Shown: one piece after another, positions 1 through 64,000 of the stretch | Layout of the letters: every line of letters begins with the position of its first letter | Position numbering within the stretch: the first letter of the stretch is position 1 | Assembly: GCA_965261345.1 (NCBI GenBank) | Contig: OZ253449.1 | Coordinates: forward strand, 1,312,001 to 1,376,000 | Direction: 5' to 3' | Source of the DNA: Chloroflexota bacterium | Lineage (GTDB): Bacteria > Chloroflexota > UBA11872 > VXNJ01 | DNA: 64,000 nt | The notes under the pieces: generated by a model | What the model was told of the DNA's origin: nothing | What the model saw: only the letters and a program-made list of their open reading frames with translations | Databases searched by the model: none | Made by a program: the position numbers and the translations under genes

Positions 1-836
1 TGCCAATGGTCCAGGTGGGCGCCCGGTTGGAAAAAGTCCTGGAATGAGAGCACGTCCACGTACGGCATCGCCACTGTAACTATTTCATTAGCGAGCGGCG
101 CATTGGCCTCATAGCGGTCGCCGAGGATGAGGTGATGCGGATCGTAGCGCCGGATGGCATCGTGCGTGGTCTTGTAATAGCGTCGCGCCAATTCGGCCAG
201 TTCGCGGCGGCCGCTCTCACTGCCAAGAAGTTCTGGGTCAAAGATCGGTCCGCGCCACTTGTTTGGTTCTTGAACGTGCGTCCACGTTGGGCAGTCGCTG
301 TAGAAGTAGCCAATCAGGTTGCTGTCTTCGCGCAATTCGGCGCAATGCGACCTGGCAACGTAGTCGGCCCATTCGCCCCACTGCGAGCTGCGGAAGTCAA
401 AGTGGCGCGTGTGCTGTTCCCACTGGTGGGATTCGCTAAAAGGAAGCAGATGGCAGTACGGCATCGCCAGGGCGCGGTACTCGTCATTGGTAAATGGCCG
501 CGAGTGCTGCCAATGCCGCACCGTCACTTCCTGCACCCATCCCACCGTATTGAAACCCCAACGGGTGAGGTTGGGAACCACCGATTCGCGGATCCAACGG
601 GTGGTGCTGCCCCCGTAGCGGGTCTGCCAGATATGGACGTTTTCCGGATAGCGAAGACTGGCCGGATCAATGTGGTTGAGACCGAGCGAAAAGAATGGCT
701 CGCCGTCGGGGGCAATGAACCACCAGCGGCCGTGCCGGCGGCCGAGGCTGAAGTATCCGGTGGGATCGGTCTGCGTGGTTCCAGCTGCGTGCTCGCCGAC
801 TGGATCGGGTGCCGCAAGGTTTCGGAATGAAGTCAT
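1..836 (-). CDS. Glycoside hydrolase, clan-A / agarase (GH50)-like; 3' end runs off the window
   Basis: Not in the ORF track because it has no stop. Manual translation from ATG 836 gives MTSFRN...TGYFSLGRRHGRWWFIAPDGEPFFSLGLNHID...WGFNTVGW...LIGYFYSD...AIRRYDPHHLILGDRY, motifs typical of agarase-like GH proteins. Confidence 0.75.
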   Translation of the reverse strand, partial: MTSFRNLAAPDPVGEHAAGTTQTDPTGYFSLGRRHGRWWFIAPDGEPFFSLGLNHIDPASLRYPENVHIWQTRYGGSTTRWIRESVVPNLTRWGFNTVGWVQEVTVRHWQHSRPFTNDEYRALAMPYCHLLPFSESHQWEQHTRHFDFRSSQWGEWADYVARSHCAELREDSNLIGYFYSDCPTWTHVQEPNKWRGPIFDPELLGSESGRRELAELARRYYKTTHDAIRRYDPHHLILGDRYEANAPLANEIVTVAMPYVDVLSFQDFFQPGAHLDHW

Positions 837-1180
837 CGCCCTCGCTCAGTGTGCGAAAAAGCCAAAGTGGCGGCGCGCTCCAGTGCCACCTGCGCGATCG
901 GCGGGCATGGGGCGGAGCGTTCCGTTGCCGCACTAGCCAGCGTAAACCGCTCGCACGATGATTTGGGCGCAGCGATTCGACTCAGCGTAAATGGTATACG
1001 TAGATCAGGGCGGCGGCGCCAAGGCCTTGGCGCCGGGCAATCCGGGCGCGCTCCTGCGCCACTCCGGGAATGCTCAGTCGCAGGCGTCGATCCAGCGGGT
1101 GGGCGGTGAGACCGTGGGCCTTCGACGATTGGGGCTCGACGAACGATTCGGCGGACCAGGCTGCCCGAAGAAAGCCAAAT

Positions 1181-1873
1181 TTACGAAGCTATTCGTCCGA
1201 TTTCGGGCCACCCGCGCCATGTTCCCTCGAACCCTGCCACGCGATAGTCGGCGTCGGCATACCAAAGCTCGCCCGCGCGAATGGAGAGGCCGTGCGGAAA
1301 CGGGTCGTCGGGACCGAAGGTGATGCGGTCGATTTCCCGCCCGGATTCGGCGTCGTACTTCACTACCAATTTCTCGCCGGTATGCGCGCACCAGAGGCCG
1401 TCGCCTACGCGGGCCAGCCCATGCAATCGTGGCAGTTCGATCGGAAAACTCGCCAGCACGGCGTAACTGTCCCCGTCCACCAGGGTGATTGCTTGGGGAT
1501 TAAACGCCGTCAACCAGATATTCCCGTCATCCCATTCGAGGCCGTGGACGCCGCCGCCGTCAGGGGTCCTGAATCGGTCTACCATTTCGCCGGTCTGGGG
1601 GTCGAGCTTGAGCACCCAACCCAGCCCGGTGTCGGTGGGACGCGGGTCCCGCACCGCAGTCTTGCCGTTAGACGCCGTCCAGATAGAACCGCCGCCCGCG
1701 GTGATTCCGGAGCCGTTCTCAGTGGGCGATCCGATGGTGCGAACGGTTTCCCCGCGCTCGTTCAATACAAAGATGTCATCGGATTTCTGGTCCAACACGT
1801 ACAGTTCGTCACCCGCCCACTGCAGTCCGTTTGGGTGCACACAAGGCGAGTCGAATTTCTTGACCGGTTTCAT
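1181..1873 (-). CDS. Beta-propeller repeat protein (glutamine cyclotransferase/Vgb-like)
   Basis: Repeated blades PNGLQW, GSGIT, VHGLEW, LHGLA, PHGLS about 40 aa apart. Confidence 0.65.
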   Translation of the reverse strand: MKPVKKFDSPCVHPNGLQWAGDELYVLDQKSDDIFVLNERGETVRTIGSPTENGSGITAGGGSIWTASNGKTAVRDPRPTDTGLGWVLKLDPQTGEMVDRFRTPDGGGVHGLEWDDGNIWLTAFNPQAITLVDGDSYAVLASFPIELPRLHGLARVGDGLWCAHTGEKLVVKYDAESGREIDRITFGPDDPFPHGLSIRAGELWYADADYRVAGFEGTWRGWPEIGRIAS

Positions 1874-2554
1874 GGTCGGCAGCTCGCTTTTCTGCGGTGG
1901 TGGCTATGGTCGCCGGGCGATCGCGGCAATTGGATTGCGGGGGTGTTTGACTGCCCCGGTTCGGCCAATTCTTGCCTACTCGCGATACGGCGCTGCTATT
2001 GCCGGGCGTGGCCGTGAGTTTCCCTCACCGGCGCACCGTGGCGAAATCTTTGGGCACGATTCGGTCTCCATACTTAGTTGGAACCCGGTCACGCCCGGGA
2101 ATGGGCGAATTCCGGATTGCGCCTCCGCTGTAATGCGATCCTCCGCCCAATTTCTCCAAAGGTTGCAACGCTGAGGTAAAGGTCGGAGGTCCGCTGTGAA
2201 GCAACCGAAAAAATTTAGGCACGGTTTATACCCAGCCGGCACAGCCTCGAAAGCACATCGGAGTCAAACAAGAACGCGTAGACGCCAGGAGGCCTAGGCG
2301 ACCATTGGAGGCGATCAAATCCCCGATCATCCCGCGGGTTCTGAATTGACAGTTCATCCAAAGTTGGGGGAGTCAGCTTTCTTAAGACTTCGCAGTTCGA
2401 TCGTTGTCGCACATGATTGAAGGTGGCCCGAAAAATTCGGTGAAGAGGCTTTGTGCCCGCAAAATTGCGGGTTTTCCATCGGTCCGCATGGGGCGGTCCT
2501 TACGCTGGGCGCGTCAATATCCAGTGATCCAAAAATCGTTCGAAAGTCGCATCC

Positions 2555-3538
2555 ATGCCGGACAGATCCATTTCAAGCCTTGAAACCGTAGATCTGCGGA
2601 CCGTCTGGGCGGACGAATCCCAGCATTTCACTCCTTGGCTGGCGAAACCCGAGAACCTGGCGCGCTTAGGGGAGGCTCTGGGGCTCACGCTTGAACCGCA
2701 CCGCACCGAGCAGCAGGTCGGTAGCTTTAGCGCGGACATTTTGTGCCGGCGGCCCTCCGGTGGCGACGACGACGAGTCGTGGGTCGTGATCGAGAACCAG
2801 TACGGTCGAACGAATCATGATCATCTGGGAAAGCTGCTTACCTATACGGCTGGATTAGATGCACGGACCGTGGTTTGGGTCGCTGAGAAATTCCGCGACG
2901 AGCATAGAGCTGCTCTAGACCTTCTAAACGACAGCACCACGCAGGACTACGCGTACTTTGGCATTGAAATTGAGTTGTTAAAGATTGACAACTCGCGGCC
3001 GGCGCCTCGGTTCAACGTTGTCGTCCAGCCGAACGACTGGGCGCAAACGGTCAAGCGCACTGGCTTCGACAGTGAGCTTAGCGAGACCAAGCGCCATCAA
3101 CTCGATTTTTGGACGGGGTTCCAAGGGGTTCTCGAAACGGAAGGAGGTATTCCCGCCACACGACCAACGCCAACTGCGTACATGACGCACCAAGTTCCAG
3201 TAGCAGGAGTCAGGGTCGTTTCGTTCTTTACGGCGTGGAACTCCGCCAGGGAAACCTTCTCGATCGGCGAACTGCGGGTGGCGCTAGAGTTCTATGGCTC
3301 GGATCGTAAGACGAACTTCGACAAGTTTTCACAGTCAAAGGAATTGATTGAGCACGACGCCGGCCAGTCTTACCTTTGGCAACCATTGGAATCCGAGTCG
3401 ACGCACCGGATCCTAGTCCGGAAAGATGCGGAAATTAAGGCACGCCAATATTGGCCTGGCTACCAGGCGTGGCTAAAAGCCGAGGTCAAACGCATGTTCG
3501 ACGTAGTCGTTCCGAAGGCGCTCGAAGCTGCCACGTAG
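2555..3538 (+). CDS. DUF4268-domain protein with N-terminal PD-(D/E)xK nuclease-like domain
   Basis: DLRTVWADESQHFTPWL, SADIL, VVIENQYGRTNHDHLGKLLTY, QLDFWTGF motifs. Confidence 0.8.
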   Translation: MPDRSISSLETVDLRTVWADESQHFTPWLAKPENLARLGEALGLTLEPHRTEQQVGSFSADILCRRPSGGDDDESWVVIENQYGRTNHDHLGKLLTYTAGLDARTVVWVAEKFRDEHRAALDLLNDSTTQDYAYFGIEIELLKIDNSRPAPRFNVVVQPNDWAQTVKRTGFDSELSETKRHQLDFWTGFQGVLETEGGIPATRPTPTAYMTHQVPVAGVRVVSFFTAWNSARETFSIGELRVALEFYGSDRKTNFDKFSQSKELIEHDAGQSYLWQPLESESTHRILVRKDAEIKARQYWPGYQAWLKAEVKRMFDVVVPKALEAAT

Positions 3539-3579
3539 CCGGCCGCTGAGACAACCTGCCCTGCCGGCTTATAGCTGCT

Positions 3580-3933
3580 TTGCGCACCGCCACTGAAGGC
3601 CTGCCCACGCTTGACCCAAATGCAATGGCCAAGGATCTGCCAATGGACCGAGCCTGGTTAATTCCATCGCTTCGGACGGAATTTAGTTTGCCGGCGCTTT
3701 TTTGCGATTACCATGTGGGCCAACGGTATTCCAACTTTGAAATGCCCGGACCAGAAGTGCTACGGCGCACTCGGCGGCTGGTACATGTCTCGCTGACCTG
3801 GGCGCAATTTGCAAGGCTGCTTGACGACGCGGAGCAGATTGCCAACGCTACCGAGTCGGACATGCCTGACGGTGCAAAGTTGATCGCGTCGGTGCGGGAC
3901 GCTTTACGCCGCGCCAATCGAGTTATGCGGTGA
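3580..3933 (+). CDS. Hypothetical protein (start uncertain)
   Basis: Plausible ORF just downstream of, and co-oriented with, the DUF4268 gene; no family recognised. Confidence 0.35.
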   Translation: MRTATEGLPTLDPNAMAKDLPMDRAWLIPSLRTEFSLPALFCDYHVGQRYSNFEMPGPEVLRRTRRLVHVSLTWAQFARLLDDAEQIANATESDMPDGAKLIASVRDALRRANRVMR

Positions 3934-4520
3934 GATTGGCGTGACGCTTCCGCCTCCTGCAATCCATCAATGGCCAAGGACGCTATTTAGAGGTTCTCCG
4001 CCCCAGCCGAATCAATCAAGATCCTTCGGTGCGCAAAAGATCGCATTCGGTGACGCCCCAGAGCCATTAGGATAGGTTATTTCCAGCGCTTAAAGGGTCA
4101 ATTCCTCACGCTTGCTCCGCCTGCGGGCGGAGCAGTGAATCGGCCTTAATTTGGACTTTTGACGCTAAGCCGTTCGCCGCGCTGCGATCTTTTGCGCAAT
4201 CCGGGCGGCAGGATCCACATTTCGGATCCAAAGCCGGTCATCGCACCGTCAAACACCAAAGAATTAGGTTCCCCTTCCCGAAGTTCGTTTTGGGCGAGGG
4301 TGAATTCAATTCCGTGCATCGAAAGATTGACAAGGCGACGTTAAGGTCGCGATTGGTGGCCTTGCTAGCAGCAAGGGCCGAGTGAGTGGGGAGCCAATTA
4401 GCAAATTTGAATCCACTCTACTCGCCAAAATGGGGTGGAGTTTCCGCCGTCCGATCGCAGCGCCAAGCCCGTGAACGGGTCCCCGGCAGCACCCCTCCAT
4501 CCGCGCCCCTGGAGGGCACC

Positions 4521-6284
4521 ATGGCTTCTCAAAGAGCACCAACCGGAGTCGTCCGCGAGCGAAACGTCATGATCCCCATGCGAGACGGGGTGCGTTTGGC
4601 GTGTGACGTGGTCCGCCCTGATGCTCCGGGCAAGTTTCCGGTTCTTGTCACCCGGAACCCCTACGGGCAAGGTACATACGTCGATGACCCGAACCATTCC
4701 GTCTGGTTCTTCTCCAGCCGGGGCTACGTGGTTGTGAGCCAAGACTGTCGTGCTCGCTTCGAGTCCGAAGGCGAGGAGTACAACCCGCTATTCCAGGAAG
4801 TCCAAGACGGTTTCGACACCGTGGAATGGGCCGCCCGACAACCCTGGTCCAATGGCCGGATCGGGACCACCGGGCAGTCCTATATGGGCGCAACCCAGTA
4901 CACCCTGGCCACCAACAACCCCCTGCCCCCGCACCTCCAGACGATGGCCCCGGTCTCAGCCTCTTCCGATTTCCACCAGAGCTGGGTGTACCACACCGGC
5001 GGAGCAATGGAATGGGGCTGGATGGTGCCCTACGCCATCCACAAAGGTCGCAACACATTGGAGCGATTGGGCCGCACCGACCTGTTGGAAAAGGTCGAAG
5101 AGTATCTTCTGCCGGCAGACAATTTCGCCCAGCCGCTGACCGACGAATGGTACCGCCACTTGCCCCTGAGCGACTGGGTGGATCTGCTGAAAGAAACAGC
5201 GCCCTACTTTAAGGAGTACCTGGCCAACGAACAGGACGGCCCGTACTGGTGGCGCGTCAATCTGAACCGCCACCTGGCGGGCATTACCATCCCCATGCTC
5301 CATGTCAGTTCCTGGTACGACATCTTCTTGGAAGGTGCGCTCAACGCTTATAGCGGCATCCGGGAGAACGGCGGCAGCCAGCTGGCGCGGGAGAACCAGA
5401 AGCTGCTGGTCGGTCCCTGGGCGCACATCCGCCCCTACACCGCGCCGACCTCCGGCGGAACCGGCGATATTGATTTCGGCGAGGATGCCCGGATCGAGCT
5501 GCACGAATACCTGCTGCGTTGGTTTGACCAGTGGCTTAAGGACCGAGACACGGGCATCATGGACGACCCGCCGGTCAACCTGTTTGTGATGGGCGAGAAC
5601 CGCTGGCGCTCCGAGAACGAGTGGCCTCTGGCCCGCACCGAATATACCCAGTACTATTTCCACTCCGACGGCTCGGCCAACACTCGCTTCGGCACCGGGG
5701 TCCTTTCCACCGCTCTTCCTGGCGATGAGCCGCCGGACTCCTACGTCTACGACCCCCACGACCCGGTGCCAACGCGCGGCGGCAACACGCTGATCATTCC
5801 CTTCGGTGTCGCCGACCAGAAGGAGTTGGGCGAGCGGCAGGACCTGCTGGTCTATACATCTGAACCACTGGACCGGGACTTAGAGATCACCGGACCCATC
5901 AGCGTCCGCCTTTTCGCCTCCTCCAGTGCGGTGGACACTGACTTTACCGCCAAGCTGGTGGACGTGCGGCCGGACGGCTATGCTCACAATCTCCAAGACG
6001 GGATCATCCGCGCCCGTTACCGGAATTCGGCTTCGCAGCCCTCACCCATCACTCCGGGCAAAGTCCACTCCTACATCATTGACCTGTGGGCCACGAGCCA
6101 CGTCATCCGGGCGGGTCACCGGCTGCGCGTTGGGATCTCAAGCAGCAATTTCCCGCGATTTGACCGCAACCCCAATACCGGCGCGCCCATCGGCCAGGAC
6201 GCGCGCCTTATGACCGCCCGACAGATAGTCCACCACTCGCCAGCCCACCCTTCGCACATCGTTCTGCCGGTAATACCCAGGTAG
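4521..6284 (+). CDS. CocE/NonD family hydrolase
   Basis: IPMRDGVRLACD, nucleophile motif GQSYMG, SWYDIF, GPWAH, ISSSNFPRFDRNPNTG; GGAGG RBS before ATG 4521. Confidence 0.93.
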   Translation: MASQRAPTGVVRERNVMIPMRDGVRLACDVVRPDAPGKFPVLVTRNPYGQGTYVDDPNHSVWFFSSRGYVVVSQDCRARFESEGEEYNPLFQEVQDGFDTVEWAARQPWSNGRIGTTGQSYMGATQYTLATNNPLPPHLQTMAPVSASSDFHQSWVYHTGGAMEWGWMVPYAIHKGRNTLERLGRTDLLEKVEEYLLPADNFAQPLTDEWYRHLPLSDWVDLLKETAPYFKEYLANEQDGPYWWRVNLNRHLAGITIPMLHVSSWYDIFLEGALNAYSGIRENGGSQLARENQKLLVGPWAHIRPYTAPTSGGTGDIDFGEDARIELHEYLLRWFDQWLKDRDTGIMDDPPVNLFVMGENRWRSENEWPLARTEYTQYYFHSDGSANTRFGTGVLSTALPGDEPPDSYVYDPHDPVPTRGGNTLIIPFGVADQKELGERQDLLVYTSEPLDRDLEITGPISVRLFASSSAVDTDFTAKLVDVRPDGYAHNLQDGIIRARYRNSASQPSPITPGKVHSYIIDLWATSHVIRAGHRLRVGISSSNFPRFDRNPNTGAPIGQDARLMTARQIVHHSPAHPSHIVLPVIPR

Positions 6285-6689
6285 GCCGCCGCGGGAACGT
6301 CCTCCACGGACCGGGAAATTGGTTACGTCATCGAACCAGCGCGGCCGCGAATTGATCGGGACGCATTCGCGGCGCGAGATTCTTAAGAACGCAAGTAGAT
6401 TTTTCCGGTAACTGGCAAAAATTGCGTTTCTTGATGCCTGCGAACAAACGCTCCAGCGAGGCTGCCGGGCCGCGCTGGATCGCAAAGTCGTCTCAAGTCG
6501 TCTCAAGAATTGCGCTGACAGCCAATTCGTGGTCTGCATGTTGCATCCCACGAGTTCGAACACCACCCCAATCGGGCAAGCCCGCGCTTTAATCGGCGCG
6601 ATTCAAACTCCCGGACGGTGGCGGATCCCCTGCTTCGGGTCGACTTTGCGACGCGATGCCGATTTGCCCCGGCGCCAACATGGAACCGA

Positions 6690-7469
6690 TTACTGCGCGG
6701 TGTAGCCGCCGTCCACCATCATCGGTGCGCCAGTGACGAACGATGACTCATCGGAGGCCAGATAAAGGGCGGCATAGGCAATGTCTTCGGGGCGGCCGAG
6801 TCTCCCCAACGGATGCTTGCCGAGCAAGATATCGCGGGTCTCTGAGTTTTCGGTGAGTCCGGTTATCAAGTTGGTATCGACATAACCCGGGCAGATACAG
6901 TTGACCCGGATGTTGTCGCCGGCGCAAGCGAGGGCCAAATTGCGGGTTAATTGAAGCACCCCGCCCTTCGACGGAGGGTAGGGGTTGAAACCACCCATGA
7001 TGCTTGGAATGTCCGACGAGTAGCCCACGACGGCGATGATTGACGCCAGATTGATGATCGAGCCACCACCGTTGCGCTGCATCTCCGGAACCGCGTGCCA
7101 GCTAACCAGGTAGGTGCCTTTTAGGTTGATATCGAGAACGCGGTCCCAAATCTCTTCCGGGCTGGCATCAGGCCCGGTGGCGTTGCGCGGGGATACACCG
7201 GCGCTGTTGACCAACACGTCGAGCTTTCCGAATGCATCCAGCGCTGCGTTGACCATCGCCTTGGCGTCATCAGTTCGGGAAACGTCCCCGATTACAGTGG
7301 CGACGTTGCCACCGGCGGCCGCAACTGCGTCTGCAGTCTGCTGGGCGGTGGTCTCGGAAATGTCGGAGACGACTATCCTTGCGCCCTCACGGGCGAACAG
7401 CACGGATGTGGCGCGGCCTATCCCTGAACCCGCGCCGGTCACCAGGGCAACCTTGTCCTTGAGCCTCAT
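6690..7469 (-). CDS. SDR family NAD(P)-dependent oxidoreductase
   Basis: TGAGSGIG, NSAG, YPPSKGG (YxxxK), IRVNCICPG, VDGG. Confidence 0.93.
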   Translation of the reverse strand: MRLKDKVALVTGAGSGIGRATSVLFAREGARIVVSDISETTAQQTADAVAAAGGNVATVIGDVSRTDDAKAMVNAALDAFGKLDVLVNSAGVSPRNATGPDASPEEIWDRVLDINLKGTYLVSWHAVPEMQRNGGGSIINLASIIAVVGYSSDIPSIMGGFNPYPPSKGGVLQLTRNLALACAGDNIRVNCICPGYVDTNLITGLTENSETRDILLGKHPLGRLGRPEDIAYAALYLASDESSFVTGAPMMVDGGYTAQ

Positions 7470-7941
7470 GTCATCCTCCGGGGAAAAGTTGCATGGTGTC
7501 AACATCGATGCAAATCGTAGCGTGCCGATAAACGCGGCCGGTAAACCACCTTATCGCCACGGGACCACGACCGCCAGGATCAGACTTTTAAACACCATCG
7601 TTGCGATTTTCAACACATCATCTTTAATCGGCGCGGTCCTGTTGCCTCGATCACCTGTCTAGTTCACAAATAATGTGAGGCAACGTCCTGGTTTGGATGG
7701 CAAGGACAGTAAGTTAATTCGCCGGCAACAGAGTTCGTCGTTGCCAACTTACGTTTTCCGGTTGGGGCAGATGACCCGGGATCTCCATTGATCTGGGAAC
7801 CTCGACCGCCGAGAGTTCGTTTTGCCTTGCGGTCCGAATTGCGCAGGCGTGCGGAAGCCGTCGGTGGGCAAACACGTAGGCCCACAATGTTGTGCGTGGC
7901 CGGGCAAAATCGATCCAGGCCCCATCTGGTTGGAATTGAAC

Positions 7942-8826
7942 ATGGAATTTGCAAACCCCCAGCATCTGGTTTCGACTGATTGGCTGGCAGAACATTTAAC
8001 TGATAAGAATGTCCGCGTCTTCGAGACCACCGTCTTGCTTGGATTCCGCGACGATGGCGGTGGATACATTGTCGATTCAGGGCGGCCGGGGTACGAATCG
8101 GGACACATTCCCGGCGCGGGATTCCTGGACTTGCAGGCGGATTTCTCCGACAACGATCAGAAATTGCGCTTCATGATGCCCTCGGCCGACTCCTTCGCCG
8201 AGGCTGCCGGGCGGCATGGAATTTCAGAGTCGTCGCAGCTGATCCTCTACGACCGCGCGGGTTCGATGTGGGCTGCGCGGTTTTGGTGGATGTTTCAGTC
8301 GATGGGTTGCAAGGGCGCTGTGGTCCTTAACGGCGGCTGGGATCGCTGGATATCCGAGGGTCGTAACGTAACGACCGACGCTGCCAAGTACGAGTCGACC
8401 GCCTTCGCCCCGAATCCCGATCTCGACAGGTTTGCCGCCCTGGATGAAATCACGGCGTTCATCGAGTCCGACCGGGCTGGCGGAAGCTGCCTTATCAACG
8501 CTTTGGGACGAGAACAACACTCCGGCGCCGATGGCGGAATCAGGTACGGCCGCGCGGGGCACATTCCCGGGTCGACCAATGTTCCTTCTATGGAGCTAAA
8601 CGATCCCGATACCGGACTCTACCGGCCACCGCAGGATCTGGCGGAACTTTTCGTGCAAGCGGGTGCGGACAAGTCAAAGCGCGTGATCACATATTGTGGT
8701 GGCGGCATTGCGGCATCCAATGACGCCCTCGTACTCACGCTGCTTGGGTACGGAAACATCGCAGTCTATGACGCCTCGATGTCCGAATACGCCGCCGATT
8801 TATCTTTGCCGTTAGTGGTCGACTGA
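7942..8826 (+). CDS. Two-domain rhodanese/sulfurtransferase (SseA-like)
   Basis: LVSTDWL, GHIPGA, LNGGWDRW, GHIPGS, active-site loop YCGGGIAAS. Confidence 0.9.
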   Translation: MEFANPQHLVSTDWLAEHLTDKNVRVFETTVLLGFRDDGGGYIVDSGRPGYESGHIPGAGFLDLQADFSDNDQKLRFMMPSADSFAEAAGRHGISESSQLILYDRAGSMWAARFWWMFQSMGCKGAVVLNGGWDRWISEGRNVTTDAAKYESTAFAPNPDLDRFAALDEITAFIESDRAGGSCLINALGREQHSGADGGIRYGRAGHIPGSTNVPSMELNDPDTGLYRPPQDLAELFVQAGADKSKRVITYCGGGIAASNDALVLTLLGYGNIAVYDASMSEYAADLSLPLVVD

Positions 8827-9257
8827 GCATCGACGCACGACAGGGTCCTGACTTTGCCGGAAGTTCCAACCGAAATCATTTAAGGGGCGGCTGAACGCAG
8901 CGGCCAGCCGGGCCTTTTTAGTGGTGGCGGCTCCATCCTGCGCCCGGCGTAGCGAATCGCGTCCCGTTACCGACGTGACGAAGCGGCCGCAACAAAAATC
9001 GGGCCGCGTTTCGATGGGCCCGGCCAGTGGCGCTAAACGAGCGTGCGGCAGCGCAATGGCGTGGAACTGAACCCGCCGCAGAACTGGCGCTGGATCCGCG
9101 GGCTGCCAAGTACGTGGCAACCAACACTGTTCCTTCATCGACGCCACCTATATCGGTCCCTCGACTCCCGAACGCATCAAAAGAAGGCCCATCTGGCAAT
9201 TGAGGATTGCGAAGCCAAAATGGCGGACAGCAATAAAACGCAAGATGGGATCTTGGC

Positions 9258-10595
9258 ATGCTGGGCACGACTCAATCCTTGGCATCACGCAATGAGTGGT
9301 CGCAAAAGACCAAATCCGCGGGAGAACGGGCCTTGCTGGAACGGGATATGGCGTTTTCGATTGCGGGAAATAACAATTCCCCCTGCGTCATGTCCGTTCG
9401 AAGCGCCAATGGCATCTGGCTGGAAGATGCATCTGGCAGAAGGTGCGCGGACTTCTACGGCAACAACGCCCACCATATCGGTTACCGCCACCCAGTTCTG
9501 ATCGAAGCACTGCACAAGCAGTTGGATCAGCTCACGTTTACCCCCAGGGGGCTAACGTCAGAAACATCGATCGAGCTCGGCGAGACATTGCCTACGCTGT
9601 GGGGCGATCCTAAAGCCAAGGTTTCGCTCGCGCCCAGCGGCGGCGATGCGAACGACGCGGCGATTTGCGTTGCGAAAGCCAGCACCGGACGCTACAAAAC
9701 GGTCTCCTTCTACGATGCGTTTCACGGACGCAATAGCGGTGCGCTCAGCGTCGGTGGTGGCTATTTTGATCGCCGTACGCTTGGCCCGGTAATGCCGGGA
9801 ACCCTGAAGGTACCACCGCCCTACCGCCATGGAGGCGAGCACCTTGGCTTTAACGAGGAAGCTTATGCGCAGCACTCGCTGGACGCGATGCGGCACGTCT
9901 TCGAATATGAGCGTGATATAGCCGCGGTAGTTGCAGAGACGATACGCAATAACGCGCATCCTCCGCCCGACTGGTATTGGGGAGAAGTGCGCGAGCTATG
10001 TGATGCTTACGGCGCACTAATGGTGATGGACGAGGTCGCGACCGGCCTGGGCAAGTCCGGATGGTTGTTCAATCACGAACGATATGGCTTTCGCCCCGAC
10101 ATAACGACTGTGGGGAAGGCGCTTGGAGGCACCGTGATGCCGGTTGCGGGCATGATCATAAGTCCGGGCCTTGATTTGCCAGAAGATGCCGACCTGGGGT
10201 ATGTGACGCACGAGAAAAACACCATGTCAGCGCGGGCGGCCCTAACGACCCTGGAAATCTTGCGTGACGGTGAGCTCCCGGACCGGGCCAAATCCTTGGG
10301 CGAAAGGGCATACGCACGGCTCGAAGAGGTACGGGAAAAGCATTCCAGCATCCGCGAGGTTCGCTCTGCCGGACTGATGCTGGCGCTTGACCTTAAGAAT
10401 GCCTCGCCCGACCCGATTCAGGCGAAAGCGTTCACCGAGGTGGTCTTTAGGGCCTGCGTGGATGGGGGAGTCCTTCCGATGTTTCCGGAGGGGTCGTCGG
10501 TGACGTTTTCGATTCCCTTGGTGATCGACGAAAGTGACCTAGAAGATTCGATCGAGGTAATTGAAGCGGCCGTTCAAACTGCGGAAAATCTCTGA
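9258..10595 (+). CDS. Class III PLP-dependent aminotransferase-fold enzyme, PbfA-like
   Basis: DFYGNNAHHIGYRHP, FHGRNSGALSVGG, DEVATGLGKSG, PDITTVGKALGG (PLP lysine), THEKN. Confidence 0.8.
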   Translation: MLGTTQSLASRNEWSQKTKSAGERALLERDMAFSIAGNNNSPCVMSVRSANGIWLEDASGRRCADFYGNNAHHIGYRHPVLIEALHKQLDQLTFTPRGLTSETSIELGETLPTLWGDPKAKVSLAPSGGDANDAAICVAKASTGRYKTVSFYDAFHGRNSGALSVGGGYFDRRTLGPVMPGTLKVPPPYRHGGEHLGFNEEAYAQHSLDAMRHVFEYERDIAAVVAETIRNNAHPPPDWYWGEVRELCDAYGALMVMDEVATGLGKSGWLFNHERYGFRPDITTVGKALGGTVMPVAGMIISPGLDLPEDADLGYVTHEKNTMSARAALTTLEILRDGELPDRAKSLGERAYARLEEVREKHSSIREVRSAGLMLALDLKNASPDPIQAKAFTEVVFRACVDGGVLPMFPEGSSVTFSIPLVIDESDLEDSIEVIEAAVQTAENL

Positions 10596-11229
10596 TCGCG
10601 CACCGGGCTTCCGCCTAGCAAGAGCCGACTTTTGCCTCAACTACCGGCCCAATCCATTCGCAACCGTCCTGCAACTGGAATCGATTGGTATTCGGCGACC
10701 GTTGATCCGACTCGGCGGTCGGTGCTTGCCTGGCTGCCACTAGCAACTCTAGGACCGACCATTAGAACTAATTTCATTTATCTCTAGTACCCAATCCCGC
10801 AGGGGAGGTCGGTACTCGGGCCGTGATTGACGGCACGAGAACGAATCAGCCGAGGATTCGACAGCGTTATTGTTTTGACCGCCAATGATTCGCCGTCGCA
10901 TGCACTTGTTACAAGCGGCACTGCAACAGGTCTGGCTCGGCCGGCAGCTCAAATTAATCCGGGGATGCGCATTGATCCAGACCCGCGTATCAAATCCCGG
11001 CAGGCGAGTTTGATCTGGGCGCAACATTACCGGTAGTTACGCAGCGGCGCAGGGCGGAAAACGATCACCCAATCAAACCTCTGGACAAACTTCGCCGTAT
11101 TTAGCCGGAAGTCGCGAATTTGAGATCAACGTCAAACAGAGTTGAGAGTCAGGTATTCTGCTCCATCCTGCTTCGCCCATCCGCATAATCCAAGCTTGGA
11201 ATGAACACGAGTGAGCGAGGAGTCCCTGA

Positions 11230-11427
11230 GTGGAGAATTTGCGCGAATACAACACCGTTCGATACCTTAGACATAAGGATGGCTTCTTCAAAAACCCCGG
11301 TACAAAGATGCAGGATTGCGTTGACGAATTGAATTACCGCGGCTACCGTGTTGTCTCGGTTGTTCCCTGCGGTAACGGGTACCTGGTAATTGCTGAACGG
11401 ATCTCGGTGAATTCCTTAGTGAGATAA
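11230..11427 (+). CDS. Small hypothetical protein (DUF4177-like pattern)
   Basis: EY-x-TV ... ELNYRGYRVVSVVP ... LVIAER pattern; GAGGAG RBS upstream. Confidence 0.45.
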   Translation: MENLREYNTVRYLRHKDGFFKNPGTKMQDCVDELNYRGYRVVSVVPCGNGYLVIAERISVNSLVR

Positions 11428-11538
11428 ACGAAGAATTGATGGCACAACCCCATAATTTTGAGGGTGGCCGAATGGGCCGCGATTGGGCAGTAACGGCATC
11501 ATTGTCTGCTGCCCCACGCTGATTTCTGGTTTCGTTAC

Positions 11539-12236
11539 GTGGAATATCGTCCTGGCTCGCTTGTCTCGGCCCGCGGCCGCAACTGGGTCGTCCTGCCACC
11601 AGAAGTTCGCGATGTAGTTCGGCTACGGTCGCTTGACGGGCTGGCGGGCGATGAAATCGGCATCCTGCCGGACCTGGAACCCGGTGCTGTAGCCAGCGCG
11701 AGGTTTCCCTACCCGGATCCTGATCGAACTGTCGATTCGGCAGGCCTCCGTCTCCTATTTGGCGCCGCCCGCCTGCAACTGCGCAGCGGTGCCGGCCCTT
11801 TTCGCTGCATGGGCCGGATCTCGGTTACGCCGCGCCCATACCAGCTTGTTCCCTTGCTGATGGCGCTGCGCCTCGATCCAGTGCAGTTGCTAATTGCCGA
11901 CGACGTCGGAGTCGGCAAAACGATCGAGGCCGGTCTGATCGCGCGCGAGTTATTGGAGCGTGGCCAAATAAGTCGAATCAGGGTCCTCTGCACTCTTCAT
12001 TTGCTTGACCATTGGGAGAGCGAACTATCCGAGAAGTTTGGAATTGACCTTGCGGTAGTTTCCTCCGCGCAGATGGCCCGCTTGGAACGCGAACTCCCCC
12101 GCCCCGACGTGAGCGTGTTTGCCTACCATCGGCACCTCGTCGCCAGCATTGGATTTGGTCAAATCCGACCGCTACCGTGGCTTCTTCCTCCAGTACGTGC
12201 CCGACCTTGTCATCGTGGATGAAGCTCACACCGCCC
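11539..12236 (+). pseudogene. SNF2-family helicase N-terminal fragment (DISARM DrmD-like), frameshifted and truncated
   Basis: PGSLVSARGRNWVV, PRPYQLVP, LLIADDVGVGKTIEAG. After a frameshift near 12150 it reads [11 protein letters not shown], then IS sequence begins. Confidence 0.8.
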
Positions 12237-13119
12237 AGGCGCAGCTTAAGTGACCAGGCGGTCCTGGAAGGTGCCGGCGGCCCTTTCCACTCTTTCCTTG
12301 GCCTGGGCCGAGCCGGCAAACACCTGGCGTATCCCCAGTTCGCGCATTGCCCGCGCGAACTGGGTAGCGCCCTCGGCCAGCTTTGGCTGGCGCGGATCGG
12401 AGGGAGGGAACGAACACGCTGTGGCGGTCGCTGTAGAGGGCCAATGGGATACTGTGGTTCCTGGTCAGATCGCCGAGCAGTTCGAAGTAGCCATAGGCGT
12501 CTTCATCGGGTCTAAAGCATGCCGCCAGGACCTTGCCGGTGGCATCGTCCACCGCCAGGTGCAGGTCCAGCTGGGGATGCTCGTCGCCCAGCCAGCGATG
12601 GTGGCTGCCATCGATCTGGATCAGCATCCCCTCCCTGGGCATGCGCTCTCTTCTTACCCGGTGACGGGGTGGGCGGCGGCGGCGGGGGGCTCTTTATCCC
12701 CGCGGAGGCCAGGATCCGTCTTAAGGTCTGGCGGCTGATCTGTATCGCTTCGCGTTCCTCCAGTAGCTGGACAAGATGGGTGTGATTGGCGTCCGGGTAG
12801 CGATCCCGGGCCAGTTCGATTACTCGGGCGGCCACTGAGTCTGAAGTTGCATTGCCCGGTCGGCGGCCACGGTTGCCGTGGGCCAGGGATTTTTCTCCGG
12901 TCTCGCGATAGTCAGCCAGCAATCGCCAGAACTGGCGCCGGCTCAGGCCGAGCAGGGTTACCGCCTGCCGGGAATCGATCTGGCGGTGCAGGTAGCAATC
13001 AAGAATCTGGCGCCGCGCGTGGGGTAGTTGCTCAACCAATGCCATGTGTCCCAACCTGGAGAGGGGAGTGACATTTTTCCTGAGCAGTTAACTACTGACG
13101 GAATCGCTGAGCAATAACA
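12237..13119 (-). mobile_element. Truncated ISNCY/IS481-like element with frameshifted transposase
   Basis: HTH LSRRQFWRLL, LAHGNRGRRP, LIQIDGSHHRW, AVDDATG, LYSDRHSVF. The end reads TGTTATTGCTCAG from 13119, with repeated CTGAGCA motifs. Confidence 0.8.
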
Positions 13120-13208
13120 AGTCAATCTCGACCACGTAAAGACCACATCGCCAACACCTTTCGTCCACCCATGTGCGCCGATTGCGATACTCTCCGTCAG
13201 CAATCGTG

Positions 13209-14960
13209 GATCACGTCCCCTGGAGTGGTGTAAGAGCACCAGCTTGATCAACTAAGCCAACGCGATGACAAAGGGCCATCGTGTAAACCTCTACGGAGTC
13301 ACTTCACTTACTTCGTCGAGGAACCATCGATGGCCCAACTTGATTATCAGACCTTGCTTGCCCTTATCGCCAAGCAAGGGTTTGACAGCAGCGAATTCGT
13401 CCGCAGCGCCGTACGGCACGCCTACCAGGAACTTATTGACGCCGGCCTGGCCGAAAACATCGGCGCCAAACCGCACGAGCGCAACGGCGAGCGTCGCAAT
13501 CGGCTTTGATGGCTCGCGCAAGCGCACCCTCTCCACCCGGGCGGGCGACATCGAGATTGCCCTGCCCAAGCTGCGCCAAGGCAGCTACTACCCCGAGTTC
13601 TTGGAGCGGCGGCGCCGCATCGACCAGGCCCTCTACGGCGTCATCATGACCGCCTACAGCAAGGGCGTCTCCACCCGCAAGGTCGACAAGCTGGTGGAGG
13701 CGATGGGAGTAAACGCCGGGATCTCCAGGTCCGAGGTGTCAAGGATCTGCAAAGGCATCGACGAGCTGGTCAATGCCTTCCGCGAACGCGATCTCGCGCA
13801 TACGACCTTCCCGTACCTCTATCTCGACGCCACCTACGTAAAAGCCCGAAACGCGCATGCGGTAAGGTCGCGGGCGGTGGGCATAGCAATGGCCATAAAC
13901 GAGGACGGCCATCGCGAGCTGCTGGGGCTTGCAATCGGCCACAGCGAAGCGCAGGGCTTCTGGGAGGACTTGATCGCCTCCCTGGTAACGCGCGGTCTAT
14001 CCGGCGTGCGGCTGGTGATCTCCGATGGGAACCAAGCCATCGGCAACGCGGTGACAAAGCTTATTCCCGAGGCCGCCTGGCAGACGTGCAGGACACACTT
14101 TGGGCGCAATCTTCTGCCAAGGGTCAGAAGCGGCGACCGCGGGCTGGTGGCAGCCGGACTGGCGTCGCTGTTTGGGCAGGCTGACAAGCAGAGCGCCATG
14201 GACGCCTTCGGAGATTTCGCCGATCGCTTAGAGCGCAAGTATCCGGAACTGTCCACGATCCTCGAGGACTCCGAGATCGCCCTGACTGCCTACACCGCCT
14301 TCCCGCCTTCGCACTGGCGCAAGATCTGGTCCACCAATCCCCTGGAGCGCGTTATGGGCGAGCTAAAGCGCCGCACCCGGGTAGTGCAGCTCTTCCCCGA
14401 CGATGACTCGGTCCTGCGCCTTATCGGAGCGGTCCTAATTGAGCAGAACGACGAATGGCTCGCATCCGAGCGCCGCTATATGTCCAGGCACTCGATGGCC
14501 TTAATCGGCCAACCCCCATCTCCGGGAGAGAGGCAGTCCCCGCTGGCATTGCCGGCGGGGTAGCAACCGCCGCCGGGGGCCGTAGCGCCCTCCAGGGAAA
14601 TGGAAGGTCGTGCGCCCGGCTGGGCGCTAGCTGGGCCTAAATAAGGATCACTAGCGTCGAATTGGGCCGACTTTCCCAACAAACCCGGCCCGGTGAGCCC
14701 GAATGCGAGCCGTTACGGGCCGGGGCCGGCCTTCGGACCCATGGAAGCCCATATGACCACGACCGCGCCATGGTCGCAACTGGCAAAATGATGGACGCCT
14801 TACCGGCAGTCGCCGTCACAGCCAAGGACTCGAAACTCCCCCAGCAAGCCCCAGCAACCATCTGCCGGCCCTGCCGGCAGCTGCAACTCTGTAGAGTTGC
14901 AGCTGCCGAACCCCTAAACGTAGAGGACGGCTTAGTTACACCACACCGTGGGACACGTCC
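13209..14960 (+). mobile_element. IS256-family element; transposase 13330-14563 frameshifted near 13505
   Basis: YLYLDATYVK, LVISDG, WQTCRTHF, IWSTNPLER. Terminal IRs GATCACGTCCCCTGGAGTGGTGTAA / TTACACCACACCGTGGGACACGTCC; 8-bp TSD CAATCGTG at 13201 and 14961. Confidence 0.92.
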
Positions 14961-15232
14961 CAATCGTGCGGTTTCGAGCCGATGTTTTCCGCCCAGGCCG
15001 GCGTCATAAGTTCCAGGTAGGCGTGCTGTACGGCGCTCCAGACGAATTCGCTGGTGTTAAAACCTTGCTTGGCGACAAGGGCGACCGAGGTTTGATAATC
15101 GCGTTGGATCATCGATGGTTCCTCGACGAAGTAAGTGAGGGAACTCCATAGAGGTTTCACGATGGCCCTTTGTGATCGCGTTGGTTTAGCTGATCAAGCT
15201 GGCGCTCTTTCGTCACTCCAGGGAACGTGATC
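14961..15232 (-). mobile_element. Degenerate left end of a related IS256 copy (the target of the above insertion)
   Basis: The reverse complement aligns with 13209-13480 (IR, RBS, MIQRDYQTSVALVAKQGFNTSEFV vs MAQLDYQTLLALIAKQGFDSSEFV). Confidence 0.85.
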
Positions 15233-15536
15233 CATCGCCATGGCCCTACCGCCGAAATGTGCTTGAGACGGCAGGTTGCGGAAGATTAGAGGCATGATTT
15301 CTTAGCTGGCCGGCTTGCAATGGTCGCCAATGAACCGGAGAAGGCAGCATTCATCATCTGCGATTCGACGTCAAGCGAGATACTCGCTTCCAGTCGTCGG
15401 CTCGCAATGTGAATTTCCTTGTTGCCGGAAGCACTTGAGCATCGACGGGGCGCGATTAGTTCAATCCCGGAGAGATTAGTCAACACTCGAATTGTTCGCG
15501 GGCCAAGCTTGAATCGAATTAATCTATGTGAGATGA

Positions 15537-16478
15537 GTGAAACACGGGGCATTCGATTTGTATTTGGATGAGCTACACAGCCTTATCGGCACTCTCAAAG
15601 ACCGAATGTCGCAACACCGCGTCTTGTTGGGCAAGAACGAATCCGCAACGCGCTACTCGTTGATTGATCCACTACTCGGAGCGTTGGGCTGGGACTTATC
15701 CGATCCGACGCAGGTGGAACCTGAGTATCAAGCAGGACCTGGGCGCGCTGACTACGCTTTGATGGTCGATGGCGGAACTCCCAGCATCATCGTCGAGGCA
15801 AAAAATTTGGGTCGGCGCGTCGATGACGGTATCAGCCAATCAATCAGCTATTGCATTGAACGCGGGATCAAATACTTCGTTGTCACTAACGGTGACAGAT
15901 GGGAGGTTTACGAGACGCACAATCCGGTTCCAATTGCAGAAAAACTGGTTGTTGAATTCAGTGTTAGGAACGCGTCCCAGGGCACGATCATGAAAATGCT
16001 CTGGCTTTGGCGCGGAAATTTCAAATCCGACACACCGGCAGTCACAAACGTGCCGCAAAATAAACTCGCTGAACGTGGGCAGGCAGTTGCGACCAAACGA
16101 ATTCGTCAGAAATCAGTTCCTTTGGATCAATTCACTCCCTCAATTGGTCAAAAAGAGCCGAATTCAATACTTTTTCCAGATGGATCGAGTACGGCGCCCG
16201 GCACATGGATCGAGTTTCAAACGGCCATCGTAAGTTGGTTGATTGAAACAGGACACCTGTCCGCATCAGATTGTCCGATTACAGCCGGGGGCAAGGCCTA
16301 CTTAGTTCATTCACAACCAGTAACGCGATCGGGCGCTCGTTTTCGGAGGCCAAGATCTGTTAATGACTTGTGGATTGAGGCTAATCGAAGCGCGTCAGAT
16401 CATGTTAAAACCGCCAAGCGAGTTTTGGAAGATAGAGGCGTAACACTCCAGAGCGTTCGTGTGGTGGCGACCGATTGA
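15537..16478 (+). CDS. HsdR_N-type restriction-endonuclease-fold protein with C-terminal putative DNA-binding domain
   Basis: NESATRYSLIDPLLGALGWD, EPEY, RADYAL, IVEAK, VVTNGDRWEVY. Confidence 0.8.
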   Translation: MKHGAFDLYLDELHSLIGTLKDRMSQHRVLLGKNESATRYSLIDPLLGALGWDLSDPTQVEPEYQAGPGRADYALMVDGGTPSIIVEAKNLGRRVDDGISQSISYCIERGIKYFVVTNGDRWEVYETHNPVPIAEKLVVEFSVRNASQGTIMKMLWLWRGNFKSDTPAVTNVPQNKLAERGQAVATKRIRQKSVPLDQFTPSIGQKEPNSILFPDGSSTAPGTWIEFQTAIVSWLIETGHLSASDCPITAGGKAYLVHSQPVTRSGARFRRPRSVNDLWIEANRSASDHVKTAKRVLEDRGVTLQSVRVVATD

Positions 16479-16684
16479 CGCCGATGTTCTTCGCGAATGT
16501 TGGCGGATCAACAACCGCCAATCTGGCCACGGAAAATTTATCGCATTAGTCCGCACCGGGTAAGTGCGAACATATCGCCTTCAGCAATTTGATCCATACC
16601 GACATCGAGCGTTAGCAGCTCAGGATCAACGACCACAACACTAAATCGCACTAATTGCCAGGAAAACTGAGGGATCCCATCTCC

Positions 16685-19600
16685 ATGACAGCGCTCAATT
16701 CCGAACCGCGTCGGCATGATTTTGCAGAGGTATTAGCCGAATTGAGGAGCGTTGCGCGGTCCAAAATGGCCAGGGGCAGGCTGTTTGAGCGCTTAATGTG
16801 CGAGTACTTGCGGAAAGACCCAATTTGGGGTCCACGATTTGCGTCGGTGCAGTTGATTGACGGCAAAGACTTTGGAGTTGACCTAGAGGCGATATCCGCC
16901 GACGGCAAATCGGTTTGGGCAATTCAGTGCAAATTTCACGGGCCAAGCACACGAATTAATAAGAAGGCGGTTTCCAGCTTTTTAGCGGAGCTGGGTAAAA
17001 CCAAGTACACGCACGGCCTAATCATTGACACCGGTGCCGAATGGGGTGCGACCGCCTCCAGGGCAATACGCGGACTCGATAAACCAGTTCACTTGCTCAA
17101 ATTCCTCGATTTAGAGGGTAGTGATGTCGATTGGCCCGATTTGGCTGGCGACCTTAAGGACTTGCAGGTAAGGCGAGGCAGTTACGAATTGCGGCCCCAC
17201 CAAAAAAGCGCAATCGAGGACGTATTACTGGGGCTTAGTAAATCCGGCCGTGGCAAGTTGATCATGGCATGTGGGACAGGGAAAACCCTGACCGCGTTAC
17301 GGCTGGCCGAAGAGTACGTTGGTCAGGGCAACACGTGCCTCTACTTGGTCCCTTCGATCGCGTTAATGCAACAAACTTTGCGCGAGTGGGCCAGCCAACA
17401 GAGGATTCCACAAAGCTATGTTGGCATTTGTTCTGATGTGCGCGCTGGGCGCATTGCCGAAGATATCGATCTCTTTGAACTTGAGCTCCCCGTCACGACT
17501 GATCCGCGCCAGATTAGGTCGGTTCTCAAGTCCGACCCAGGGGGCCAATTGCGCGTAGTTTTTTGCACGTACCAAAGCATCGAATTAGTTATCGAAGCGC
17601 AGCGTGATGAGTGCGTAAAAGAATTCGACTTGATCATTTGTGACGAGGCTCACAGAACTACTGGGGTGGAAAAACCGGGCGACAAACAATCACCATTCGT
17701 TCGTGTACACGACGATTCAATGGTCAGGGGGAGGAAGCGGCTCTACATGACCGCGACGCCGCGCCTCTATGCTTCCTCGTCAAAAAAGAGGGCAAACGAC
17801 CAAAACTTCGACATTTATTCCATGGACGATGAAGCTACATACGGGCCGGAATTTCACCGATTGGACTTTGGTGAAGCGGTAAACAAAGGCTTATTGACTG
17901 ACTACAAGGTGCTTGTACTTCACATGCACCAGCGTTACGCTGCGCGGTTGTTGGCAAAAACGTTGGACAAGCATGCTGATGGCCCCGGTGTCGGGAGCAA
18001 AACGTTGAGCGAATTGATGACGGTAGATGATGCCGCAAGGATTGCCGGTTGCTGGACGGGATTGCTAGATCCAGAATTGGCCGCTCCGGCCGCCGAATAT
18101 AAGCATTTGCCAAGTCCGAAATTAAAAAGGGCTATCGCATTCAGCAGCAGGATTAATGCATCGAAACTGATCGAGTCAAGTTTTGAAGTCGTCGCCAACA
18201 CGATTACTCCAGATCGTGTTGGCCAGATGCAGGTGAAACATGTAGATGGCACCAACAACGCGCTGAATCGCAGCAGAGATATAGCTTGGCTGCGCCACGG
18301 TGATGAATCTTCTTGCCGAATGTTGACCAACGCGCGCTGTTTGTCCGAGGGAATTGATGTTCCGGCGCTGGACGCCGTCCTGTTTATGAATCCGCGGCGT
18401 TCACATATTGATATTGTCCAAGCCGTCGGGCGTGTCATGCGAAAAAGCCCCGGCAAGCAATACGGATACATCATTTTGCCGGTAATCGTCGGTGCCAGAT
18501 CAAATGTTGGCGAAATGATGTTGCATTCAGACTATGACGTGGTATGGGATGTACTACGCGCGTTGCGATCCCACGACGGTCGTCTCGACATTGAAATAAA
18601 TCAAATTGACTTGAACAATAAGCTCCCAGACCGGATCTCATTTGTCGGATTGGACGTAGGGGAGGATGATGAATTCGTCGTTGAGCCACTTGTAACCAAA
18701 AACGCGACTCAACTCGAATTGGGATTGTTGCCAGAGGCTATGTACGCGGCAATCGTAGACAAGGTTGGGGATCGCCAATATTGGGACCGCTGGGCACGCG
18801 ACATCGGAGAAATTGCGAGTCGCTGCACGGCCAGAATTCGAGCTTTGCGAGAAGGGAATTCGGAAATCGCTACCGAGTTTTCTGACTTTCACAATGGCAT
18901 CAAATCGATTACCAATGACTCGGTCCAGGCAAGTGAAGTCGAATCCATGCTCGCGCAGCATCTCATCACTAGGCCCGTATTCGAAGCGCTGTTTGCTGAG
19001 AGCAAATTTGTCGAAGAGAACCCGGTATCAAAGGCGATGCAGCGGATGGTTGAAATTCTGCAGCGCCGCGGATTGGATGCGGAGATTGAGAAGTTCCAAA
19101 GTTTCTACGACAGCGTTAGGAATCGCGTTTTTGGAGTAAGCGACGCTGCAGGAAAACAGGTAGTCCTGAAAGAGCTGTACGAAAAATTCTTCAAGACTGC
19201 GTTTGCGCAAACGACCGATCGACTCGGAATCGTATATACACCTAACGAAATTGTCGATTTCATACTCCGATCAGCAGACGACATTGTGCGTGAGCAATTT
19301 GGCGCTTCCGGGTTGTCCGCGGATGGTGTCCACGTGCTAGAGCCATTTGCCGGCACCGGAACTTTCCTTGTCAATCTGATCCAAGATAAGTCGTTGCTCG
19401 GCGAATCTGACGTGGCCAGAAAATTTGATCGCGAGTTACACGCAAACGAGATATTGCCCCTTGCGTACTACATTGGCGCGTTGAATATCGAGCGAGCCTT
19501 CCAAGGCCGGTGCCCTGGAATCGACTACAGATCATTCACCGGCATGGTGTTAGCGGATACGTTCAATCTCAGTGAAGGCGCAAGATCTCAGCGCCAGTTT

Positions 19601-21457
19601 CCACGCAAGTACTTTGGCGAAAACAACGAAAGAGCTGAATCTCAAGAGAATGAAGATATTCGGGTTTTTCTGTCGAATCCGCCGTGGTCGGCTTGGCAAT
19701 CCGATGCCCGTGACGAAAACCGGAACGTTAGCTACCCAGCTCTAGACGCCCGGATCAGAGAGACTTATGTCGCCAACAGCAACGCAACTCAACGCGCTAG
19801 CCTGTACGACTCTTACATTCGGGCCATTCGCTGGGCCTCCGACCGAATGGGCGATCGTGGACTGATCGCATTCGTCACGAACAACGGTTGGCTCGACGGG
19901 AGGGCAGCAGCCGGATTGCGGCATTGCCTGGCCAGTGAATTTAATGAGATTTATGTCTTAGACCTGCGGGGCAACGCAAGAACTAGGGGATTGTTTCGTC
20001 AAAAGGAGGGAGGAGGCGTATTCGACCAAGGATCGCGCGCCGGAGTATGCATCGTAATTCTTATTAGGTCTAATCCGGTCAACGGTCATGCCAAGGCTCG
20101 CATCAATTACCAAGCGGTTGACGACTACCTGACGACTGCCCAAAAGCTTGCGGCGGTCGAGGTTGCAGCGTCAATCAATGGAATTGACAAATGGCAGGAG
20201 ATTCACCCCGACGACCACGGCGATTGGCTAAACCAGCGTGACCCGCGATTCTTAGCATACGTGCCGATTGGTAGCAAAGCGGCCAAGCGTAGGTTGGCGA
20301 GTCGATCAGTCTTTCGACTTTTTGGCCGCGGTTTGGCGACCAGCCGCGACGAATACGCATACAGCTTCGATGAAGAAGCGCTGGCAGCACGTTCTATAAG
20401 AATGATTATGTTCTACAACCAGTTTTTGGGCGCGGAGGCGCCCCCGGCAAACGACGAATTGATCAAGTGGCACCACGACGTTCTCTCAAATGCCTCCCGG
20501 AAGATTCCTGCCCGATGGGAGAGTGACTCAATCCGAACTGTTGCCTACCGACCGTTCGTCAATCAATTTGCTCATTTCGACATTATTTTTAACGCGCGTC
20601 ACTACCAACTCGGAGCGATGTATCCAACGGCATCAACCATAAACAGAGTTATATCTGTAACCGGCAAAGCTAGCGGTGCAGGATTCAGCGCACTCGTGTC
20701 CAATTTATTACCGGATTTGCACGTTTTGGGTGCGACGCAAGTTTTCCCACGTTGGAGGTTTGAAAGGAGACAGCTCGGTGTTGGCACCTTGCCGCTGGAC
20801 GCAGGGACAACTGATACTGCCGATGGCAACGGCGAATTCGTCCGAATCGACAACATCACTGATTGGGCGTTGAGCGAGTTTCGACTCAAATATGGCGATT
20901 CGTCGATATCCAAAGACGACATTTTTTCGTATGTCTACGGGATCCTCCATCACCCTGTCTTCCGCGAGAGGTTCGCCAACGACTTGTTCAAGGATCTTCC
21001 GCGCATTCCGTTTGCGCCCGACTTCCGCGCGTTTTCAGAAGCCGGGATGAAACTTGAAGCGCTGCACTGTGACTATGAGTCCCTTAGCGGGTACCCATTA
21101 AAGATTGAGACTGCAAGTGGGTTTGATCCAGGGTCTGACTCCCACTTCTCGATTGAGAAGATGACTTGGGAGAAGGGGGCAGGCAAAAGGAAATTGCGGA
21201 TTAACGATTACTTGACAGTTTCCGGAATACCTGACTCAGCCCACGAGTACGTAGTGAACGGCCGCTCTCCGCTGGAGTGGCTGGTCGAGCGCTGGTGTTT
21301 GAAATTGCACGAACGATCCGGGATCGTCAACGATCCGAATCGGTGGTTCGACGATCCCCGTAGCGTCGTCAAGCTGGTCAAGCAAGCAACCCAAGTCGCC
21401 GTCGAATCAGTCAAATTGATCAACGAGCTCCCGGATCAATTCGACTTAGGGAGCTAG
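16685..21457 (+). CDS. Type ISP restriction-modification enzyme (LlaGI/LlaBIII-like): Mrr nuclease, SF2 ATPase, N6A MTase, TRD
   Basis: GVDL...AIQCKF, MACGTGKT, DEAHRTTG, QAVGRVMR, GIVYTP, LEPFAGTGTF, NPPW, DLRGNAR, IFSYVYGILH, DLPRIPF, YVVNGRSPLEW. Confidence 0.95.
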   Translation: MTALNSEPRRHDFAEVLAELRSVARSKMARGRLFERLMCEYLRKDPIWGPRFASVQLIDGKDFGVDLEAISADGKSVWAIQCKFHGPSTRINKKAVSSFLAELGKTKYTHGLIIDTGAEWGATASRAIRGLDKPVHLLKFLDLEGSDVDWPDLAGDLKDLQVRRGSYELRPHQKSAIEDVLLGLSKSGRGKLIMACGTGKTLTALRLAEEYVGQGNTCLYLVPSIALMQQTLREWASQQRIPQSYVGICSDVRAGRIAEDIDLFELELPVTTDPRQIRSVLKSDPGGQLRVVFCTYQSIELVIEAQRDECVKEFDLIICDEAHRTTGVEKPGDKQSPFVRVHDDSMVRGRKRLYMTATPRLYASSSKKRANDQNFDIYSMDDEATYGPEFHRLDFGEAVNKGLLTDYKVLVLHMHQRYAARLLAKTLDKHADGPGVGSKTLSELMTVDDAARIAGCWTGLLDPELAAPAAEYKHLPSPKLKRAIAFSSRINASKLIESSFEVVANTITPDRVGQMQVKHVDGTNNALNRSRDIAWLRHGDESSCRMLTNARCLSEGIDVPALDAVLFMNPRRSHIDIVQAVGRVMRKSPGKQYGYIILPVIVGARSNVGEMMLHSDYDVVWDVLRALRSHDGRLDIEINQIDLNNKLPDRISFVGLDVGEDDEFVVEPLVTKNATQLELGLLPEAMYAAIVDKVGDRQYWDRWARDIGEIASRCTARIRALREGNSEIATEFSDFHNGIKSITNDSVQASEVESMLAQHLITRPVFEALFAESKFVEENPVSKAMQRMVEILQRRGLDAEIEKFQSFYDSVRNRVFGVSDAAGKQVVLKELYEKFFKTAFAQTTDRLGIVYTPNEIVDFILRSADDIVREQFGASGLSADGVHVLEPFAGTGTFLVNLIQDKSLLGESDVARKFDRELHANEILPLAYYIGALNIERAFQGRCPGIDYRSFTGMVLADTFNLSEGARSQRQFPRKYFGENNERAESQENEDIRVFLSNPPWSAWQSDARDENRNVSYPALDARIRETYVANSNATQRASLYDSYIRAIRWASDRMGDRGLIAFVTNNGWLDGRAAAGLRHCLASEFNEIYVLDLRGNARTRGLFRQKEGGGVFDQGSRAGVCIVILIRSNPVNGHAKARINYQAVDDYLTTAQKLAAVEVAASINGIDKWQEIHPDDHGDWLNQRDPRFLAYVPIGSKAAKRRLASRSVFRLFGRGLATSRDEYAYSFDEEALAARSIRMIMFYNQFLGAEAPPANDELIKWHHDVLSNASRKIPARWESDSIRTVAYRPFVNQFAHFDIIFNARHYQLGAMYPTASTINRVISVTGKASGAGFSALVSNLLPDLHVLGATQVFPRWRFERRQLGVGTLPLDAGTTDTADGNGEFVRIDNITDWALSEFRLKYGDSSISKDDIFSYVYGILHHPVFRERFANDLFKDLPRIPFAPDFRAFSEAGMKLEALHCDYESLSGYPLKIETASGFDPGSDSHFSIEKMTWEKGAGKRKLRINDYLTVSGIPDSAHEYVVNGRSPLEWLVERWCLKLHERSGIVNDPNRWFDDPRSVVKLVKQATQVAVESVKLINELPDQFDLGS

Positions 21458-21459
21458 GA
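19942..21459 (+). repeat. Arm A of the mosaic inverted repeat (3' part of the Type ISP gene)
   Basis: Blocks 19942-19954, 20039-20243, 20339-20474, 20600-20656 and 20738-21459 match the reverse complements of 25001-25013, 24712-24916, 24481-24616, 24296-24352 and 23490-24211. Confidence 0.95.
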
Positions 21460-21662
21460 ATTGCAAGCGCGAATTGGAGCCGACCCAATCTGACAGATGA
21501 AATCCACCTTCATTGAGCCCAGCATCAAGACTCGAGTTAAATTTTTTTGACAATTTACGCGTCCAAGCGCGCATGTTACGAGTAAAGGCAACGTTTTTGC
21601 GGCAACCGGGGCGCATTCAAGCCGCCGCAACGCTAATGATGGAAGATTTCGCCACCCGGCTC

Positions 21663-23020
21663 TGGCCGGCTCCCCCTCATTGGTACCAGAGGGAATGTGA
21701 ATAATCTGGTTCCAACGAAAGGGGACTGCAATGGCGAAGCGAAAGTACTCGCCCGAACAGATCATCAACAAGCTCCGGGCCATAGAGCTTGGTGTCGCCC
21801 AGGGCGACACCGTCGAGCAGAGCTGCCGCAAGGCGGCGATCAACGTCCAGACCTATTACCGCTGGCGCTCCCGCTACGGCGGGATGACGCTCGCCGAGGC
21901 CAAGGAGAACAAGCGCCTGCGCGAGGAGAACAAGCGCTTAAAACACGCGGTGGCCGATCTAACGCTCGACAACCAGATCCTGAAAGAGACGGCCTCGGGA
22001 AACTTCTAAGCCCGGAGCGGCGGCGCAAGTGCGTCGACCACGTCCGGGCCAAGTTCCCGGTGTCTGAACGAAGAGCCTGCCGGGTGCTGGGCCAATCGCG
22101 CCGCACCCAGCGCTACATCCCAAAACCCGATCCGGAAGAGGACAACCTCACCGCCGAGATCAGGATGCTTTCCCTCAAGCACCCCCGCTATGGCTACAAG
22201 CGCATCACCGCCCTGCTTAAACACTCGGGCTGGAAACTGAACCGCAAACGGGTATTGCGCATCTGGCGCGCGCAGGGCCTTAAGGTCCCGATCCGAAAGG
22301 TCAAGAAGTCGCGCCTCTGGCTGGAGAACGGACGCTCTACGCGGCTTATGGCCGAGCGCCCGAATCACGTCTGGGCCTACGACTTTACCTACGAGCGCAC
22401 CGAGGACGGCAGACCACTGCGGATCCTTACCGTGGTCGATGAGTTCACCCGCGTGGCCTTAGCGGCCCGGGCGGCCCGATCCTTCCCTGCCCGGGACGTG
22501 ATCGAGACAATCGCCGACCTCATGCTCATCCACGGGGTCCCCGAGCACATCCGCTCTGACAACGGCCCCGAATTTACCGCCAAAGCGATAAGGCAATGGC
22601 TATCTGGCAACAGCGTCAAGACCGTCTACATAAAGCCCGGAGCGCCCTGGGAGAACGCCTATGCGGAATCGTTCATATCCAAGCTCCGCGACGAGCTCCT
22701 GGACCGCGAGATATTCTTCACCCTCGAAGAAGCCAGGGTGATGCTGGAGCGCTTCCGGATCGACTACAACACCGTGCGCCCGCACTCGGCGCTCGGCTAC
22801 CTGGCGCCCCTGGAAGCGATCGAGGCGGCGGCGTGATGGATCAACTTCCGGTTGCAATCCGGCTGCTGCTGGCCGGCCTCATCGACGGCCCGGCGTCCGT
22901 CTTCGTGGGTGCTACGGGCGGCCGCAATATCAGCTTCGCCGCCAGCTCTCCTGCAGGAGAGCTGGCGGCACCCTCCCACAAGACAATGTCTCACCTGGTA
23001 CCAAAACCGGGGACCTGCCA
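21663..23020 (+). mobile_element. IS3-family element (orfA 21731-22009, orfB to 22836)
   Basis: OrfA MAKRKYSPEQII; -1 slippery site GGGAAAC near 21998; OrfB WAYDF, VVDEFTR, RSDNGPEF, PWENAYAESF, RPHSALGY. TG...CA imperfect IRs with TGGTACCA; 4-bp TSD GCTC. Confidence 0.93.
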
Positions 23021-23491
23021 GCTCGACGAGCGTGATGCAGGGTAGAGAGTGTTAGATGCCCTGAGTAGCCAACGAACCGCCGCAAATCCTACTTGGCACT
23101 GGTCGTTGGCGACGGTCTCCCAGAACATGGTCGATAGAGCGTCGTATAGCTGATCGCCTACAAGCCTTTAGAACTTTGTTCCGGTGATGACTATCAGGGT
23201 CATCAATCTCCTCCAGGCGACCGGACGGTGCTGCCAAAGCCCTACCCTACGCACCGCTTTTGCTGGCTATTAATTCGATTTACTCTTGATATTCAGCACG
23301 GTTCCAAACTCACTGCAATCGCGGAGTCGGTGGGCAAACTGGGGAGATTGAACCAAAATGGTGGGCGATTTACGCTTCGATAGTGCAGGAACCCAATGGA
23401 TTGGCACACTGTACGAGGACCATTTACGTTGGCAATGATTCCGGGTCTATTTCCGAGGTTTGACTAATAAGACTGGGAGTGCCTCGCCATC

Positions 23492-25013
23492 CTAGCTCCC
23501 TAAGTCGAATTGATCCGGGAGCTCGTTGATCAATTTGACTGATTCGACGGCGACTTGGGTTGCTTGCTTGACCAGCTTGACGACGCTACGGGGATCGTCG
23601 AACCACCGATTCGGATCGTTGACGATCCCGGATCGTTCGTGCAATTTCAAACACCAGCGCTCGACCAGCCACTCCAGCGGAGAGCGGCCGTTCACTACGT
23701 ACTCGTGGGCTGAGTCAGGTATTCCGGAAACTGTCAAGTAATCGTTAATCCGCAATTTCCTTTTGCCTGCCCCCTTCTCCCAAGTCATCTTCTCAATCGA
23801 GAAGTGGGAGTCAGACCCTGGATCAAACCCACTTGCAGTCTCAATCTTTAATGGGTACCCGCTAAGGGACTCATAGTCACAGTGCAGCGCTTCAAGTTTC
23901 ATCCCGGCTTCTGAAAACGCGCGGAAGTCGGGCGCAAACGGAATGCGCGGAAGATCCTTGAACAAGTCGTTGGCGAACCTCTCGCGGAAGACAGGGTGAT
24001 GGAGGATCCCGTAGACATACGAAAAAATGTCGTCTTTGGATATCGACGAATCGCCATATTTGAGTCGAAACTCGCTCAACGCCCAATCAGTGATGTTGTC
24101 GATTCGGACGAATTCGCCGTTGCCATCGGCAGTATCAGTTGTCCCTGCGTCCAGCGGCAAGGTGCCAACACCGAGCTGTCTCCTTTCAAACCTCCAACGT
24201 GGGAAAACTTGGCAATGGTGAACGACCTCCAAATCTGGAACCATTTTTGACGCGAACGCGGAGAAGGCACGAGTTCCGCCGCCTCTACCCTGAATAGATA
24301 TAACTCTGTTTATGGTTGATGCCGTTGGATACATCGCTCCGAGTTGGTAGTGTTCGCCGTTAAATAGTGGATCAAAGTGGACGTCTTGCCTGACAAAGGG
24401 TCGGTGGAGCGCATGTCGAAGTGAGGCGCCAGGTTCAAAAGAAGCTTCCATGCCCCTCCTGACATTTGACAACGATTTCCGGTGCCACTTGATCAGTTCG
24501 TCGTTCGCCGGGGGCGCCTCCGCGCCCAAAAACTGGTTGTAGAACATAATCATTCTTATAGAACGTGCTGCCAGCGCTTCTTCATCGAAGCTGTATGCGT
24601 ATTCGTCGCGGCTGGTTTTCAGTCCGCCGCCGTACAACCCAAAGATTGCTTGTTCAGCAAAGGCGCCCTTGTTCCTTGGATCACCAATAGCCGAATAGGT
24701 TTGAAATCGCAGGTCACGCTGGTTTAGCCAATCGCCATGGTCGTCGGGGTGAATCTCCTGCCATTTGTCAATTCCATTGATTGACGCTGCAACCTCGACC
24801 GCCGCAAGCTTTTGGGCAGTCGTCAGGTAGTCGTCAACCGCTCGGTAATTGATGCGAGCCTTGGCATGACCGTTGACCGGATTAGACCTAATAAGAATTA
24901 CGATGCATACTCCGGCACGAGAAGATTGCCCGAACACCTTCCCGCCTTCGCGTTTCCACGTTTCGCCGGAAGTCCTCGCGTTTCCTCTCAAGTCATAGAT
25001 ATAAATCTCATTA
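23492..25013 (-). other. Silent alternative MTase-C/TRD cassette of the Type ISP enzyme (open frame, no ATG or RBS)
   Basis: About 500 uninterrupted codons colinear with the C-terminus of 16685-21457, with four replaced segments. In-frame stops lie just upstream (~25050). Confidence 0.9.
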
Positions 25014-25171
25014 TGTTGAATCTGCGAGAAGATCGGGATCGATACTTATCAGTCAAAGTGGAAATGTGACGCGATCAAGCGCCTTGAAGAATTTCACATT
25101 CCGTATGGATAATCCGCCTGAAGGCGTTTCGGTTAAGGTTCCACAGCGGCAACGTTGGGGACTCGACAACA

Positions 25172-26050
25172 TCAATCGTTGTGCGATTGAGCGCGCACGA
25201 ATTGCTCAGCCAACTTACATTGCCCGATGTCCAGGATGACCATGCCCAATTGCATTTGGCTATGCCCTCCTTCGATCTGGGCCAAGATGGGCGTTCCTTC
25301 GAAAGAATCAAAATCTCCGACATATTCCTTGAAGACCTCGACGCTCGCTGCCAAGTCAGGAACATCTTCTTCCAACAACGCGGTTGCGATTCGAGTTAAG
25401 CATTCCATTCCAACGTGGATTTGCTCCGCTAGGTCTATATCGGTTTGCAGACCTTCAATCTCCTCGCGAAGCTTCGCCCATTCTTTGTACTCTTTGAGGA
25501 GCCGCTCCGGCGATTCACCCAGGAAGACACTGCCAACTACCTCGTCTTCATCACCGAGCCCGGAATTCACTACTACGCGCGATAGCGGCGGGCCGACGTG
25601 CTGTATGTAATTCCTGAATTTGTATAGAAATCGGTAAGCAAAGTAGTCGTCGAATTCTGCGCTGCATGCGGCTTCCCAGGTAGTCAACCGGTCTCCGCCG
25701 TCGCGGTCGTCGCGTCGTTTGAGATCGGTGGCTGCGTGATCCAGAAACATTCGCATGCTGGTCAGGAAATTGACAATCGCTGTTGTCAATTGAGAGGTCA
25801 ATAGCGGGAATTCAGATTGCTGAACGGATTGTTGACTAGAAGCCCTAGTTACAAGACTCGTTTCCAAATTGACAAACGTCCGGTAGTTTTCAGCCAGCAC
25901 TGCAAACGCGACTCGTCTGAATACTCTCCAAATGCAACTGTTTGCTTCCGCCAATCGCTCACGTTCGCCGGTCGAAAGACTTCGAACCTGTTTGATTCCG
26001 ATTTGGTCGCCCTCTTGAGAGACCATGTCCGCGACTATGTATTGGACCAA
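25172..26050 (-). CDS. Putative HEPN-like protein
   Basis: Helical protein with NFLTSMRMFLDH and YKFRNYIQH (RxxxxH); AGGAGGT RBS. Confidence 0.6.
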   Translation of the reverse strand: MVQYIVADMVSQEGDQIGIKQVRSLSTGERERLAEANSCIWRVFRRVAFAVLAENYRTFVNLETSLVTRASSQQSVQQSEFPLLTSQLTTAIVNFLTSMRMFLDHAATDLKRRDDRDGGDRLTTWEAACSAEFDDYFAYRFLYKFRNYIQHVGPPLSRVVVNSGLGDEDEVVGSVFLGESPERLLKEYKEWAKLREEIEGLQTDIDLAEQIHVGMECLTRIATALLEEDVPDLAASVEVFKEYVGDFDSFEGTPILAQIEGGHSQMQLGMVILDIGQCKLAEQFVRAQSHND

Positions 26051-26061
26051 TGCGCGACCTC

Positions 26062-27078
26062 CTATTCGACCAATGATTCATATGCCGATAACCTGTTGAT
26101 CGACAGACGCGTTTCAAATCCTTTTTCCGAGTCGAACTCCAAATGACTGCCATGGGAAATTCCAATCCCCGAGAATTCACTCCCATCCAATACCCGGAAA
26201 GTGGAGAGCATTTTCGTGTACCACAATTCGAAATGTTCAAGAATCGTGATCTGGAATCCATCGGGCAAATCACCCTCAAATGGCCGGGTTTCGCACCCAG
26301 CGACTATTCTTGCATCGATTTCGTGACCCCAAATCGCAATGGAAATCATCGAGCACACGCACGCTGTTACCAATTGATTGAGCCCCAGCAATGGCTTAGG
26401 AGCTGTTGACCTCGCGGCGTTGAGGTTGTTCGAAACGCGTTGGTACCAACCTTCCAGGGTTTCCCCGTCAAGAGGTTGCCTTTGCCGGAAGAATTCGTTC
26501 TTCACGCTCAAAAGCTCGCTGACAGAATTGTCGTCCTGTGCCGAAGCGCATTCGGACGCAGATTTCCAAGATTGAGTTTGCTCAATAGCGGATTTAATCG
26601 GGGCGATCGCGTTTGCAAGCTGGCGCGGCATCCTACGGGCCCGATTTGATATCGCATCGCGTGAATCCGGATATGCGGGACAAAGAGGAATAGGGATGTT
26701 GTCTCGGTCAACAAAAGCTCGCGCGATTTCGGGTCGTTGACCTTCCCAGAACGTGGCGATGATCTCGGAAGTGGAATTCAACGACGTTGGTAGCACACTA
26801 AACAAATTCCGATCATTCGTGGTAATCGTGGCATTGCTCCACTTCTCGTCGTCCAGCTGCGCTAAGTACAACGCATTTGCGTGCCGCACGATGTCCGGGC
26901 CGGCCGCGATCCTTGAATCGTATTCGCGCAACGCTGTCTGTTCACCGGCCGCGGCATTACGTTTAAGTGCACCCCGAATCCTCTGTCCGAAGGCGCTAAC
27001 GCGGATGTCGCTTGCGGCCTGCGCGACCGAGCTTTCCAATTCGGAAGGAGGCGACGCATAAGAAGGATCTGAAGTCAT
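26062..27078 (-). CDS. Hypothetical protein
   Basis: 338-aa ORF ending 11 bp before the HEPN-like gene; no family recognised. Confidence 0.65.
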   Translation of the reverse strand: MTSDPSYASPPSELESSVAQAASDIRVSAFGQRIRGALKRNAAAGEQTALREYDSRIAAGPDIVRHANALYLAQLDDEKWSNATITTNDRNLFSVLPTSLNSTSEIIATFWEGQRPEIARAFVDRDNIPIPLCPAYPDSRDAISNRARRMPRQLANAIAPIKSAIEQTQSWKSASECASAQDDNSVSELLSVKNEFFRQRQPLDGETLEGWYQRVSNNLNAARSTAPKPLLGLNQLVTACVCSMISIAIWGHEIDARIVAGCETRPFEGDLPDGFQITILEHFELWYTKMLSTFRVLDGSEFSGIGISHGSHLEFDSEKGFETRLSINRLSAYESLVE

Positions 27079-27439
27079 CGACTACCTTTGGCTTTTCCAA
27101 AAACCAGCGCAAATAATGAAGTCCGTCTAGTATCGCTTATTGCACGGTATCGATGGGGCGGCTCGCTCCATCCGAACATTCCTGCCTGAGTCGGAAATGG
27201 GCCGAGTGGGATTTACAAACTTTTACAAGAACTGTTCATTTGACGACTAGATATAACCGTGCTTATATCTAGTTGCCCCAAGTAATGGGTGTTCGCAGTT
27301 AGTGTGATCGGCGGGTAATCCACGGCCAGCAATCGCCAGATTGCGGTCGAGCCACCAAAGTCATTCAATTGGTCGCGTTGCTGCCGTCCGATGATGGCTC
27401 GATCCATTGGTGCGCGGTAGATAGTTCCGACTGTATTCG

Positions 27440-27680
27440 ATCCTGCTGCGCCACCAGCAGGTGATGTTCGGTTGAGGGGAAATTCAGGATATTGCTGCGG
27501 TTGAGCAGGCGGTCCGGGATGCCAGTTGCAACCCTCTTGTCCCTGAAAATCGCCCCGATCGGCAAGCAGCAGTAAAGGTGACGCTGCCGATTTCCTTGGC
27601 CAGAGCCAGGTTTTTAAGGCGATAGCGGTATATGGATTCTTCGGGCGCCACAATGGCATCCTTTGCTGGGTTTGGACACA
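27440..27680 (-). pseudogene. IS21 IstB C-terminal remnant
   Basis: GAIFRDKRVATGIPDRLLNRSNILNF resembles the IstB motif 'IFGD...ATAILDRLLH'. Confidence 0.5.
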
Positions 27681-27752
27681 CTGCAGGAAGTCTTGTGTGG
27701 TCCCTACTTCAAAAGGCGCTCACCTGTCGCACCTACTCGGAAATAGGACTCA

Positions 27753-29702
27753 CTAGCTGGTGAGCGGCTGAGTCGAAAGAATCTGGGCGCACACGTAGTG
27801 TCTGAATGATTCGACATCAGTGTAGAACCGGAATCCGGCCTGACTGGCGATGCTCTCGATCTCAGGGTCCTCGTCGATCAGTAGCGCGACCGGCTGGCTA
27901 TAGCCCTCCTGCAGGCCATTGGGCCAAGCAAGATCGAGCACCGCCAGCAGTTCCCCGGTCTCTCCGTCAACCAATTGATATAGCAATTCGCCTTCGGGTA
28001 AACCTTGGTCAATTACCCAGATATTGGTATCCAACAGCGCTTTTTCTTCATCCTCTTCTTGGATTGCCCCCAAGGAGATTTCTACCCGGTCCAATACGGA
28101 TCCGATTGACTTGGATTCAGGGACTTTGCCCTGCCACAGTTCGTCGAGGAACAGATTTGCGGCCGAGGCGAGCAATTCGCGCCGCGCCGCGAGAAATTGA
28201 CGGTAATTTTCAATCTTCCAAAGTTCCGGGTCCATCGGAATCCAATGTGATTCCATGACACCGGGGTGCTTTGCGGCAAATTCGGGGATGTACTCTGCCG
28301 GGTTCCGATTCGAGACCTTGAGATTGGTGTCCTGGGTGAGGAATGTGAAATTGGCCAGCGCGTTGACTTCCGGGCGCTCGTACCCGAACTTGTACAGGAG
28401 TGATTTGGGGAATATGTGGTGTAGTTGCAGGCTACTTAAACTGCCCAGAATGTGGCTGGACAATTCGAAATCCGTATCCCAATCCCGGGACCGGTTGACC
28501 CTGGTAAGCATGTAGAGCAGCGGATAGAAACGCGACCCGCGACTCCAAGTGGCAAAGTCATTTGGAGTGAGCTTGAGATCGCCACGATTCCGGCGCAAAC
28601 CCGCGATCAATTGTTCTAATCCCTCGCCCGCTCCTTCGATCGCTGCCAAGTCTTGGTTGAGAACCGATTCAGTCGACCCTGAATAGCGTCCCCACAGCAG
28701 TGTGTGGACGTACCAGTACAAAAGCTGGTCGCGTTCGGCCGGGTCAGAAATCGTCCCGCCTCGGTCTTCAAGGTACCTAACCATGAGCGCAAACGAATAG
28801 ACGCTCCCCAAAACCCGGTCATGATCGAGCCCAAGTCGCGACGAAATCGCGTTAAGCAGATAATCTATACGTTTTTCTGCTAGGTTCAATCCATTTTGGA
28901 AATCGCCAGGCCGCACGTTGGCGAGCGCCAGAAATAGCGCTTCGCCGGTCACCAAGCTATTGACGCACCGGAGTAGCCATTCGAGCTTGAAATTGAATCC
29001 GGCCGCCCGCCAGCGATCCAGCCGGGCAATCATTTCACGTCGAGCATCCGGCCAGGCAGCGCAGATCTTGGCCAGCGCGAGATCACCCTTCGACAGCTTT
29101 GTCCCGCCGCTGTTTACGCGGTTGAAAATTTCCACAACGACGTCGACGGTTTTGTCCTCGCCAGTAATCTCCTCGACCAATAAATTAACTTCTCTTGTCG
29201 TGGCAATCCGAGAAAGTCGGTCGTTGTAAATCTCGAAATTGTCCCGCAGCTCCGCGTCATTAAATATCCGGATCATGAACGGCCCGATCCCCTTCTTCAT
29301 GACTTCGGTAACGCTGACCCAACATGGATCCTGGTCCATCCTCATCGGCGCATAAAACTCAAACGCTTCAGTGCGCATGTTGAAGTACAAGCCGGTAAAC
29401 GTTTCGACCTTGCCCTCGAAGAATGGTGGCGCCTGACCACGGAGGATTCCATAGAGTGACGTGATTCGCTGCTGGCCATCCAGGAGCAATGTAACGAAGC
29501 CCGGCTGAAGCGTCTTGTCGCCTCGTGTGTCGACCGCTTCAGTTTTGGCAAGCCATGTCAGCAAGCTACCAACGGGGTGCCGTCGATAAAGCGAATCCAT
29601 CAGCCCCCTCACTTGGTCCCGGTTCCATACGTATCCGCGCTGGAATACAGGGAGTGCCATGGCCCCGGTGTCGATATGGTTGAGAACTGTTTCGATCTTC
29701 AA
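27753..29702 (-). CDS. GmrSD-family (DUF262 + DUF1524/HNH) modification-dependent restriction endonuclease
   Basis: LPVFQRGYVW, LLDGQQRITSL, IFNRVNSGGTKL, LHHIFPK...NALANFTFL...N. Confidence 0.88.
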   Translation of the reverse strand: MKIETVLNHIDTGAMALPVFQRGYVWNRDQVRGLMDSLYRRHPVGSLLTWLAKTEAVDTRGDKTLQPGFVTLLLDGQQRITSLYGILRGQAPPFFEGKVETFTGLYFNMRTEAFEFYAPMRMDQDPCWVSVTEVMKKGIGPFMIRIFNDAELRDNFEIYNDRLSRIATTREVNLLVEEITGEDKTVDVVVEIFNRVNSGGTKLSKGDLALAKICAAWPDARREMIARLDRWRAAGFNFKLEWLLRCVNSLVTGEALFLALANVRPGDFQNGLNLAEKRIDYLLNAISSRLGLDHDRVLGSVYSFALMVRYLEDRGGTISDPAERDQLLYWYVHTLLWGRYSGSTESVLNQDLAAIEGAGEGLEQLIAGLRRNRGDLKLTPNDFATWSRGSRFYPLLYMLTRVNRSRDWDTDFELSSHILGSLSSLQLHHIFPKSLLYKFGYERPEVNALANFTFLTQDTNLKVSNRNPAEYIPEFAAKHPGVMESHWIPMDPELWKIENYRQFLAARRELLASAANLFLDELWQGKVPESKSIGSVLDRVEISLGAIQEEDEEKALLDTNIWVIDQGLPEGELLYQLVDGETGELLAVLDLAWPNGLQEGYSQPVALLIDEDPEIESIASQAGFRFYTDVESFRHYVCAQILSTQPLTS

Positions 29703-30060
29703 TTCGACTCACTTAAATAGGGTGCAGCTCGGTCGCTGATTGTGTGAACGTTTGTCGCTCTATTCGCGCGCCGCGGATTATTGCCCGCGGCCGCCCCTCA
29801 ATTGTCATTCGCCGCCAGCATTGAACCACTTCGCCAAGATCTTTTAGCCACCAGGGGTGCTCGCCACCGCAGCGTTTCGGCATCTTGTATTGGACCAGAC
29901 AGCAATGGCCTATTAGGAGCTTTTTCGAAATGGACACCTCCGGCTACATCGGTAACTGGCGAGAGGGCCTTGATTATTCTCGAATGCGTGAGCGTCCAAG
30001 CCAATTGGTTGGCAGGTTCAAATCTGCAAACTTGAGTTAAGGCATCGTAAGCGATCGAGA

Positions 30061-30700
30061 TCACCGTCCGGCGATTGCCCGCTTGGTGGTGTTTGCGACG
30101 AATTCGTAGTAGTCGGTATTTGCTCGCTCATCAATAGCGGTGCTGTCGCCTAATTTTCTCGAAGCCGAAATCCAAGCCATTGGATCTGGCAATGGTCTTG
30201 CGGCCGCGGCCAGCTCCCAGAAACCGAGGTTGCGGACAGGCCCGAAATCGGCTTCGTAACGGTGCAGAAAATGATCCGCGGCCTGCTTGATGCCGCGGAG
30301 GTACATGTTTATCCGGAAGTAGCCAATATCTATGGGCGGTTCCCCATAGGATGCGGCATCCCAGTCAAGTACTGCCGAAATGTGGCCTGCTTGCCACAAG
30401 GCGTTTCCTGGCCAATAGTCCATGTGAAGGTTGTTGGCGGGGCGCTGCTGATAACGGCCCTCAGTTCCCGCACAGTGGCATATATGGAGTCTGAAAGCGG
30501 GTGCCCCGACATCGACTCGGGCCAATGGCCAGAAAGACAGTAAAGGCCAAGTTCCTTGCCGTCGTACAGATTCTGGGTTTCGGCGGCCATAGGGCTGATG
30601 TCGTGAATTCGGAGGAGGACCTCGGCCTGGGCGTTAGCCCATTCGATGACGTTCTGTGGACTTGCGATCTGGATTCCGGGTACAAACGTCTCAATCCAAG
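30061..30700 (-). pseudogene. Aminoglycoside phosphotransferase-like kinase remnant (frameshifted, N-terminus missing)
   Basis: LHMDYWPGN, AVLDWD, GEPPIDIG, split over two frames. Confidence 0.7.
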
Positions 30701-30792
30701 GAATTCACGCGCGTACTGCCGGGCATAGGTTCGCTCATTCGGGCTTGGAGTCCGCAGCGCCACTGTGTTTGTCGCACAACAGTGACTATCAC

Positions 30793-32993
30793 CTAGAAAC
30801 CAGGCCGAAAAGCCCAAAACGCGCGTCGGGGCTCAAACAGATTAGCAATGACCTCGAAGACCTCCCTGAGGCCGCCAAACCGATTTAGGACACTCTGGAT
30901 CGATATTTCGTGGGAATTCTGGGCCCATGCAACGATCGCGCCGGCGGCAACCGCATTTTTAAGACCCCGCGCCAAATCCCGATTCGCAGGTCCTTCCATT
31001 ACCGGCGCAGAAGCTACTTCCCGGCCTTCGGCGACCCCGTTCCGATTGCCCTCCATCGCCATCTGCGCCGCCTCCCGGCCGTTTGCGGCGGCCGCGGTCA
31101 GCCCGGCTTCCCGGCCCGGGTCGGTTCCCGAGGGTTTCCTTTTCCACGACTCCCCTTCGGCAAGCGTTAGGTTGGCCACCGTGGCCGCCATCAGCAGCTG
31201 GAACCCGGCAAGTTGCCTGCCAAAGAACCGCGACTGGCGCACGCCCAGCTGGCAGAGCCTGGCCAGGCGGTGCTCGACGCGGGTTCTAAGGCGCGCGATC
31301 TTTAAGCCTTCCTTACTGCGCTGGCGGATGCGGGCCTGCTGCAGCAGGCGTTCCTGGGGATGGACGCTGATGCGGCGGTTGGGTTTGGTCGCAGAGCGTA
31401 TGCAGGATCTCTTGAGCGGACAGGCCGAGCACTGCTCTTTAGCGAAGTGGAAGAGGCCGGCGCGTGTCTTGGCGCTGCGCCGGGAGCGCGAGCGGCGGTA
31501 ATCGGAAGTTATCTGCCCGGCCGGGCAGGTGCAGGTTCCCTTTTCCAGATCGATGGCAAAGTCCTGCTTTACAAAGTAGCGGCTGGCTGGTTTACCCGGC
31601 GCCCTGGCGAAGAGGTCGTACCCGGCGTCGGCGAAGTCCTTGCGGGTGTCGCCAGCCTCGTAGGCGCAGTCGCCGATGACGATCTCGACTTTGGCGGCGG
31701 CGTTCTCTTCGGCCTCCCGCACCAGCGCCAGGGCGCCGCAGTTGTCGGGGGCGTTGCCCGGGATCACGTCCACCGCGGTTACCAGGCCGGTTGACAAATC
31801 TACGGCGATGGCGGCCTTGTGGCCGGCAAAGCGGTTGGTCGAGCTCTTGCGTCCATGGCGCATCTGCGGATCGTGCGCCGATATGATCCGGTCGCGTCCG
31901 CCCCGGACGATCTCCACTTCCTCGCCATCTGCGCCGTCGGCCGAATCCCTGGCCGCGACACCCCTGTCTCTGACCGCCACCGGGGCGGGATCGACCTCGC
32001 CGGCGTCGGTTCCCGCCGGCAGCAGCAGCCGATCGCGGTCGTCGGGAACCGGTTTTGCCGGTTCCGCGGGGACGCGTTTTACGTCCTGGAGCAGGATCTG
32101 CGACAGCAGCTGCGAGCAGGCCAGGATCTTATCGGCGCGCTTATTGTCGGGAGCAGGGGATTCAAGCGCGCTGCGGGCCCTTGCCAGCAGCGAGTCGGCG
32201 TCTCTGACGATCCGCCCCAGGAACCGGCGGCGCTGTTTACGGTCCGACCAGTCGATGGCGACAGCGCCCTTCAGGCTCTTGCCGGCATGCAGGTTGTAGC
32301 CGTGTTGGCGGGCCCACTCTTTGGGGTCTTGGCCATCCTGTTCGGCCAGGGCGCCGACCAGCAGGCGGCAGCCGTCCCCGATCAGGTTGTAGGCGTCCCG
32401 CACCGCGCCCCTGCCCAGGATGGCGGTGGTATCGATCGCCAGCTTCATGCTCTGGCCCTTGAAGAAGCCCTTTTTGCGGGCGTGCTGCAGGGAGCGGCGA
32501 AATATCCCCCGCGCCCTGCCGTGAACGATCAGCTGCGAGCGAAACAGCTGCAATGTGGACTTGGCGAACGCGCGTTCTTCCAGCTCGGTCCCCAGCGCCA
32601 CCTTCCAGCGCAGGTCGTAGTCGGCCCGCTGCTTGGCCTCGTTGTCAGAGACCTTATCGTGGGCCTGCAGCAGGAGAACGGTGGCCAGCAGCGAGGGCGC
32701 CACGCTGGGGCGGCCGTTGTCGGCGCAGTAGAGATCGGCGAAATCTTCGTCTTTGAACAGCTCTCCCCGCATGCCCGCCAGGCGGCCGTAGAAGGTATCG
32801 CGTTCTACGTAGTCAAGGTGCAGGCCGTCGGTCGGGAAGAAGCCCTTTTGGGCATGGGTCCCCAGCATGTCTCCACCACCCGGCAATGCTATGTTTTTAT
32901 CAATGGAAAGGCTCCGCAAGATGCCTGTTGATATTTTATATGTTTGATGACGGATTAGCCCTTTGTACAGGGGCTTTTCGGCCGGGCTTCTAG
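30793..32993 (-). mobile_element. IS1182-family element (transposase ORF 30793-32919)
   Basis: NGRPSVAP, IDTT, HDPQMRHGRK, GDCAY, CTCPAG...CSACPLKRSC, RTRVEHRL. IRs AAACCAGGCCGAAAAGCCC / GGGCTTTTCGGCCGGGCTT, flanked by CTAG on both sides. Confidence 0.9.
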
Positions 32994-33012
32994 GGTCCTG
33001 TGCGCCAAACGG

Positions 33013-33620
33013 TCATTGGTCCACGGCAGCTTCGGCGAGCCGCTCGATTGCGGAGAGATTATTTTCCACAGTGTCGGCATTACCACGGTCGAGCCCGAGC
33101 ACAATGTTTTTCACATTGCTCGCGGGATCGAAGAAGCAGGGTTTTTGAAGCAACAATCCGAAGTCGGGATCAGGGTTGTACACAAAGAATCGGTGCAGGA
33201 ACGGGTCTCCGCATTCAATACGCAAGACGTACATCTCGTAGTCCGGATCGCCGACAATCATGTCGCTAAAGTCGATGATGCCAACGATTGCCCGCGCCAC
33301 CTGGTCAAAAATGAAGTGTTCGGCACTCAAGTCGGCGCGTAGCAACCCGGGCGTGTAGTCAGAGTTGCGGTACTCGCCCAGGTATGGGCAAACAACTTCT
33401 AAAGGCAGCCGCGGGTGCGCTGATTCAGCCTGGAATACGTGAGCTGCCGAATTGAATCCAGGTAGTGAGCAAAACGCACCGAGAAATCACCGTCGGCCAA
33501 TCCCAATCCCTTGCATTTATTGATCGGTACGGACTGCAGGTCCCTGAAAAACTCCGCTAGCTGTTTTGCCGCTAGGTCCCGAAAGCCGAGGCTCCCCCTT
33601 CGCTGTCCGAGTTCACGTTC
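33013..33620 (-). pseudogene. Second phosphotransferase (APH-like) remnant
   Basis: LRADLSAEHF, GIIDFSDMIVGDPDYE; upstream part is fragmented and cut by IS256. Confidence 0.6.
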
Positions 33621-33631
33621 AATTTCCCGGG

Positions 33632-35021
33632 AGTTATGTGCCGAAAGTTCTGCAATTAGCTTTGGCGTCACCTTATCGAATTTAGCTTGATTGTTCGCTG
33701 AAATTTAGGCGGTAACGATCAACTCCAGTTCTCTGCGTTGCTCTTTCAGGAATGCCATGTTCAGGTAGCGGCTGGCCTCAATCCAGTTCTCGTGCTGTTC
33801 GACCGCAAGCGCCCTGACCAAGCGCAGGCAACTCGCACGACCCAAGAAAGATCCGCACCACGTGCGTCCGGCGCTTTATCTCCTCGTTTAACCGCTCCAG
33901 CATGTTGGTGGATTTAAGGTGCTTGTAGTGCTGCCGCGGCAGACGGTAAAAGCTGAAAGTCTCCTCAATGCCGCTCTCTACCCAGTCGCAGAGCCTGGGA
34001 TAGCGGCCCTGCCATTTGCCCAGCCAGGCTAAGAGGTCCCGACGGGCCTTAAGCGAGATCGCGCCGATCGTAGAGCCAGCGAAGTTCTTGGAGACAGTCG
34101 TCATCGGCCCTTCGCGGCAGGTAGTCGCTGAGCATTGCGCAGGAAGTGGACATAGCAGCGTTGCCAGATGGCTTCGGGTAAGTACTCGGCGATCGCCTGC
34201 TTTAGTCCGGCGTGGTTATCGGTAACGACAAACTGCACGGCGCTGAGGCCGCGATCGCGCATCCGGGACAGAAAGTCGCGCCAGCTGCTCTTACTCTCAC
34301 GGTTTACCAGCTCGACTGCCAGTACCGAGCGTCTGCCCTCCCAGTTGATGCCGATGGCGATCTGGACCGCCTGGGACCGGATGACTCCCTCCTCGCGTAC
34401 CTTTTCGTAGCGGGCATCAAGGATCAGGTAGGGATAGTTGGCCTCCAGTGGGCGCTCGGGCAATTTCCAGAGCGGCATCTAGCTGCTTGTTAATCCGGGA
34501 GATGTTGGAGGCTTCAGAATGCGTGACCACACAGCTCTTCGGTAATGGCCTTTCACTTTCCTGGTCGATACCCCCTGGACGTACATCTTTAGCCAGGGCG
34601 CTCACCAAGGCTTTTTCACTGCGCTGGTAGCGCTTTAAAGATCTCGGTGCTAAAGCGTCCCTGGCGGTCCTGTCAGCACCCTGAGTCTGATCTTGCCCAC
34701 CCGGGTGATAAGTCCGCGGCCGTAGTAGCCGCTCCGGTAGCCGCGACGGCCAGCGGTACGCTCACTCTTACCGGCTCCCAACGCCTCGTCCATCTCGGCT
34801 TCCTCCGATCTCCTGGACGGTCTGGTGGATGATGCCGCGGAAGAGCTCGGGATCACTTTTGAGCTCTTGGCGCCAGTCAATAGCGTTGTGGTTATTCTTC
34901 AATCGGGTCACTGGTTGCCTCCCTTAAGGCTCCGAGTTGTGCTAACTCAAGAATTTAAGGAGACGCCGTGGCCCGCTTCTTTTTACGGGCCTGCTTTTTG
35001 CATAACTATTGGGACACAACC
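33632..35021 (-). mobile_element. Degenerate IS256-family element (multiple frameshifts)
   Basis: Fragments YRSGYY, YLILDARYEKVR, VVTDNHAGL, WQRCYVHF, KSTNMLERLNEEIKRRT; imperfect IRs; 8-bp TSD TTCCCGGG at 33624 and 35022. Confidence 0.88.
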
Positions 35022-35140
35022 TTCCCGGGCGATCTAGCCTGCATTGTGACTGAGCGCGGTCAAGGGTCGGTGGTAGCTTGGATGGGCTCGATCGCGCTAC
35101 AACCTGACAATTGGAATCAGTGCGGTCAAAGGAGGCCTGA

Positions 35141-35932
35141 ATGGACTTGCAACTAAACGGAAAGGTGGCAATCGTCACCGGCGGCAGCAAGGGGATCGGC
35201 AAAGCGATTGCGTTCGAACTGGCCCGCGAAGGCGTGGACCTTGCTCTCGCGGCCCGTTCTGAAGGCCCGTTGCGCGCATCCGCGGAAGAGATCGCTTCCG
35301 AGACCGGTCGGAAGGTGATCGCAATCCCGACCAATACGACCAAAACTAGCGACGTCCAGAACTTGGTCGACAAGACGGCCGCTGAATTCGGACGTGTAGA
35401 CATCTTGGTCAATTCGGCAGCGATGGCCGGTGGTCAGGTCCGCGGCAACCTGGACGAAGCCGAGGAGCAGGACCTGATCGAAGACCTGGATACCAAGGTG
35501 GTCGGGTACTTCCGGTGCATCAAGGCGGTGGCGCCGCACATGCGGGCCCGGAATTGGGGGCGAATCATCAGCATCGGCGGGCTCTCCGCCCGCAGCTCGT
35601 CAATCTATGGTTTGCGAAACTCCGCAGTTGTTCACATGACAAAAACGCTTTCGGATGAGCTGGGTGAATATGGCATCACGCTCAATGTGATTCACCCCGG
35701 ACTTACCGTGACCGAGGCGGTTGAGGCTCGGCTAAACGACGAGGCGAACCAGCGCAGCATTTCGTTCGAAGAGGTGGAGCGGGAAACGGCAGCGCACGTG
35801 GCGATCAGGCGCCTGCCTCGCCCCCAGGAACTGGCTTGGCTGACGACGTACCTGGCCTCACCGAAATCAGAGTGCGTAACCGGGGAGGTCATCGCAGCCG
35901 GAGGCGGCTCGCAAAGATCGGTGCACCAGTAG
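35141..35932 (+). CDS. SDR family oxidoreductase
   Basis: MDLQLNGKVAIVTGGSKGIG, LVNSA, IHPG; the catalytic YxxxK is replaced by YGLRN. Confidence 0.9.
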   Translation: MDLQLNGKVAIVTGGSKGIGKAIAFELAREGVDLALAARSEGPLRASAEEIASETGRKVIAIPTNTTKTSDVQNLVDKTAAEFGRVDILVNSAAMAGGQVRGNLDEAEEQDLIEDLDTKVVGYFRCIKAVAPHMRARNWGRIISIGGLSARSSSIYGLRNSAVVHMTKTLSDELGEYGITLNVIHPGLTVTEAVEARLNDEANQRSISFEEVERETAAHVAIRRLPRPQELAWLTTYLASPKSECVTGEVIAAGGGSQRSVHQ

Positions 35933-36483
35933 GCCAAATTGGGTCGCCAATCGCTCTGCGAGCGGGGCGAACGACCTATTCGTGTTCGGCTAGTTCGCCT
36001 CTCATAAGTGGCCCCCGGACACACCCCGCGCGGAGAAGGTGAAGACTCCGACCACAGCTCCTTGCGGACCTGCGCAGACGCCTCGGAATCTTCGGACAGC
36101 CGGACTTTAAATTCCACGATGATGCCCAGGTCGGCCGTCTGAGCTTTGCAGATCCGGATTGACAACGACCGGATGCTCGCGCAGATATCGCGTATCGCTG
36201 AGGGAATTCTTTCAGGATCATCAGGCTTGTGGCGCGCAGGGTTTGCCACCCGGCCGCTATCACCTATCAGGACAGTGACCAGTCCAAGGTCAACTACCCG
36301 GCCACCCTCGCCTCCGACCATCGGCGTTGCAACCACACTTCTGTCGGCGCAATGATCTACCTACCTATTGGGTAAACTGCCGCCACAGCCACGCCCGCAC
36401 AAACCCTACATCTGAGCTCGGGCCGAAGTTTTGGCAACATCTTTCGGATCTCCCTGTGGCGGACTATCGAGGTAGAGACGGCC

Positions 36484-37017
36484 ATGCCAAACCGAGCCGT
36501 GATTGGCATGGCAACCCTGTTTCTGGTAATGCTGTCGGCAGCAACAGCGTGCGGCCCAATGGTTCCGGATTTGCCTCTGCTTGATGCCATCGACCAGAAC
36601 AACGCGGACGCAGTGCGGGGTCACATGGAATTTGGAACGGACCCAAACCAAACGTTCATTCCGCCGGGATTTCCGTTCGCCGGCGCATCAGCTCTGCATT
36701 TGGCAGTCTTAAAGGACGACCAAGAGATCGCGCGGACCCTCATGGAAAACGGCGCCAACATCGACTTAAGGGCCCGGGACGCATTCTAAGGATCGCCGCT
36801 CGAATGGGCGGTATTCTTCGGAATCAAAGAGATGGGCGTGTTCCTGGTGGAGTCGGGGGCGGATCTCAACGCGAAGAATGGCTTTGGGACGACGCCGCTT
36901 GACGCCGCCACCGCCGACAACCCTTTTATCCCCGCTGCGGATCTGGACATGTTCATCCAAGACCGGGCTTTCCTCAACCAATACCTGAGCGAGAAGGGCG
37001 CAAAATCCGGCTTATAG
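36484..37017 (+). pseudogene. Ankyrin-repeat lipoprotein with an in-frame TAA at 36787
   Basis: Lipobox-like ATAC; GASALHLAV, GANIDLR, (stop) GSPLEWAV, GADLNAKNGFGTTPLDAA, all in one frame. Confidence 0.8.
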
Positions 37018-37028
37018 CGACCGGACCG

Positions 37029-39900
37029 GTGTCTGACGGGGCTAGTGCAGATTTGAGTTCGCCAGCCGGGAATCAGGAGCGGAGATACAACGGGCTCGAT
37101 GGTCTTCGGGGGATTGCGATGCTACTGGGCATCGTTCTTCACGGATCGCTGCCCTACTTCTCACGCATCGGCGGGATTGAGTCGATCTGGCCCGCGGACG
37201 ATGACCAGTCGGTGGTGCTGTATCTGGTGTTCGACTGGATCCATTCCTGGCGGATGCCGGCGTTTTTCCTGTTAGCGGGGTTCTTTGCCCACCTGGTGTT
37301 GAACCGCCGCTCAACATCGGAATTCGTTTTCGATCGACTAAAGAGGATTGCTTTGCCGCTGGCGCTGTTCGGGGCTGTGATGGCGTTCTTAATCCCGCCG
37401 ATATGGATCTATGGATGGTTCGGCGTAATGTCACTGGAAGTACTCGGAGATGTCCTGCAGGAAAGGCGCGACCTTGGCTCTAGTGGTGATTTCATTGCCC
37501 ATTTGTGGTTCCTGTACTACCTGCTGCTGATGTACGCTGGCCTGGTTGTTTTCCGGCTGCTGGGGAGGCTCCATTGGGTGCGGACAATCCTGCGAGCGGA
37601 AGGCCGGCTTTCGGTTGGAAAGTACCTGGGCAACGCCACCTACACGCGCATACCGCTGTTGCTGATACTGGGGGCGATTTTCCTGCTCGTTCTCCGGGCC
37701 GGTAATGATTCAAAGCCCATATGGCCGCCGAATGTGACGGATGTGCTCTTCGGTGCAATGTTCTTCTTCTATGGGTACGGGCTCTTTGCCCGGCGGGAGC
37801 TCATCGATCGGTTGAAGGGTTCGAGAACCTTGGCCGCGCTGTTGGCCATCGGGACGGCGGCTTTCATCATTCACGCTGCATTGATCGGGCAAATATTCGA
37901 TATGACGAACCAGGGCATGGCCGAGGAGACCAAGGAATTCCTTGGGCTAGGAGTCTGCGCCGCAGGATTTGCGACCGAGCCCCGATCGCGCCTGTTTCGG
38001 CGTTTTTGCGGCACGCAACGGTTGCGGCATGCTCCGGCGACGCAGACTGCCGCCGGTCACGGGCATCTGCAATGCGTCGATCGACCCGGATGAACCGGTT
38101 CGGGCGCCAAGGGGTCTCAATTCGGGGCGTTCGCGCTGCATTTACCCTCCGGCCACGACATTTATCCGCCTGGCGTTGAGCGCCAGGCACACCAGGGCCC
38201 ACTCGCCCTGCACTTTCCTTAAATCCCCTTACGCTGAAGCGCCGGAAGCCCATGACGTGCTTTATCCAGCCGAACGGAGGTTCGGCGATGTGCTTGCGGT
38301 CCGCGTAGGTCTTCCTGCCTTCGGCACCGGCGATCTTGTCCGCCATGCGCGCCCGGGCCGGGGTGCGGGCGGCGAATCGGCCGCCGCCTTCGCGGCCCAG
38401 CGCCAGGTAGGCATCGACGCCCCGGCGCTCCAGTTCGGCAAGGGTCCGCTCCGAGGCGTAGCCGCTGTCGGCCAGCACCTTGCCAGGCGAGGCGCCCAGG
38501 TTTTCCTGAACCTGGTCCAGCATCTCCTCCAGCCGGCCGTAGTCGGCCGGATTGGCGCCGACGTCGACGGCCACGATCAGGCGCGATGACCCGTCGACCG
38601 CCGCCTGGGCGTTGTAGGCCTGCTGGAAGCCCTCCGACGAGGTCTGCATGATGCAGCTCTCGGGATCGGTGAAGTTGCTCTGCGCCTTGGGGTCGGGTTC
38701 CCCGTAGGGGCGCTTGTAGCGTGGGCCGCGGCGCGGCGGGCCGTCGTCTTTGGGGGAGCGGCCGCGCTCGTCGTCGCGCTCCCGGGCTTTTTGCTCCAGG
38801 CGCTGCTTGGCCCGTTCTATCGCCTGCAGGCGCGATCGGCGGCGTTTGAGCTCTTCGGGAACGTCCTCGCCCGAGCCGTCGGGGCCGTACTGTTCGTCCT
38901 CGGCCAGGTCGGCGGCCTCGGCCCGCTCCAGCAGGGCGGTGATCTCGGCGCGCAGCTTTTGCTCCTGCTCCAGCATGCGCCCATAGCTCATCGCCTTGCG
39001 CCGGGAGGCCGAAGCCCGCACCTTGCTGGCGTCCACCGCCAGGGTCCCCAGTCTGGTAAGTCCCATCTCGCGGGCGATTGCAACGACCTGCACGAAGAGG
39101 TCCTTGAAGTCCTCAAGGTGGCGCTTTCGGAACTCGCAGATGGTGCGGTGGCGGGGTAGGCTGCCGGCGGCCAGCAGCCGGAAGGCCAGGTCGCGCTGTA
39201 AGGCGCTGGCGATCCGGCGCGAGGAGAAGGTGCCGGTGGCGTAGCCGTAGAGCAGGATCTTGACCATCATCGCCGGTTCGTAGGGGGAGTTGCGGCGGCC
39301 GTCGCCCTCGTAGGGGGCATAGAAGGCGGCCAGGTCCAGGGCGTCGACCAGGTCGGCGATCTGGTAGGCCAGGTCTCCATCGGGAAGCCACTCGCGCGGG
39401 TTCGGCGGCAGCAGGTGCGGCTGGTCGGGGTGGTAGGGCCGGAAGGTGGTCGGCATGGAGGCCGCCTGGCGAATACTTACGGGGAGTGCGCGGTTCCCGA
39501 TTCTCCCTTTAGGATTTTTCTGCGGCGCAGACTCCTAGTCGGGACCTTTTTCTTTGGAGTTGCGGCGGTCTTGTTTAGCGTCGGGTTGATCGGGTTGATC
39601 GGGTTGTTCGAGCGCTTGCTGCCCTCACCCCGTCGGTGGGTTCGTTGGCTTGCGGACTCCTCGTATTGGTTATACATAATCCACCTGCCGCTGGTGGCCT
39701 TCCTCACTTTCTCTCTCGCCCACCTTGACCGGCAGGGTTGGCTCAAATACCTGACGGGCGTGAGCTGGGGCGCGGAAACGAAATTTCTGGCAGCGTGCGT
39801 CGTGACCGGGATCGTGGGCTTGGCCTCGTACCGGTACCTGGTCAGATACACATTTATAGGGGCGCTGCTGAACGGCAAGAGAACCAAAGCCTTGCCCTAG
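37029..39900 (+). pseudogene. Acyltransferase-3 family membrane protein (MdoC/OpgC-like) interrupted by IS1182
   Basis: LDGLRGIAMLLGIVLH, RMPAFFLLAGFF, HLWFLYYL. Removing the IS and one CTAG restores EFLGL-VGTFF...SSYWLYIIHLP in frame. Confidence 0.9.
37951..39534 (-). mobile_element. IS1182-family element (transposase from 39456, frameshift near 38220)
   Basis: PYEPAMMVKILLYGY, SSRRI, VDASKV, NFTDPES, LADSGY, AEPPFGWIK. IRs GAGTCTGCGCCGCAG / CTGCGGCGCAGACTC; TSD CTAG. Confidence 0.93.
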
Positions 39901-40110
39901 TGCCGAAATTCGGAATCACAATTACCCTTCCGTGCGCAGGTCGCCGCCATGGCGTGAAGACTTCGCGTAGGCACTGGCGCAACGCATCGAGGATTCATCG
40001 GGCGGCATCGGGCGGTTGCTTTCGCTCACCGCGATGAATATTTGACCGATCGCGGTCGCCAAGAATCATCGGAGTCGGCCGATAGCGGATCGTTAACTAG
40101 CCTGGATCCG

Positions 40111-43100
40111 TCAGATCTCGTGCGGCACCAAATATGGTGTAAATTCATCGTCGTTTACCAATCGATCGGCACGCGCAAACGGGGGATGTTCAGCAAAGTC
40201 GGGAACCAGAATACCGCGCAAGATGTCGCCCAAAAGAGTCAACTTTACCGTTTCGCCTGGACCCTGGGGATGGAATTCAACAACGGCGGCCTGAAAGTAT
40301 TGACGCACAAACCCAGCGGTGGTCCCGGGCGCCCGTAACCGGCCGATAAGGTCTTGGTCACGGCGTGCTTCGCTCTTGGGGAATCCGAAAGCTTCCACGC
40401 CGCCCAACTTCGCAAAGAAGTCGGCAAAGCCAACCTCGTCTCCTTCCACCGAGAGATTAGAGACCTTGTGCCCCCAAGGACCCAGCGGTGTGCCAGGGTG
40501 GGGATTTAAGACACTTGGTTCCACGCCTTGGTCGATGGCTCCACCTTCTCCACCGCCAACATAATCCCAGGCGAGCCTGCGCTCGACGATCCAACCATTG
40601 CCAAGGTTGTGGAAGTCCACAACACCGCGCTGGTAGAACTGGGTCAGGGTGCCATCCTCTAAGACCAGCACCTCGGAAGTCGGATAGCCCCAACGAGTAC
40701 GACCTCCAGCTCGCAGGTAGTGGCCCAGAAAATCTGCGGTTCGCACCTGGCCGTTGGCGAACGTTATCTCCAATTCGGGAATATTGTGGGCCAGATCGGG
40801 ATTGCCGCGGGCAATTTCGAACCGATGATCTAAGACTTTCAAGCGGTAGTCGATTGTGGGCACTACCAGCTCGGGTTCGGGTGGGGGCCGCCCACCTCCG
40901 CCACCACCGCCTCCGCCACCGCGGCGGATGGGCGGAGCGGGGTCGGACGTGGCGGTAAGAGTGACTGGAACCCTTGCGCTCGCCCCGGATGGGTCCGTCG
41001 CGGTTATCTCAACCATGTATTCGGTTTCGGCCAATTCGATCGGCGGAATCGAGTCGGCCACCGTGATTTGACCCGTGTATTGATCGATGTCAAAGAATTG
41101 CGCGTCAGGGCCGAACATCCTGTAGGTCAGGGTATCCCCGTCACGATCTAGCGCCTCGACCGGTGGGCCCGCCTTGGTTCCGGCCGCCGGACGCGCAGCT
41201 ACCGTGCGATCAATCGATCCGGCGGCAAACTCCGGCGCATCGTTAACCGACTGGATCGTGACGGCGACCGAGGCATCGGTGGAGAAATTGACGCCGTCGG
41301 AAACGCGGTAAGCGAAGGTGACTCCGCCGTGGTAGTCTGCTTCGGGATCAAAGGTTATGGAGTTGTCTTGCTGCACTTGGGCGGATCCGAATTGCGGTGC
41401 GCGGCGCAGCGTAACGGTCAGGGTGGCACTTTCGGGGTCACGGTCATTGGCAAGCACGTTTATGGACACCTCCTCGTCCTCAAGTGTTGAGGCGATGTCG
41501 TTGGCTGCTTCGGGTGGTTCGTTTATGTCGGTTACCGCAATTGCCGCGGTAGTACTACTACTGGCGTTTGAGGGATCGTTGGTGGTAACTGTGATCGAGT
41601 AAGCCGATCGTGTCTCGTAGTCCAGATGCGTGTTCGGTCCGACTCGGATCTGACCGGTCATGTGGTCGATCGTGAAGAAGTCAGTGTCTCCGGCGGTGAG
41701 CGTGTAGGTCAGCGTGTCATTGTCAGGATCGTCGGCTGTAATGGTCGGTCCTACCGCGGCTCCCGAGAGCGCGTTCTCGGGTACCTCGAGACCGGGAAGG
41801 CCGCCGGAAAAAACAGGGTCTTCGTTGGTTGCCGGCGCCACCTCCGTCCGGTAACGAGAGGTCGCCTCCGCGCTCTTGCCGCCGCCGCGGGAATCGCTGT
41901 ACGCGGTCCTCACCCGCAGAAATTGATTCAGATCGCTGTCCGCCGGCGTGTAGGTGTTACCCATCGCACCGCCAATTCCACTCCAAGTTCGCCCGTCGGA
42001 TGACTGGTCCCACGACCACGTACTGCCACTGACCCCACCGTCGGGATCATCCAGGATGGCCGTTAGCTGAATGCCGATTCGAGGCTGCAGCGAGGAGAGG
42101 TTGAGCGTGCCCGCCTCCTCATCATTGACCACTGTGATTGTGACGGTGCGGGTGCCGGTATTGGGGCCGTCAGACGCTCCCACGACCACCAGATACTCGT
42201 TGTCCCCTCCGGCGTCCAAGGCGTTCTCGAAGTTGGGGGTTACGGCAAAGCGCAGCGCACCGTCGCCGTTGATCACGAAAGCGTTGCGGTCCGCTCCCTG
42301 CAACGACCAGGCGACGATGATCTTCTCGGGATCATCGGCGTCGAAATTGGCAACTTCCCTCGTATCTCCCTCCCTAATGGACACTGCGGCGGGTGGGCCG
42401 ACCACAGGCGTCTCGTTCAAATTGATCACCCGCACCGCCACCGCCCGGGAGCCGGAAATCTCCCCGTCGGAGGCGATGACCGTCACCCCGTAGGCGTTGT
42501 CGCGATTGGCGTCAGCCGGGTCCTCGAAATCGGGGGACGCCTTGAAAGTCAATTGGCCGCGGTCGCTAATCTCGAACTTTTCTCCGTCAGCTCCCTCTAC
42601 CGACCAGGTGATCGAATCGTTCTCAGGGTCGTTAGCGGTATACGTGGCGACTGCCTGGGTGGAATTCTCCTGGTAATTGACGATTGGCGGCCCGGCAATG
42701 ACGGGCGCCTCATTTACGTTGGTGACGCTGATTGTCAACGTGACGCTGTCGGTCAATCCGTACGGGTCGGCGACGGTCACGACCACTTCATACGAATGCG
42801 TGGCCTCGAAATCGAGCGCCGCGTTGGCGCGGACCTGCCCGACACGAACGTCGGCGATATTGAAATAAGCGGCATCGCGCCCGCTGAGCGAATAGGTTAG
42901 CGGCCCACCGTCCGGATCGGTGGCAGTAACGGTTGCGATGACCGTCGCGGCGCTGCTGTTCTCGGGCACCGACTCCGCACTGCTTGGGGACGGGAACTCG
43001 GGGGGACGGTTGGGTACGACTTTGAGGATCCGATCCGAACCCCCGCCATTTGAGGTGGTGATATAAAGGGCACCGTCAGGCCCCAGTAACGGTGTTCGCA

Positions 43101-45447
43101 GCCTGCCGTAAGTGCCATCCAACTCGGGGACAACCACTTGACTGACGAACGATCCATTGGAGGCGAATTGAAAGATGCGCAACGATTGCCCCCGGAGTGT
43201 GGCCACCGCAAATCGCCCATTCCACTCCTCCCAGTCGCTGCCGGCAAGGAAGGTGCCGCCGCTGGTTGCCAGGGTCGGATCTCCCGATGACCAATTGGCC
43301 TCGATCGCGTCAGGGAACTGCGCGAGGTCGGTCATGGGGACGCTTTGGTTGTAGCCGGGGATCGGGTGCCAGCCATAGTTCCCGCCCGCCACCAGCAGGT
43401 TGATCTCGTCGTCGACAGAAGGCCCGTGCTCGACCGACCAAACCTGGTTTGTCCCTGGTCGGACCGCCAGACCCTGCGGGTTGCGGTGGCCATAGGTGTA
43501 GATCCGTGTGCCAAACGGGTTACCCGGCGCGGCATCACCGGTGGCGGCGTTCACCCTGAGCACCTTGCCGCCGAGCGAGCCAAGGTCCTGCGGAACAGTC
43601 CCTGTAACGGCGTCGCCGGTTGCGATCCACAAGTAACCCTGCGGGCCAAAAAGCAGGCGGCAGCCGCTGTGGTTGGTAGCGGCCGGGATGCCGCCGACAA
43701 GCGGGTCATTTACACGCGTGGCCGACAGGTATTCCGAATCGATCGTCCAGGCGATGACCTGCACCTCGAACCCCGTTTGAACCTGGCAGGTGTAGATCCG
43801 CCGGTTTACGGTGAAATCGGGATCGATGACGATCGCCATCAGCCCGGCCTCACCGACCGAGTTCACATCGGAGAAATCGGCGCTTACCGTCTGGATGGTG
43901 CCATCCGTGAGGCGGCTGCTCAATTTGCCGTTCCGCTCGGTGAACAGCATAGTACCGTCAGGGACGAATGCTATGTCCCAGGGAATGGTCAACCCGGAGA
44001 TGAGTTCTACGACCGTGATCTCGGGCGCGAGTTCACCGTCGCCGACCATACGTCCCGATACGGCCTCGGCGGTCTTGCCTGAGCCCTCCGCATCCGTGTA
44101 ATCGGCGCGGGCCCGGATGTACGTCCCGACGTCGTCGCTTCCTGGCGTGTAGCTGGAACCACTCCCCGGCAAACCGGTCCAGATGGTTTGGTCGGTGGAC
44201 TTGGTCCACCGCCAGCTAACGGCGCGTTCGCCACCGTCCGGGTCGTCGAGCTTGGCGCTGAGCACCATTCCGACCCGGGGTTGAGCCGGCCACAGCGAAA
44301 TCACTCCCGGTTCGTCAGAGTTGCTGACGGTAATTGTGACCGCGATCTCGCCGGCTAGGCCGAAGGTATCCATTGCAATAACGGTCACTGAGAATTCGGA
44401 TCTGGTCTCGCGGTCAAGCACGGTTTCCGAGCGCAATTGGCCGCTGCCGGCATCAATCCCGAAGAGACCCGCATCGGGGCCGGCGAGGGAGTAGTTCAAG
44501 GTTTCGCCGTCCGGGTCCGTGGCCTCGACCGGGGCCCCGAACTCCGTCCCGCGACCGACGTTTTCATCAACGGTGCGGGCGCCGTCCTCAGTGTCCGGGA
44601 AGGTTGGGGCAATTGACCGCCGGGTGAACGTTAGCGCAGCGATCGGATCCGATGAGAACCTGCCGGTGCCGGAGATGTTTGTGATGGTGCCCTGCGGCGT
44701 GGTGGCGACGCTGGGATTGAGCGCAAAGTCTGTCCCGTCCTCGGTGCCGGCATCCCAGGGAAAGAGGTCCACCGCGCGCGAAGCAATCCAGCTATCTTGG
44801 TTGTCGAGCAAGCTCAGCCCGGAGACGCCGACGAACCAGTCGTGGCTCGGCGCGATCATCGTCGTCAGCGTTACCCGCGGGTGTACTTCGGTGACGGTGA
44901 CCAGGCTCAGCGTACGCGTGCCCGTTGGGCCGGTGTTGGTGGACCCATCTTGGAGGACGCTCAAGGCGGAGGGCGGAACGTTTGCTATCGCCGCCTGAAC
45001 CTCGCTGCGAAGGGCCGACGTCCCTCCGACTTCGGCCATGGATTCGATCCCGGGGCTGGCCGTCCCACCGGCCTCGAAAAAAGTGACCCCATCGTTGTGA
45101 ACCCCTCCGATCAAGGGCGAGAAATGCGCTCCGCCGGGCAACCCGCCCGGCGTGACGGCGCTCGTCCACTGCCCCTCAAATTTGATGTCGTAGATGGCCG
45201 ACGAAACAGATGTGACCGCCAATTGGCTCCCGGGCGAGGGCGGCGATTCGACGAGCACGGCCCGCCCAGCGGACATGCCTGCGGATCCGGTCGAAGGGTT
45301 CGTTGAAGCTGCAATTGGCGCCTGTGCCAGCACGAGACAGAGCAGCAACAAACAGGCGGCCAGGACCCATTTTGCCGCCCGGTGCCCCAACGGCCCCGAG
45401 GACGCCCTGGCCGACCGACCGTGCGTGCCCGAACCTACCCGGAGCAT
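40111..45447 (-). CDS. Large secreted surface protein: Spondin_N, cadherin/Ig-like repeats, PQQ-dependent sugar dehydrogenase (GSDH) propeller, Gly/Pro linker, C-terminal repeat domain
   Basis: Signal-like WVLAACLLLLCLVLAQA. Spondin motifs HFSPLIGGVH, MIAPSHDWFVG, WDAGTE; cadherin ATDPDG/LDFE/LDYE; GSDH PWDIAF, HSGCRL, GHRNPQGL, GRLR; C-terminal GG..RWGYPTSE..QFYQRG, repeated. Confidence 0.88.
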   Translation of the reverse strand: MLRVGSGTHGRSARASSGPLGHRAAKWVLAACLLLLCLVLAQAPIAASTNPSTGSAGMSAGRAVLVESPPSPGSQLAVTSVSSAIYDIKFEGQWTSAVTPGGLPGGAHFSPLIGGVHNDGVTFFEAGGTASPGIESMAEVGGTSALRSEVQAAIANVPPSALSVLQDGSTNTGPTGTRTLSLVTVTEVHPRVTLTTMIAPSHDWFVGVSGLSLLDNQDSWIASRAVDLFPWDAGTEDGTDFALNPSVATTPQGTITNISGTGRFSSDPIAALTFTRRSIAPTFPDTEDGARTVDENVGRGTEFGAPVEATDPDGETLNYSLAGPDAGLFGIDAGSGQLRSETVLDRETRSEFSVTVIAMDTFGLAGEIAVTITVSNSDEPGVISLWPAQPRVGMVLSAKLDDPDGGERAVSWRWTKSTDQTIWTGLPGSGSSYTPGSDDVGTYIRARADYTDAEGSGKTAEAVSGRMVGDGELAPEITVVELISGLTIPWDIAFVPDGTMLFTERNGKLSSRLTDGTIQTVSADFSDVNSVGEAGLMAIVIDPDFTVNRRIYTCQVQTGFEVQVIAWTIDSEYLSATRVNDPLVGGIPAATNHSGCRLLFGPQGYLWIATGDAVTGTVPQDLGSLGGKVLRVNAATGDAAPGNPFGTRIYTYGHRNPQGLAVRPGTNQVWSVEHGPSVDDEINLLVAGGNYGWHPIPGYNQSVPMTDLAQFPDAIEANWSSGDPTLATSGGTFLAGSDWEEWNGRFAVATLRGQSLRIFQFASNGSFVSQVVVPELDGTYGRLRTPLLGPDGALYITTSNGGGSDRILKVVPNRPPEFPSPSSAESVPENSSAATVIATVTATDPDGGPLTYSLSGRDAAYFNIADVRVGQVRANAALDFEATHSYEVVVTVADPYGLTDSVTLTISVTNVNEAPVIAGPPIVNYQENSTQAVATYTANDPENDSITWSVEGADGEKFEISDRGQLTFKASPDFEDPADANRDNAYGVTVIASDGEISGSRAVAVRVINLNETPVVGPPAAVSIREGDTREVANFDADDPEKIIVAWSLQGADRNAFVINGDGALRFAVTPNFENALDAGGDNEYLVVVGASDGPNTGTRTVTITVVNDEEAGTLNLSSLQPRIGIQLTAILDDPDGGVSGSTWSWDQSSDGRTWSGIGGAMGNTYTPADSDLNQFLRVRTAYSDSRGGGKSAEATSRYRTEVAPATNEDPVFSGGLPGLEVPENALSGAAVGPTITADDPDNDTLTYTLTAGDTDFFTIDHMTGQIRVGPNTHLDYETRSAYSITVTTNDPSNASSSTTAAIAVTDINEPPEAANDIASTLEDEEVSINVLANDRDPESATLTVTLRRAPQFGSAQVQQDNSITFDPEADYHGGVTFAYRVSDGVNFSTDASVAVTIQSVNDAPEFAAGSIDRTVAARPAAGTKAGPPVEALDRDGDTLTYRMFGPDAQFFDIDQYTGQITVADSIPPIELAETEYMVEITATDPSGASARVPVTLTATSDPAPPIRRGGGGGGGGGGRPPPEPELVVPTIDYRLKVLDHRFEIARGNPDLAHNIPELEITFANGQVRTADFLGHYLRAGGRTRWGYPTSEVLVLEDGTLTQFYQRGVVDFHNLGNGWIVERRLAWDYVGGGEGGAIDQGVEPSVLNPHPGTPLGPWGHKVSNLSVEGDEVGFADFFAKLGGVEAFGFPKSEARRDQDLIGRLRAPGTTAGFVRQYFQAAVVEFHPQGPGETVKLTLLGDILRGILVPDFAEHPPFARADRLVNDDEFTPYLVPHEI

Positions 45448-45744
45448 CGCATCTGGCCCCGTTGGCGATTTAGGCGGGCCAACGGCCTCAATTCACGCAA
45501 CCGTCGGCCGGACGGAATGATTGCACCCGGCCGCGCCGCCCTGCCCGGGCGGCCGGACAAGAACTTGGCGGGCCACCATCGGCTCACGGGGAGTCACAGT
45601 CAATTTCGTCGGCCCTTCGCCGTGGCCGAACCGCCCAAACAGGCAATTGCTTGGTAGCAGAACAAAAAGCCCCGGTCGGCCAGCGATTGGGCTTAGGGTG
45701 AATCAACGGCGGCGAAAGGCACGCAGCCCAGCGAGGTGGCGCCC

Positions 45745-47163
45745 ATGCTCAAAAAACCCAACATTCTGGTGGTAATGAGCGACCAGCATTCGCGCAGATA
45801 CGCTTCCTCCTACGGACACTCATTCGTCCGGACCCCCAACATGCAACGGCTAGCCGACGAGGGGGCCACCTTCGATAATGCCTACTGCAACTCACCGATC
45901 TGCGGGCCCTCGCGGGCCTCGTTTATGACCGGTCGGTACGTGCCGGACGTGGAAGCCTGGGACAACGCGACCGTTTTGCACAGCGACGAGCCAACCTGGG
46001 CGCATCTGCTCAACGCGGCCGGATATGACACCGTCCTGTCCGGCAAGATGCACTTCCAGGGGGCCGACCAGATGCACGGCTTCAAACACCGAGTTCTCTC
46101 TGATGTGCACGGAAACTCCAGCCCGGAACTTGCGGCCAATTGGGCCGAGTGGCTTCCCGAAACTGCCGCGGCCGACATGACCATGTTCACCGAGGTCGGT
46201 CCGGGCGAACACCCCTACTCGGCCTATGACGAAGTTGCCAGCGCGCACGCTAGTACCTACATACGCGCGCAGAGGAACGCCGACCGCCCTTGGGCGCTGC
46301 TGGTGGGCCTGATCACCCCGCACTACCCGTTCGTGGTCAGGCCCAAGTACTGGGACATTTACTATCCAGAGCACGCCGACTTGCCCGACGTGCCGGCCCA
46401 TATGGACGATGTCCATCCGCACAAGCGGCGGCTGGCCGAATGGTTCTCCTTTACCGATGTTCCCGACGATCTTGCGGCCCGGGCGCGGGCCGGCTATTAC
46501 GGCCTGATTACCTACACCGATGACTGCCTTGGGTCAATACTGGAAGCCATCGACGAATCCGGTCAGGCTGATGAGACGGTTGTGGTTTACACATCCGACC
46601 ACGGCGAGGGTGCCGGCGAGCACGGCATGTGGAACAAACACACTTTTTACGAGAACTCCGTTGGCGTGCCGCTGCAGATCCGCTGGCCCGGCCGAATACC
46701 ACCCGGCGCCCGCGTGGCCCAACCGGTATCACTGGTCGACCTGACCAAGACGATCATCGACGCCGCAGGGGCCAAAGCTCCTCAAAGTTGGGCGGGCGAG
46801 AGCCTGCTGCCGCTGGCCACCGGCCAGGCCGAAGGGAGCGACGGACTGGTCATTTCCGACTTTCTGGCCGACGGCAGCTGGTCGGCGTGCCGCATGGTAC
46901 GCGCAGGCAATCTCAAGTACAACTACTACCACGGAGAGCCGGAAGAGCTATTTGATTTGGCAACCGATCCGACCGAATTAACCGATCAAAGTTCGAACCC
47001 GTCCTATACCCAGTTGCTGCATGATCTGCGGGCCAAGGCCATGGTCGGCTACGACCCCGAAGAAGTAACCGCTCGGGTTTTGCTCTCGCAAAAGAAGCGC
47101 AAATTGGTTCGCGCTGGTTACGCGTTTGGCGGCAGCGGACCATGGGTTCCAGGGAGGCCTTAA
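45745..47163 (+). CDS. Sulfatase (choline-sulfatase-like)
   Basis: PNILVVMSDQH, CGPSRAS (CxPxR), GKMH, TSDHGE, KHTFYE. Confidence 0.92.
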   Translation: MLKKPNILVVMSDQHSRRYASSYGHSFVRTPNMQRLADEGATFDNAYCNSPICGPSRASFMTGRYVPDVEAWDNATVLHSDEPTWAHLLNAAGYDTVLSGKMHFQGADQMHGFKHRVLSDVHGNSSPELAANWAEWLPETAAADMTMFTEVGPGEHPYSAYDEVASAHASTYIRAQRNADRPWALLVGLITPHYPFVVRPKYWDIYYPEHADLPDVPAHMDDVHPHKRRLAEWFSFTDVPDDLAARARAGYYGLITYTDDCLGSILEAIDESGQADETVVVYTSDHGEGAGEHGMWNKHTFYENSVGVPLQIRWPGRIPPGARVAQPVSLVDLTKTIIDAAGAKAPQSWAGESLLPLATGQAEGSDGLVISDFLADGSWSACRMVRAGNLKYNYYHGEPEELFDLATDPTELTDQSSNPSYTQLLHDLRAKAMVGYDPEEVTARVLLSQKKRKLVRAGYAFGGSGPWVPGRP

Positions 47164-47389
47164 CTTCGACCTTGCAATTGCGGAGATTTCTCCGGCGGCA
47201 TAGCAGAGTTGTGGCAACTTCGAGTCCGACCGGTACGGGGCAAGGCAGAGGCGAGTAGACCGCAGTGAGACTGTCATAGTCGCGGTATCTACGGTTGTCA
47301 TCGCAAAAGAAGCGATGGTGCCGCAACCACGCGATTGACAATCTCTAACGCGGTACGTGCATTAACCACAATGACCAGAGGTAATTTCG

Positions 47390-48790
47390 TTGAAGGCTGA
47401 GGAGATCACAACGCGCGGGATGTTGAATGTCGAGGAGTTGCGGACGGCGGTCGAAGCAGGCTCGATCGACACCGTGATCCTGGCGTTTCCGGATTTATAC
47501 GGAAAGATGCTGGGGAAGCGATTGGACGCTTCTTTCTTCCTGTCGGACGTGGCGGGTGGCACCCACGTTTGTGACTATCTCTTCACGGTGGACATGGAGA
47601 TGGAGCCAGTTCCGGGATACGAGTTCTCGAGCTGGGACAGCGGTTACGGGGATATTCATCTGGCGCCGAATCTGGGTACGATGCGCAAGCTGGCTTGGCT
47701 CGACCGGACCGCCCTTGTGATCTGCGACGCACAAGCCGAACCGGGGCACGACCCGGTGGCGGTGGCGCCGCGCTCCATGCTGCGCAGGCAAATAGAGCGT
47801 TTGCATGCGCTGGGCTTCGGCGCGATGGCGGGTTCAGAGCTGGAGTATTACCAGTTTCGGACGACTTACTTGGAGGGGGCGCGGAACGGGTATCGCGATC
47901 TGCGCGAGAGCGGGTGGTACATCGAGGACTACCATCTGCTCCCGGGAACGCGGACGGAGGACCTTAACGGGGCGTTTCGTCGCCACCTTGCAGCGTCGGG
48001 AATCCCTGTCGAATCGACCAAGGGCGAGTGCGGCCGAGGCCAGCACGAATTGAACATCCGCTATGCTCCGGTGCTGGAGATGGCCGACCGGCATATGTTG
48101 CTAAAACAAGCGGTAAAAGAGATTTCGGACCAACTTGGCGCCAGCGCCACCTTCATGGCGAAGCCAGACGCGAACCAGGCCGGATCGAGTTCCCATCTGC
48201 ACGTGAGTCTGTGGGCGGATAAGGATGGAGAACTAACGAATGCATTTTCGGGGCAGGAGGATCTGGCTGGGGTCGCGTGCTCGGACGAATTTCGCTGGTT
48301 CCTGGGCGGGCTGATGCGATATGTGCCAGAGTTCATGGTTTTCTATGCTCCGACGGTGAATTCGTACAAGCGATTTCAGCCGGGGAGCTGGGCCCCGACG
48401 GCGTTGGCGTGGTCGCCGGACAACCGCACCGCCGGTATCCGGGTCGTAGGCAGTGGGTCGACGCTGCGGATCGAGTGCCGGATTCCAGGAGCCGACGTCA
48501 ATCCTTATCTCGCCTACTCAGCGGTTCTCGCATCGGGCATGGCCGGCATCGAAGGGCGAATCGAGCCGCCGCCAGCGTACCTCGGAGATGTCTATTCGGC
48601 TCCAGACGAGATGCTGCTGCCGAGGAATCTGGAGGAGGCAATCGAGGCCTTTTTGAGCAGCGAGCTGGGGCGTTCGGCGTTCGGCGCGGACGTTATGGCT
48701 CATTACGTGCATTTCTTCTCCACGGAGGCGGGCGCTTTCAGGCGCGCGGTGACGGATTGGGAGCGTATTCGCTACTTCGAACGGATCTAG
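47390..48790 (+). CDS. Glutamine synthetase-family gamma-glutamyl ligase (PuuA/GlnA-like)
   Basis: GSELEYY, GQHELN, ATFMAKP, HLHVSL, NSYKRF, DNRT, RIECRIPGADVNPY. Confidence 0.92.
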   Translation: MKAEEITTRGMLNVEELRTAVEAGSIDTVILAFPDLYGKMLGKRLDASFFLSDVAGGTHVCDYLFTVDMEMEPVPGYEFSSWDSGYGDIHLAPNLGTMRKLAWLDRTALVICDAQAEPGHDPVAVAPRSMLRRQIERLHALGFGAMAGSELEYYQFRTTYLEGARNGYRDLRESGWYIEDYHLLPGTRTEDLNGAFRRHLAASGIPVESTKGECGRGQHELNIRYAPVLEMADRHMLLKQAVKEISDQLGASATFMAKPDANQAGSSSHLHVSLWADKDGELTNAFSGQEDLAGVACSDEFRWFLGGLMRYVPEFMVFYAPTVNSYKRFQPGSWAPTALAWSPDNRTAGIRVVGSGSTLRIECRIPGADVNPYLAYSAVLASGMAGIEGRIEPPPAYLGDVYSAPDEMLLPRNLEEAIEAFLSSELGRSAFGADVMAHYVHFFSTEAGAFRRAVTDWERIRYFERI

Positions 48791-49114
48791 TGAACGCAGA
48801 TTTAGAGTTGCCAACCCTGTTGCCTGCATCTCTGGACGCGGTCTTCACACTCGGTTCCAGCCTCTCGCACACACGGATGCGTCATCTCCTTGACAACTAT
48901 CCGCCTGATCGGGCCGGCCACCGGGACCGGCAAGCGGCCATCGCCGAATCGGCTTCAATTGCCGCAGGTGTTTAAGCTAGCAAACCTCTCCGCTAACTTC
49001 GCCCCTGACCGGTCTCTCTCTTTCGGAGAAACGATGTTTGCCACATCCCGATCAGCGCGGAGGGACAGGACGCACCTTGCGGGTTTGAAACAATGAAATT
49101 ACGTGTCCGGCCTA

Positions 49115-49689
49115 TTAATCACGTAATCCTTTGCCATCGAAGATTTTGCGCCGGTTCTTCTCGATGCGTCCCGCCCGTGTCTTTGATTGTTTGGCATCGG
49201 CGAAATGCTAGATGTAGCCGCGTTGCCGTCCGGGTGTCAACCTCTCAAACGCGGCTTTGAAATCTGGGTCATTGCCAAACGTATCGATAAGTTCTTCCGG
49301 GTATTCGATCTCTGCTGCTTCACGTTGCTCTAGCTCTAGGCCTGCTTTTTCGGCTTCGATTGCCTCGTGGACATAGGCTTTGTGCTTTTTTTAATCCTTC
49401 TAACGTCCTGAGCACTGGTGAAGCGCATCCGGTATCCGACACGCGAATTGGGCCCCGGCCGCTCGAGCATGCCGGCCGGATCTTTTAGCAACCCGCCCTT
49501 GAAGAACAAGAGTGCGAGGAAGTCTTTGAAACGCTGAATGATGCAAATGTTTTTGCCGTTATCGGTGTAGCAGGGCTTTCCCCACTTCTGCTCTTCGACC
49601 AAGCCGCATTCCAAAAGGATCCCTCGCAGTTCATCCGCTTCTTGCCGCCAAAGCTCGGCGAATCTATCGACCTCGGGACTTTTGGCCAT
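49115..49689 (-). pseudogene. YdeI/OmpD-associated (DUF1801) protein, frameshifted
   Basis: KWGKPCY, LFFKGGLLKDP; frameshift at the A7 run near 49390; downstream LTPGRQRGYI(stop)HF...KIFDGKGLRD. Confidence 0.8.
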
Positions 49690-49978
49690 CAATTCAATTC
49701 GCGTTTACGGGCGATCTGTTCAAAGCGAGAAATTGCGCATTGCATGGGCTGTGCAAGAGTGTGGCGGGAGCATACCGGCGGATTGTTCCCCGGCGGCAAG
49801 ATCGGTCCGGAGTCATGTCGCCCCGGTCGGCCGCCGAATCGTCTCAACGCGTCAAACAATTTCGCGCGGTGCCTGAGATGCGTGCGTTGCGACGCAGATT
49901 GGTAGGTGGGATTTGGCGACGGCAAACGATCGGGTCAAGCCCCGGGGCATTGAACAGAACCATTCCTCGAATTAACAG

Positions 49979-51520
49979 TCAAGCGTAATCAGCGCCGGTG
50001 AGGCTTCTTAGGACAGATTCCTGCCAGCGCCGAAGATCTGCAGCCAATCGGTCGACCGTATCTGGTTCATCGCCAGCGATATTGTTCTGCTCGGCCTGAT
50101 CGGTGCGCATATTAAATAGCTCATGGCCGGCATTGGCTGCGCCGTCGACAACGAGCTTGTATCCCGGTTCAAGGACTGCCCGTGGCCCGGCAAAGTCACG
50201 CGCTGCGATGTGCGGGTGATGGAAGTTTTCAAAATTGCGCGTGAAACGACCCTCCATTGATTTGACCAGTGGAGTGGTGCCGATCTGCAGGCCGGGATCG
50301 ATATAGGGCACCGCATCCTTAGCCACCTCGCCAGCAAAGTGCCAGAAATGGATGGGCTCGGGCCGCTCGTCCCATTCCCCATCAAATGCCGGTACCAGGC
50401 TGATGCCGTCAAGCGGCCGGCCGGCCGGTTCCAAGCCGGTCAGATCGCACAGCGTCGGTAACATGTCGCTGGTTACGCCCTGCACCGAAATATGGCGGGA
50501 GCGCTCGAACCGACCGGGCCATTCGAGGACGGCAGGTACGCGCACGCCGCCTTCGTATACGAGGCCCTTCTGGCCCCGCAACGGGGAGGCCAACCGGCTC
50601 TCCACGGGTGCCCCGTTGTCCCCGCAGTACCAGAGCAGGGTCTGATCGCTCACACCTTCTTTGGTAAGGAATTGCCGCAAATTCCCGATGGCCCTGTCCA
50701 TGGCCGTGATCTCGGCAAACCGCGCCCGCAGCACCCGGTCTAGGCGCATCTCTTCAGGTCGACCGGTCTCGTGCGAGGTGATCCGGGCGGATTGGCCTTG
50801 CAGCAACTGCGGCAGATCGTTGTAGAGAGCCAAGTCGGAATCGAGCCCGCTGTAGGGTTCGTGCGGCGAACCAAACCAGATGACTACGAAGAATGGGCGC
50901 CCAAGCGCCCGTGCACTCGAAATAAAGCGATTCGCCGCATCGACGATAACCTCGGAGCTTTCGCCTTGATGGATCTGCGGCGGCCCGCCGTTGTGCGAAA
51001 GCGGTGGATCCAGCTCGAAGAAGTTGTCATGCGAGAGCCACTCGTCGAATCCCATCGCCCCCGGATTGGTAGGCGATTCGGCCTTGACGGGACCCAGATG
51101 CCACTTGCCGAAGTGCCCGCAGGCGTAGCCGGCCCGACGCAGGATCTGAGCCAAGGTGACTTCTTCGGGTCGGATCGACCAGTTTGGTGCAAACGTGCCG
51201 CAGCGATTTGGATGGCGGCCGGTCATCACGCTCGCCCGGGTCGGCGAGCAAAGCGGGGCAGCCGAGTAGAAGCGGTCCAAACGCAACCCGGAACCAGCCA
51301 TCTCGTCCAGGACCGGGGTGAGAACGTGGGGATGACCGCTGTATCCGGTTTCGTGCCAGCCATGATCGTCGCCCATGAGCAGCACGATGTTCGGCGCTTG
51401 CGACGAGAGTTGGAGATTTGCCACCAAAGGCTCGGGGTCCGTTTTCGAGGCAGCGGCAGCCGGGGTCGGTGAGTTGATCGCCAGCGGGACGTGAGGAGGG
51501 GTGGCCATTGATTCGGGCAT
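49979..51520 (-). CDS. Arylsulfatase-family sulfatase (start uncertain)
   Basis: PNIVLLMGDDHGW, CSPTRAS, GKWHLG, GDNG, YEGGVRVP. Confidence 0.88.
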   Translation of the reverse strand: MPESMATPPHVPLAINSPTPAAAASKTDPEPLVANLQLSSQAPNIVLLMGDDHGWHETGYSGHPHVLTPVLDEMAGSGLRLDRFYSAAPLCSPTRASVMTGRHPNRCGTFAPNWSIRPEEVTLAQILRRAGYACGHFGKWHLGPVKAESPTNPGAMGFDEWLSHDNFFELDPPLSHNGGPPQIHQGESSEVIVDAANRFISSARALGRPFFVVIWFGSPHEPYSGLDSDLALYNDLPQLLQGQSARITSHETGRPEEMRLDRVLRARFAEITAMDRAIGNLRQFLTKEGVSDQTLLWYCGDNGAPVESRLASPLRGQKGLVYEGGVRVPAVLEWPGRFERSRHISVQGVTSDMLPTLCDLTGLEPAGRPLDGISLVPAFDGEWDERPEPIHFWHFAGEVAKDAVPYIDPGLQIGTTPLVKSMEGRFTRNFENFHHPHIAARDFAGPRAVLEPGYKLVVDGAANAGHELFNMRTDQAEQNNIAGDEPDTVDRLAADLRRWQESVLRSLTGADYA

Positions 51521-52192
51521 CGGTTCTAAGGGATGGGTAGTTGCGTTAAGCGAGTTCGGGCGCGGGACGGCACGAAAGTTGTCTCCGCCAGAACATTTGA
51601 ACCGACCAGCTGGATTCGCCTTGAATGCCTCCGGATCAAGGAAGGCTCCCGGTGGGCATCGGGAAGAAACCACATGCGGGTAAGTCGACTGTGCGTTTCT
51701 TCGACACATTACCTGGCTCCCATCAACGATAGAACCGGCCACAGCGCGATTTCGGTTGGGCCCAGACTCCTTCGCCTGCGACGGTTCGCAACGCCTAGAT
51801 CCATTCCCGCCAGTTTGCCACCAGGCGGATGTGACGCGGCAATCTGACCACCGAGGTGTTGGCGTCCTGCCCGTGCAGGTGAACTGTAAAACCCATTCCG
51901 GCGGCGGTCCGTCAAGCGCGAACGATGTCTGCCACGTACAAATTTCGGTTGCCACATTTTTGGCGGCCTTGGAAAGATTGAAGTTTTCGGATAGTGTGGC
52001 GGTGATCGGCAAGAAGATCAAGAACGACTCAGGCGGTGGCCAGAATAAGGACTAGCTTCAAGGGGCAGGTGCCCAGGGAATCCGGGTTCGAGGATCCTAA
52101 AGGTGGTGACTTGGCTCCCCGGGCAATAGCCAACCCTTCCCCGAACAACCGATCTCGCCCGCTCCCAAAGGCGCCGACAGGAGGAATCCGAC

Positions 52193-53755
52193 ATTAGGTA
52201 CGACACCGTAATCGTTGGCGCCGGATCCGCCGGCGCGGTGCTCGCCACCAGACTCTCAGAAGACCGGGACAGAACGGTTCTACTGCTGGAGGCGGGTCCC
52301 GACTATCCGGACCTTGAGCAGATGCCGGACGAGATCAAGTACGGCTACGGTGACCAGAACATTTGGGCTAAAGCGTTTGGCCACGACAGCCCGTTTAACT
52401 GGGAATTCGAAGCTCGGGCGACCGATGACCTGCCGTCGATCATGATTCCGCGCGGCAGATTGGTTGGGGGTTCGTCGGCCGTAAACGCCCAGGTTTTTCT
52501 ACGTGGCCTTCCCGAGGACTTCGATAGCTGGGCCGAAGCAAATAATCCGGGTTGGGCATTTGAGGATGTCTTGCCCTACTTCAAGGCGGTCGAATCAGAC
52601 TTGGACTTTAGCGGTGATATCCACGGTAATGATGGCCCCATCGTTGCCAGGCGCTGGCGCGAAGAGGAGTGGGTAGCGGACCAGCGGGCGTTTTACACGG
52701 CGGCTCGGGAATCCGGATTCCGGCACAGCTCAGACCTCAATGACCCCAATTCCACCGGGGTCGGCCCGATCCCAATGAACAACCCGGATCGGATCCGTTG
52801 GAGTACCGCAATTGGCTATCTGCCGCAGGCCCGGCACCGTCTCAATCTCACGATCAGGCCTGATTGCCACGTTCATCGCGTACTTATCGCCGACGGGCGT
52901 GCCAACGGAGTGGTAGTCGAGAGCGGTGGCGAGCTATTTGAGGTGCACGCTGAAGAGGTGATTCTCTCTGCGGGGTCAATCGGCTCACCGCAGATCCTGC
53001 TGCTGTCCGGCGTGGGACCGTCAGATTCCCTGGAGAAAACTGGATTGAAAGTCCTTCACGATCTGCCGGGAGTGGGCCGCAATTTGCGCGATCACCCTCA
53101 GGTGCAGCTGGATTGGCTTTCACGGCCAGGCTACAAGTTCGACCCGGCGGCGCCGAGCATGCAGGTGGGTTTGCAGTACACCGCGGCGGGCTCGCAATTG
53201 CGAAACGACATGTTCATTCATGCGTATTCGTATGTGACCGATCAAAGCTTTTACCTGGCCACCAGTGGCGACCCGAAAGGCGTGGGGATGATCGTCGCCC
53301 TTTACCTTGCCGAAGGCAGAGGTCAACTCCAGCTCGGCTCGGCGAACCCGCACGACAAACCTCTGCTGGACTACAACTATCTAGCTGAAGAATCTGACCG
53401 GCGTCGCCTGCGCGAAGGTGTACGGATCTGCGCCCGATTGGGGGAATGGGATTCGTACGCTGACGTCATCGAAAGTCCTTTGAACCCAACCAGCGCCCAC
53501 TTGGCTTCCGACGGCGCGTTGGATGCCTGGATCTCAAGCAGCATCCGAACCAGCCACCACGTATCCAGCACATGCAAGATGGGTCCGTCGTCCGATCCCG
53601 ACGCGGTCGTTGACCATACCGGTTCGGTGCACGGAATCGCGGGACTGCGAGTGGTTGATGCGTCGATCATGCCAGATTGCGTGAGGGCCAACACCAATCT
53701 GACAACGATGATGATCGCGGAACGCGTCGCCGCCTTCATTCGAAGCGAAGGCTAG
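52193..53755 (+). CDS. GMC oxidoreductase (choline dehydrogenase/MftG-like)
   Basis: YDTVIVGAGSAG (upstream of the ORF-track start), GGSSAVNA, GVGRNLRDHP, HHVSSTCKMG, ANTNLTTMMIAER. Confidence 0.9.
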   Translation: MRYDTVIVGAGSAGAVLATRLSEDRDRTVLLLEAGPDYPDLEQMPDEIKYGYGDQNIWAKAFGHDSPFNWEFEARATDDLPSIMIPRGRLVGGSSAVNAQVFLRGLPEDFDSWAEANNPGWAFEDVLPYFKAVESDLDFSGDIHGNDGPIVARRWREEEWVADQRAFYTAARESGFRHSSDLNDPNSTGVGPIPMNNPDRIRWSTAIGYLPQARHRLNLTIRPDCHVHRVLIADGRANGVVVESGGELFEVHAEEVILSAGSIGSPQILLLSGVGPSDSLEKTGLKVLHDLPGVGRNLRDHPQVQLDWLSRPGYKFDPAAPSMQVGLQYTAAGSQLRNDMFIHAYSYVTDQSFYLATSGDPKGVGMIVALYLAEGRGQLQLGSANPHDKPLLDYNYLAEESDRRRLREGVRICARLGEWDSYADVIESPLNPTSAHLASDGALDAWISSSIRTSHHVSSTCKMGPSSDPDAVVDHTGSVHGIAGLRVVDASIMPDCVRANTNLTTMMIAERVAAFIRSEG

Positions 53756-53827
53756 CGGAACTGCCAGCGCTTGCGCGCTGTGGCTTCCGACGATCGCCCA
53801 GAAGTGCAATTTACTGACAATCTCGGC

Positions 53828-54592
53828 ATGGGTAATCTGACCGCCGCCGAACTCTTGGCTCGCCGCGAACGGATTATCGGCACCGGAATCACTACCTTTT
53901 GCCAAGATCCCGTACACATCCTCCCTGGCGAGGGCGACTGGCTATATGACGCAGATGGCCGGAGTTATCTGGACATTTACAACAATGTGCCCTGCGTGGG
54001 ACGCGCCAACCCCCACCTCGTCGAAGCGATGCAGCACCGGACCGAAACGCTCAACGTCCACTCACGTTACCCGCACGAGGGCATCCTCGATAACGCAGAG
54101 CGACACTCGTCGCTTCATGCCGCTCCGATCACGACCGCGGTGTTCACCTGTGGTGGGACTGAGGCCAACGAGGTCGCGATACAGATGGCGCGCGCCGCCA
54201 CCGGCGGGCGGGACCTGATAGGCACTGAGGCGGCTTATCACGGGAACTCGACTGAGGGGCGCAAACTCACCCGGTTGCGCGGGCGCAAATTTACCGAGAT
54301 TCGGTCGATCCCGGTGCCACAGCGTTTCCGGCCGATAGGCGAAAACTGCGAACCCATCGCCGATGCGCGCGGCCGTGGACTGTTCGTGGGAATTGAATGG
54401 GTCAAGGACCGCCGCAGTATGGATCCGGACCCGGACGGGGCCGAGGTCATCATGAATCGCCTGCGCAAGGCCGGCTTCCTTATGGGACGTGCGGGGCAAT
54501 ACGGCAACGTTCTCAAGGTTCGCCCGCCGCTGGTCTTCAACCGCGAGCACGCGGATCTGTTCCTTGAGGGCGTTGTGGGCTTGCCCGCGTAA
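53828..54592 (+). pseudogene. Class III aminotransferase/phospho-lyase with a large in-frame internal deletion
   Basis: N-terminal YLDIYNNVPCVG, GTEANE and AYHGNS join directly to C-terminal RGRGLFVGIE and VLKVRPPL. The DEVQ motif and PLP-lysine region are absent. Confidence 0.82.
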
Positions 54593-54596
54593 TCTT

Positions 54597-55598
54597 TTGC
54601 CCGAACCAACCAATCTCAGCGAAGCGGAATTTCGCGCCATCGCCCGGCGCGCGCTGCCTCACTGGGGACTAAAACCAGATCGCATCGAGCTGGTTTCGAA
54701 TGCTGAGAACTGCACCTTTCGACTCGTGATGCCGGACGGCCGGTCCCGCGTGCTGCGAATCCACCGGCCAGGCTATCACACTCTGCTCGAGCTTGAATCG
54801 GAACTCATCTGGGCAGGGGTGCTAAGAGATGCCGGAATCAAAGTTCCAGTGGGGCGCAGGACGCTCGATGGGCACGGTTACGCCACGATCCCCACACCGG
54901 ACGGAAGTTCTTCGCGCGCGGTTGGATTGGCCGATTGGGTTGACGGCTACATCCTTCAGCGGGAGATCGAGCGCGAATCCGATTCCTCCCGGATCGCGGC
55001 TCGTTTTGAGCAGATTGGACGCATCGCCGCCCGGATTCACAATCAGTCCAGCAATTGGAGGCCGCCGCCGGAATTTGAGCGTCACGCTTTCGACGTGCCC
55101 GGTTTCGTCGGCCAATCTCCGTTCTGGGGCCGGTTCTGGGAACTGCCCGCGTTAAACGCCGGGCAGCGCGCGATCCTTACCCGCGCTCGCGACGGGATTG
55201 AAGCAATTCTTGGCGATTACGGTCGGGACCCGGCTGTCTTCTCGATGATTCACGCTGACCTGCACCCCAAAAACTTCGTTGTCAGCGAATCGGGCGCTCT
55301 GCACGTAATCGATTTCGATGACGCTGGTTTTGGATGGCACCAGTACGAGCTGGCTGTCGCGCTTAGTGAATTGGAAACCGAACCGTACTTCGATGAGATC
55401 GTCGCGACATTAATTTCCGGATACCGGTCGGTGCGACCAATCAGCGAAGAGGCGTTGGGGCTACTCCCGCTTTTCCTACTAATCCGGTGTCTAGTTTCGA
55501 TCGGCTGGGCCTGGGATCGCCCTGAACTCGGGCGCCGCGGGCGCATCCCGGGGATGGTCGAGGAAGCTTGCAAAAAGATCGCCGGCTTCGGTTTCTAG
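54597..55598 (+). CDS. Phosphotransferase (homoserine kinase type II / APH-like); start uncertain
   Basis: ENCTF, VLRIHRPGYH, IHADLHPKN, IDFDDAGFGW. Confidence 0.88.
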   Translation: MPEPTNLSEAEFRAIARRALPHWGLKPDRIELVSNAENCTFRLVMPDGRSRVLRIHRPGYHTLLELESELIWAGVLRDAGIKVPVGRRTLDGHGYATIPTPDGSSSRAVGLADWVDGYILQREIERESDSSRIAARFEQIGRIAARIHNQSSNWRPPPEFERHAFDVPGFVGQSPFWGRFWELPALNAGQRAILTRARDGIEAILGDYGRDPAVFSMIHADLHPKNFVVSESGALHVIDFDDAGFGWHQYELAVALSELETEPYFDEIVATLISGYRSVRPISEEALGLLPLFLLIRCLVSIGWAWDRPELGRRGRIPGMVEEACKKIAGFGF

Positions 55599-55801
55599 CC
55601 GGGATTTGTCCCGCGCCGGCCGCAACCGACGAATCGGGACTCCTTATCGAGGCCGTTGATGTTAGTCGCATCCCAGCGCTCAAGCCGCCCTGGCCACACG
55701 ATTGAAATCGGCTCACCAACGCTAGGCACGGTTATATCTACCGTCGCATCAGTTCCCAAATCTATGCGGATGAATTAACAGGTAATAACGAATCTTGGTC
55801 G

Positions 55802-58800
55802 TCAGGGCGAGCAAATGACCTCGACCTCCCACCCTTCGGCTATGCCGATATCGGCAACAACCCCAAGAAGGGAAAGGGCGTTTTGGACACTCGCCGACGG
55901 CGATTCGTTTTGGGCAGAGTGACTAAACAATTCATGCTTGCTCAAGCCAGGTTGAACGATCACTATTTTTGCCTCAGGCTTGGGTTGCAGTACTCGCCAA
56001 GACCGACGCCAACCGCTCGGCCAGCTAACGTTGTCGAATCCTAGCCGCGCGCGAAGAAACGATTCTGAGTCGCTACCGTCCACCAGCCTGAGAAAAGGTG
56101 TCTCTCTTTGATCAAGTCTTCTATGGATCTTTTCCCAGATCTGCCTACTGGGGATGAATTGACGGCTTCGGAGAGCCTGCGCTATTACTACCTGCAGATC
56201 CGTAATGCGCACACCCGGTTTACCGCCAGCCGCCTTTGCGTGCCAAAACTCAAGTCCTACTCCGCTGCGCCCAAGATCCTCCAAGACGACGTAATCTGCT
56301 AATTCCCCTTTTCCGTCGTTGCACATCACCCACCGTCTACCAAGCCCTCGCTTCGGACTAGCCAATATGAAGTCCTCGATCGTCTCATGAATCGATTGCT
56401 TCTCGATGCCTCGCCGCTGCTCGAATCTGCGAGTTTCCACGCTTATGTCGGTCGCCACCCAATCATGGTCTAGGAATTTGGCCGATGACATGGTGCTCAA
56501 ACGCGATCGCGAATCGAAGATGATATGCCCTTCTACCCGGCGACCATCAAGGAAATAAATGCTCGGCGGATGAATCGTCAAGAACTCATGCACTGGTTTC
56601 TGTTCAGCGAATCCACGTCGGACTTTCGCATCGCATTCGGAAATAGTTCGCACTTCGCCGGAAACGCTTAGGGTTCCTCGCCAGAAGGGATGTTCTTCAT
56701 CCCCACTAAAGGAAGCTTGGAATTCGACAATGCCATGGGGATCCGGGATTGCCCGGTCACAGTTGGCCAACGACAAAGTTACATCTTCGAGGCTTGCGGC
56801 CATCTCTTCCAATTGGATGTCGAAAGTCCAGCCACGCGCATGCAGTTCGGGAGCAAAATCGATTGAAACGATCGGGTTGCTGGGCCATTGGGCCAGGCGA
56901 GCTCCCCGGCTAACGTCCGGGAGTATCGGGCCGGACAGTCCGACGCGTGGGAACCAAATTCGGTTCGTTAGGTCGTCTACCCACTTGTCATACTGGCGGA
57001 GAGATGTGTATTGAGTGCTCCAGACTTTTCCCTTCGCCGTCGCTCCGCCTCTAGTGATTGTTCGACCCTCGTCATCTAAGACCTGCACCATCACATGGCC
57101 AAGGCCTGTCCGGGCGGTGTCTGATGTCCTCATCGCACCCGAGACATTCCGGCCTAGAAAGCTGCGGTAGCTTGTCGGTGCGCGTAGCCCAATCGACGAG
57201 ATCGACCTGCGGTCAAAGCTGTCAAGGTATCCGGATACGAGTTTGGGGTCGACCTTTACGGCTATTTCTGAAATACCCAATTCGTTGCGGAGCTTCCCCA
57301 AGACTTTTGGGGAATCGGAGTTTTCTACAAGGAGTGAGCAGGTCCCAACCTGGGTCGCCGACCGGTGGCTTATGACTGTTAGTCCGTATCGCACATCCTG
57401 AAGCGTTGGATCAGTCGACCACCGCGGATGAGCTGTTTGCCTTGTGCATACAACGAGGGTGTTTCCGGCCGGATTAACACCAACGAAATCAACGATCGCT
57501 CCGGAGTATTCCTGCCCTAATCTCAACTGTTCCGGCAGATCGGTTCTGAAGTTGGGAGCCCAATCTGGAGGCATCTCATTTATCGAGCCCCGATTCAATG
57601 GTGTTAGGAATGTTGGATCGACACTGGCATGAGATTCAGCAAATTCTTCGGCGTATGTCCGATCGGCTTCACCCCGGGTCACCTCTTCGTCGATAAGCCC
57701 CGGCAGAACCCGCGCCCAATCCGCATCTTCCTCATATAGTCGCCGTACCGCGTCGCACAGTTCGGGATAGACGTCCGCGTCTAGTGCACATAACAGGACT
57801 GATTGCTGAGGAAACTGCGGGTGCACGCGAGCTAGGCGCCCGATAAGTTGCACTGTCGAAGGAGAAGAACGGTGTTTATCGTGGTAGGCCGCTACGCGGA
57901 GCCTCGGGAGGTCAAATCCCTCACCGAGCATCCCAATGACTGCAACTGCTTTCGCTTCGCCAGACCGGAGTCTTTCGATGATCCCAATTCTGCGTTTTTC
58001 GCCAATGCGGCTATGCAGGATCTCGGGGTGGATCCCAAGTCCCTCATAAAGGTTCGCGAGTTCTTTTGCTCGTCGAATTGAACTGCCACGGATAAGCAGC
58101 GTGCTCGTGTGATGCTCGTTCGCCGACATGAGTTCAACTGCCCGTGCGGCGATGCGCCAGTCGACTGAGGCTTTCGACTCGCCTAATTCAACTGGCAAAA
58201 GTTCAGGAGTGATGGGGTTAAAAATTCCTTCGCCAATTGCGATTCGAACCGGATAGTGAAAAGCAATTTGGCCTGGAATTCTTTTTCGATCGCGCCGAAA
58301 CGGGGTCGCTGTGAGTAGGACCGCATTAGCGCGCACGAAATGGTCAAGAATTGCTCGCCACGTCGGGGCCGGTAAATGGTGCGCCTCGTCAACGATCACT
58401 AAGTCGAATAGATCGCTCGAGGGAGGAGATCCCTGGTAAAAAATCGGGCTGATCGATCTTGGGTGGGCAACTACGATATCAGCGCGAGCAATTTCGTTCC
58501 AATCAGTTACTCGCCCCGCTAGCTCAATTACCGAGGGGGTTGGCGCATCCTCAGGTAAGCACCCGAGCAGCTTAAGTACATTCAGCGATCGCATTTCCTC
58601 AGCAACCTGGTTACGCAACGCCACGGAAGGCTCAACCACTAGCACTCGGCGAGGGGTTGGCGATATGAGGAACGGCGCCACCATCGCGACCGCGGTTTTC
58701 CCTGTACCAGTTGGAATTGAGATAACTGGGGGTTCCGCATAGTCCAGCGAGAACGACTGGAGAAGCGCGCCAATTGCACCAAGTTGTGGATTGCGCCATT

Positions 58801-58858
58801 TGTAAATTCCGTCCCCGAGTAGGTTCAATTGGGACGAATGTTGCTGAAAGTACGACAC
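55802..58858 (-). CDS. SF2 DEAD/DEAH helicase with C-terminal PD-(D/E)xK-like nuclease; probable anti-phage protein
   Basis: PTGTGKT, DEAHH, LTATP, GEGFD, QLIGRLAR; C-terminal GELADYVVL...EFWHAK...QALRS. Confidence 0.8.
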   Translation of the reverse strand: MSYFQQHSSQLNLLGDGIYKWRNPQLGAIGALLQSFSLDYAEPPVISIPTGTGKTAVAMVAPFLISPTPRRVLVVEPSVALRNQVAEEMRSLNVLKLLGCLPEDAPTPSVIELAGRVTDWNEIARADIVVAHPRSISPIFYQGSPPSSDLFDLVIVDEAHHLPAPTWRAILDHFVRANAVLLTATPFRRDRKRIPGQIAFHYPVRIAIGEGIFNPITPELLPVELGESKASVDWRIAARAVELMSANEHHTSTLLIRGSSIRRAKELANLYEGLGIHPEILHSRIGEKRRIGIIERLRSGEAKAVAVIGMLGEGFDLPRLRVAAYHDKHRSSPSTVQLIGRLARVHPQFPQQSVLLCALDADVYPELCDAVRRLYEEDADWARVLPGLIDEEVTRGEADRTYAEEFAESHASVDPTFLTPLNRGSINEMPPDWAPNFRTDLPEQLRLGQEYSGAIVDFVGVNPAGNTLVVCTRQTAHPRWSTDPTLQDVRYGLTVISHRSATQVGTCSLLVENSDSPKVLGKLRNELGISEIAVKVDPKLVSGYLDSFDRRSISSIGLRAPTSYRSFLGRNVSGAMRTSDTARTGLGHVMVQVLDDEGRTITRGGATAKGKVWSTQYTSLRQYDKWVDDLTNRIWFPRVGLSGPILPDVSRGARLAQWPSNPIVSIDFAPELHARGWTFDIQLEEMAASLEDVTLSLANCDRAIPDPHGIVEFQASFSGDEEHPFWRGTLSVSGEVRTISECDAKVRRGFAEQKPVHEFLTIHPPSIYFLDGRRVEGHIIFDSRSRLSTMSSAKFLDHDWVATDISVETRRFEQRRGIEKQSIHETIEDFILASPKRGLGRRWVMCNDGKGELADYVVLEDLGRSGVGLEFWHAKAAGGKPGVRITDLQVVIAQALRSRQFIPSRQIWEKIHRRLDQRETPFLRLVDGSDSESFLRARLGFDNVSWPSGWRRSWRVLQPKPEAKIVIVQPGLSKHELFSHSAQNESPSASVQNALSLLGVVADIGIAEGWEVEVICSP

Positions 58859-59076
58859 AAAATTTACGCGTACATAACAAATTGCTCAAGCATCAAAAAT
58901 TGGTCACGAGCTTTATTACCGCGACCGGGTGTGCGAGGTTGATAATCCGCGGCAACGAGGATGGCCCAACCTCACAATAGACGACGAAATTGTCCCCTTC
59001 AATCTGAGCCCGAACTGCCTCGGCAGCTCTGCGGCATTGGGCCGTATAGGTCAAGTACATGGGAAAGCTAGCGCCC

Positions 59077-59529
59077 TCATTGCAACAATGAACAAATCAT
59101 GAGGGTCAAGAATGCCACTCCAAACAATGCAGCGGCGCCGTTCTCAACAGTGGTCAATCGCCAGTACCGGATACTCTTCTTTCCTTCGCGGAGAGGATCC
59201 CACTCCGACTCATAAAACTGAAAGCCCAACGATTTCTCAAGCTCCAATAGAACCCTGAATTTCGCCGAGTTCAATTGCCGGTACGCAACTAGCGTAAAGA
59301 CCCAGGAAATGGAGAGCAGCGTGCCGAATCCGCCGATCATGAACAAAAATTTCCAATCGGGCACGGTCCCGATGTCGAGCCCAAAGAATGCCAGCGCAAC
59401 AGCTGAGGTCGCAGTGAACAAACTCACGTACAACCTGTTAGCCCCTTCTCGGCGCTGGCTAACTCGGTCCGCAAATTCCGCGTGAAGTTTGTAAATCTCC
59501 AAGACTTCGCGATCGCCGGGATCTGTCAT
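59077..59529 (-). CDS. Small three-TM membrane protein (RipA/octameric membrane protein-like)
   Basis: LEIYKLHAEFADRVSQRREGANRLY, two TM helices, YRQLNSAKFRVL, C-terminal TM. Its ATG overlaps the TIR stop (TGATG). Confidence 0.75.
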   Translation of the reverse strand: MTDPGDREVLEIYKLHAEFADRVSQRREGANRLYVSLFTATSAVALAFFGLDIGTVPDWKFLFMIGGFGTLLSISWVFTLVAYRQLNSAKFRVLLELEKSLGFQFYESEWDPLREGKKSIRYWRLTTVENGAAALFGVAFLTLMICSLLQ

Positions 59530-59939
59530 CACGCGTGCTTTCTGATGGCGCGAACGACACTTTCGGTGCTCCATCCGACAACCTCGTCAGCAGCTTGTTG
59601 CACCACCGATGAGATCCGCTCACTGCCGCGCGGCCTGATCGCAATTATTGGTTTGGGGTTCCTAAATCCCTTTTGAGCTAATTTGATTTCTTCGTTGATC
59701 CACTTGCTGTAAGTTGCGTAAACCCCGGCCAAAATAAGGACGGCGTGGCACGGCGACATTTGATTACGGATCGCCTCCCGCAATTGCGCGGCAGTCCCGG
59801 CTCCGTGAACCGGGTCATCCGGCGGGACCGAATAGTTCCGAAAAGCGAAATATCCGCGTTGCCTCAAGAGGTTCATTAGTCGGTCGTATTGGTCCGAATA
59901 GTTCCACGAGTGGCTAATGAATAAGTTATATGTCTTCAT
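59529..59939 (-). CDS. TIR-domain protein (ThsB/MTH538-like, DUF1863)
   Basis: YNLFISHSW, NYSVP, SKWINEEI (catalytic Glu), KPIIAIRP, ADEVVGW. Confidence 0.88.
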   Translation of the reverse strand: MKTYNLFISHSWNYSDQYDRLMNLLRQRGYFAFRNYSVPPDDPVHGAGTAAQLREAIRNQMSPCHAVLILAGVYATYSKWINEEIKLAQKGFRNPKPIIAIRPRGSERISSVVQQAADEVVGWSTESVVRAIRKHA

Positions 59940-60335
59940 GATGAATCTCAAAAATTGATGACGATTGTTGACGTTGACCGCTCGACAAATTGGGGTATTT
60001 GGATGCGTATGTACCGGACTCCAATACCTGTGCCTGTGTCGGCCGGCCGTTTGATTTCGAGTGACCACAAACAAGTTGCCTGGTCCAAGAAAATGGCGCG
60101 ATTGGGCCGCAACGCCGCAAATAGAAAGCGACCGCCTTTCAGCAATACGCAGCCCGGCTGCCCCCCGCCGTCAAACACGCCCTTTTGATATCGGATCTTT
60201 CTACCTCTGAAGGGCGACCTTCGCTTAACAGGGCAATCTGACATCAGCTCACTCGCCAAATGACGCGTATCTCATCCGGACAGGCGAAGAAGCTCAGTTT
60301 TTTCTTTTTCAATCAAGTCCATTCCAGCTTGTGAT

Positions 60336-60356
60336 ATGCGCAGTAATTATGCGCAT
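60336..60356. promoter_or_regulatory. Palindromic putative operator ATGCGCA-N7-TGCGCAT
   Basis: Perfect 7-bp arms with an AT-rich spacer, in the divergent intergenic region about 100 bp upstream of the DGQHR gene. Confidence 0.4.
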
Positions 60357-60458
60357 CTTTGCCACGCACGATAATAGATCGGAACATCCGCTCACGTAGG
60401 CTGCGCCGGACCTCTGAGTTCATTACAATAGGCAAAAGACCTTGAGCAGGGGTGACGA

Positions 60459-61592
60459 ATGAATCGATCGAGGGTGGAAGTGGTTCGCGGCCCAACCCTA
60501 AAACGCGAAATCCAGACGGTTGTAGGCGTCATACCGGCAGAGACTTTGGTCAAGCATCATTTCGTCCCACGCCGAGACATCTTAAACGACATAGGATACC
60601 AGCGAATACCGTCAGCAAGGCGCGTAACTCAATTGGCAGGTGAACTGCGGCGCGAGAGCGTGGATTTGCCGACCTCGGTCTTGCTAAACGTTCGCGTTGA
60701 CGATCCGGGCGAATTGCTAACACGAATCGGGCCAGATATTTACACGCTGGCGTTGGACCCCGAGGAATCAGAAGGTCGTCACCGTTTGTTCGTAGTCGAC
60801 GGGCAGCATCGGATCAGCGCACTGAGCAAGGCGATCAATGAATACGGCGCGGATTTGCGAAACGTCAAGATTCCATTCGTGTGCATGATTGGAGCCGACG
60901 AAAACCAGGAAATGGAACAATTCCACGTTGTCAACTCGAACGCAAAATCGGTGCCCACTGACCTTGCTTTTGATCTATTAAAGGCGCGAGCGGAACGCGA
61001 CCCAGAATTTGCAACCTGGGTAGAAGACCGGGGTAGGAAGTGGGAAATAGACGCCCAGTCTTTGACCCAGCGACTAGCGAGTGCTTCTGGTACTTGGAAA
61101 GGTCAGATCCGCTTACCAAATTCGCCAAAAGCAGAGACAACGGTACCTTCCGGTTCGTTCGTTCGGTCATTGAAAGTTCTGCTCACCCAAATCACAATCT
61201 TTAGGCGAATCAAAGACACTGAGCGCCAAAGTCAAGTAATTGACGCATACTGGCAAGCAATTCGACGCGTCATCCCTGCCGCATTTGAGGAACCCGCAAA
61301 GTACAACATCCAAAAAGGTGTCGGTGTCGACGTGATGCATTCGATATTCCCCAACATGCTTGATCAGGCTCGATTTCACGGGGGTTCACTTTTCGCGCCC
61401 GAATCATATGAGCAGTTGGTAGGCACGGCACTGGTCAGCTTGGAAGGGCTTAACGGCGAAGGGGAAATTGTTAGTGGCGCCGAGTTCTGGAAGACCGGCC
61501 GCGCCGGCGCGGCCGGCGCCTATACCTCTGCAGCCGGAAAACGCCGGCTCGCCGATTTACTGGAATCTAAGCTACCAGATCTGGATTTGTGA
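60459..61592 (+). CDS. DGQHR-domain (DndB/ParB-like) protein
   Basis: GYQR, PTSVLLNVR, VVDGQHR, EQFHVVNSNAKSVP. Confidence 0.88.
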   Translation: MNRSRVEVVRGPTLKREIQTVVGVIPAETLVKHHFVPRRDILNDIGYQRIPSARRVTQLAGELRRESVDLPTSVLLNVRVDDPGELLTRIGPDIYTLALDPEESEGRHRLFVVDGQHRISALSKAINEYGADLRNVKIPFVCMIGADENQEMEQFHVVNSNAKSVPTDLAFDLLKARAERDPEFATWVEDRGRKWEIDAQSLTQRLASASGTWKGQIRLPNSPKAETTVPSGSFVRSLKVLLTQITIFRRIKDTERQSQVIDAYWQAIRRVIPAAFEEPAKYNIQKGVGVDVMHSIFPNMLDQARFHGGSLFAPESYEQLVGTALVSLEGLNGEGEIVSGAEFWKTGRAGAAGAYTSAAGKRRLADLLESKLPDLDL

Positions 61593-61619
61593 GCCGTACG
61601 TTTGGCGCACCAGAGGCGA

Positions 61620-62260
61620 TCCACTGATCGGCGCTTAATCGACGCCGTCTTCGCGCTGCAGTTCCTCTCCCGCTAAGAACACGTCCTCCTCGTCGGACCG
61701 GTCGGGGTGGGCAAGAGCTTTTTGGCCCAGGCCTTGGGATATGCGGCGGTCAAGGCCGGCCACTCGGTGCGCTTTGCCAGGGCCGATCACTTCTTCCGCG
61801 ATATGGCCAGGGCCAGATTGGACGCTACCTCAGAACGCACCTTCCGCTCGTATCTGGCGCCGGATCTTCTGATCCTTAGGCGATCTGGGACTGCAGCGCC
61901 TCAGCCAGCAGCAGTCGGTGGACCTGTACGAACTGGTGATCGCCCGGCACCGGGCTTCAAGCTTCGTGATCACCTCCAATAGGGCGGTCGAGGAATGGCT
62001 GGCATTGTTTGCCGATCCGGTGCTGGGCAACAGCGCATTGGACCGATTGGCCAACGCCAGTTACCAGATCGTGATCGAGGGCAAGAGCTACCGGCAGAAG
62101 CTCTCGCCGCATCGGCAACTGTTGGAGCGATTGGAGGCCGCCACGGACAGCTGAGTCAACGAATTTGACCACCGCGGTGGCATTACCCGCAGTGGTCAAT
62201 ACCCAATGAAATTAAATTAGGAAGTGCGTTACCGGGTGGCCTTAAGCCTGTGGATATGAC
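61620..62260 (+). mobile_element. IS21-family remnant (istB fragment and right end)
   Basis: GPVGVGKSFLAQALG, PDLLIL (frameshift), ITSNR, SALDRLA, IEGKSYR. Confidence 0.82.
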
Positions 62261-62371
62261 GGACGAATGGTCGTGGCGATCGACACGCGCTGAAATCGCC
62301 GGCAATCGTGCATGACGCATACCACAATTTGAGCCGGTGCCGGCTTCGGCGAATTGCTGATTCGAAATTTC

Positions 62372-64000
62372 ATGAAGATCTCAAGACTCACCGTTCAAAA
62401 CTTTAGGTCGCTCAAATACGTCTCTCTCGATTTCGAGCAATACACGTGCCTTGTGGGCCCCAACGGAAGTGGAAAGTCCGCGATCATCAAAGCCCTTAAT
62501 TTATTTTTTCATCAACACCCGGATGGACCGGATTCAAAGCGGCAAATCAATGAGGAAGATTTCTATCAGAAAAGAACGCATAAACCAATCGTCGTGACCA
62601 TCGTTTTCAATGACTTGAGCGATCAAGCTGCAAATGACTTGGCCGATTACGTCCGGCAAAAGGAACTCCACGTTTCGACAAAAGTTGAATTCGATGAAGA
62701 CGCCGGGGTTGCCACCGTTTCGCAGCATGGCATTCGGCTCGGCATCAAGCAATTCGCTGGGTTTTTTGAAGCCAAGAAATCCAAGATGCCTAAAGCCGAA
62801 CTCACGAAGTTGTTCAACTCTTATAAGGCGGTTCATCCCGGTATTGGACGTGGGGGCACGATATCCCAGATGGAGGAATCCGTTCGGGAATTCGAAGAAT
62901 CTCGGTCGGATCTCTGTGAGCCGATTCCCAGTAGCGATCACTTCTACGGGGCCACGCGCGGCAAAAACCTGCTACGGCGCCACGTGCAATGGATATATGT
63001 AGCCGCCGTCAAAGATGCGGCCGCTGAAGAGATAGAAGGTCGTAACACGGCACTCGGCCAGTTGCTTGAGCGCGCAGTGCGTCCCGCAATGGATTTCGGT
63101 GATCAGATTCAGCAACTCCGCGTGGCGGCACGTCAAGGATTTAAGAAATTAATCACCAACCGCCAATCAGATCTAGATGAAATGTCCAATCGCCTGCAAA
63201 GCCGAATGGATACGTGGGGCCACCCTAATTCGTCGGTTCGAGTGACCTGGCAAGACGATGCAAATTCCGTTCACATTGACCCGCCACAAGCCGCAATTAA
63301 GTTGGGCGAAGGCGCATTCGAAGGCAGCGTGAGCAAGTTCGGTCATGGCCTTCAACGTTCATTTCTGTTGGCGATTCTCGACGAGCTAGCGAGTTCTCAT
63401 GAAGACGGGCCAACGCTAATTCTGGCGTGTGAAGAACCCGAGTTATATCAACACCCGCCGCAAGCTAGGCATCTCGCATCAGTACTCCAGCACTTGGCGG
63501 CCAAGAGCGGTCAGGTGATTGTGGCGACCCACAATCCTGTGTTTGTAGTTCCTGAGGATCCCGCTTCCGTACGGCTGTGTCACATTGATCGATCAACGTC
63601 GGCTACCCAAGTTGCCAGTACATCCGCCGCTCAGATCGTGAAATTGCTCGGTGAAGTCTTGGGAAAGGATCCTGATCCCGAGCGAGGCGGCATGGCCAAG
63701 ATTCACGCAGCGCTTCGCGCTTCAATCAGTGAGATCTTTTTCGCCCCTCGAGTAGTGCTGGTAGAGGGATATGAAGACCTTGCGTATTTGGAAACGTATT
63801 TGCACTTGTTGCGATTGAAAGACGAATTCAGGAGTCAAGGTTGCCATATCGTGCCTTGCCAGGGGAAACGTGGAATAATCCGACCGCTCGCAATTTGCAA
63901 GTTGCTCGGCATCCCCGTGAAAGTAATGATTGATTCAGATTCGCAGGAGTCAAGGTCCAATCGCCGCCAGATGCACATTGACGAGAACTTGGCCTTGTTG
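62372..64000 (+). CDS. OLD-family ATP-dependent endonuclease (ABC ATPase + TOPRIM; GajA-like); runs off the window
   Basis: Not in the ORF track because it has no stop. MKISRLTVQNFRS, GPNGSGKS, GHGLQRS, CEEPELYQHPP, ATHNP, VLVEGYED, IDSD. Confidence 0.9.
   Translation, partial: MKISRLTVQNFRSLKYVSLDFEQYTCLVGPNGSGKSAIIKALNLFFHQHPDGPDSKRQINEEDFYQKRTHKPIVVTIVFNDLSDQAANDLADYVRQKELHVSTKVEFDEDAGVATVSQHGIRLGIKQFAGFFEAKKSKMPKAELTKLFNSYKAVHPGIGRGGTISQMEESVREFEESRSDLCEPIPSSDHFYGATRGKNLLRRHVQWIYVAAVKDAAAEEIEGRNTALGQLLERAVRPAMDFGDQIQQLRVAARQGFKKLITNRQSDLDEMSNRLQSRMDTWGHPNSSVRVTWQDDANSVHIDPPQAAIKLGEGAFEGSVSKFGHGLQRSFLLAILDELASSHEDGPTLILACEEPELYQHPPQARHLASVLQHLAAKSGQVIVATHNPVFVVPEDPASVRLCHIDRSTSATQVASTSAAQIVKLLGEVLGKDPDPERGGMAKIHAALRASISEIFFAPRVVLVEGYEDLAYLETYLHLLRLKDEFRSQGCHIVPCQGKRGIIRPLAICKLLGIPVKVMIDSDSQESRSNRRQMHIDENLALL

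Follow-up and report, generated by a model that had tools for sequence, protein, structure and literature searches.

The hsdS invertons and shufflons of S. pneumoniae (SpnD39III/ivr), B. fragilis and M. pulmonis carry inverted silent partial specificity genes together with inverted repeats of differing length, and their combinatorial alleles alter the sequence that is methylated and restricted. These loci usually encode an invertase; CreX/PsrA at pneumococcal hsdS, like Rci at sfx sites, inverts DNA at high frequency. In the pilE/pilS system of Neisseria, antigenic variation proceeds via RecA-dependent, non-reciprocal gene conversion. Type ISP enzymes are characterised by ATP-driven translocation, with cleavage upon collision, and by methylation of a single strand of an asymmetric site. 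LlaGI and LlaBIII, for which work by Chand and colleagues (2015) is also cited, are both single plasmid genes differing mutually mainly in the target recognition domain (TRD), and a silent cassette is absent from the passages in which they are described (Kulkarni et al., 2016, PMC4872093). In the account of base readers given there, Loop III reads position −1, Loop IV position +4, helix H/Loop V positions +6/+5 and Loop VI position +3 of the target (Kulkarni et al., 2016). Gene-altering inversions are already known for Type IIG (Cj0031-like), DISARM DrmMI and BREX PglX genes and, in L. rhamnosus, two nested inversions exchange a middle part of PglX (Milman et al., 2023, PMC9881135). The term "Type ISP" has 0 occurrences in the main text of that paper.

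Here we describe a locus within a 64,000-nt window (the whole stretch of DNA analysed) of a Chloroflexota genome, which probably represents a two-copy specificity cassette of a single-polypeptide Type ISP enzyme, exchanged by homologous recombination. Its features are given below, with block and segment borders taken from a MAFFT alignment of the two copies and a table of exact runs, and with percentages of identity calculated at DNA level.

16685..21457, plus strand: expressed Type ISP restriction-modification gene, 1590 aa (Pfam, PADLOC, LlaBIII/LlaGI alignment)
19942..19954 / 25001-25013, plus strand: B0, 13-nt block (codes NEIY) forming the 5' border of the repeat, 13/13 identical
19955..20038, plus strand: V1, 54% identical to V1'; MTase Loop III
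20039..20243, plus strand: B1, 205 nt, 2 mismatches (20112 = Q/R; 20218), from MAFFT and the exact-run table
20244..20338, plus strand: V2, 51% identical to V2'; its 3' end is TRD Loop IV
20339..20474, plus strand: B2, 136 nt, 2 mismatches (20449, 20459); ATAA-N6-TTAT at 20396-20409
20475..20599, plus strand: V3, 50% identical to V3' with 3 nt fewer; helix H first, Loop V last
20600..20656, plus strand: B3, 57 nt, 57/57 identical; ATAA-N6-TTAT at 20639-20652
20657..20737, plus strand: V4, 48% identical to V4' with 3 nt fewer; Loop VI at the 3' end
20738..21459, plus strand: B4, 722/722 identical; remaining TRD core, guide subdomain, stop codon and 2 further nt
21460..21662, no strand: left part of the original spacer (contig joining 21658 directly to 23021 in X1, X3 and X6)
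21663..23020, plus strand: IS3-family insertion sequence, 1358 bp, TG...CA ends (rve/HTH_21; NCBIfam transpos_IS3)
23021..23489, no strand: right part of the spacer (from the sequence)
23490..25013, minus strand: silent inverted cassette, Pfam Type_ISP_C only, 268 bits; annotated 481-aa ORF P0364

The open reading frame of the expressed gene extends over 16655/16685-21457 on the plus strand, and the 1590-aa form starting at ATG 16685 is the recorded protein. The domain order was a Mrr-like nuclease, an SF2 ATPase, a coupler, a gamma-class N6-adenine MTase and the TRD, and the Pfam matches followed in the order of the Type ISP architecture (Mrr_cat_2, ResIII/DEAD/Helicase_C, ISP_coupler, N6_Mtase and Type_ISP_C). 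The PADLOC call was REase_MTase_IIG (1649 bits). The protein aligned end to end with LlaBIII (4xqk; E=0; ORF residues 21-1594 against LlaBIII 13-1573) and likewise with LlaGI (5ffj); all of their domains are represented, and the recognition elements can be aligned. Additionally, the catalytic and motor motifs were present, namely SNPPWSAW of the MTase (aligned to GNPPYSKG of LlaGI), Walker A MACGTGKT and CDEAHR; the Loop I motif is NPPW in this enzyme, in contrast to NPPY in LlaGI and LlaBIII. The sequence-only reading had proposed a Type ISP gene of 1590 aa, which the Pfam order and these alignments bear out. The surrounding region is an island of low GC content in which IS256 and IS3 elements occur.

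Downstream of the gene lies a 5'-truncated, inverted copy of its last 1.5 kb. On the minus strand, this silent cassette is ordered B0' (25013-25001), V1' (25000-24917), B1' (24916-24712), V2' (24711-24617), B2' (24616-24481), V3' (24480-24353), B3' (24352-24296), V4' (24295-24212) and B4' (24211-23490). It spans only the end of the MTase domain and the TRD, with neither promoter, nuclease, ATPase nor N-terminal part of the MTase, and its frame is open over 517 codons. Type_ISP_C scored as a full domain in both copies (284 and 268 bits). The homology ends at B0 and 2 nt past the stop codon, and the genome holds these two copies only. The mosaic organization is directly established: blocks of 98.6-100% identity, synonymous sites included, alternate with segments of 48-54% identity, and every indel is a multiple of 3. 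Since the length differences of V3 and V4 are 3 nt each, the reading frame is preserved. The arms 20738-21459 and 23490-24211 are 100% complementary over 722 nt, and such a perfect inverted repeat cannot have originated by chance. The blocks of 13, 205, 136, 57 and 722 nt noticed earlier were exact in position and length, the four pairs of V1-V4 peptides were correct on re-reading the translations, the inverted, promoterless copy of the specificity module is an intact frame, as had been claimed, and the geometry of blocks and segments allows the in-frame swapping that had been proposed. In-coding inverted repeats and a truncated alternative copy with frame-keeping exchange, both typical of inversion systems, are present.

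The spacer between the arms is 2030 nt long and contains a 1358-bp element of the IS3 family, flanked by a 4-bp target duplication (GCTC, at 21659-21662 and 23021-24); originally it measured 668 bp. There are at least 6 near-full copies of this element in the genome and its insertion is polymorphic between samples, in which contigs carry the empty-site joint 21658/23021. The element, which the sequence-only reading had not mentioned, is a passenger in the spacer, whose only gene is the IS3 transposase; no invertase was found inside it.

HMMER alignment to LlaGI 5ffj and LlaBIII 4xqk placed Loop III in V1, Loop IV at the end of V2, helix H first and Loop V last in V3, and Loop VI at the end of V4. 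Loops I and II, being located upstream of the cassette, do not vary. At the published contact positions (LlaGI numbering in brackets), V1 has R1105/G1111 vs W/K in V1' (1125, 1131), V2 has A1218 vs K in V2' (1226), V3 has H1264/D1265/A1304/R1305 vs R/K/G/E in V3' (1286, 1287, 1326, 1327) and V4 has H1346/A1350 vs E/H in V4' (1368, 1372). Both the match of segments to loops and the difference in contact residues are directly established by these alignments. The segments that differ between the copies are the loops predicted to read the target bases, in agreement with the suggestion that V1-V4 hold the base-reading elements.

With regard to the described systems, the locus resembles hsdS in its inverted silent partial copies and unequal inverted repeats. 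In hsdS, however, the S subunit is a separate protein and the swap involves its entire TRDs (half-sites), whereas here the units are sub-domain loops inside a 1590-aa cutting and translocating enzyme; and hsdS loci usually encode CreX/PsrA, whereas this one lacks an invertase. The cassette is also like pilE/pilS in having promoterless 5'-truncated silent copies with variable mini-cassettes between conserved blocks, although pilE/pilS concerns another protein and purpose and has many silent copies, while here there is a single one, whose inverted orientation makes reciprocal inversion also possible. As far as the passages of Milman et al. (2023) describe them, the Type IIG, DrmMI and PglX loci share with the present one an expressed gamma-class MTase and TRD gene beside a truncated inverted alternative copy, as well as several in-coding repeats, through which nested inversions exchange portions of the specificity region without loss of frame. 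There are also differences. A recombinase is usually adjacent to them (Table 2 of the same paper) and none is at the Type ISP locus; each variable unit here, unlike theirs, corresponds to one recognition loop for which solved structures of enzyme and DNA allow a match; and their variants coexist within a clone, as seen by long reads, whereas ours are known between assemblies and samples, from contigs. The general principle is known already, and on the reading favored here the Type ISP locus would add a further variant to the gene-altering inversions of hsdS, Type IIG and PglX. A full-text literature search including the term "Type ISP" found no previous description for these enzymes, as had been supposed. 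The arrangement is rare: among 160 further loci of Type ISP-like genes, of which 109 extended 2.5 kb or more downstream, 0 had an inverted copy and, in a search of 401 genomes of the same phylum, 113 of which matched, it appeared among the matches listed only in the window's own genome.

Re-assorted haplotypes exist in nature, as directly observed in other assemblies and runs, and to this extent the earlier proposal is supported. A near-identical strain has the combination V1'V2'V3V4, encoded by P0003 and P0242 on a contig of 773,577 nt, with the crossover of P0003 within B2. P0363 and P0362, on a 56,898-nt contig, encode V1V2'V3'V4', for which a crossover in B1 is required. It must be noted that the frame of the recombinant gene in the 773-kb assembly is shifted by one base where V4 begins, and that V4' of the 56.9-kb contig is frameshifted as well; either the assemblies are in error at these points or the genes may be dead. 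In X4 and X6, two runs of a second study, Logan contigs connect the upstream part of the expressed gene through B0 to V1' by strand-changing joints (19941/19954 to 25013/25000). The shorter side of the X6 joint measures 76 nt, and that of X4 lies on a 1006-nt contig continuing via B1 and V2' into B2. Given that B0 (13 nt) is shorter than the k=31 of the contigs, on which the sample survey rests rather than on raw or long reads, this joint cannot be a graph artefact. V2 was undetected in X4 and near absent in X6, in contig cover having gaps. X4 has a second joint at B3 (20656 to 24295), weak and of depth 2; this joint and the haplotypes crossing blocks of at least 57 nt, from assemblies whose methods are unknown, could be assembly chimeras. 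The variants differ among close relatives (P0003/P0242, P0363/P0362 and the X4/X6 contigs).

Sample S1 is mixed. Its contig ends at 19954 and 24984 are those expected from simulated k=31 contigs if the sample has the upstream-B0-V1' junction and lacks the reciprocal flank-B0-V1 junction. From contig ends and simulation, both upstream-V1 and upstream-V1' junctions are deduced, with depths of 8.4 versus 5.1. Since the reciprocal junction is missing and the depths are unequal, the presence of two strains is an equally likely explanation. The one-sided pattern suggests that co-existing strains or gene conversion fit better than plain inversion, and a non-reciprocal transfer like that of pilE/pilS would fit it. 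Switching inside one clone, as envisaged before, was not seen in the contigs, S1 having one of the two reciprocal junctions.

According to the explanation that we favor, the expressed gene would bear one set of target-reading elements and the silent inverted copy would store a second one, with the identical blocks between them providing the homology for recombination. Crossing over in any such block would invert the DNA between the arms and swap, in frame, all segments downstream of that block, while gene conversion could transfer single segments. At 57-722 nt, the longer blocks are of sufficient length for homologous recombination, and the genome encodes RecA; we consider it more likely that this general pathway carries out the exchange, infrequently and with its outcome visible between strains, than that a dedicated invertase does so at a high rate. 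A crossover in B0 is a poor RecA substrate, with 13 nt of identity and homology missing on one side. Since each V segment holds the reader of one part of the target, re-assortment should change the recognition sequence position by position. We infer, in this regard, that chimeras would be active and would differ in specificity, as well as the pathway and the frequency of exchange. A stronger version, which we put forward tentatively and hold to be rather less probable than the cassette itself, is a combinatorial switch at loop level, in which four mini-cassettes would be re-assorted between one gene and one silent cassette to give up to 16 working specificities, each mini-cassette re-programming its own part of the site (−1, +4, +5/+6 or +3), either without a dedicated invertase or via Xer-like enzymes at ATAA-N6-TTAT cores within the coding blocks.

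A true site-specific shufflon, with a distant Xer-like tyrosine recombinase cutting at short cores in the blocks and producing frequent inversion, seems unlikely, but part of the evidence points to it. The window contains 6 copies of the palindromic core ATAA-N6-TTAT vs 0.19 expected, a number reached in 0 of 100 shuffles, and 5 of the 6 are within the locus (two in each arm, in B2 and B3, and one in the silent B0); the active B0 has a copy with one mismatch. The three sites have in common an extended right arm, TTAT-R-T(T)CT, and since they are read in two different frames, their similarity is not accounted for by the encoded protein. The joints were at B0 and B3 and the P0003 crossover was in B2; a crossover within as few as 13 nt, as in B0, is what one would expect of site-specific more than of homologous recombination. 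However, the motif was derived post hoc from B0 and B3, so that the B2 match alone is an independent test (by our estimate, ~0.01 would be expected across the remaining 1069 nt of block sequence). It is absent from B1 and B4, although P0363 needs a crossover in B1, and genome-wide it occurs 21 times vs 4.4 expected by composition, many of these in another palindrome family, CATAAT-N4-ATTATG. There was no PF00589 or PF00239 match within the window, nor an invertase in or beside the locus as inversion systems have; the two Xer-like tyrosine and four large serine (XisF/Ccr-like) recombinases of the genome, the former pair being compatible with a shufflon, are all more than 270 kb away. The adjacent recombinase gene, the usual arrangement in Table 2 of Milman et al. 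(2023, PMC9881135), is missing, and heterogeneity within a clone was not seen. The sequence-only reading hence stands for the cassette anatomy, the reading loops and the re-assorted haplotypes, and finds no support for a shufflon of programmed successive inversions or for within-clone switching.

More doubtful still is that the cassette is a static relic, that is, a partial duplication of the 3' end, decaying or homogenised by occasional gene conversion, with strain differences arising via rare recombination or allele import and no part played in specificity switching. The lack of an invertase, the IS element in the spacer, the IS256- and IS3-bearing low-GC island, the missing inverted copies in the 160 other loci and the frameshifted copies in the other assemblies would agree with it, as would TRD-only ORFs elsewhere (e.g., P0213 vs P0112) that differ outside the reading loops. 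Against decay, the 507 homologous codons of the silent copy stay open, with ~390 nt roughly 50% diverged and indels of 3 nt only, and this copy scores as a full TRD; furthermore, divergence restricted to the base-reading elements next to 722 nt of perfect identity is the pattern of a cassette system. A merging of the alleles of two strains into one contig could be suspected from the more than one haplotype in S1 and from the polymorphic IS insertion, but is highly improbable. Independent k=31 contigs in X1 and X3 link the end of the active B4 through the left and right spacer to the silent B4, X6, from the other study, lists the left-to-right spacer joint only, the X1 contigs cover both outer junctions (record 1 to 19954; record 8 from 24984) and the genome is one 2.39-Mb contig.

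Even as a relic, the locus would illustrate cleanly how concerted evolution can be limited to those parts of a TRD that do not read the target. Designed changes of specificity in restriction enzymes have largely failed, and engineering such specificity is called an unaccomplished challenge in the passages on this subject by Kulkarni et al. (2016, PMC4872093). Nature appears to exchange individual base-reading loops of a structurally solved family, with at least three re-assorted combinations in the wild, and the defined set of chimeras (up to 16) offers a position-by-position test of the proposed partial amino-acid code of Type ISP enzymes. If the loop-level switch is true, the natural chimeras would show that this recognition code is modular. 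If switching is true, the switching of defence specificity would be extended to an enzyme with nuclease, motor, methylase and reader in one protein and, since a Type ISP enzyme methylates one strand only, it would raise the question of how the cell survives the switch.

The genome consisted of one contig of 2,393,548 bases with 61.7% G+C, and at 15-31 kb of the window the G+C content was 50-55% versus 60-68% on both flanks. In this region, the ORF at 16685-21457 (+ strand) encodes a protein of 1590 aa whose exact sequence was already on record. Its Pfam domains followed the order Mrr_cat_2, ResIII/DEAD, Helicase_C, ISP_coupler, N6_Mtase and Type_ISP_C, and the PADLOC model for single-chain REase-MTase enzymes scored 1649 bits. 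LlaBIII (4xqk) aligned with residues 21-1594 of the protein (E = 0) and LlaGI (5ffj) aligned too. Judged from these matches, the product is a Type ISP enzyme. The locus lies within a low-GC defence island with mobile elements, whose neighbouring features were as follows:

Upstream of the Type ISP gene: gene with an HSDR_N domain
13265-14563, + strand: IS256/Mutator-type transposase
25172-26050, - strand: ORF of 292 aa adjoining the silent cassette on its outside, without match in Pfam, NCBIfam and PADLOC
26062-27078, - strand: ORF of 338 aa, without match in Pfam, NCBIfam and PADLOC
27753-29702, - strand: GmrSD-like Type IV restriction gene (PADLOC HEC-05)

In a collection of 15 billion proteins, the 292-aa and 338-aa flank ORFs (25172-27078) were each the sole member of their own 90% cluster, and the upstream HSDR_N gene was also found on a 773,577-nt contig of a near-identical strain. 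The two flank ORFs seem to be absent from that strain, their singleton status being a pointer and not proof. A promoter and terminator scan of 16300-25400 gave fewer matches than shuffled sequence, none of them usable.

The repeat search identified two arms of 722 nt (20738-21459 and 23490-24211) that were 100% complementary, with weaker arms farther out. The gene end was aligned in MAFFT with the reverse complement of 23490-25013, the inverted silent copy. The mosaic of near-identical blocks (B) and variable segments (V) that had been read by eye from the sequence was borne out in full by this alignment and the repeat search.

Blocks and segments of the mosaic (coordinates of the active arm, + strand; comparison with the silent copy)
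19942-19954: B0, 13 nt, 13/13 identical
19955-20038: V1, 84 nt, 54% identity
20039-20243: B1, 205 nt, 2 mismatches (20112, 20218)
20244-20338: V2, 95 nt, 51% identity
20339-20474: B2, 136 nt, 2 mismatches (20449, 20459)
20475-20599: V3, 125 nt (128 in the silent copy), 50% identity
20600-20656: B3, 57 nt, 57/57 identical
20657-20737: V4, 81 nt (84 in the silent copy), 48% identity
20738-21459: B4, 722 nt, 722/722 identical

Homology between the copies was limited by B0 on one side and by a point 2 nt past the stop codon on the other. The silent copy was open in frame over 517 codons but lacked the nuclease, the motor and the N-terminal portion of the MTase; Pfam scored Type_ISP_C as complete in both copies (268 bits silent, 284 bits active). 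In the whole genome the repeated module was present in two copies and no more. A 17-nt exact copy of silent B0 plus flank (AACATAATGAGATTTAT) was found in the same genome at 1,376,402-1,376,418, about 400 nt beyond the window end, where it starts an ORF reading MAKHNEIYQ... and is inverted relative to silent B0, 39 kb apart; its surroundings had no further homology. A search with the B0 13-mer allowing up to 3 mismatches was too loose for use (16 matches, 6.4 expected).

From two enzyme-DNA crystal structures, Kulkarni et al. (2016, PMC4872093) describe the elements with which LlaGI and LlaBIII recognise their targets: Loops I, II and III of the MTase and Loops IV, V and VI plus helix H of the TRD. 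As given there, position -1 is read by Loop III, +3 by Loop VI (with Loop I), +4 by Loop IV, +5 by Loop V and +6 by helix H or Loop V. LlaGI numbering was taken as the 5ffj chain index plus 164 (N854 = N1018). The segments were placed by HMMER alignment, with high posterior at these stretches.

Recognition elements and variable segments (residues of the 1590-aa protein)
1095-1118: Loop III, RGNARTRGLFRQKEGGGVFDQGSR, V1
1215-1222: Loop IV, RGLATSRD, end of V2
1264-1272: helix H, HDVLSNASR, start of V3
1302-1309: Loop V, FNARHYQL, end of V3
1343-1351: Loop VI, PDLHVLGAT, end of V4

Alignment to the two solved complexes (LlaGI 5ffj and LlaBIII 4xqk) thus upheld the expectation that the base readers lie inside the variable segments. 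The LlaBIII alignment was in the same register, with K1231, D1318/R1319 and N1360 on matching columns. Loops I and II, upstream of B0, do not vary from allele to allele. Given the base positions assigned to the elements, each variable segment corresponds to its own part of the target sequence. At the residues published as base contacts of LlaGI, the active copy had R versus W in the silent copy at 1125, G versus K at 1131, A versus K at 1226, H versus R at 1286, D versus K at 1287, A versus G at 1326, R versus E at 1327, H versus E at 1368 and A versus H at 1372. The intercalating or stacking residues R1119, F1133 and R1138 were preserved in both. The published correlations, as far as the available text gives them, pair K1131 with C:G at -1, K1226 with G:C at +4, R1286 with G:C at +6 and R1327 with C:G at +6, and assign the reading of G at +3 to H1368 (PMC4872093); some of the residue states found in the two copies match them. 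From these residues, we infer that the active and silent alleles would read different sequences.

The sequence-only reading had also proposed that the segments are shuffled, and this was supported at strain level by called proteins of other strains (P0003/P0242 and P0363/P0362) and by contigs of two sequencing runs (X4 and X6). The haplotypes of the two contigs carrying these proteins (773,577 and 56,898 nt) were derived only from the proteins as called. A protein-collection search with residues 1090-1600 retrieved P0003 (1329 aa, 773,577-nt contig). It belongs to the 90% cluster of the window protein, from which it differed by two substitutions over the first 1086 residues. After residue 1086 it continues with NEIYIYDL, V1', the R of silent B1, V2' and then the active V3 of the window, ending in VT-RQS-stop, as expected from one extra C in ACCGG. 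The remainder of its gene is P0242 (253 aa, same contig), with a V4 end of active type. Given the segment types of both proteins, the expressed gene of this strain is V1'V2'V3V4. Under the partial code of Kulkarni et al. (2016), in which R1125 is predicted to pair with G:C at -1, the target of this strain would differ from that of the window's strain at -1 and +4. P0363 and P0362, from the 56,898-nt contig, are members of the same 90% cluster. P0363 begins within active-type V1, has the silent-type R in B1 and then V2', V3' and a V4' disrupted as by a one-base insertion; P0362 has a garbled V4' end resembling a V4/V4' mixture, followed by B4. As read from these proteins, the copy on this contig is V1V2'V3'V4'. 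The start of the P0362 ORF resembles a V4/V4' hybrid with compensating frameshifts, as would result from the polishing of mixed reads, or could be a third allele.

The window stretch was present in six runs from two studies, four of which were examined, all as Logan contigs. In both of the examined runs of the second study (X4 and X6), a contig links the upstream part of the expressed gene across B0 to silent-type sequence of the opposite strand. The joint in X6 (19941 to 25013) had a depth of 7 and a short side of 76 nt, and that in X4 (19954 to 25000) was on a 1006-nt contig continuing through V1', B1 and V2' into B2. These B0 joints need real reads, because B0 has 13 nt and k was 31. In one further contig of X4 (20656 to 24295), V3-B3 is followed by V4'-B4 and then by the right spacer; this joint is weak because its depth was 2 and the 57-nt repeat is longer than k. 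Overall, V1 was seen with V2 and V2', V2' with V3' and V3, and V3 with V4 and perhaps V4'. For V1/V2 of the window's expressed type, the depth was 0 in X4 and rose only to about 1 in X6, and 25268-25900 had a depth of 0 in both, without cover past 25268; these are contig holes and not proof. A joint from 17754 to 17840 (skipping 85, side 21), with loose ends at 17734-17860, was rejected as it looks like helicase genes of other organisms on a conserved stretch.

In X1 and X3, the runs with the window's arrangement, a strand-changing joint was absent from the listed contig joints. Contigs ended precisely at 19954 (X1 record 1 and X3 record 10) and X1 record 8 began at 24984. Unitigs with k = 31 were simulated on the window under three graph contents.

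Simulated unitig limits
Reference alone: upstream unitig end 20068, flank unitig start 24887
Reference plus upstream-B0-V1' junction: upstream unitig end 19954, flank unitig start 24984
Reference plus both reciprocal junctions: upstream unitig end 19954, flank unitig start 25001

Because the observed ends match the simulation of the reference plus the upstream-B0-V1' junction, sample S1, in which junctions are mixed, also has upstream-V1' molecules, and the reciprocal flank-V1 junction is not detectable. In S1 the depth was 8.4 for the upstream contig versus 5.1 for the outer flank. Plain inversion fits this junction pattern less well than do gene conversion or a second strain in the sample. 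The singleton flank ORFs, the HSDR_N gene on the 773,577-nt contig and the hole in X4/X6 cover are in line with this, and are not proof of it.

The spacer between the 722-nt arms had 2030 nt, of which 21663-23020 corresponds to an IS3-family element with rve and HTH_21 domains, a match to NCBIfam transpos_IS3, TG...CA ends and a GCTC 4-bp target duplication. The genome has at least 6 near-full copies of it elsewhere. The empty site, where 21658 is joined straight to 23021, was seen on contigs of X1, X3 and X6, that is, in both studies; therefore the insertion is polymorphic and recent. Before it, the spacer was 668 bp with a longest open frame of at most 89 codons. The element is a passenger with no mechanistic part.

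With regard to the machinery of exchange, the whole-genome search found no PF00589 or PF00239 recombinase within 270 kb of the locus (1.33 Mb). PF00589 had two matches (0.72 and 2.12 Mb), both Xer-like by NCBIfam, under equivalog cut-offs, and PF00239 had four (0.03-1.06 Mb), which were large XisF/Ccr-like serine recombinases. RecA is encoded in the genome, and the general pathway can recombine blocks of 57-722 nt; the 13-nt B0 is a poor substrate. A site-specific mechanism ranks second among the explanations, and one lead points towards it. A palindromic core, ATAA-N6-TTAT, occurred 6 times in the window (0.19 expected), and five of the six sites were in the locus (two per arm, in B2 and B3, plus silent B0), active B0 being one mismatch off. 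On the active arm the cores start at 19941 (B0), 20396 (B2) and 20639 (B3). The locus sites have TTAT-R-T(T)CT in common on one side, and the reading frame of the B0 site differs from that of the B2 and B3 sites. The core was derived from B0 and B3, which leaves the B2 match as its sole independent test, and B1 and B4 lack it.

Two other palindromes were noted. One, at window 27253-27266, is perfect (CTAGATATAA-N6-TTATATCTAG, 10-nt arms); the B0/B3 motif copies match it in their good arm (AGATATAA/TTATATCT). A separate family, (A)CATAAT-N4-ATTATG(T), had 21 sites in the same genome (e.g., 1562, 2340337, 2355782 and 2374856) and looks operator-type.

The inverted-copy arrangement is clearly not general to Type ISP genes. 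Inverted C-terminal cassettes, which the sequence-only reading had proposed to seek in other genomes, were not encountered: none of 160 Type ISP-like TRD loci (80 genome contigs and 80 metagenome contigs, a biased sample whose first 80 loci were mostly sponge-symbiont MAGs) had a second TRD match on the opposite strand. Nor did any of them, of which 109 extended 2.5 kb or more downstream, have a DNA-level inverted repeat of at least 50 nt involving the TRD, save a 54-nt dispersed repeat in one locus (L110). Within the order, 21 of 41 genomes (the window's own counted among the 41) had a Type_ISP_C match, and only the window's genome had two close matches on opposite strands; none of six same-genus genomes had any match. 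In the phylum, 113 of 401 genomes (including the unpublished G174 and G356) had a match at E ≤ 1e-15, and the window's genome was the only one with an adjacent opposite-strand pair among the matches listed, which were all but 37 of the total. Open frames of 417-567 aa with Type_ISP_C alone (G257:C1:3307215, G357:C7:364440, G373:C3:288398, G168:C1:1851504 and others), with no second match nearby among the matches listed, may represent disrupted genes or TRD cassettes that stand alone.

A DNA scan of metagenome contigs for closer strains gave best matches of at most 36% identity, and that of genome contigs gave mainly Poribacteria MAGs, with 56-83% identity to the TRD-only protein P0213. The protein search with the silent ORF gave no match above 51% identity at near lengths, and TRD-only ORFs were numerous on long contigs elsewhere. 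In a Poribacteria MAG (L053:9702-14320), the MTase end and TRD recur directly downstream on the same strand (1.9 kb, 69% identical), as a tandem and not an inverted copy; shorter same-strand C-terminal fragments were present at L013, L015, L019 and L084. P0213 (553 aa) and the end of the full Type ISP protein P0112 (1604 aa), both on 6,419,486-nt contigs, share 96% identity. This pair, the one such pair compared, was rejected as the same arrangement, its recognition loops being all identical and its differences in the C-terminal guide subdomain, the opposite of the window's pattern.

A full-text literature search found no paper in which a Type ISP enzyme is described as undergoing inversion or switching of cassettes. 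The architecture of the pilE/pilS mini-cassettes is like that of the window locus. The closest published work, as far as its available text goes, is that of Milman et al. (2023, PMC9881135), whose gene-altering programmed inversions affect hsdS, Type IIG enzymes, DISARM DrmMI and BREX PglX, usually with an adjoining recombinase and confirmed by long reads; the term "Type ISP" is absent from its main text. As presented there, those systems are like the window locus in that an expressed gene for MTase and TRD is accompanied by a truncated copy in inverted orientation and has several internal repeats. The window locus differs from them in its enzyme class, in having no invertase and in variable units resolved down to the individual recognition loop, which solved enzyme-DNA structures allow to be located. 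A shufflon mechanism, 16 working alleles and rapid switching are candidate properties of this locus that go beyond the strain-level support; what is supported is that the segments of this Type ISP gene are re-assorted among strains.
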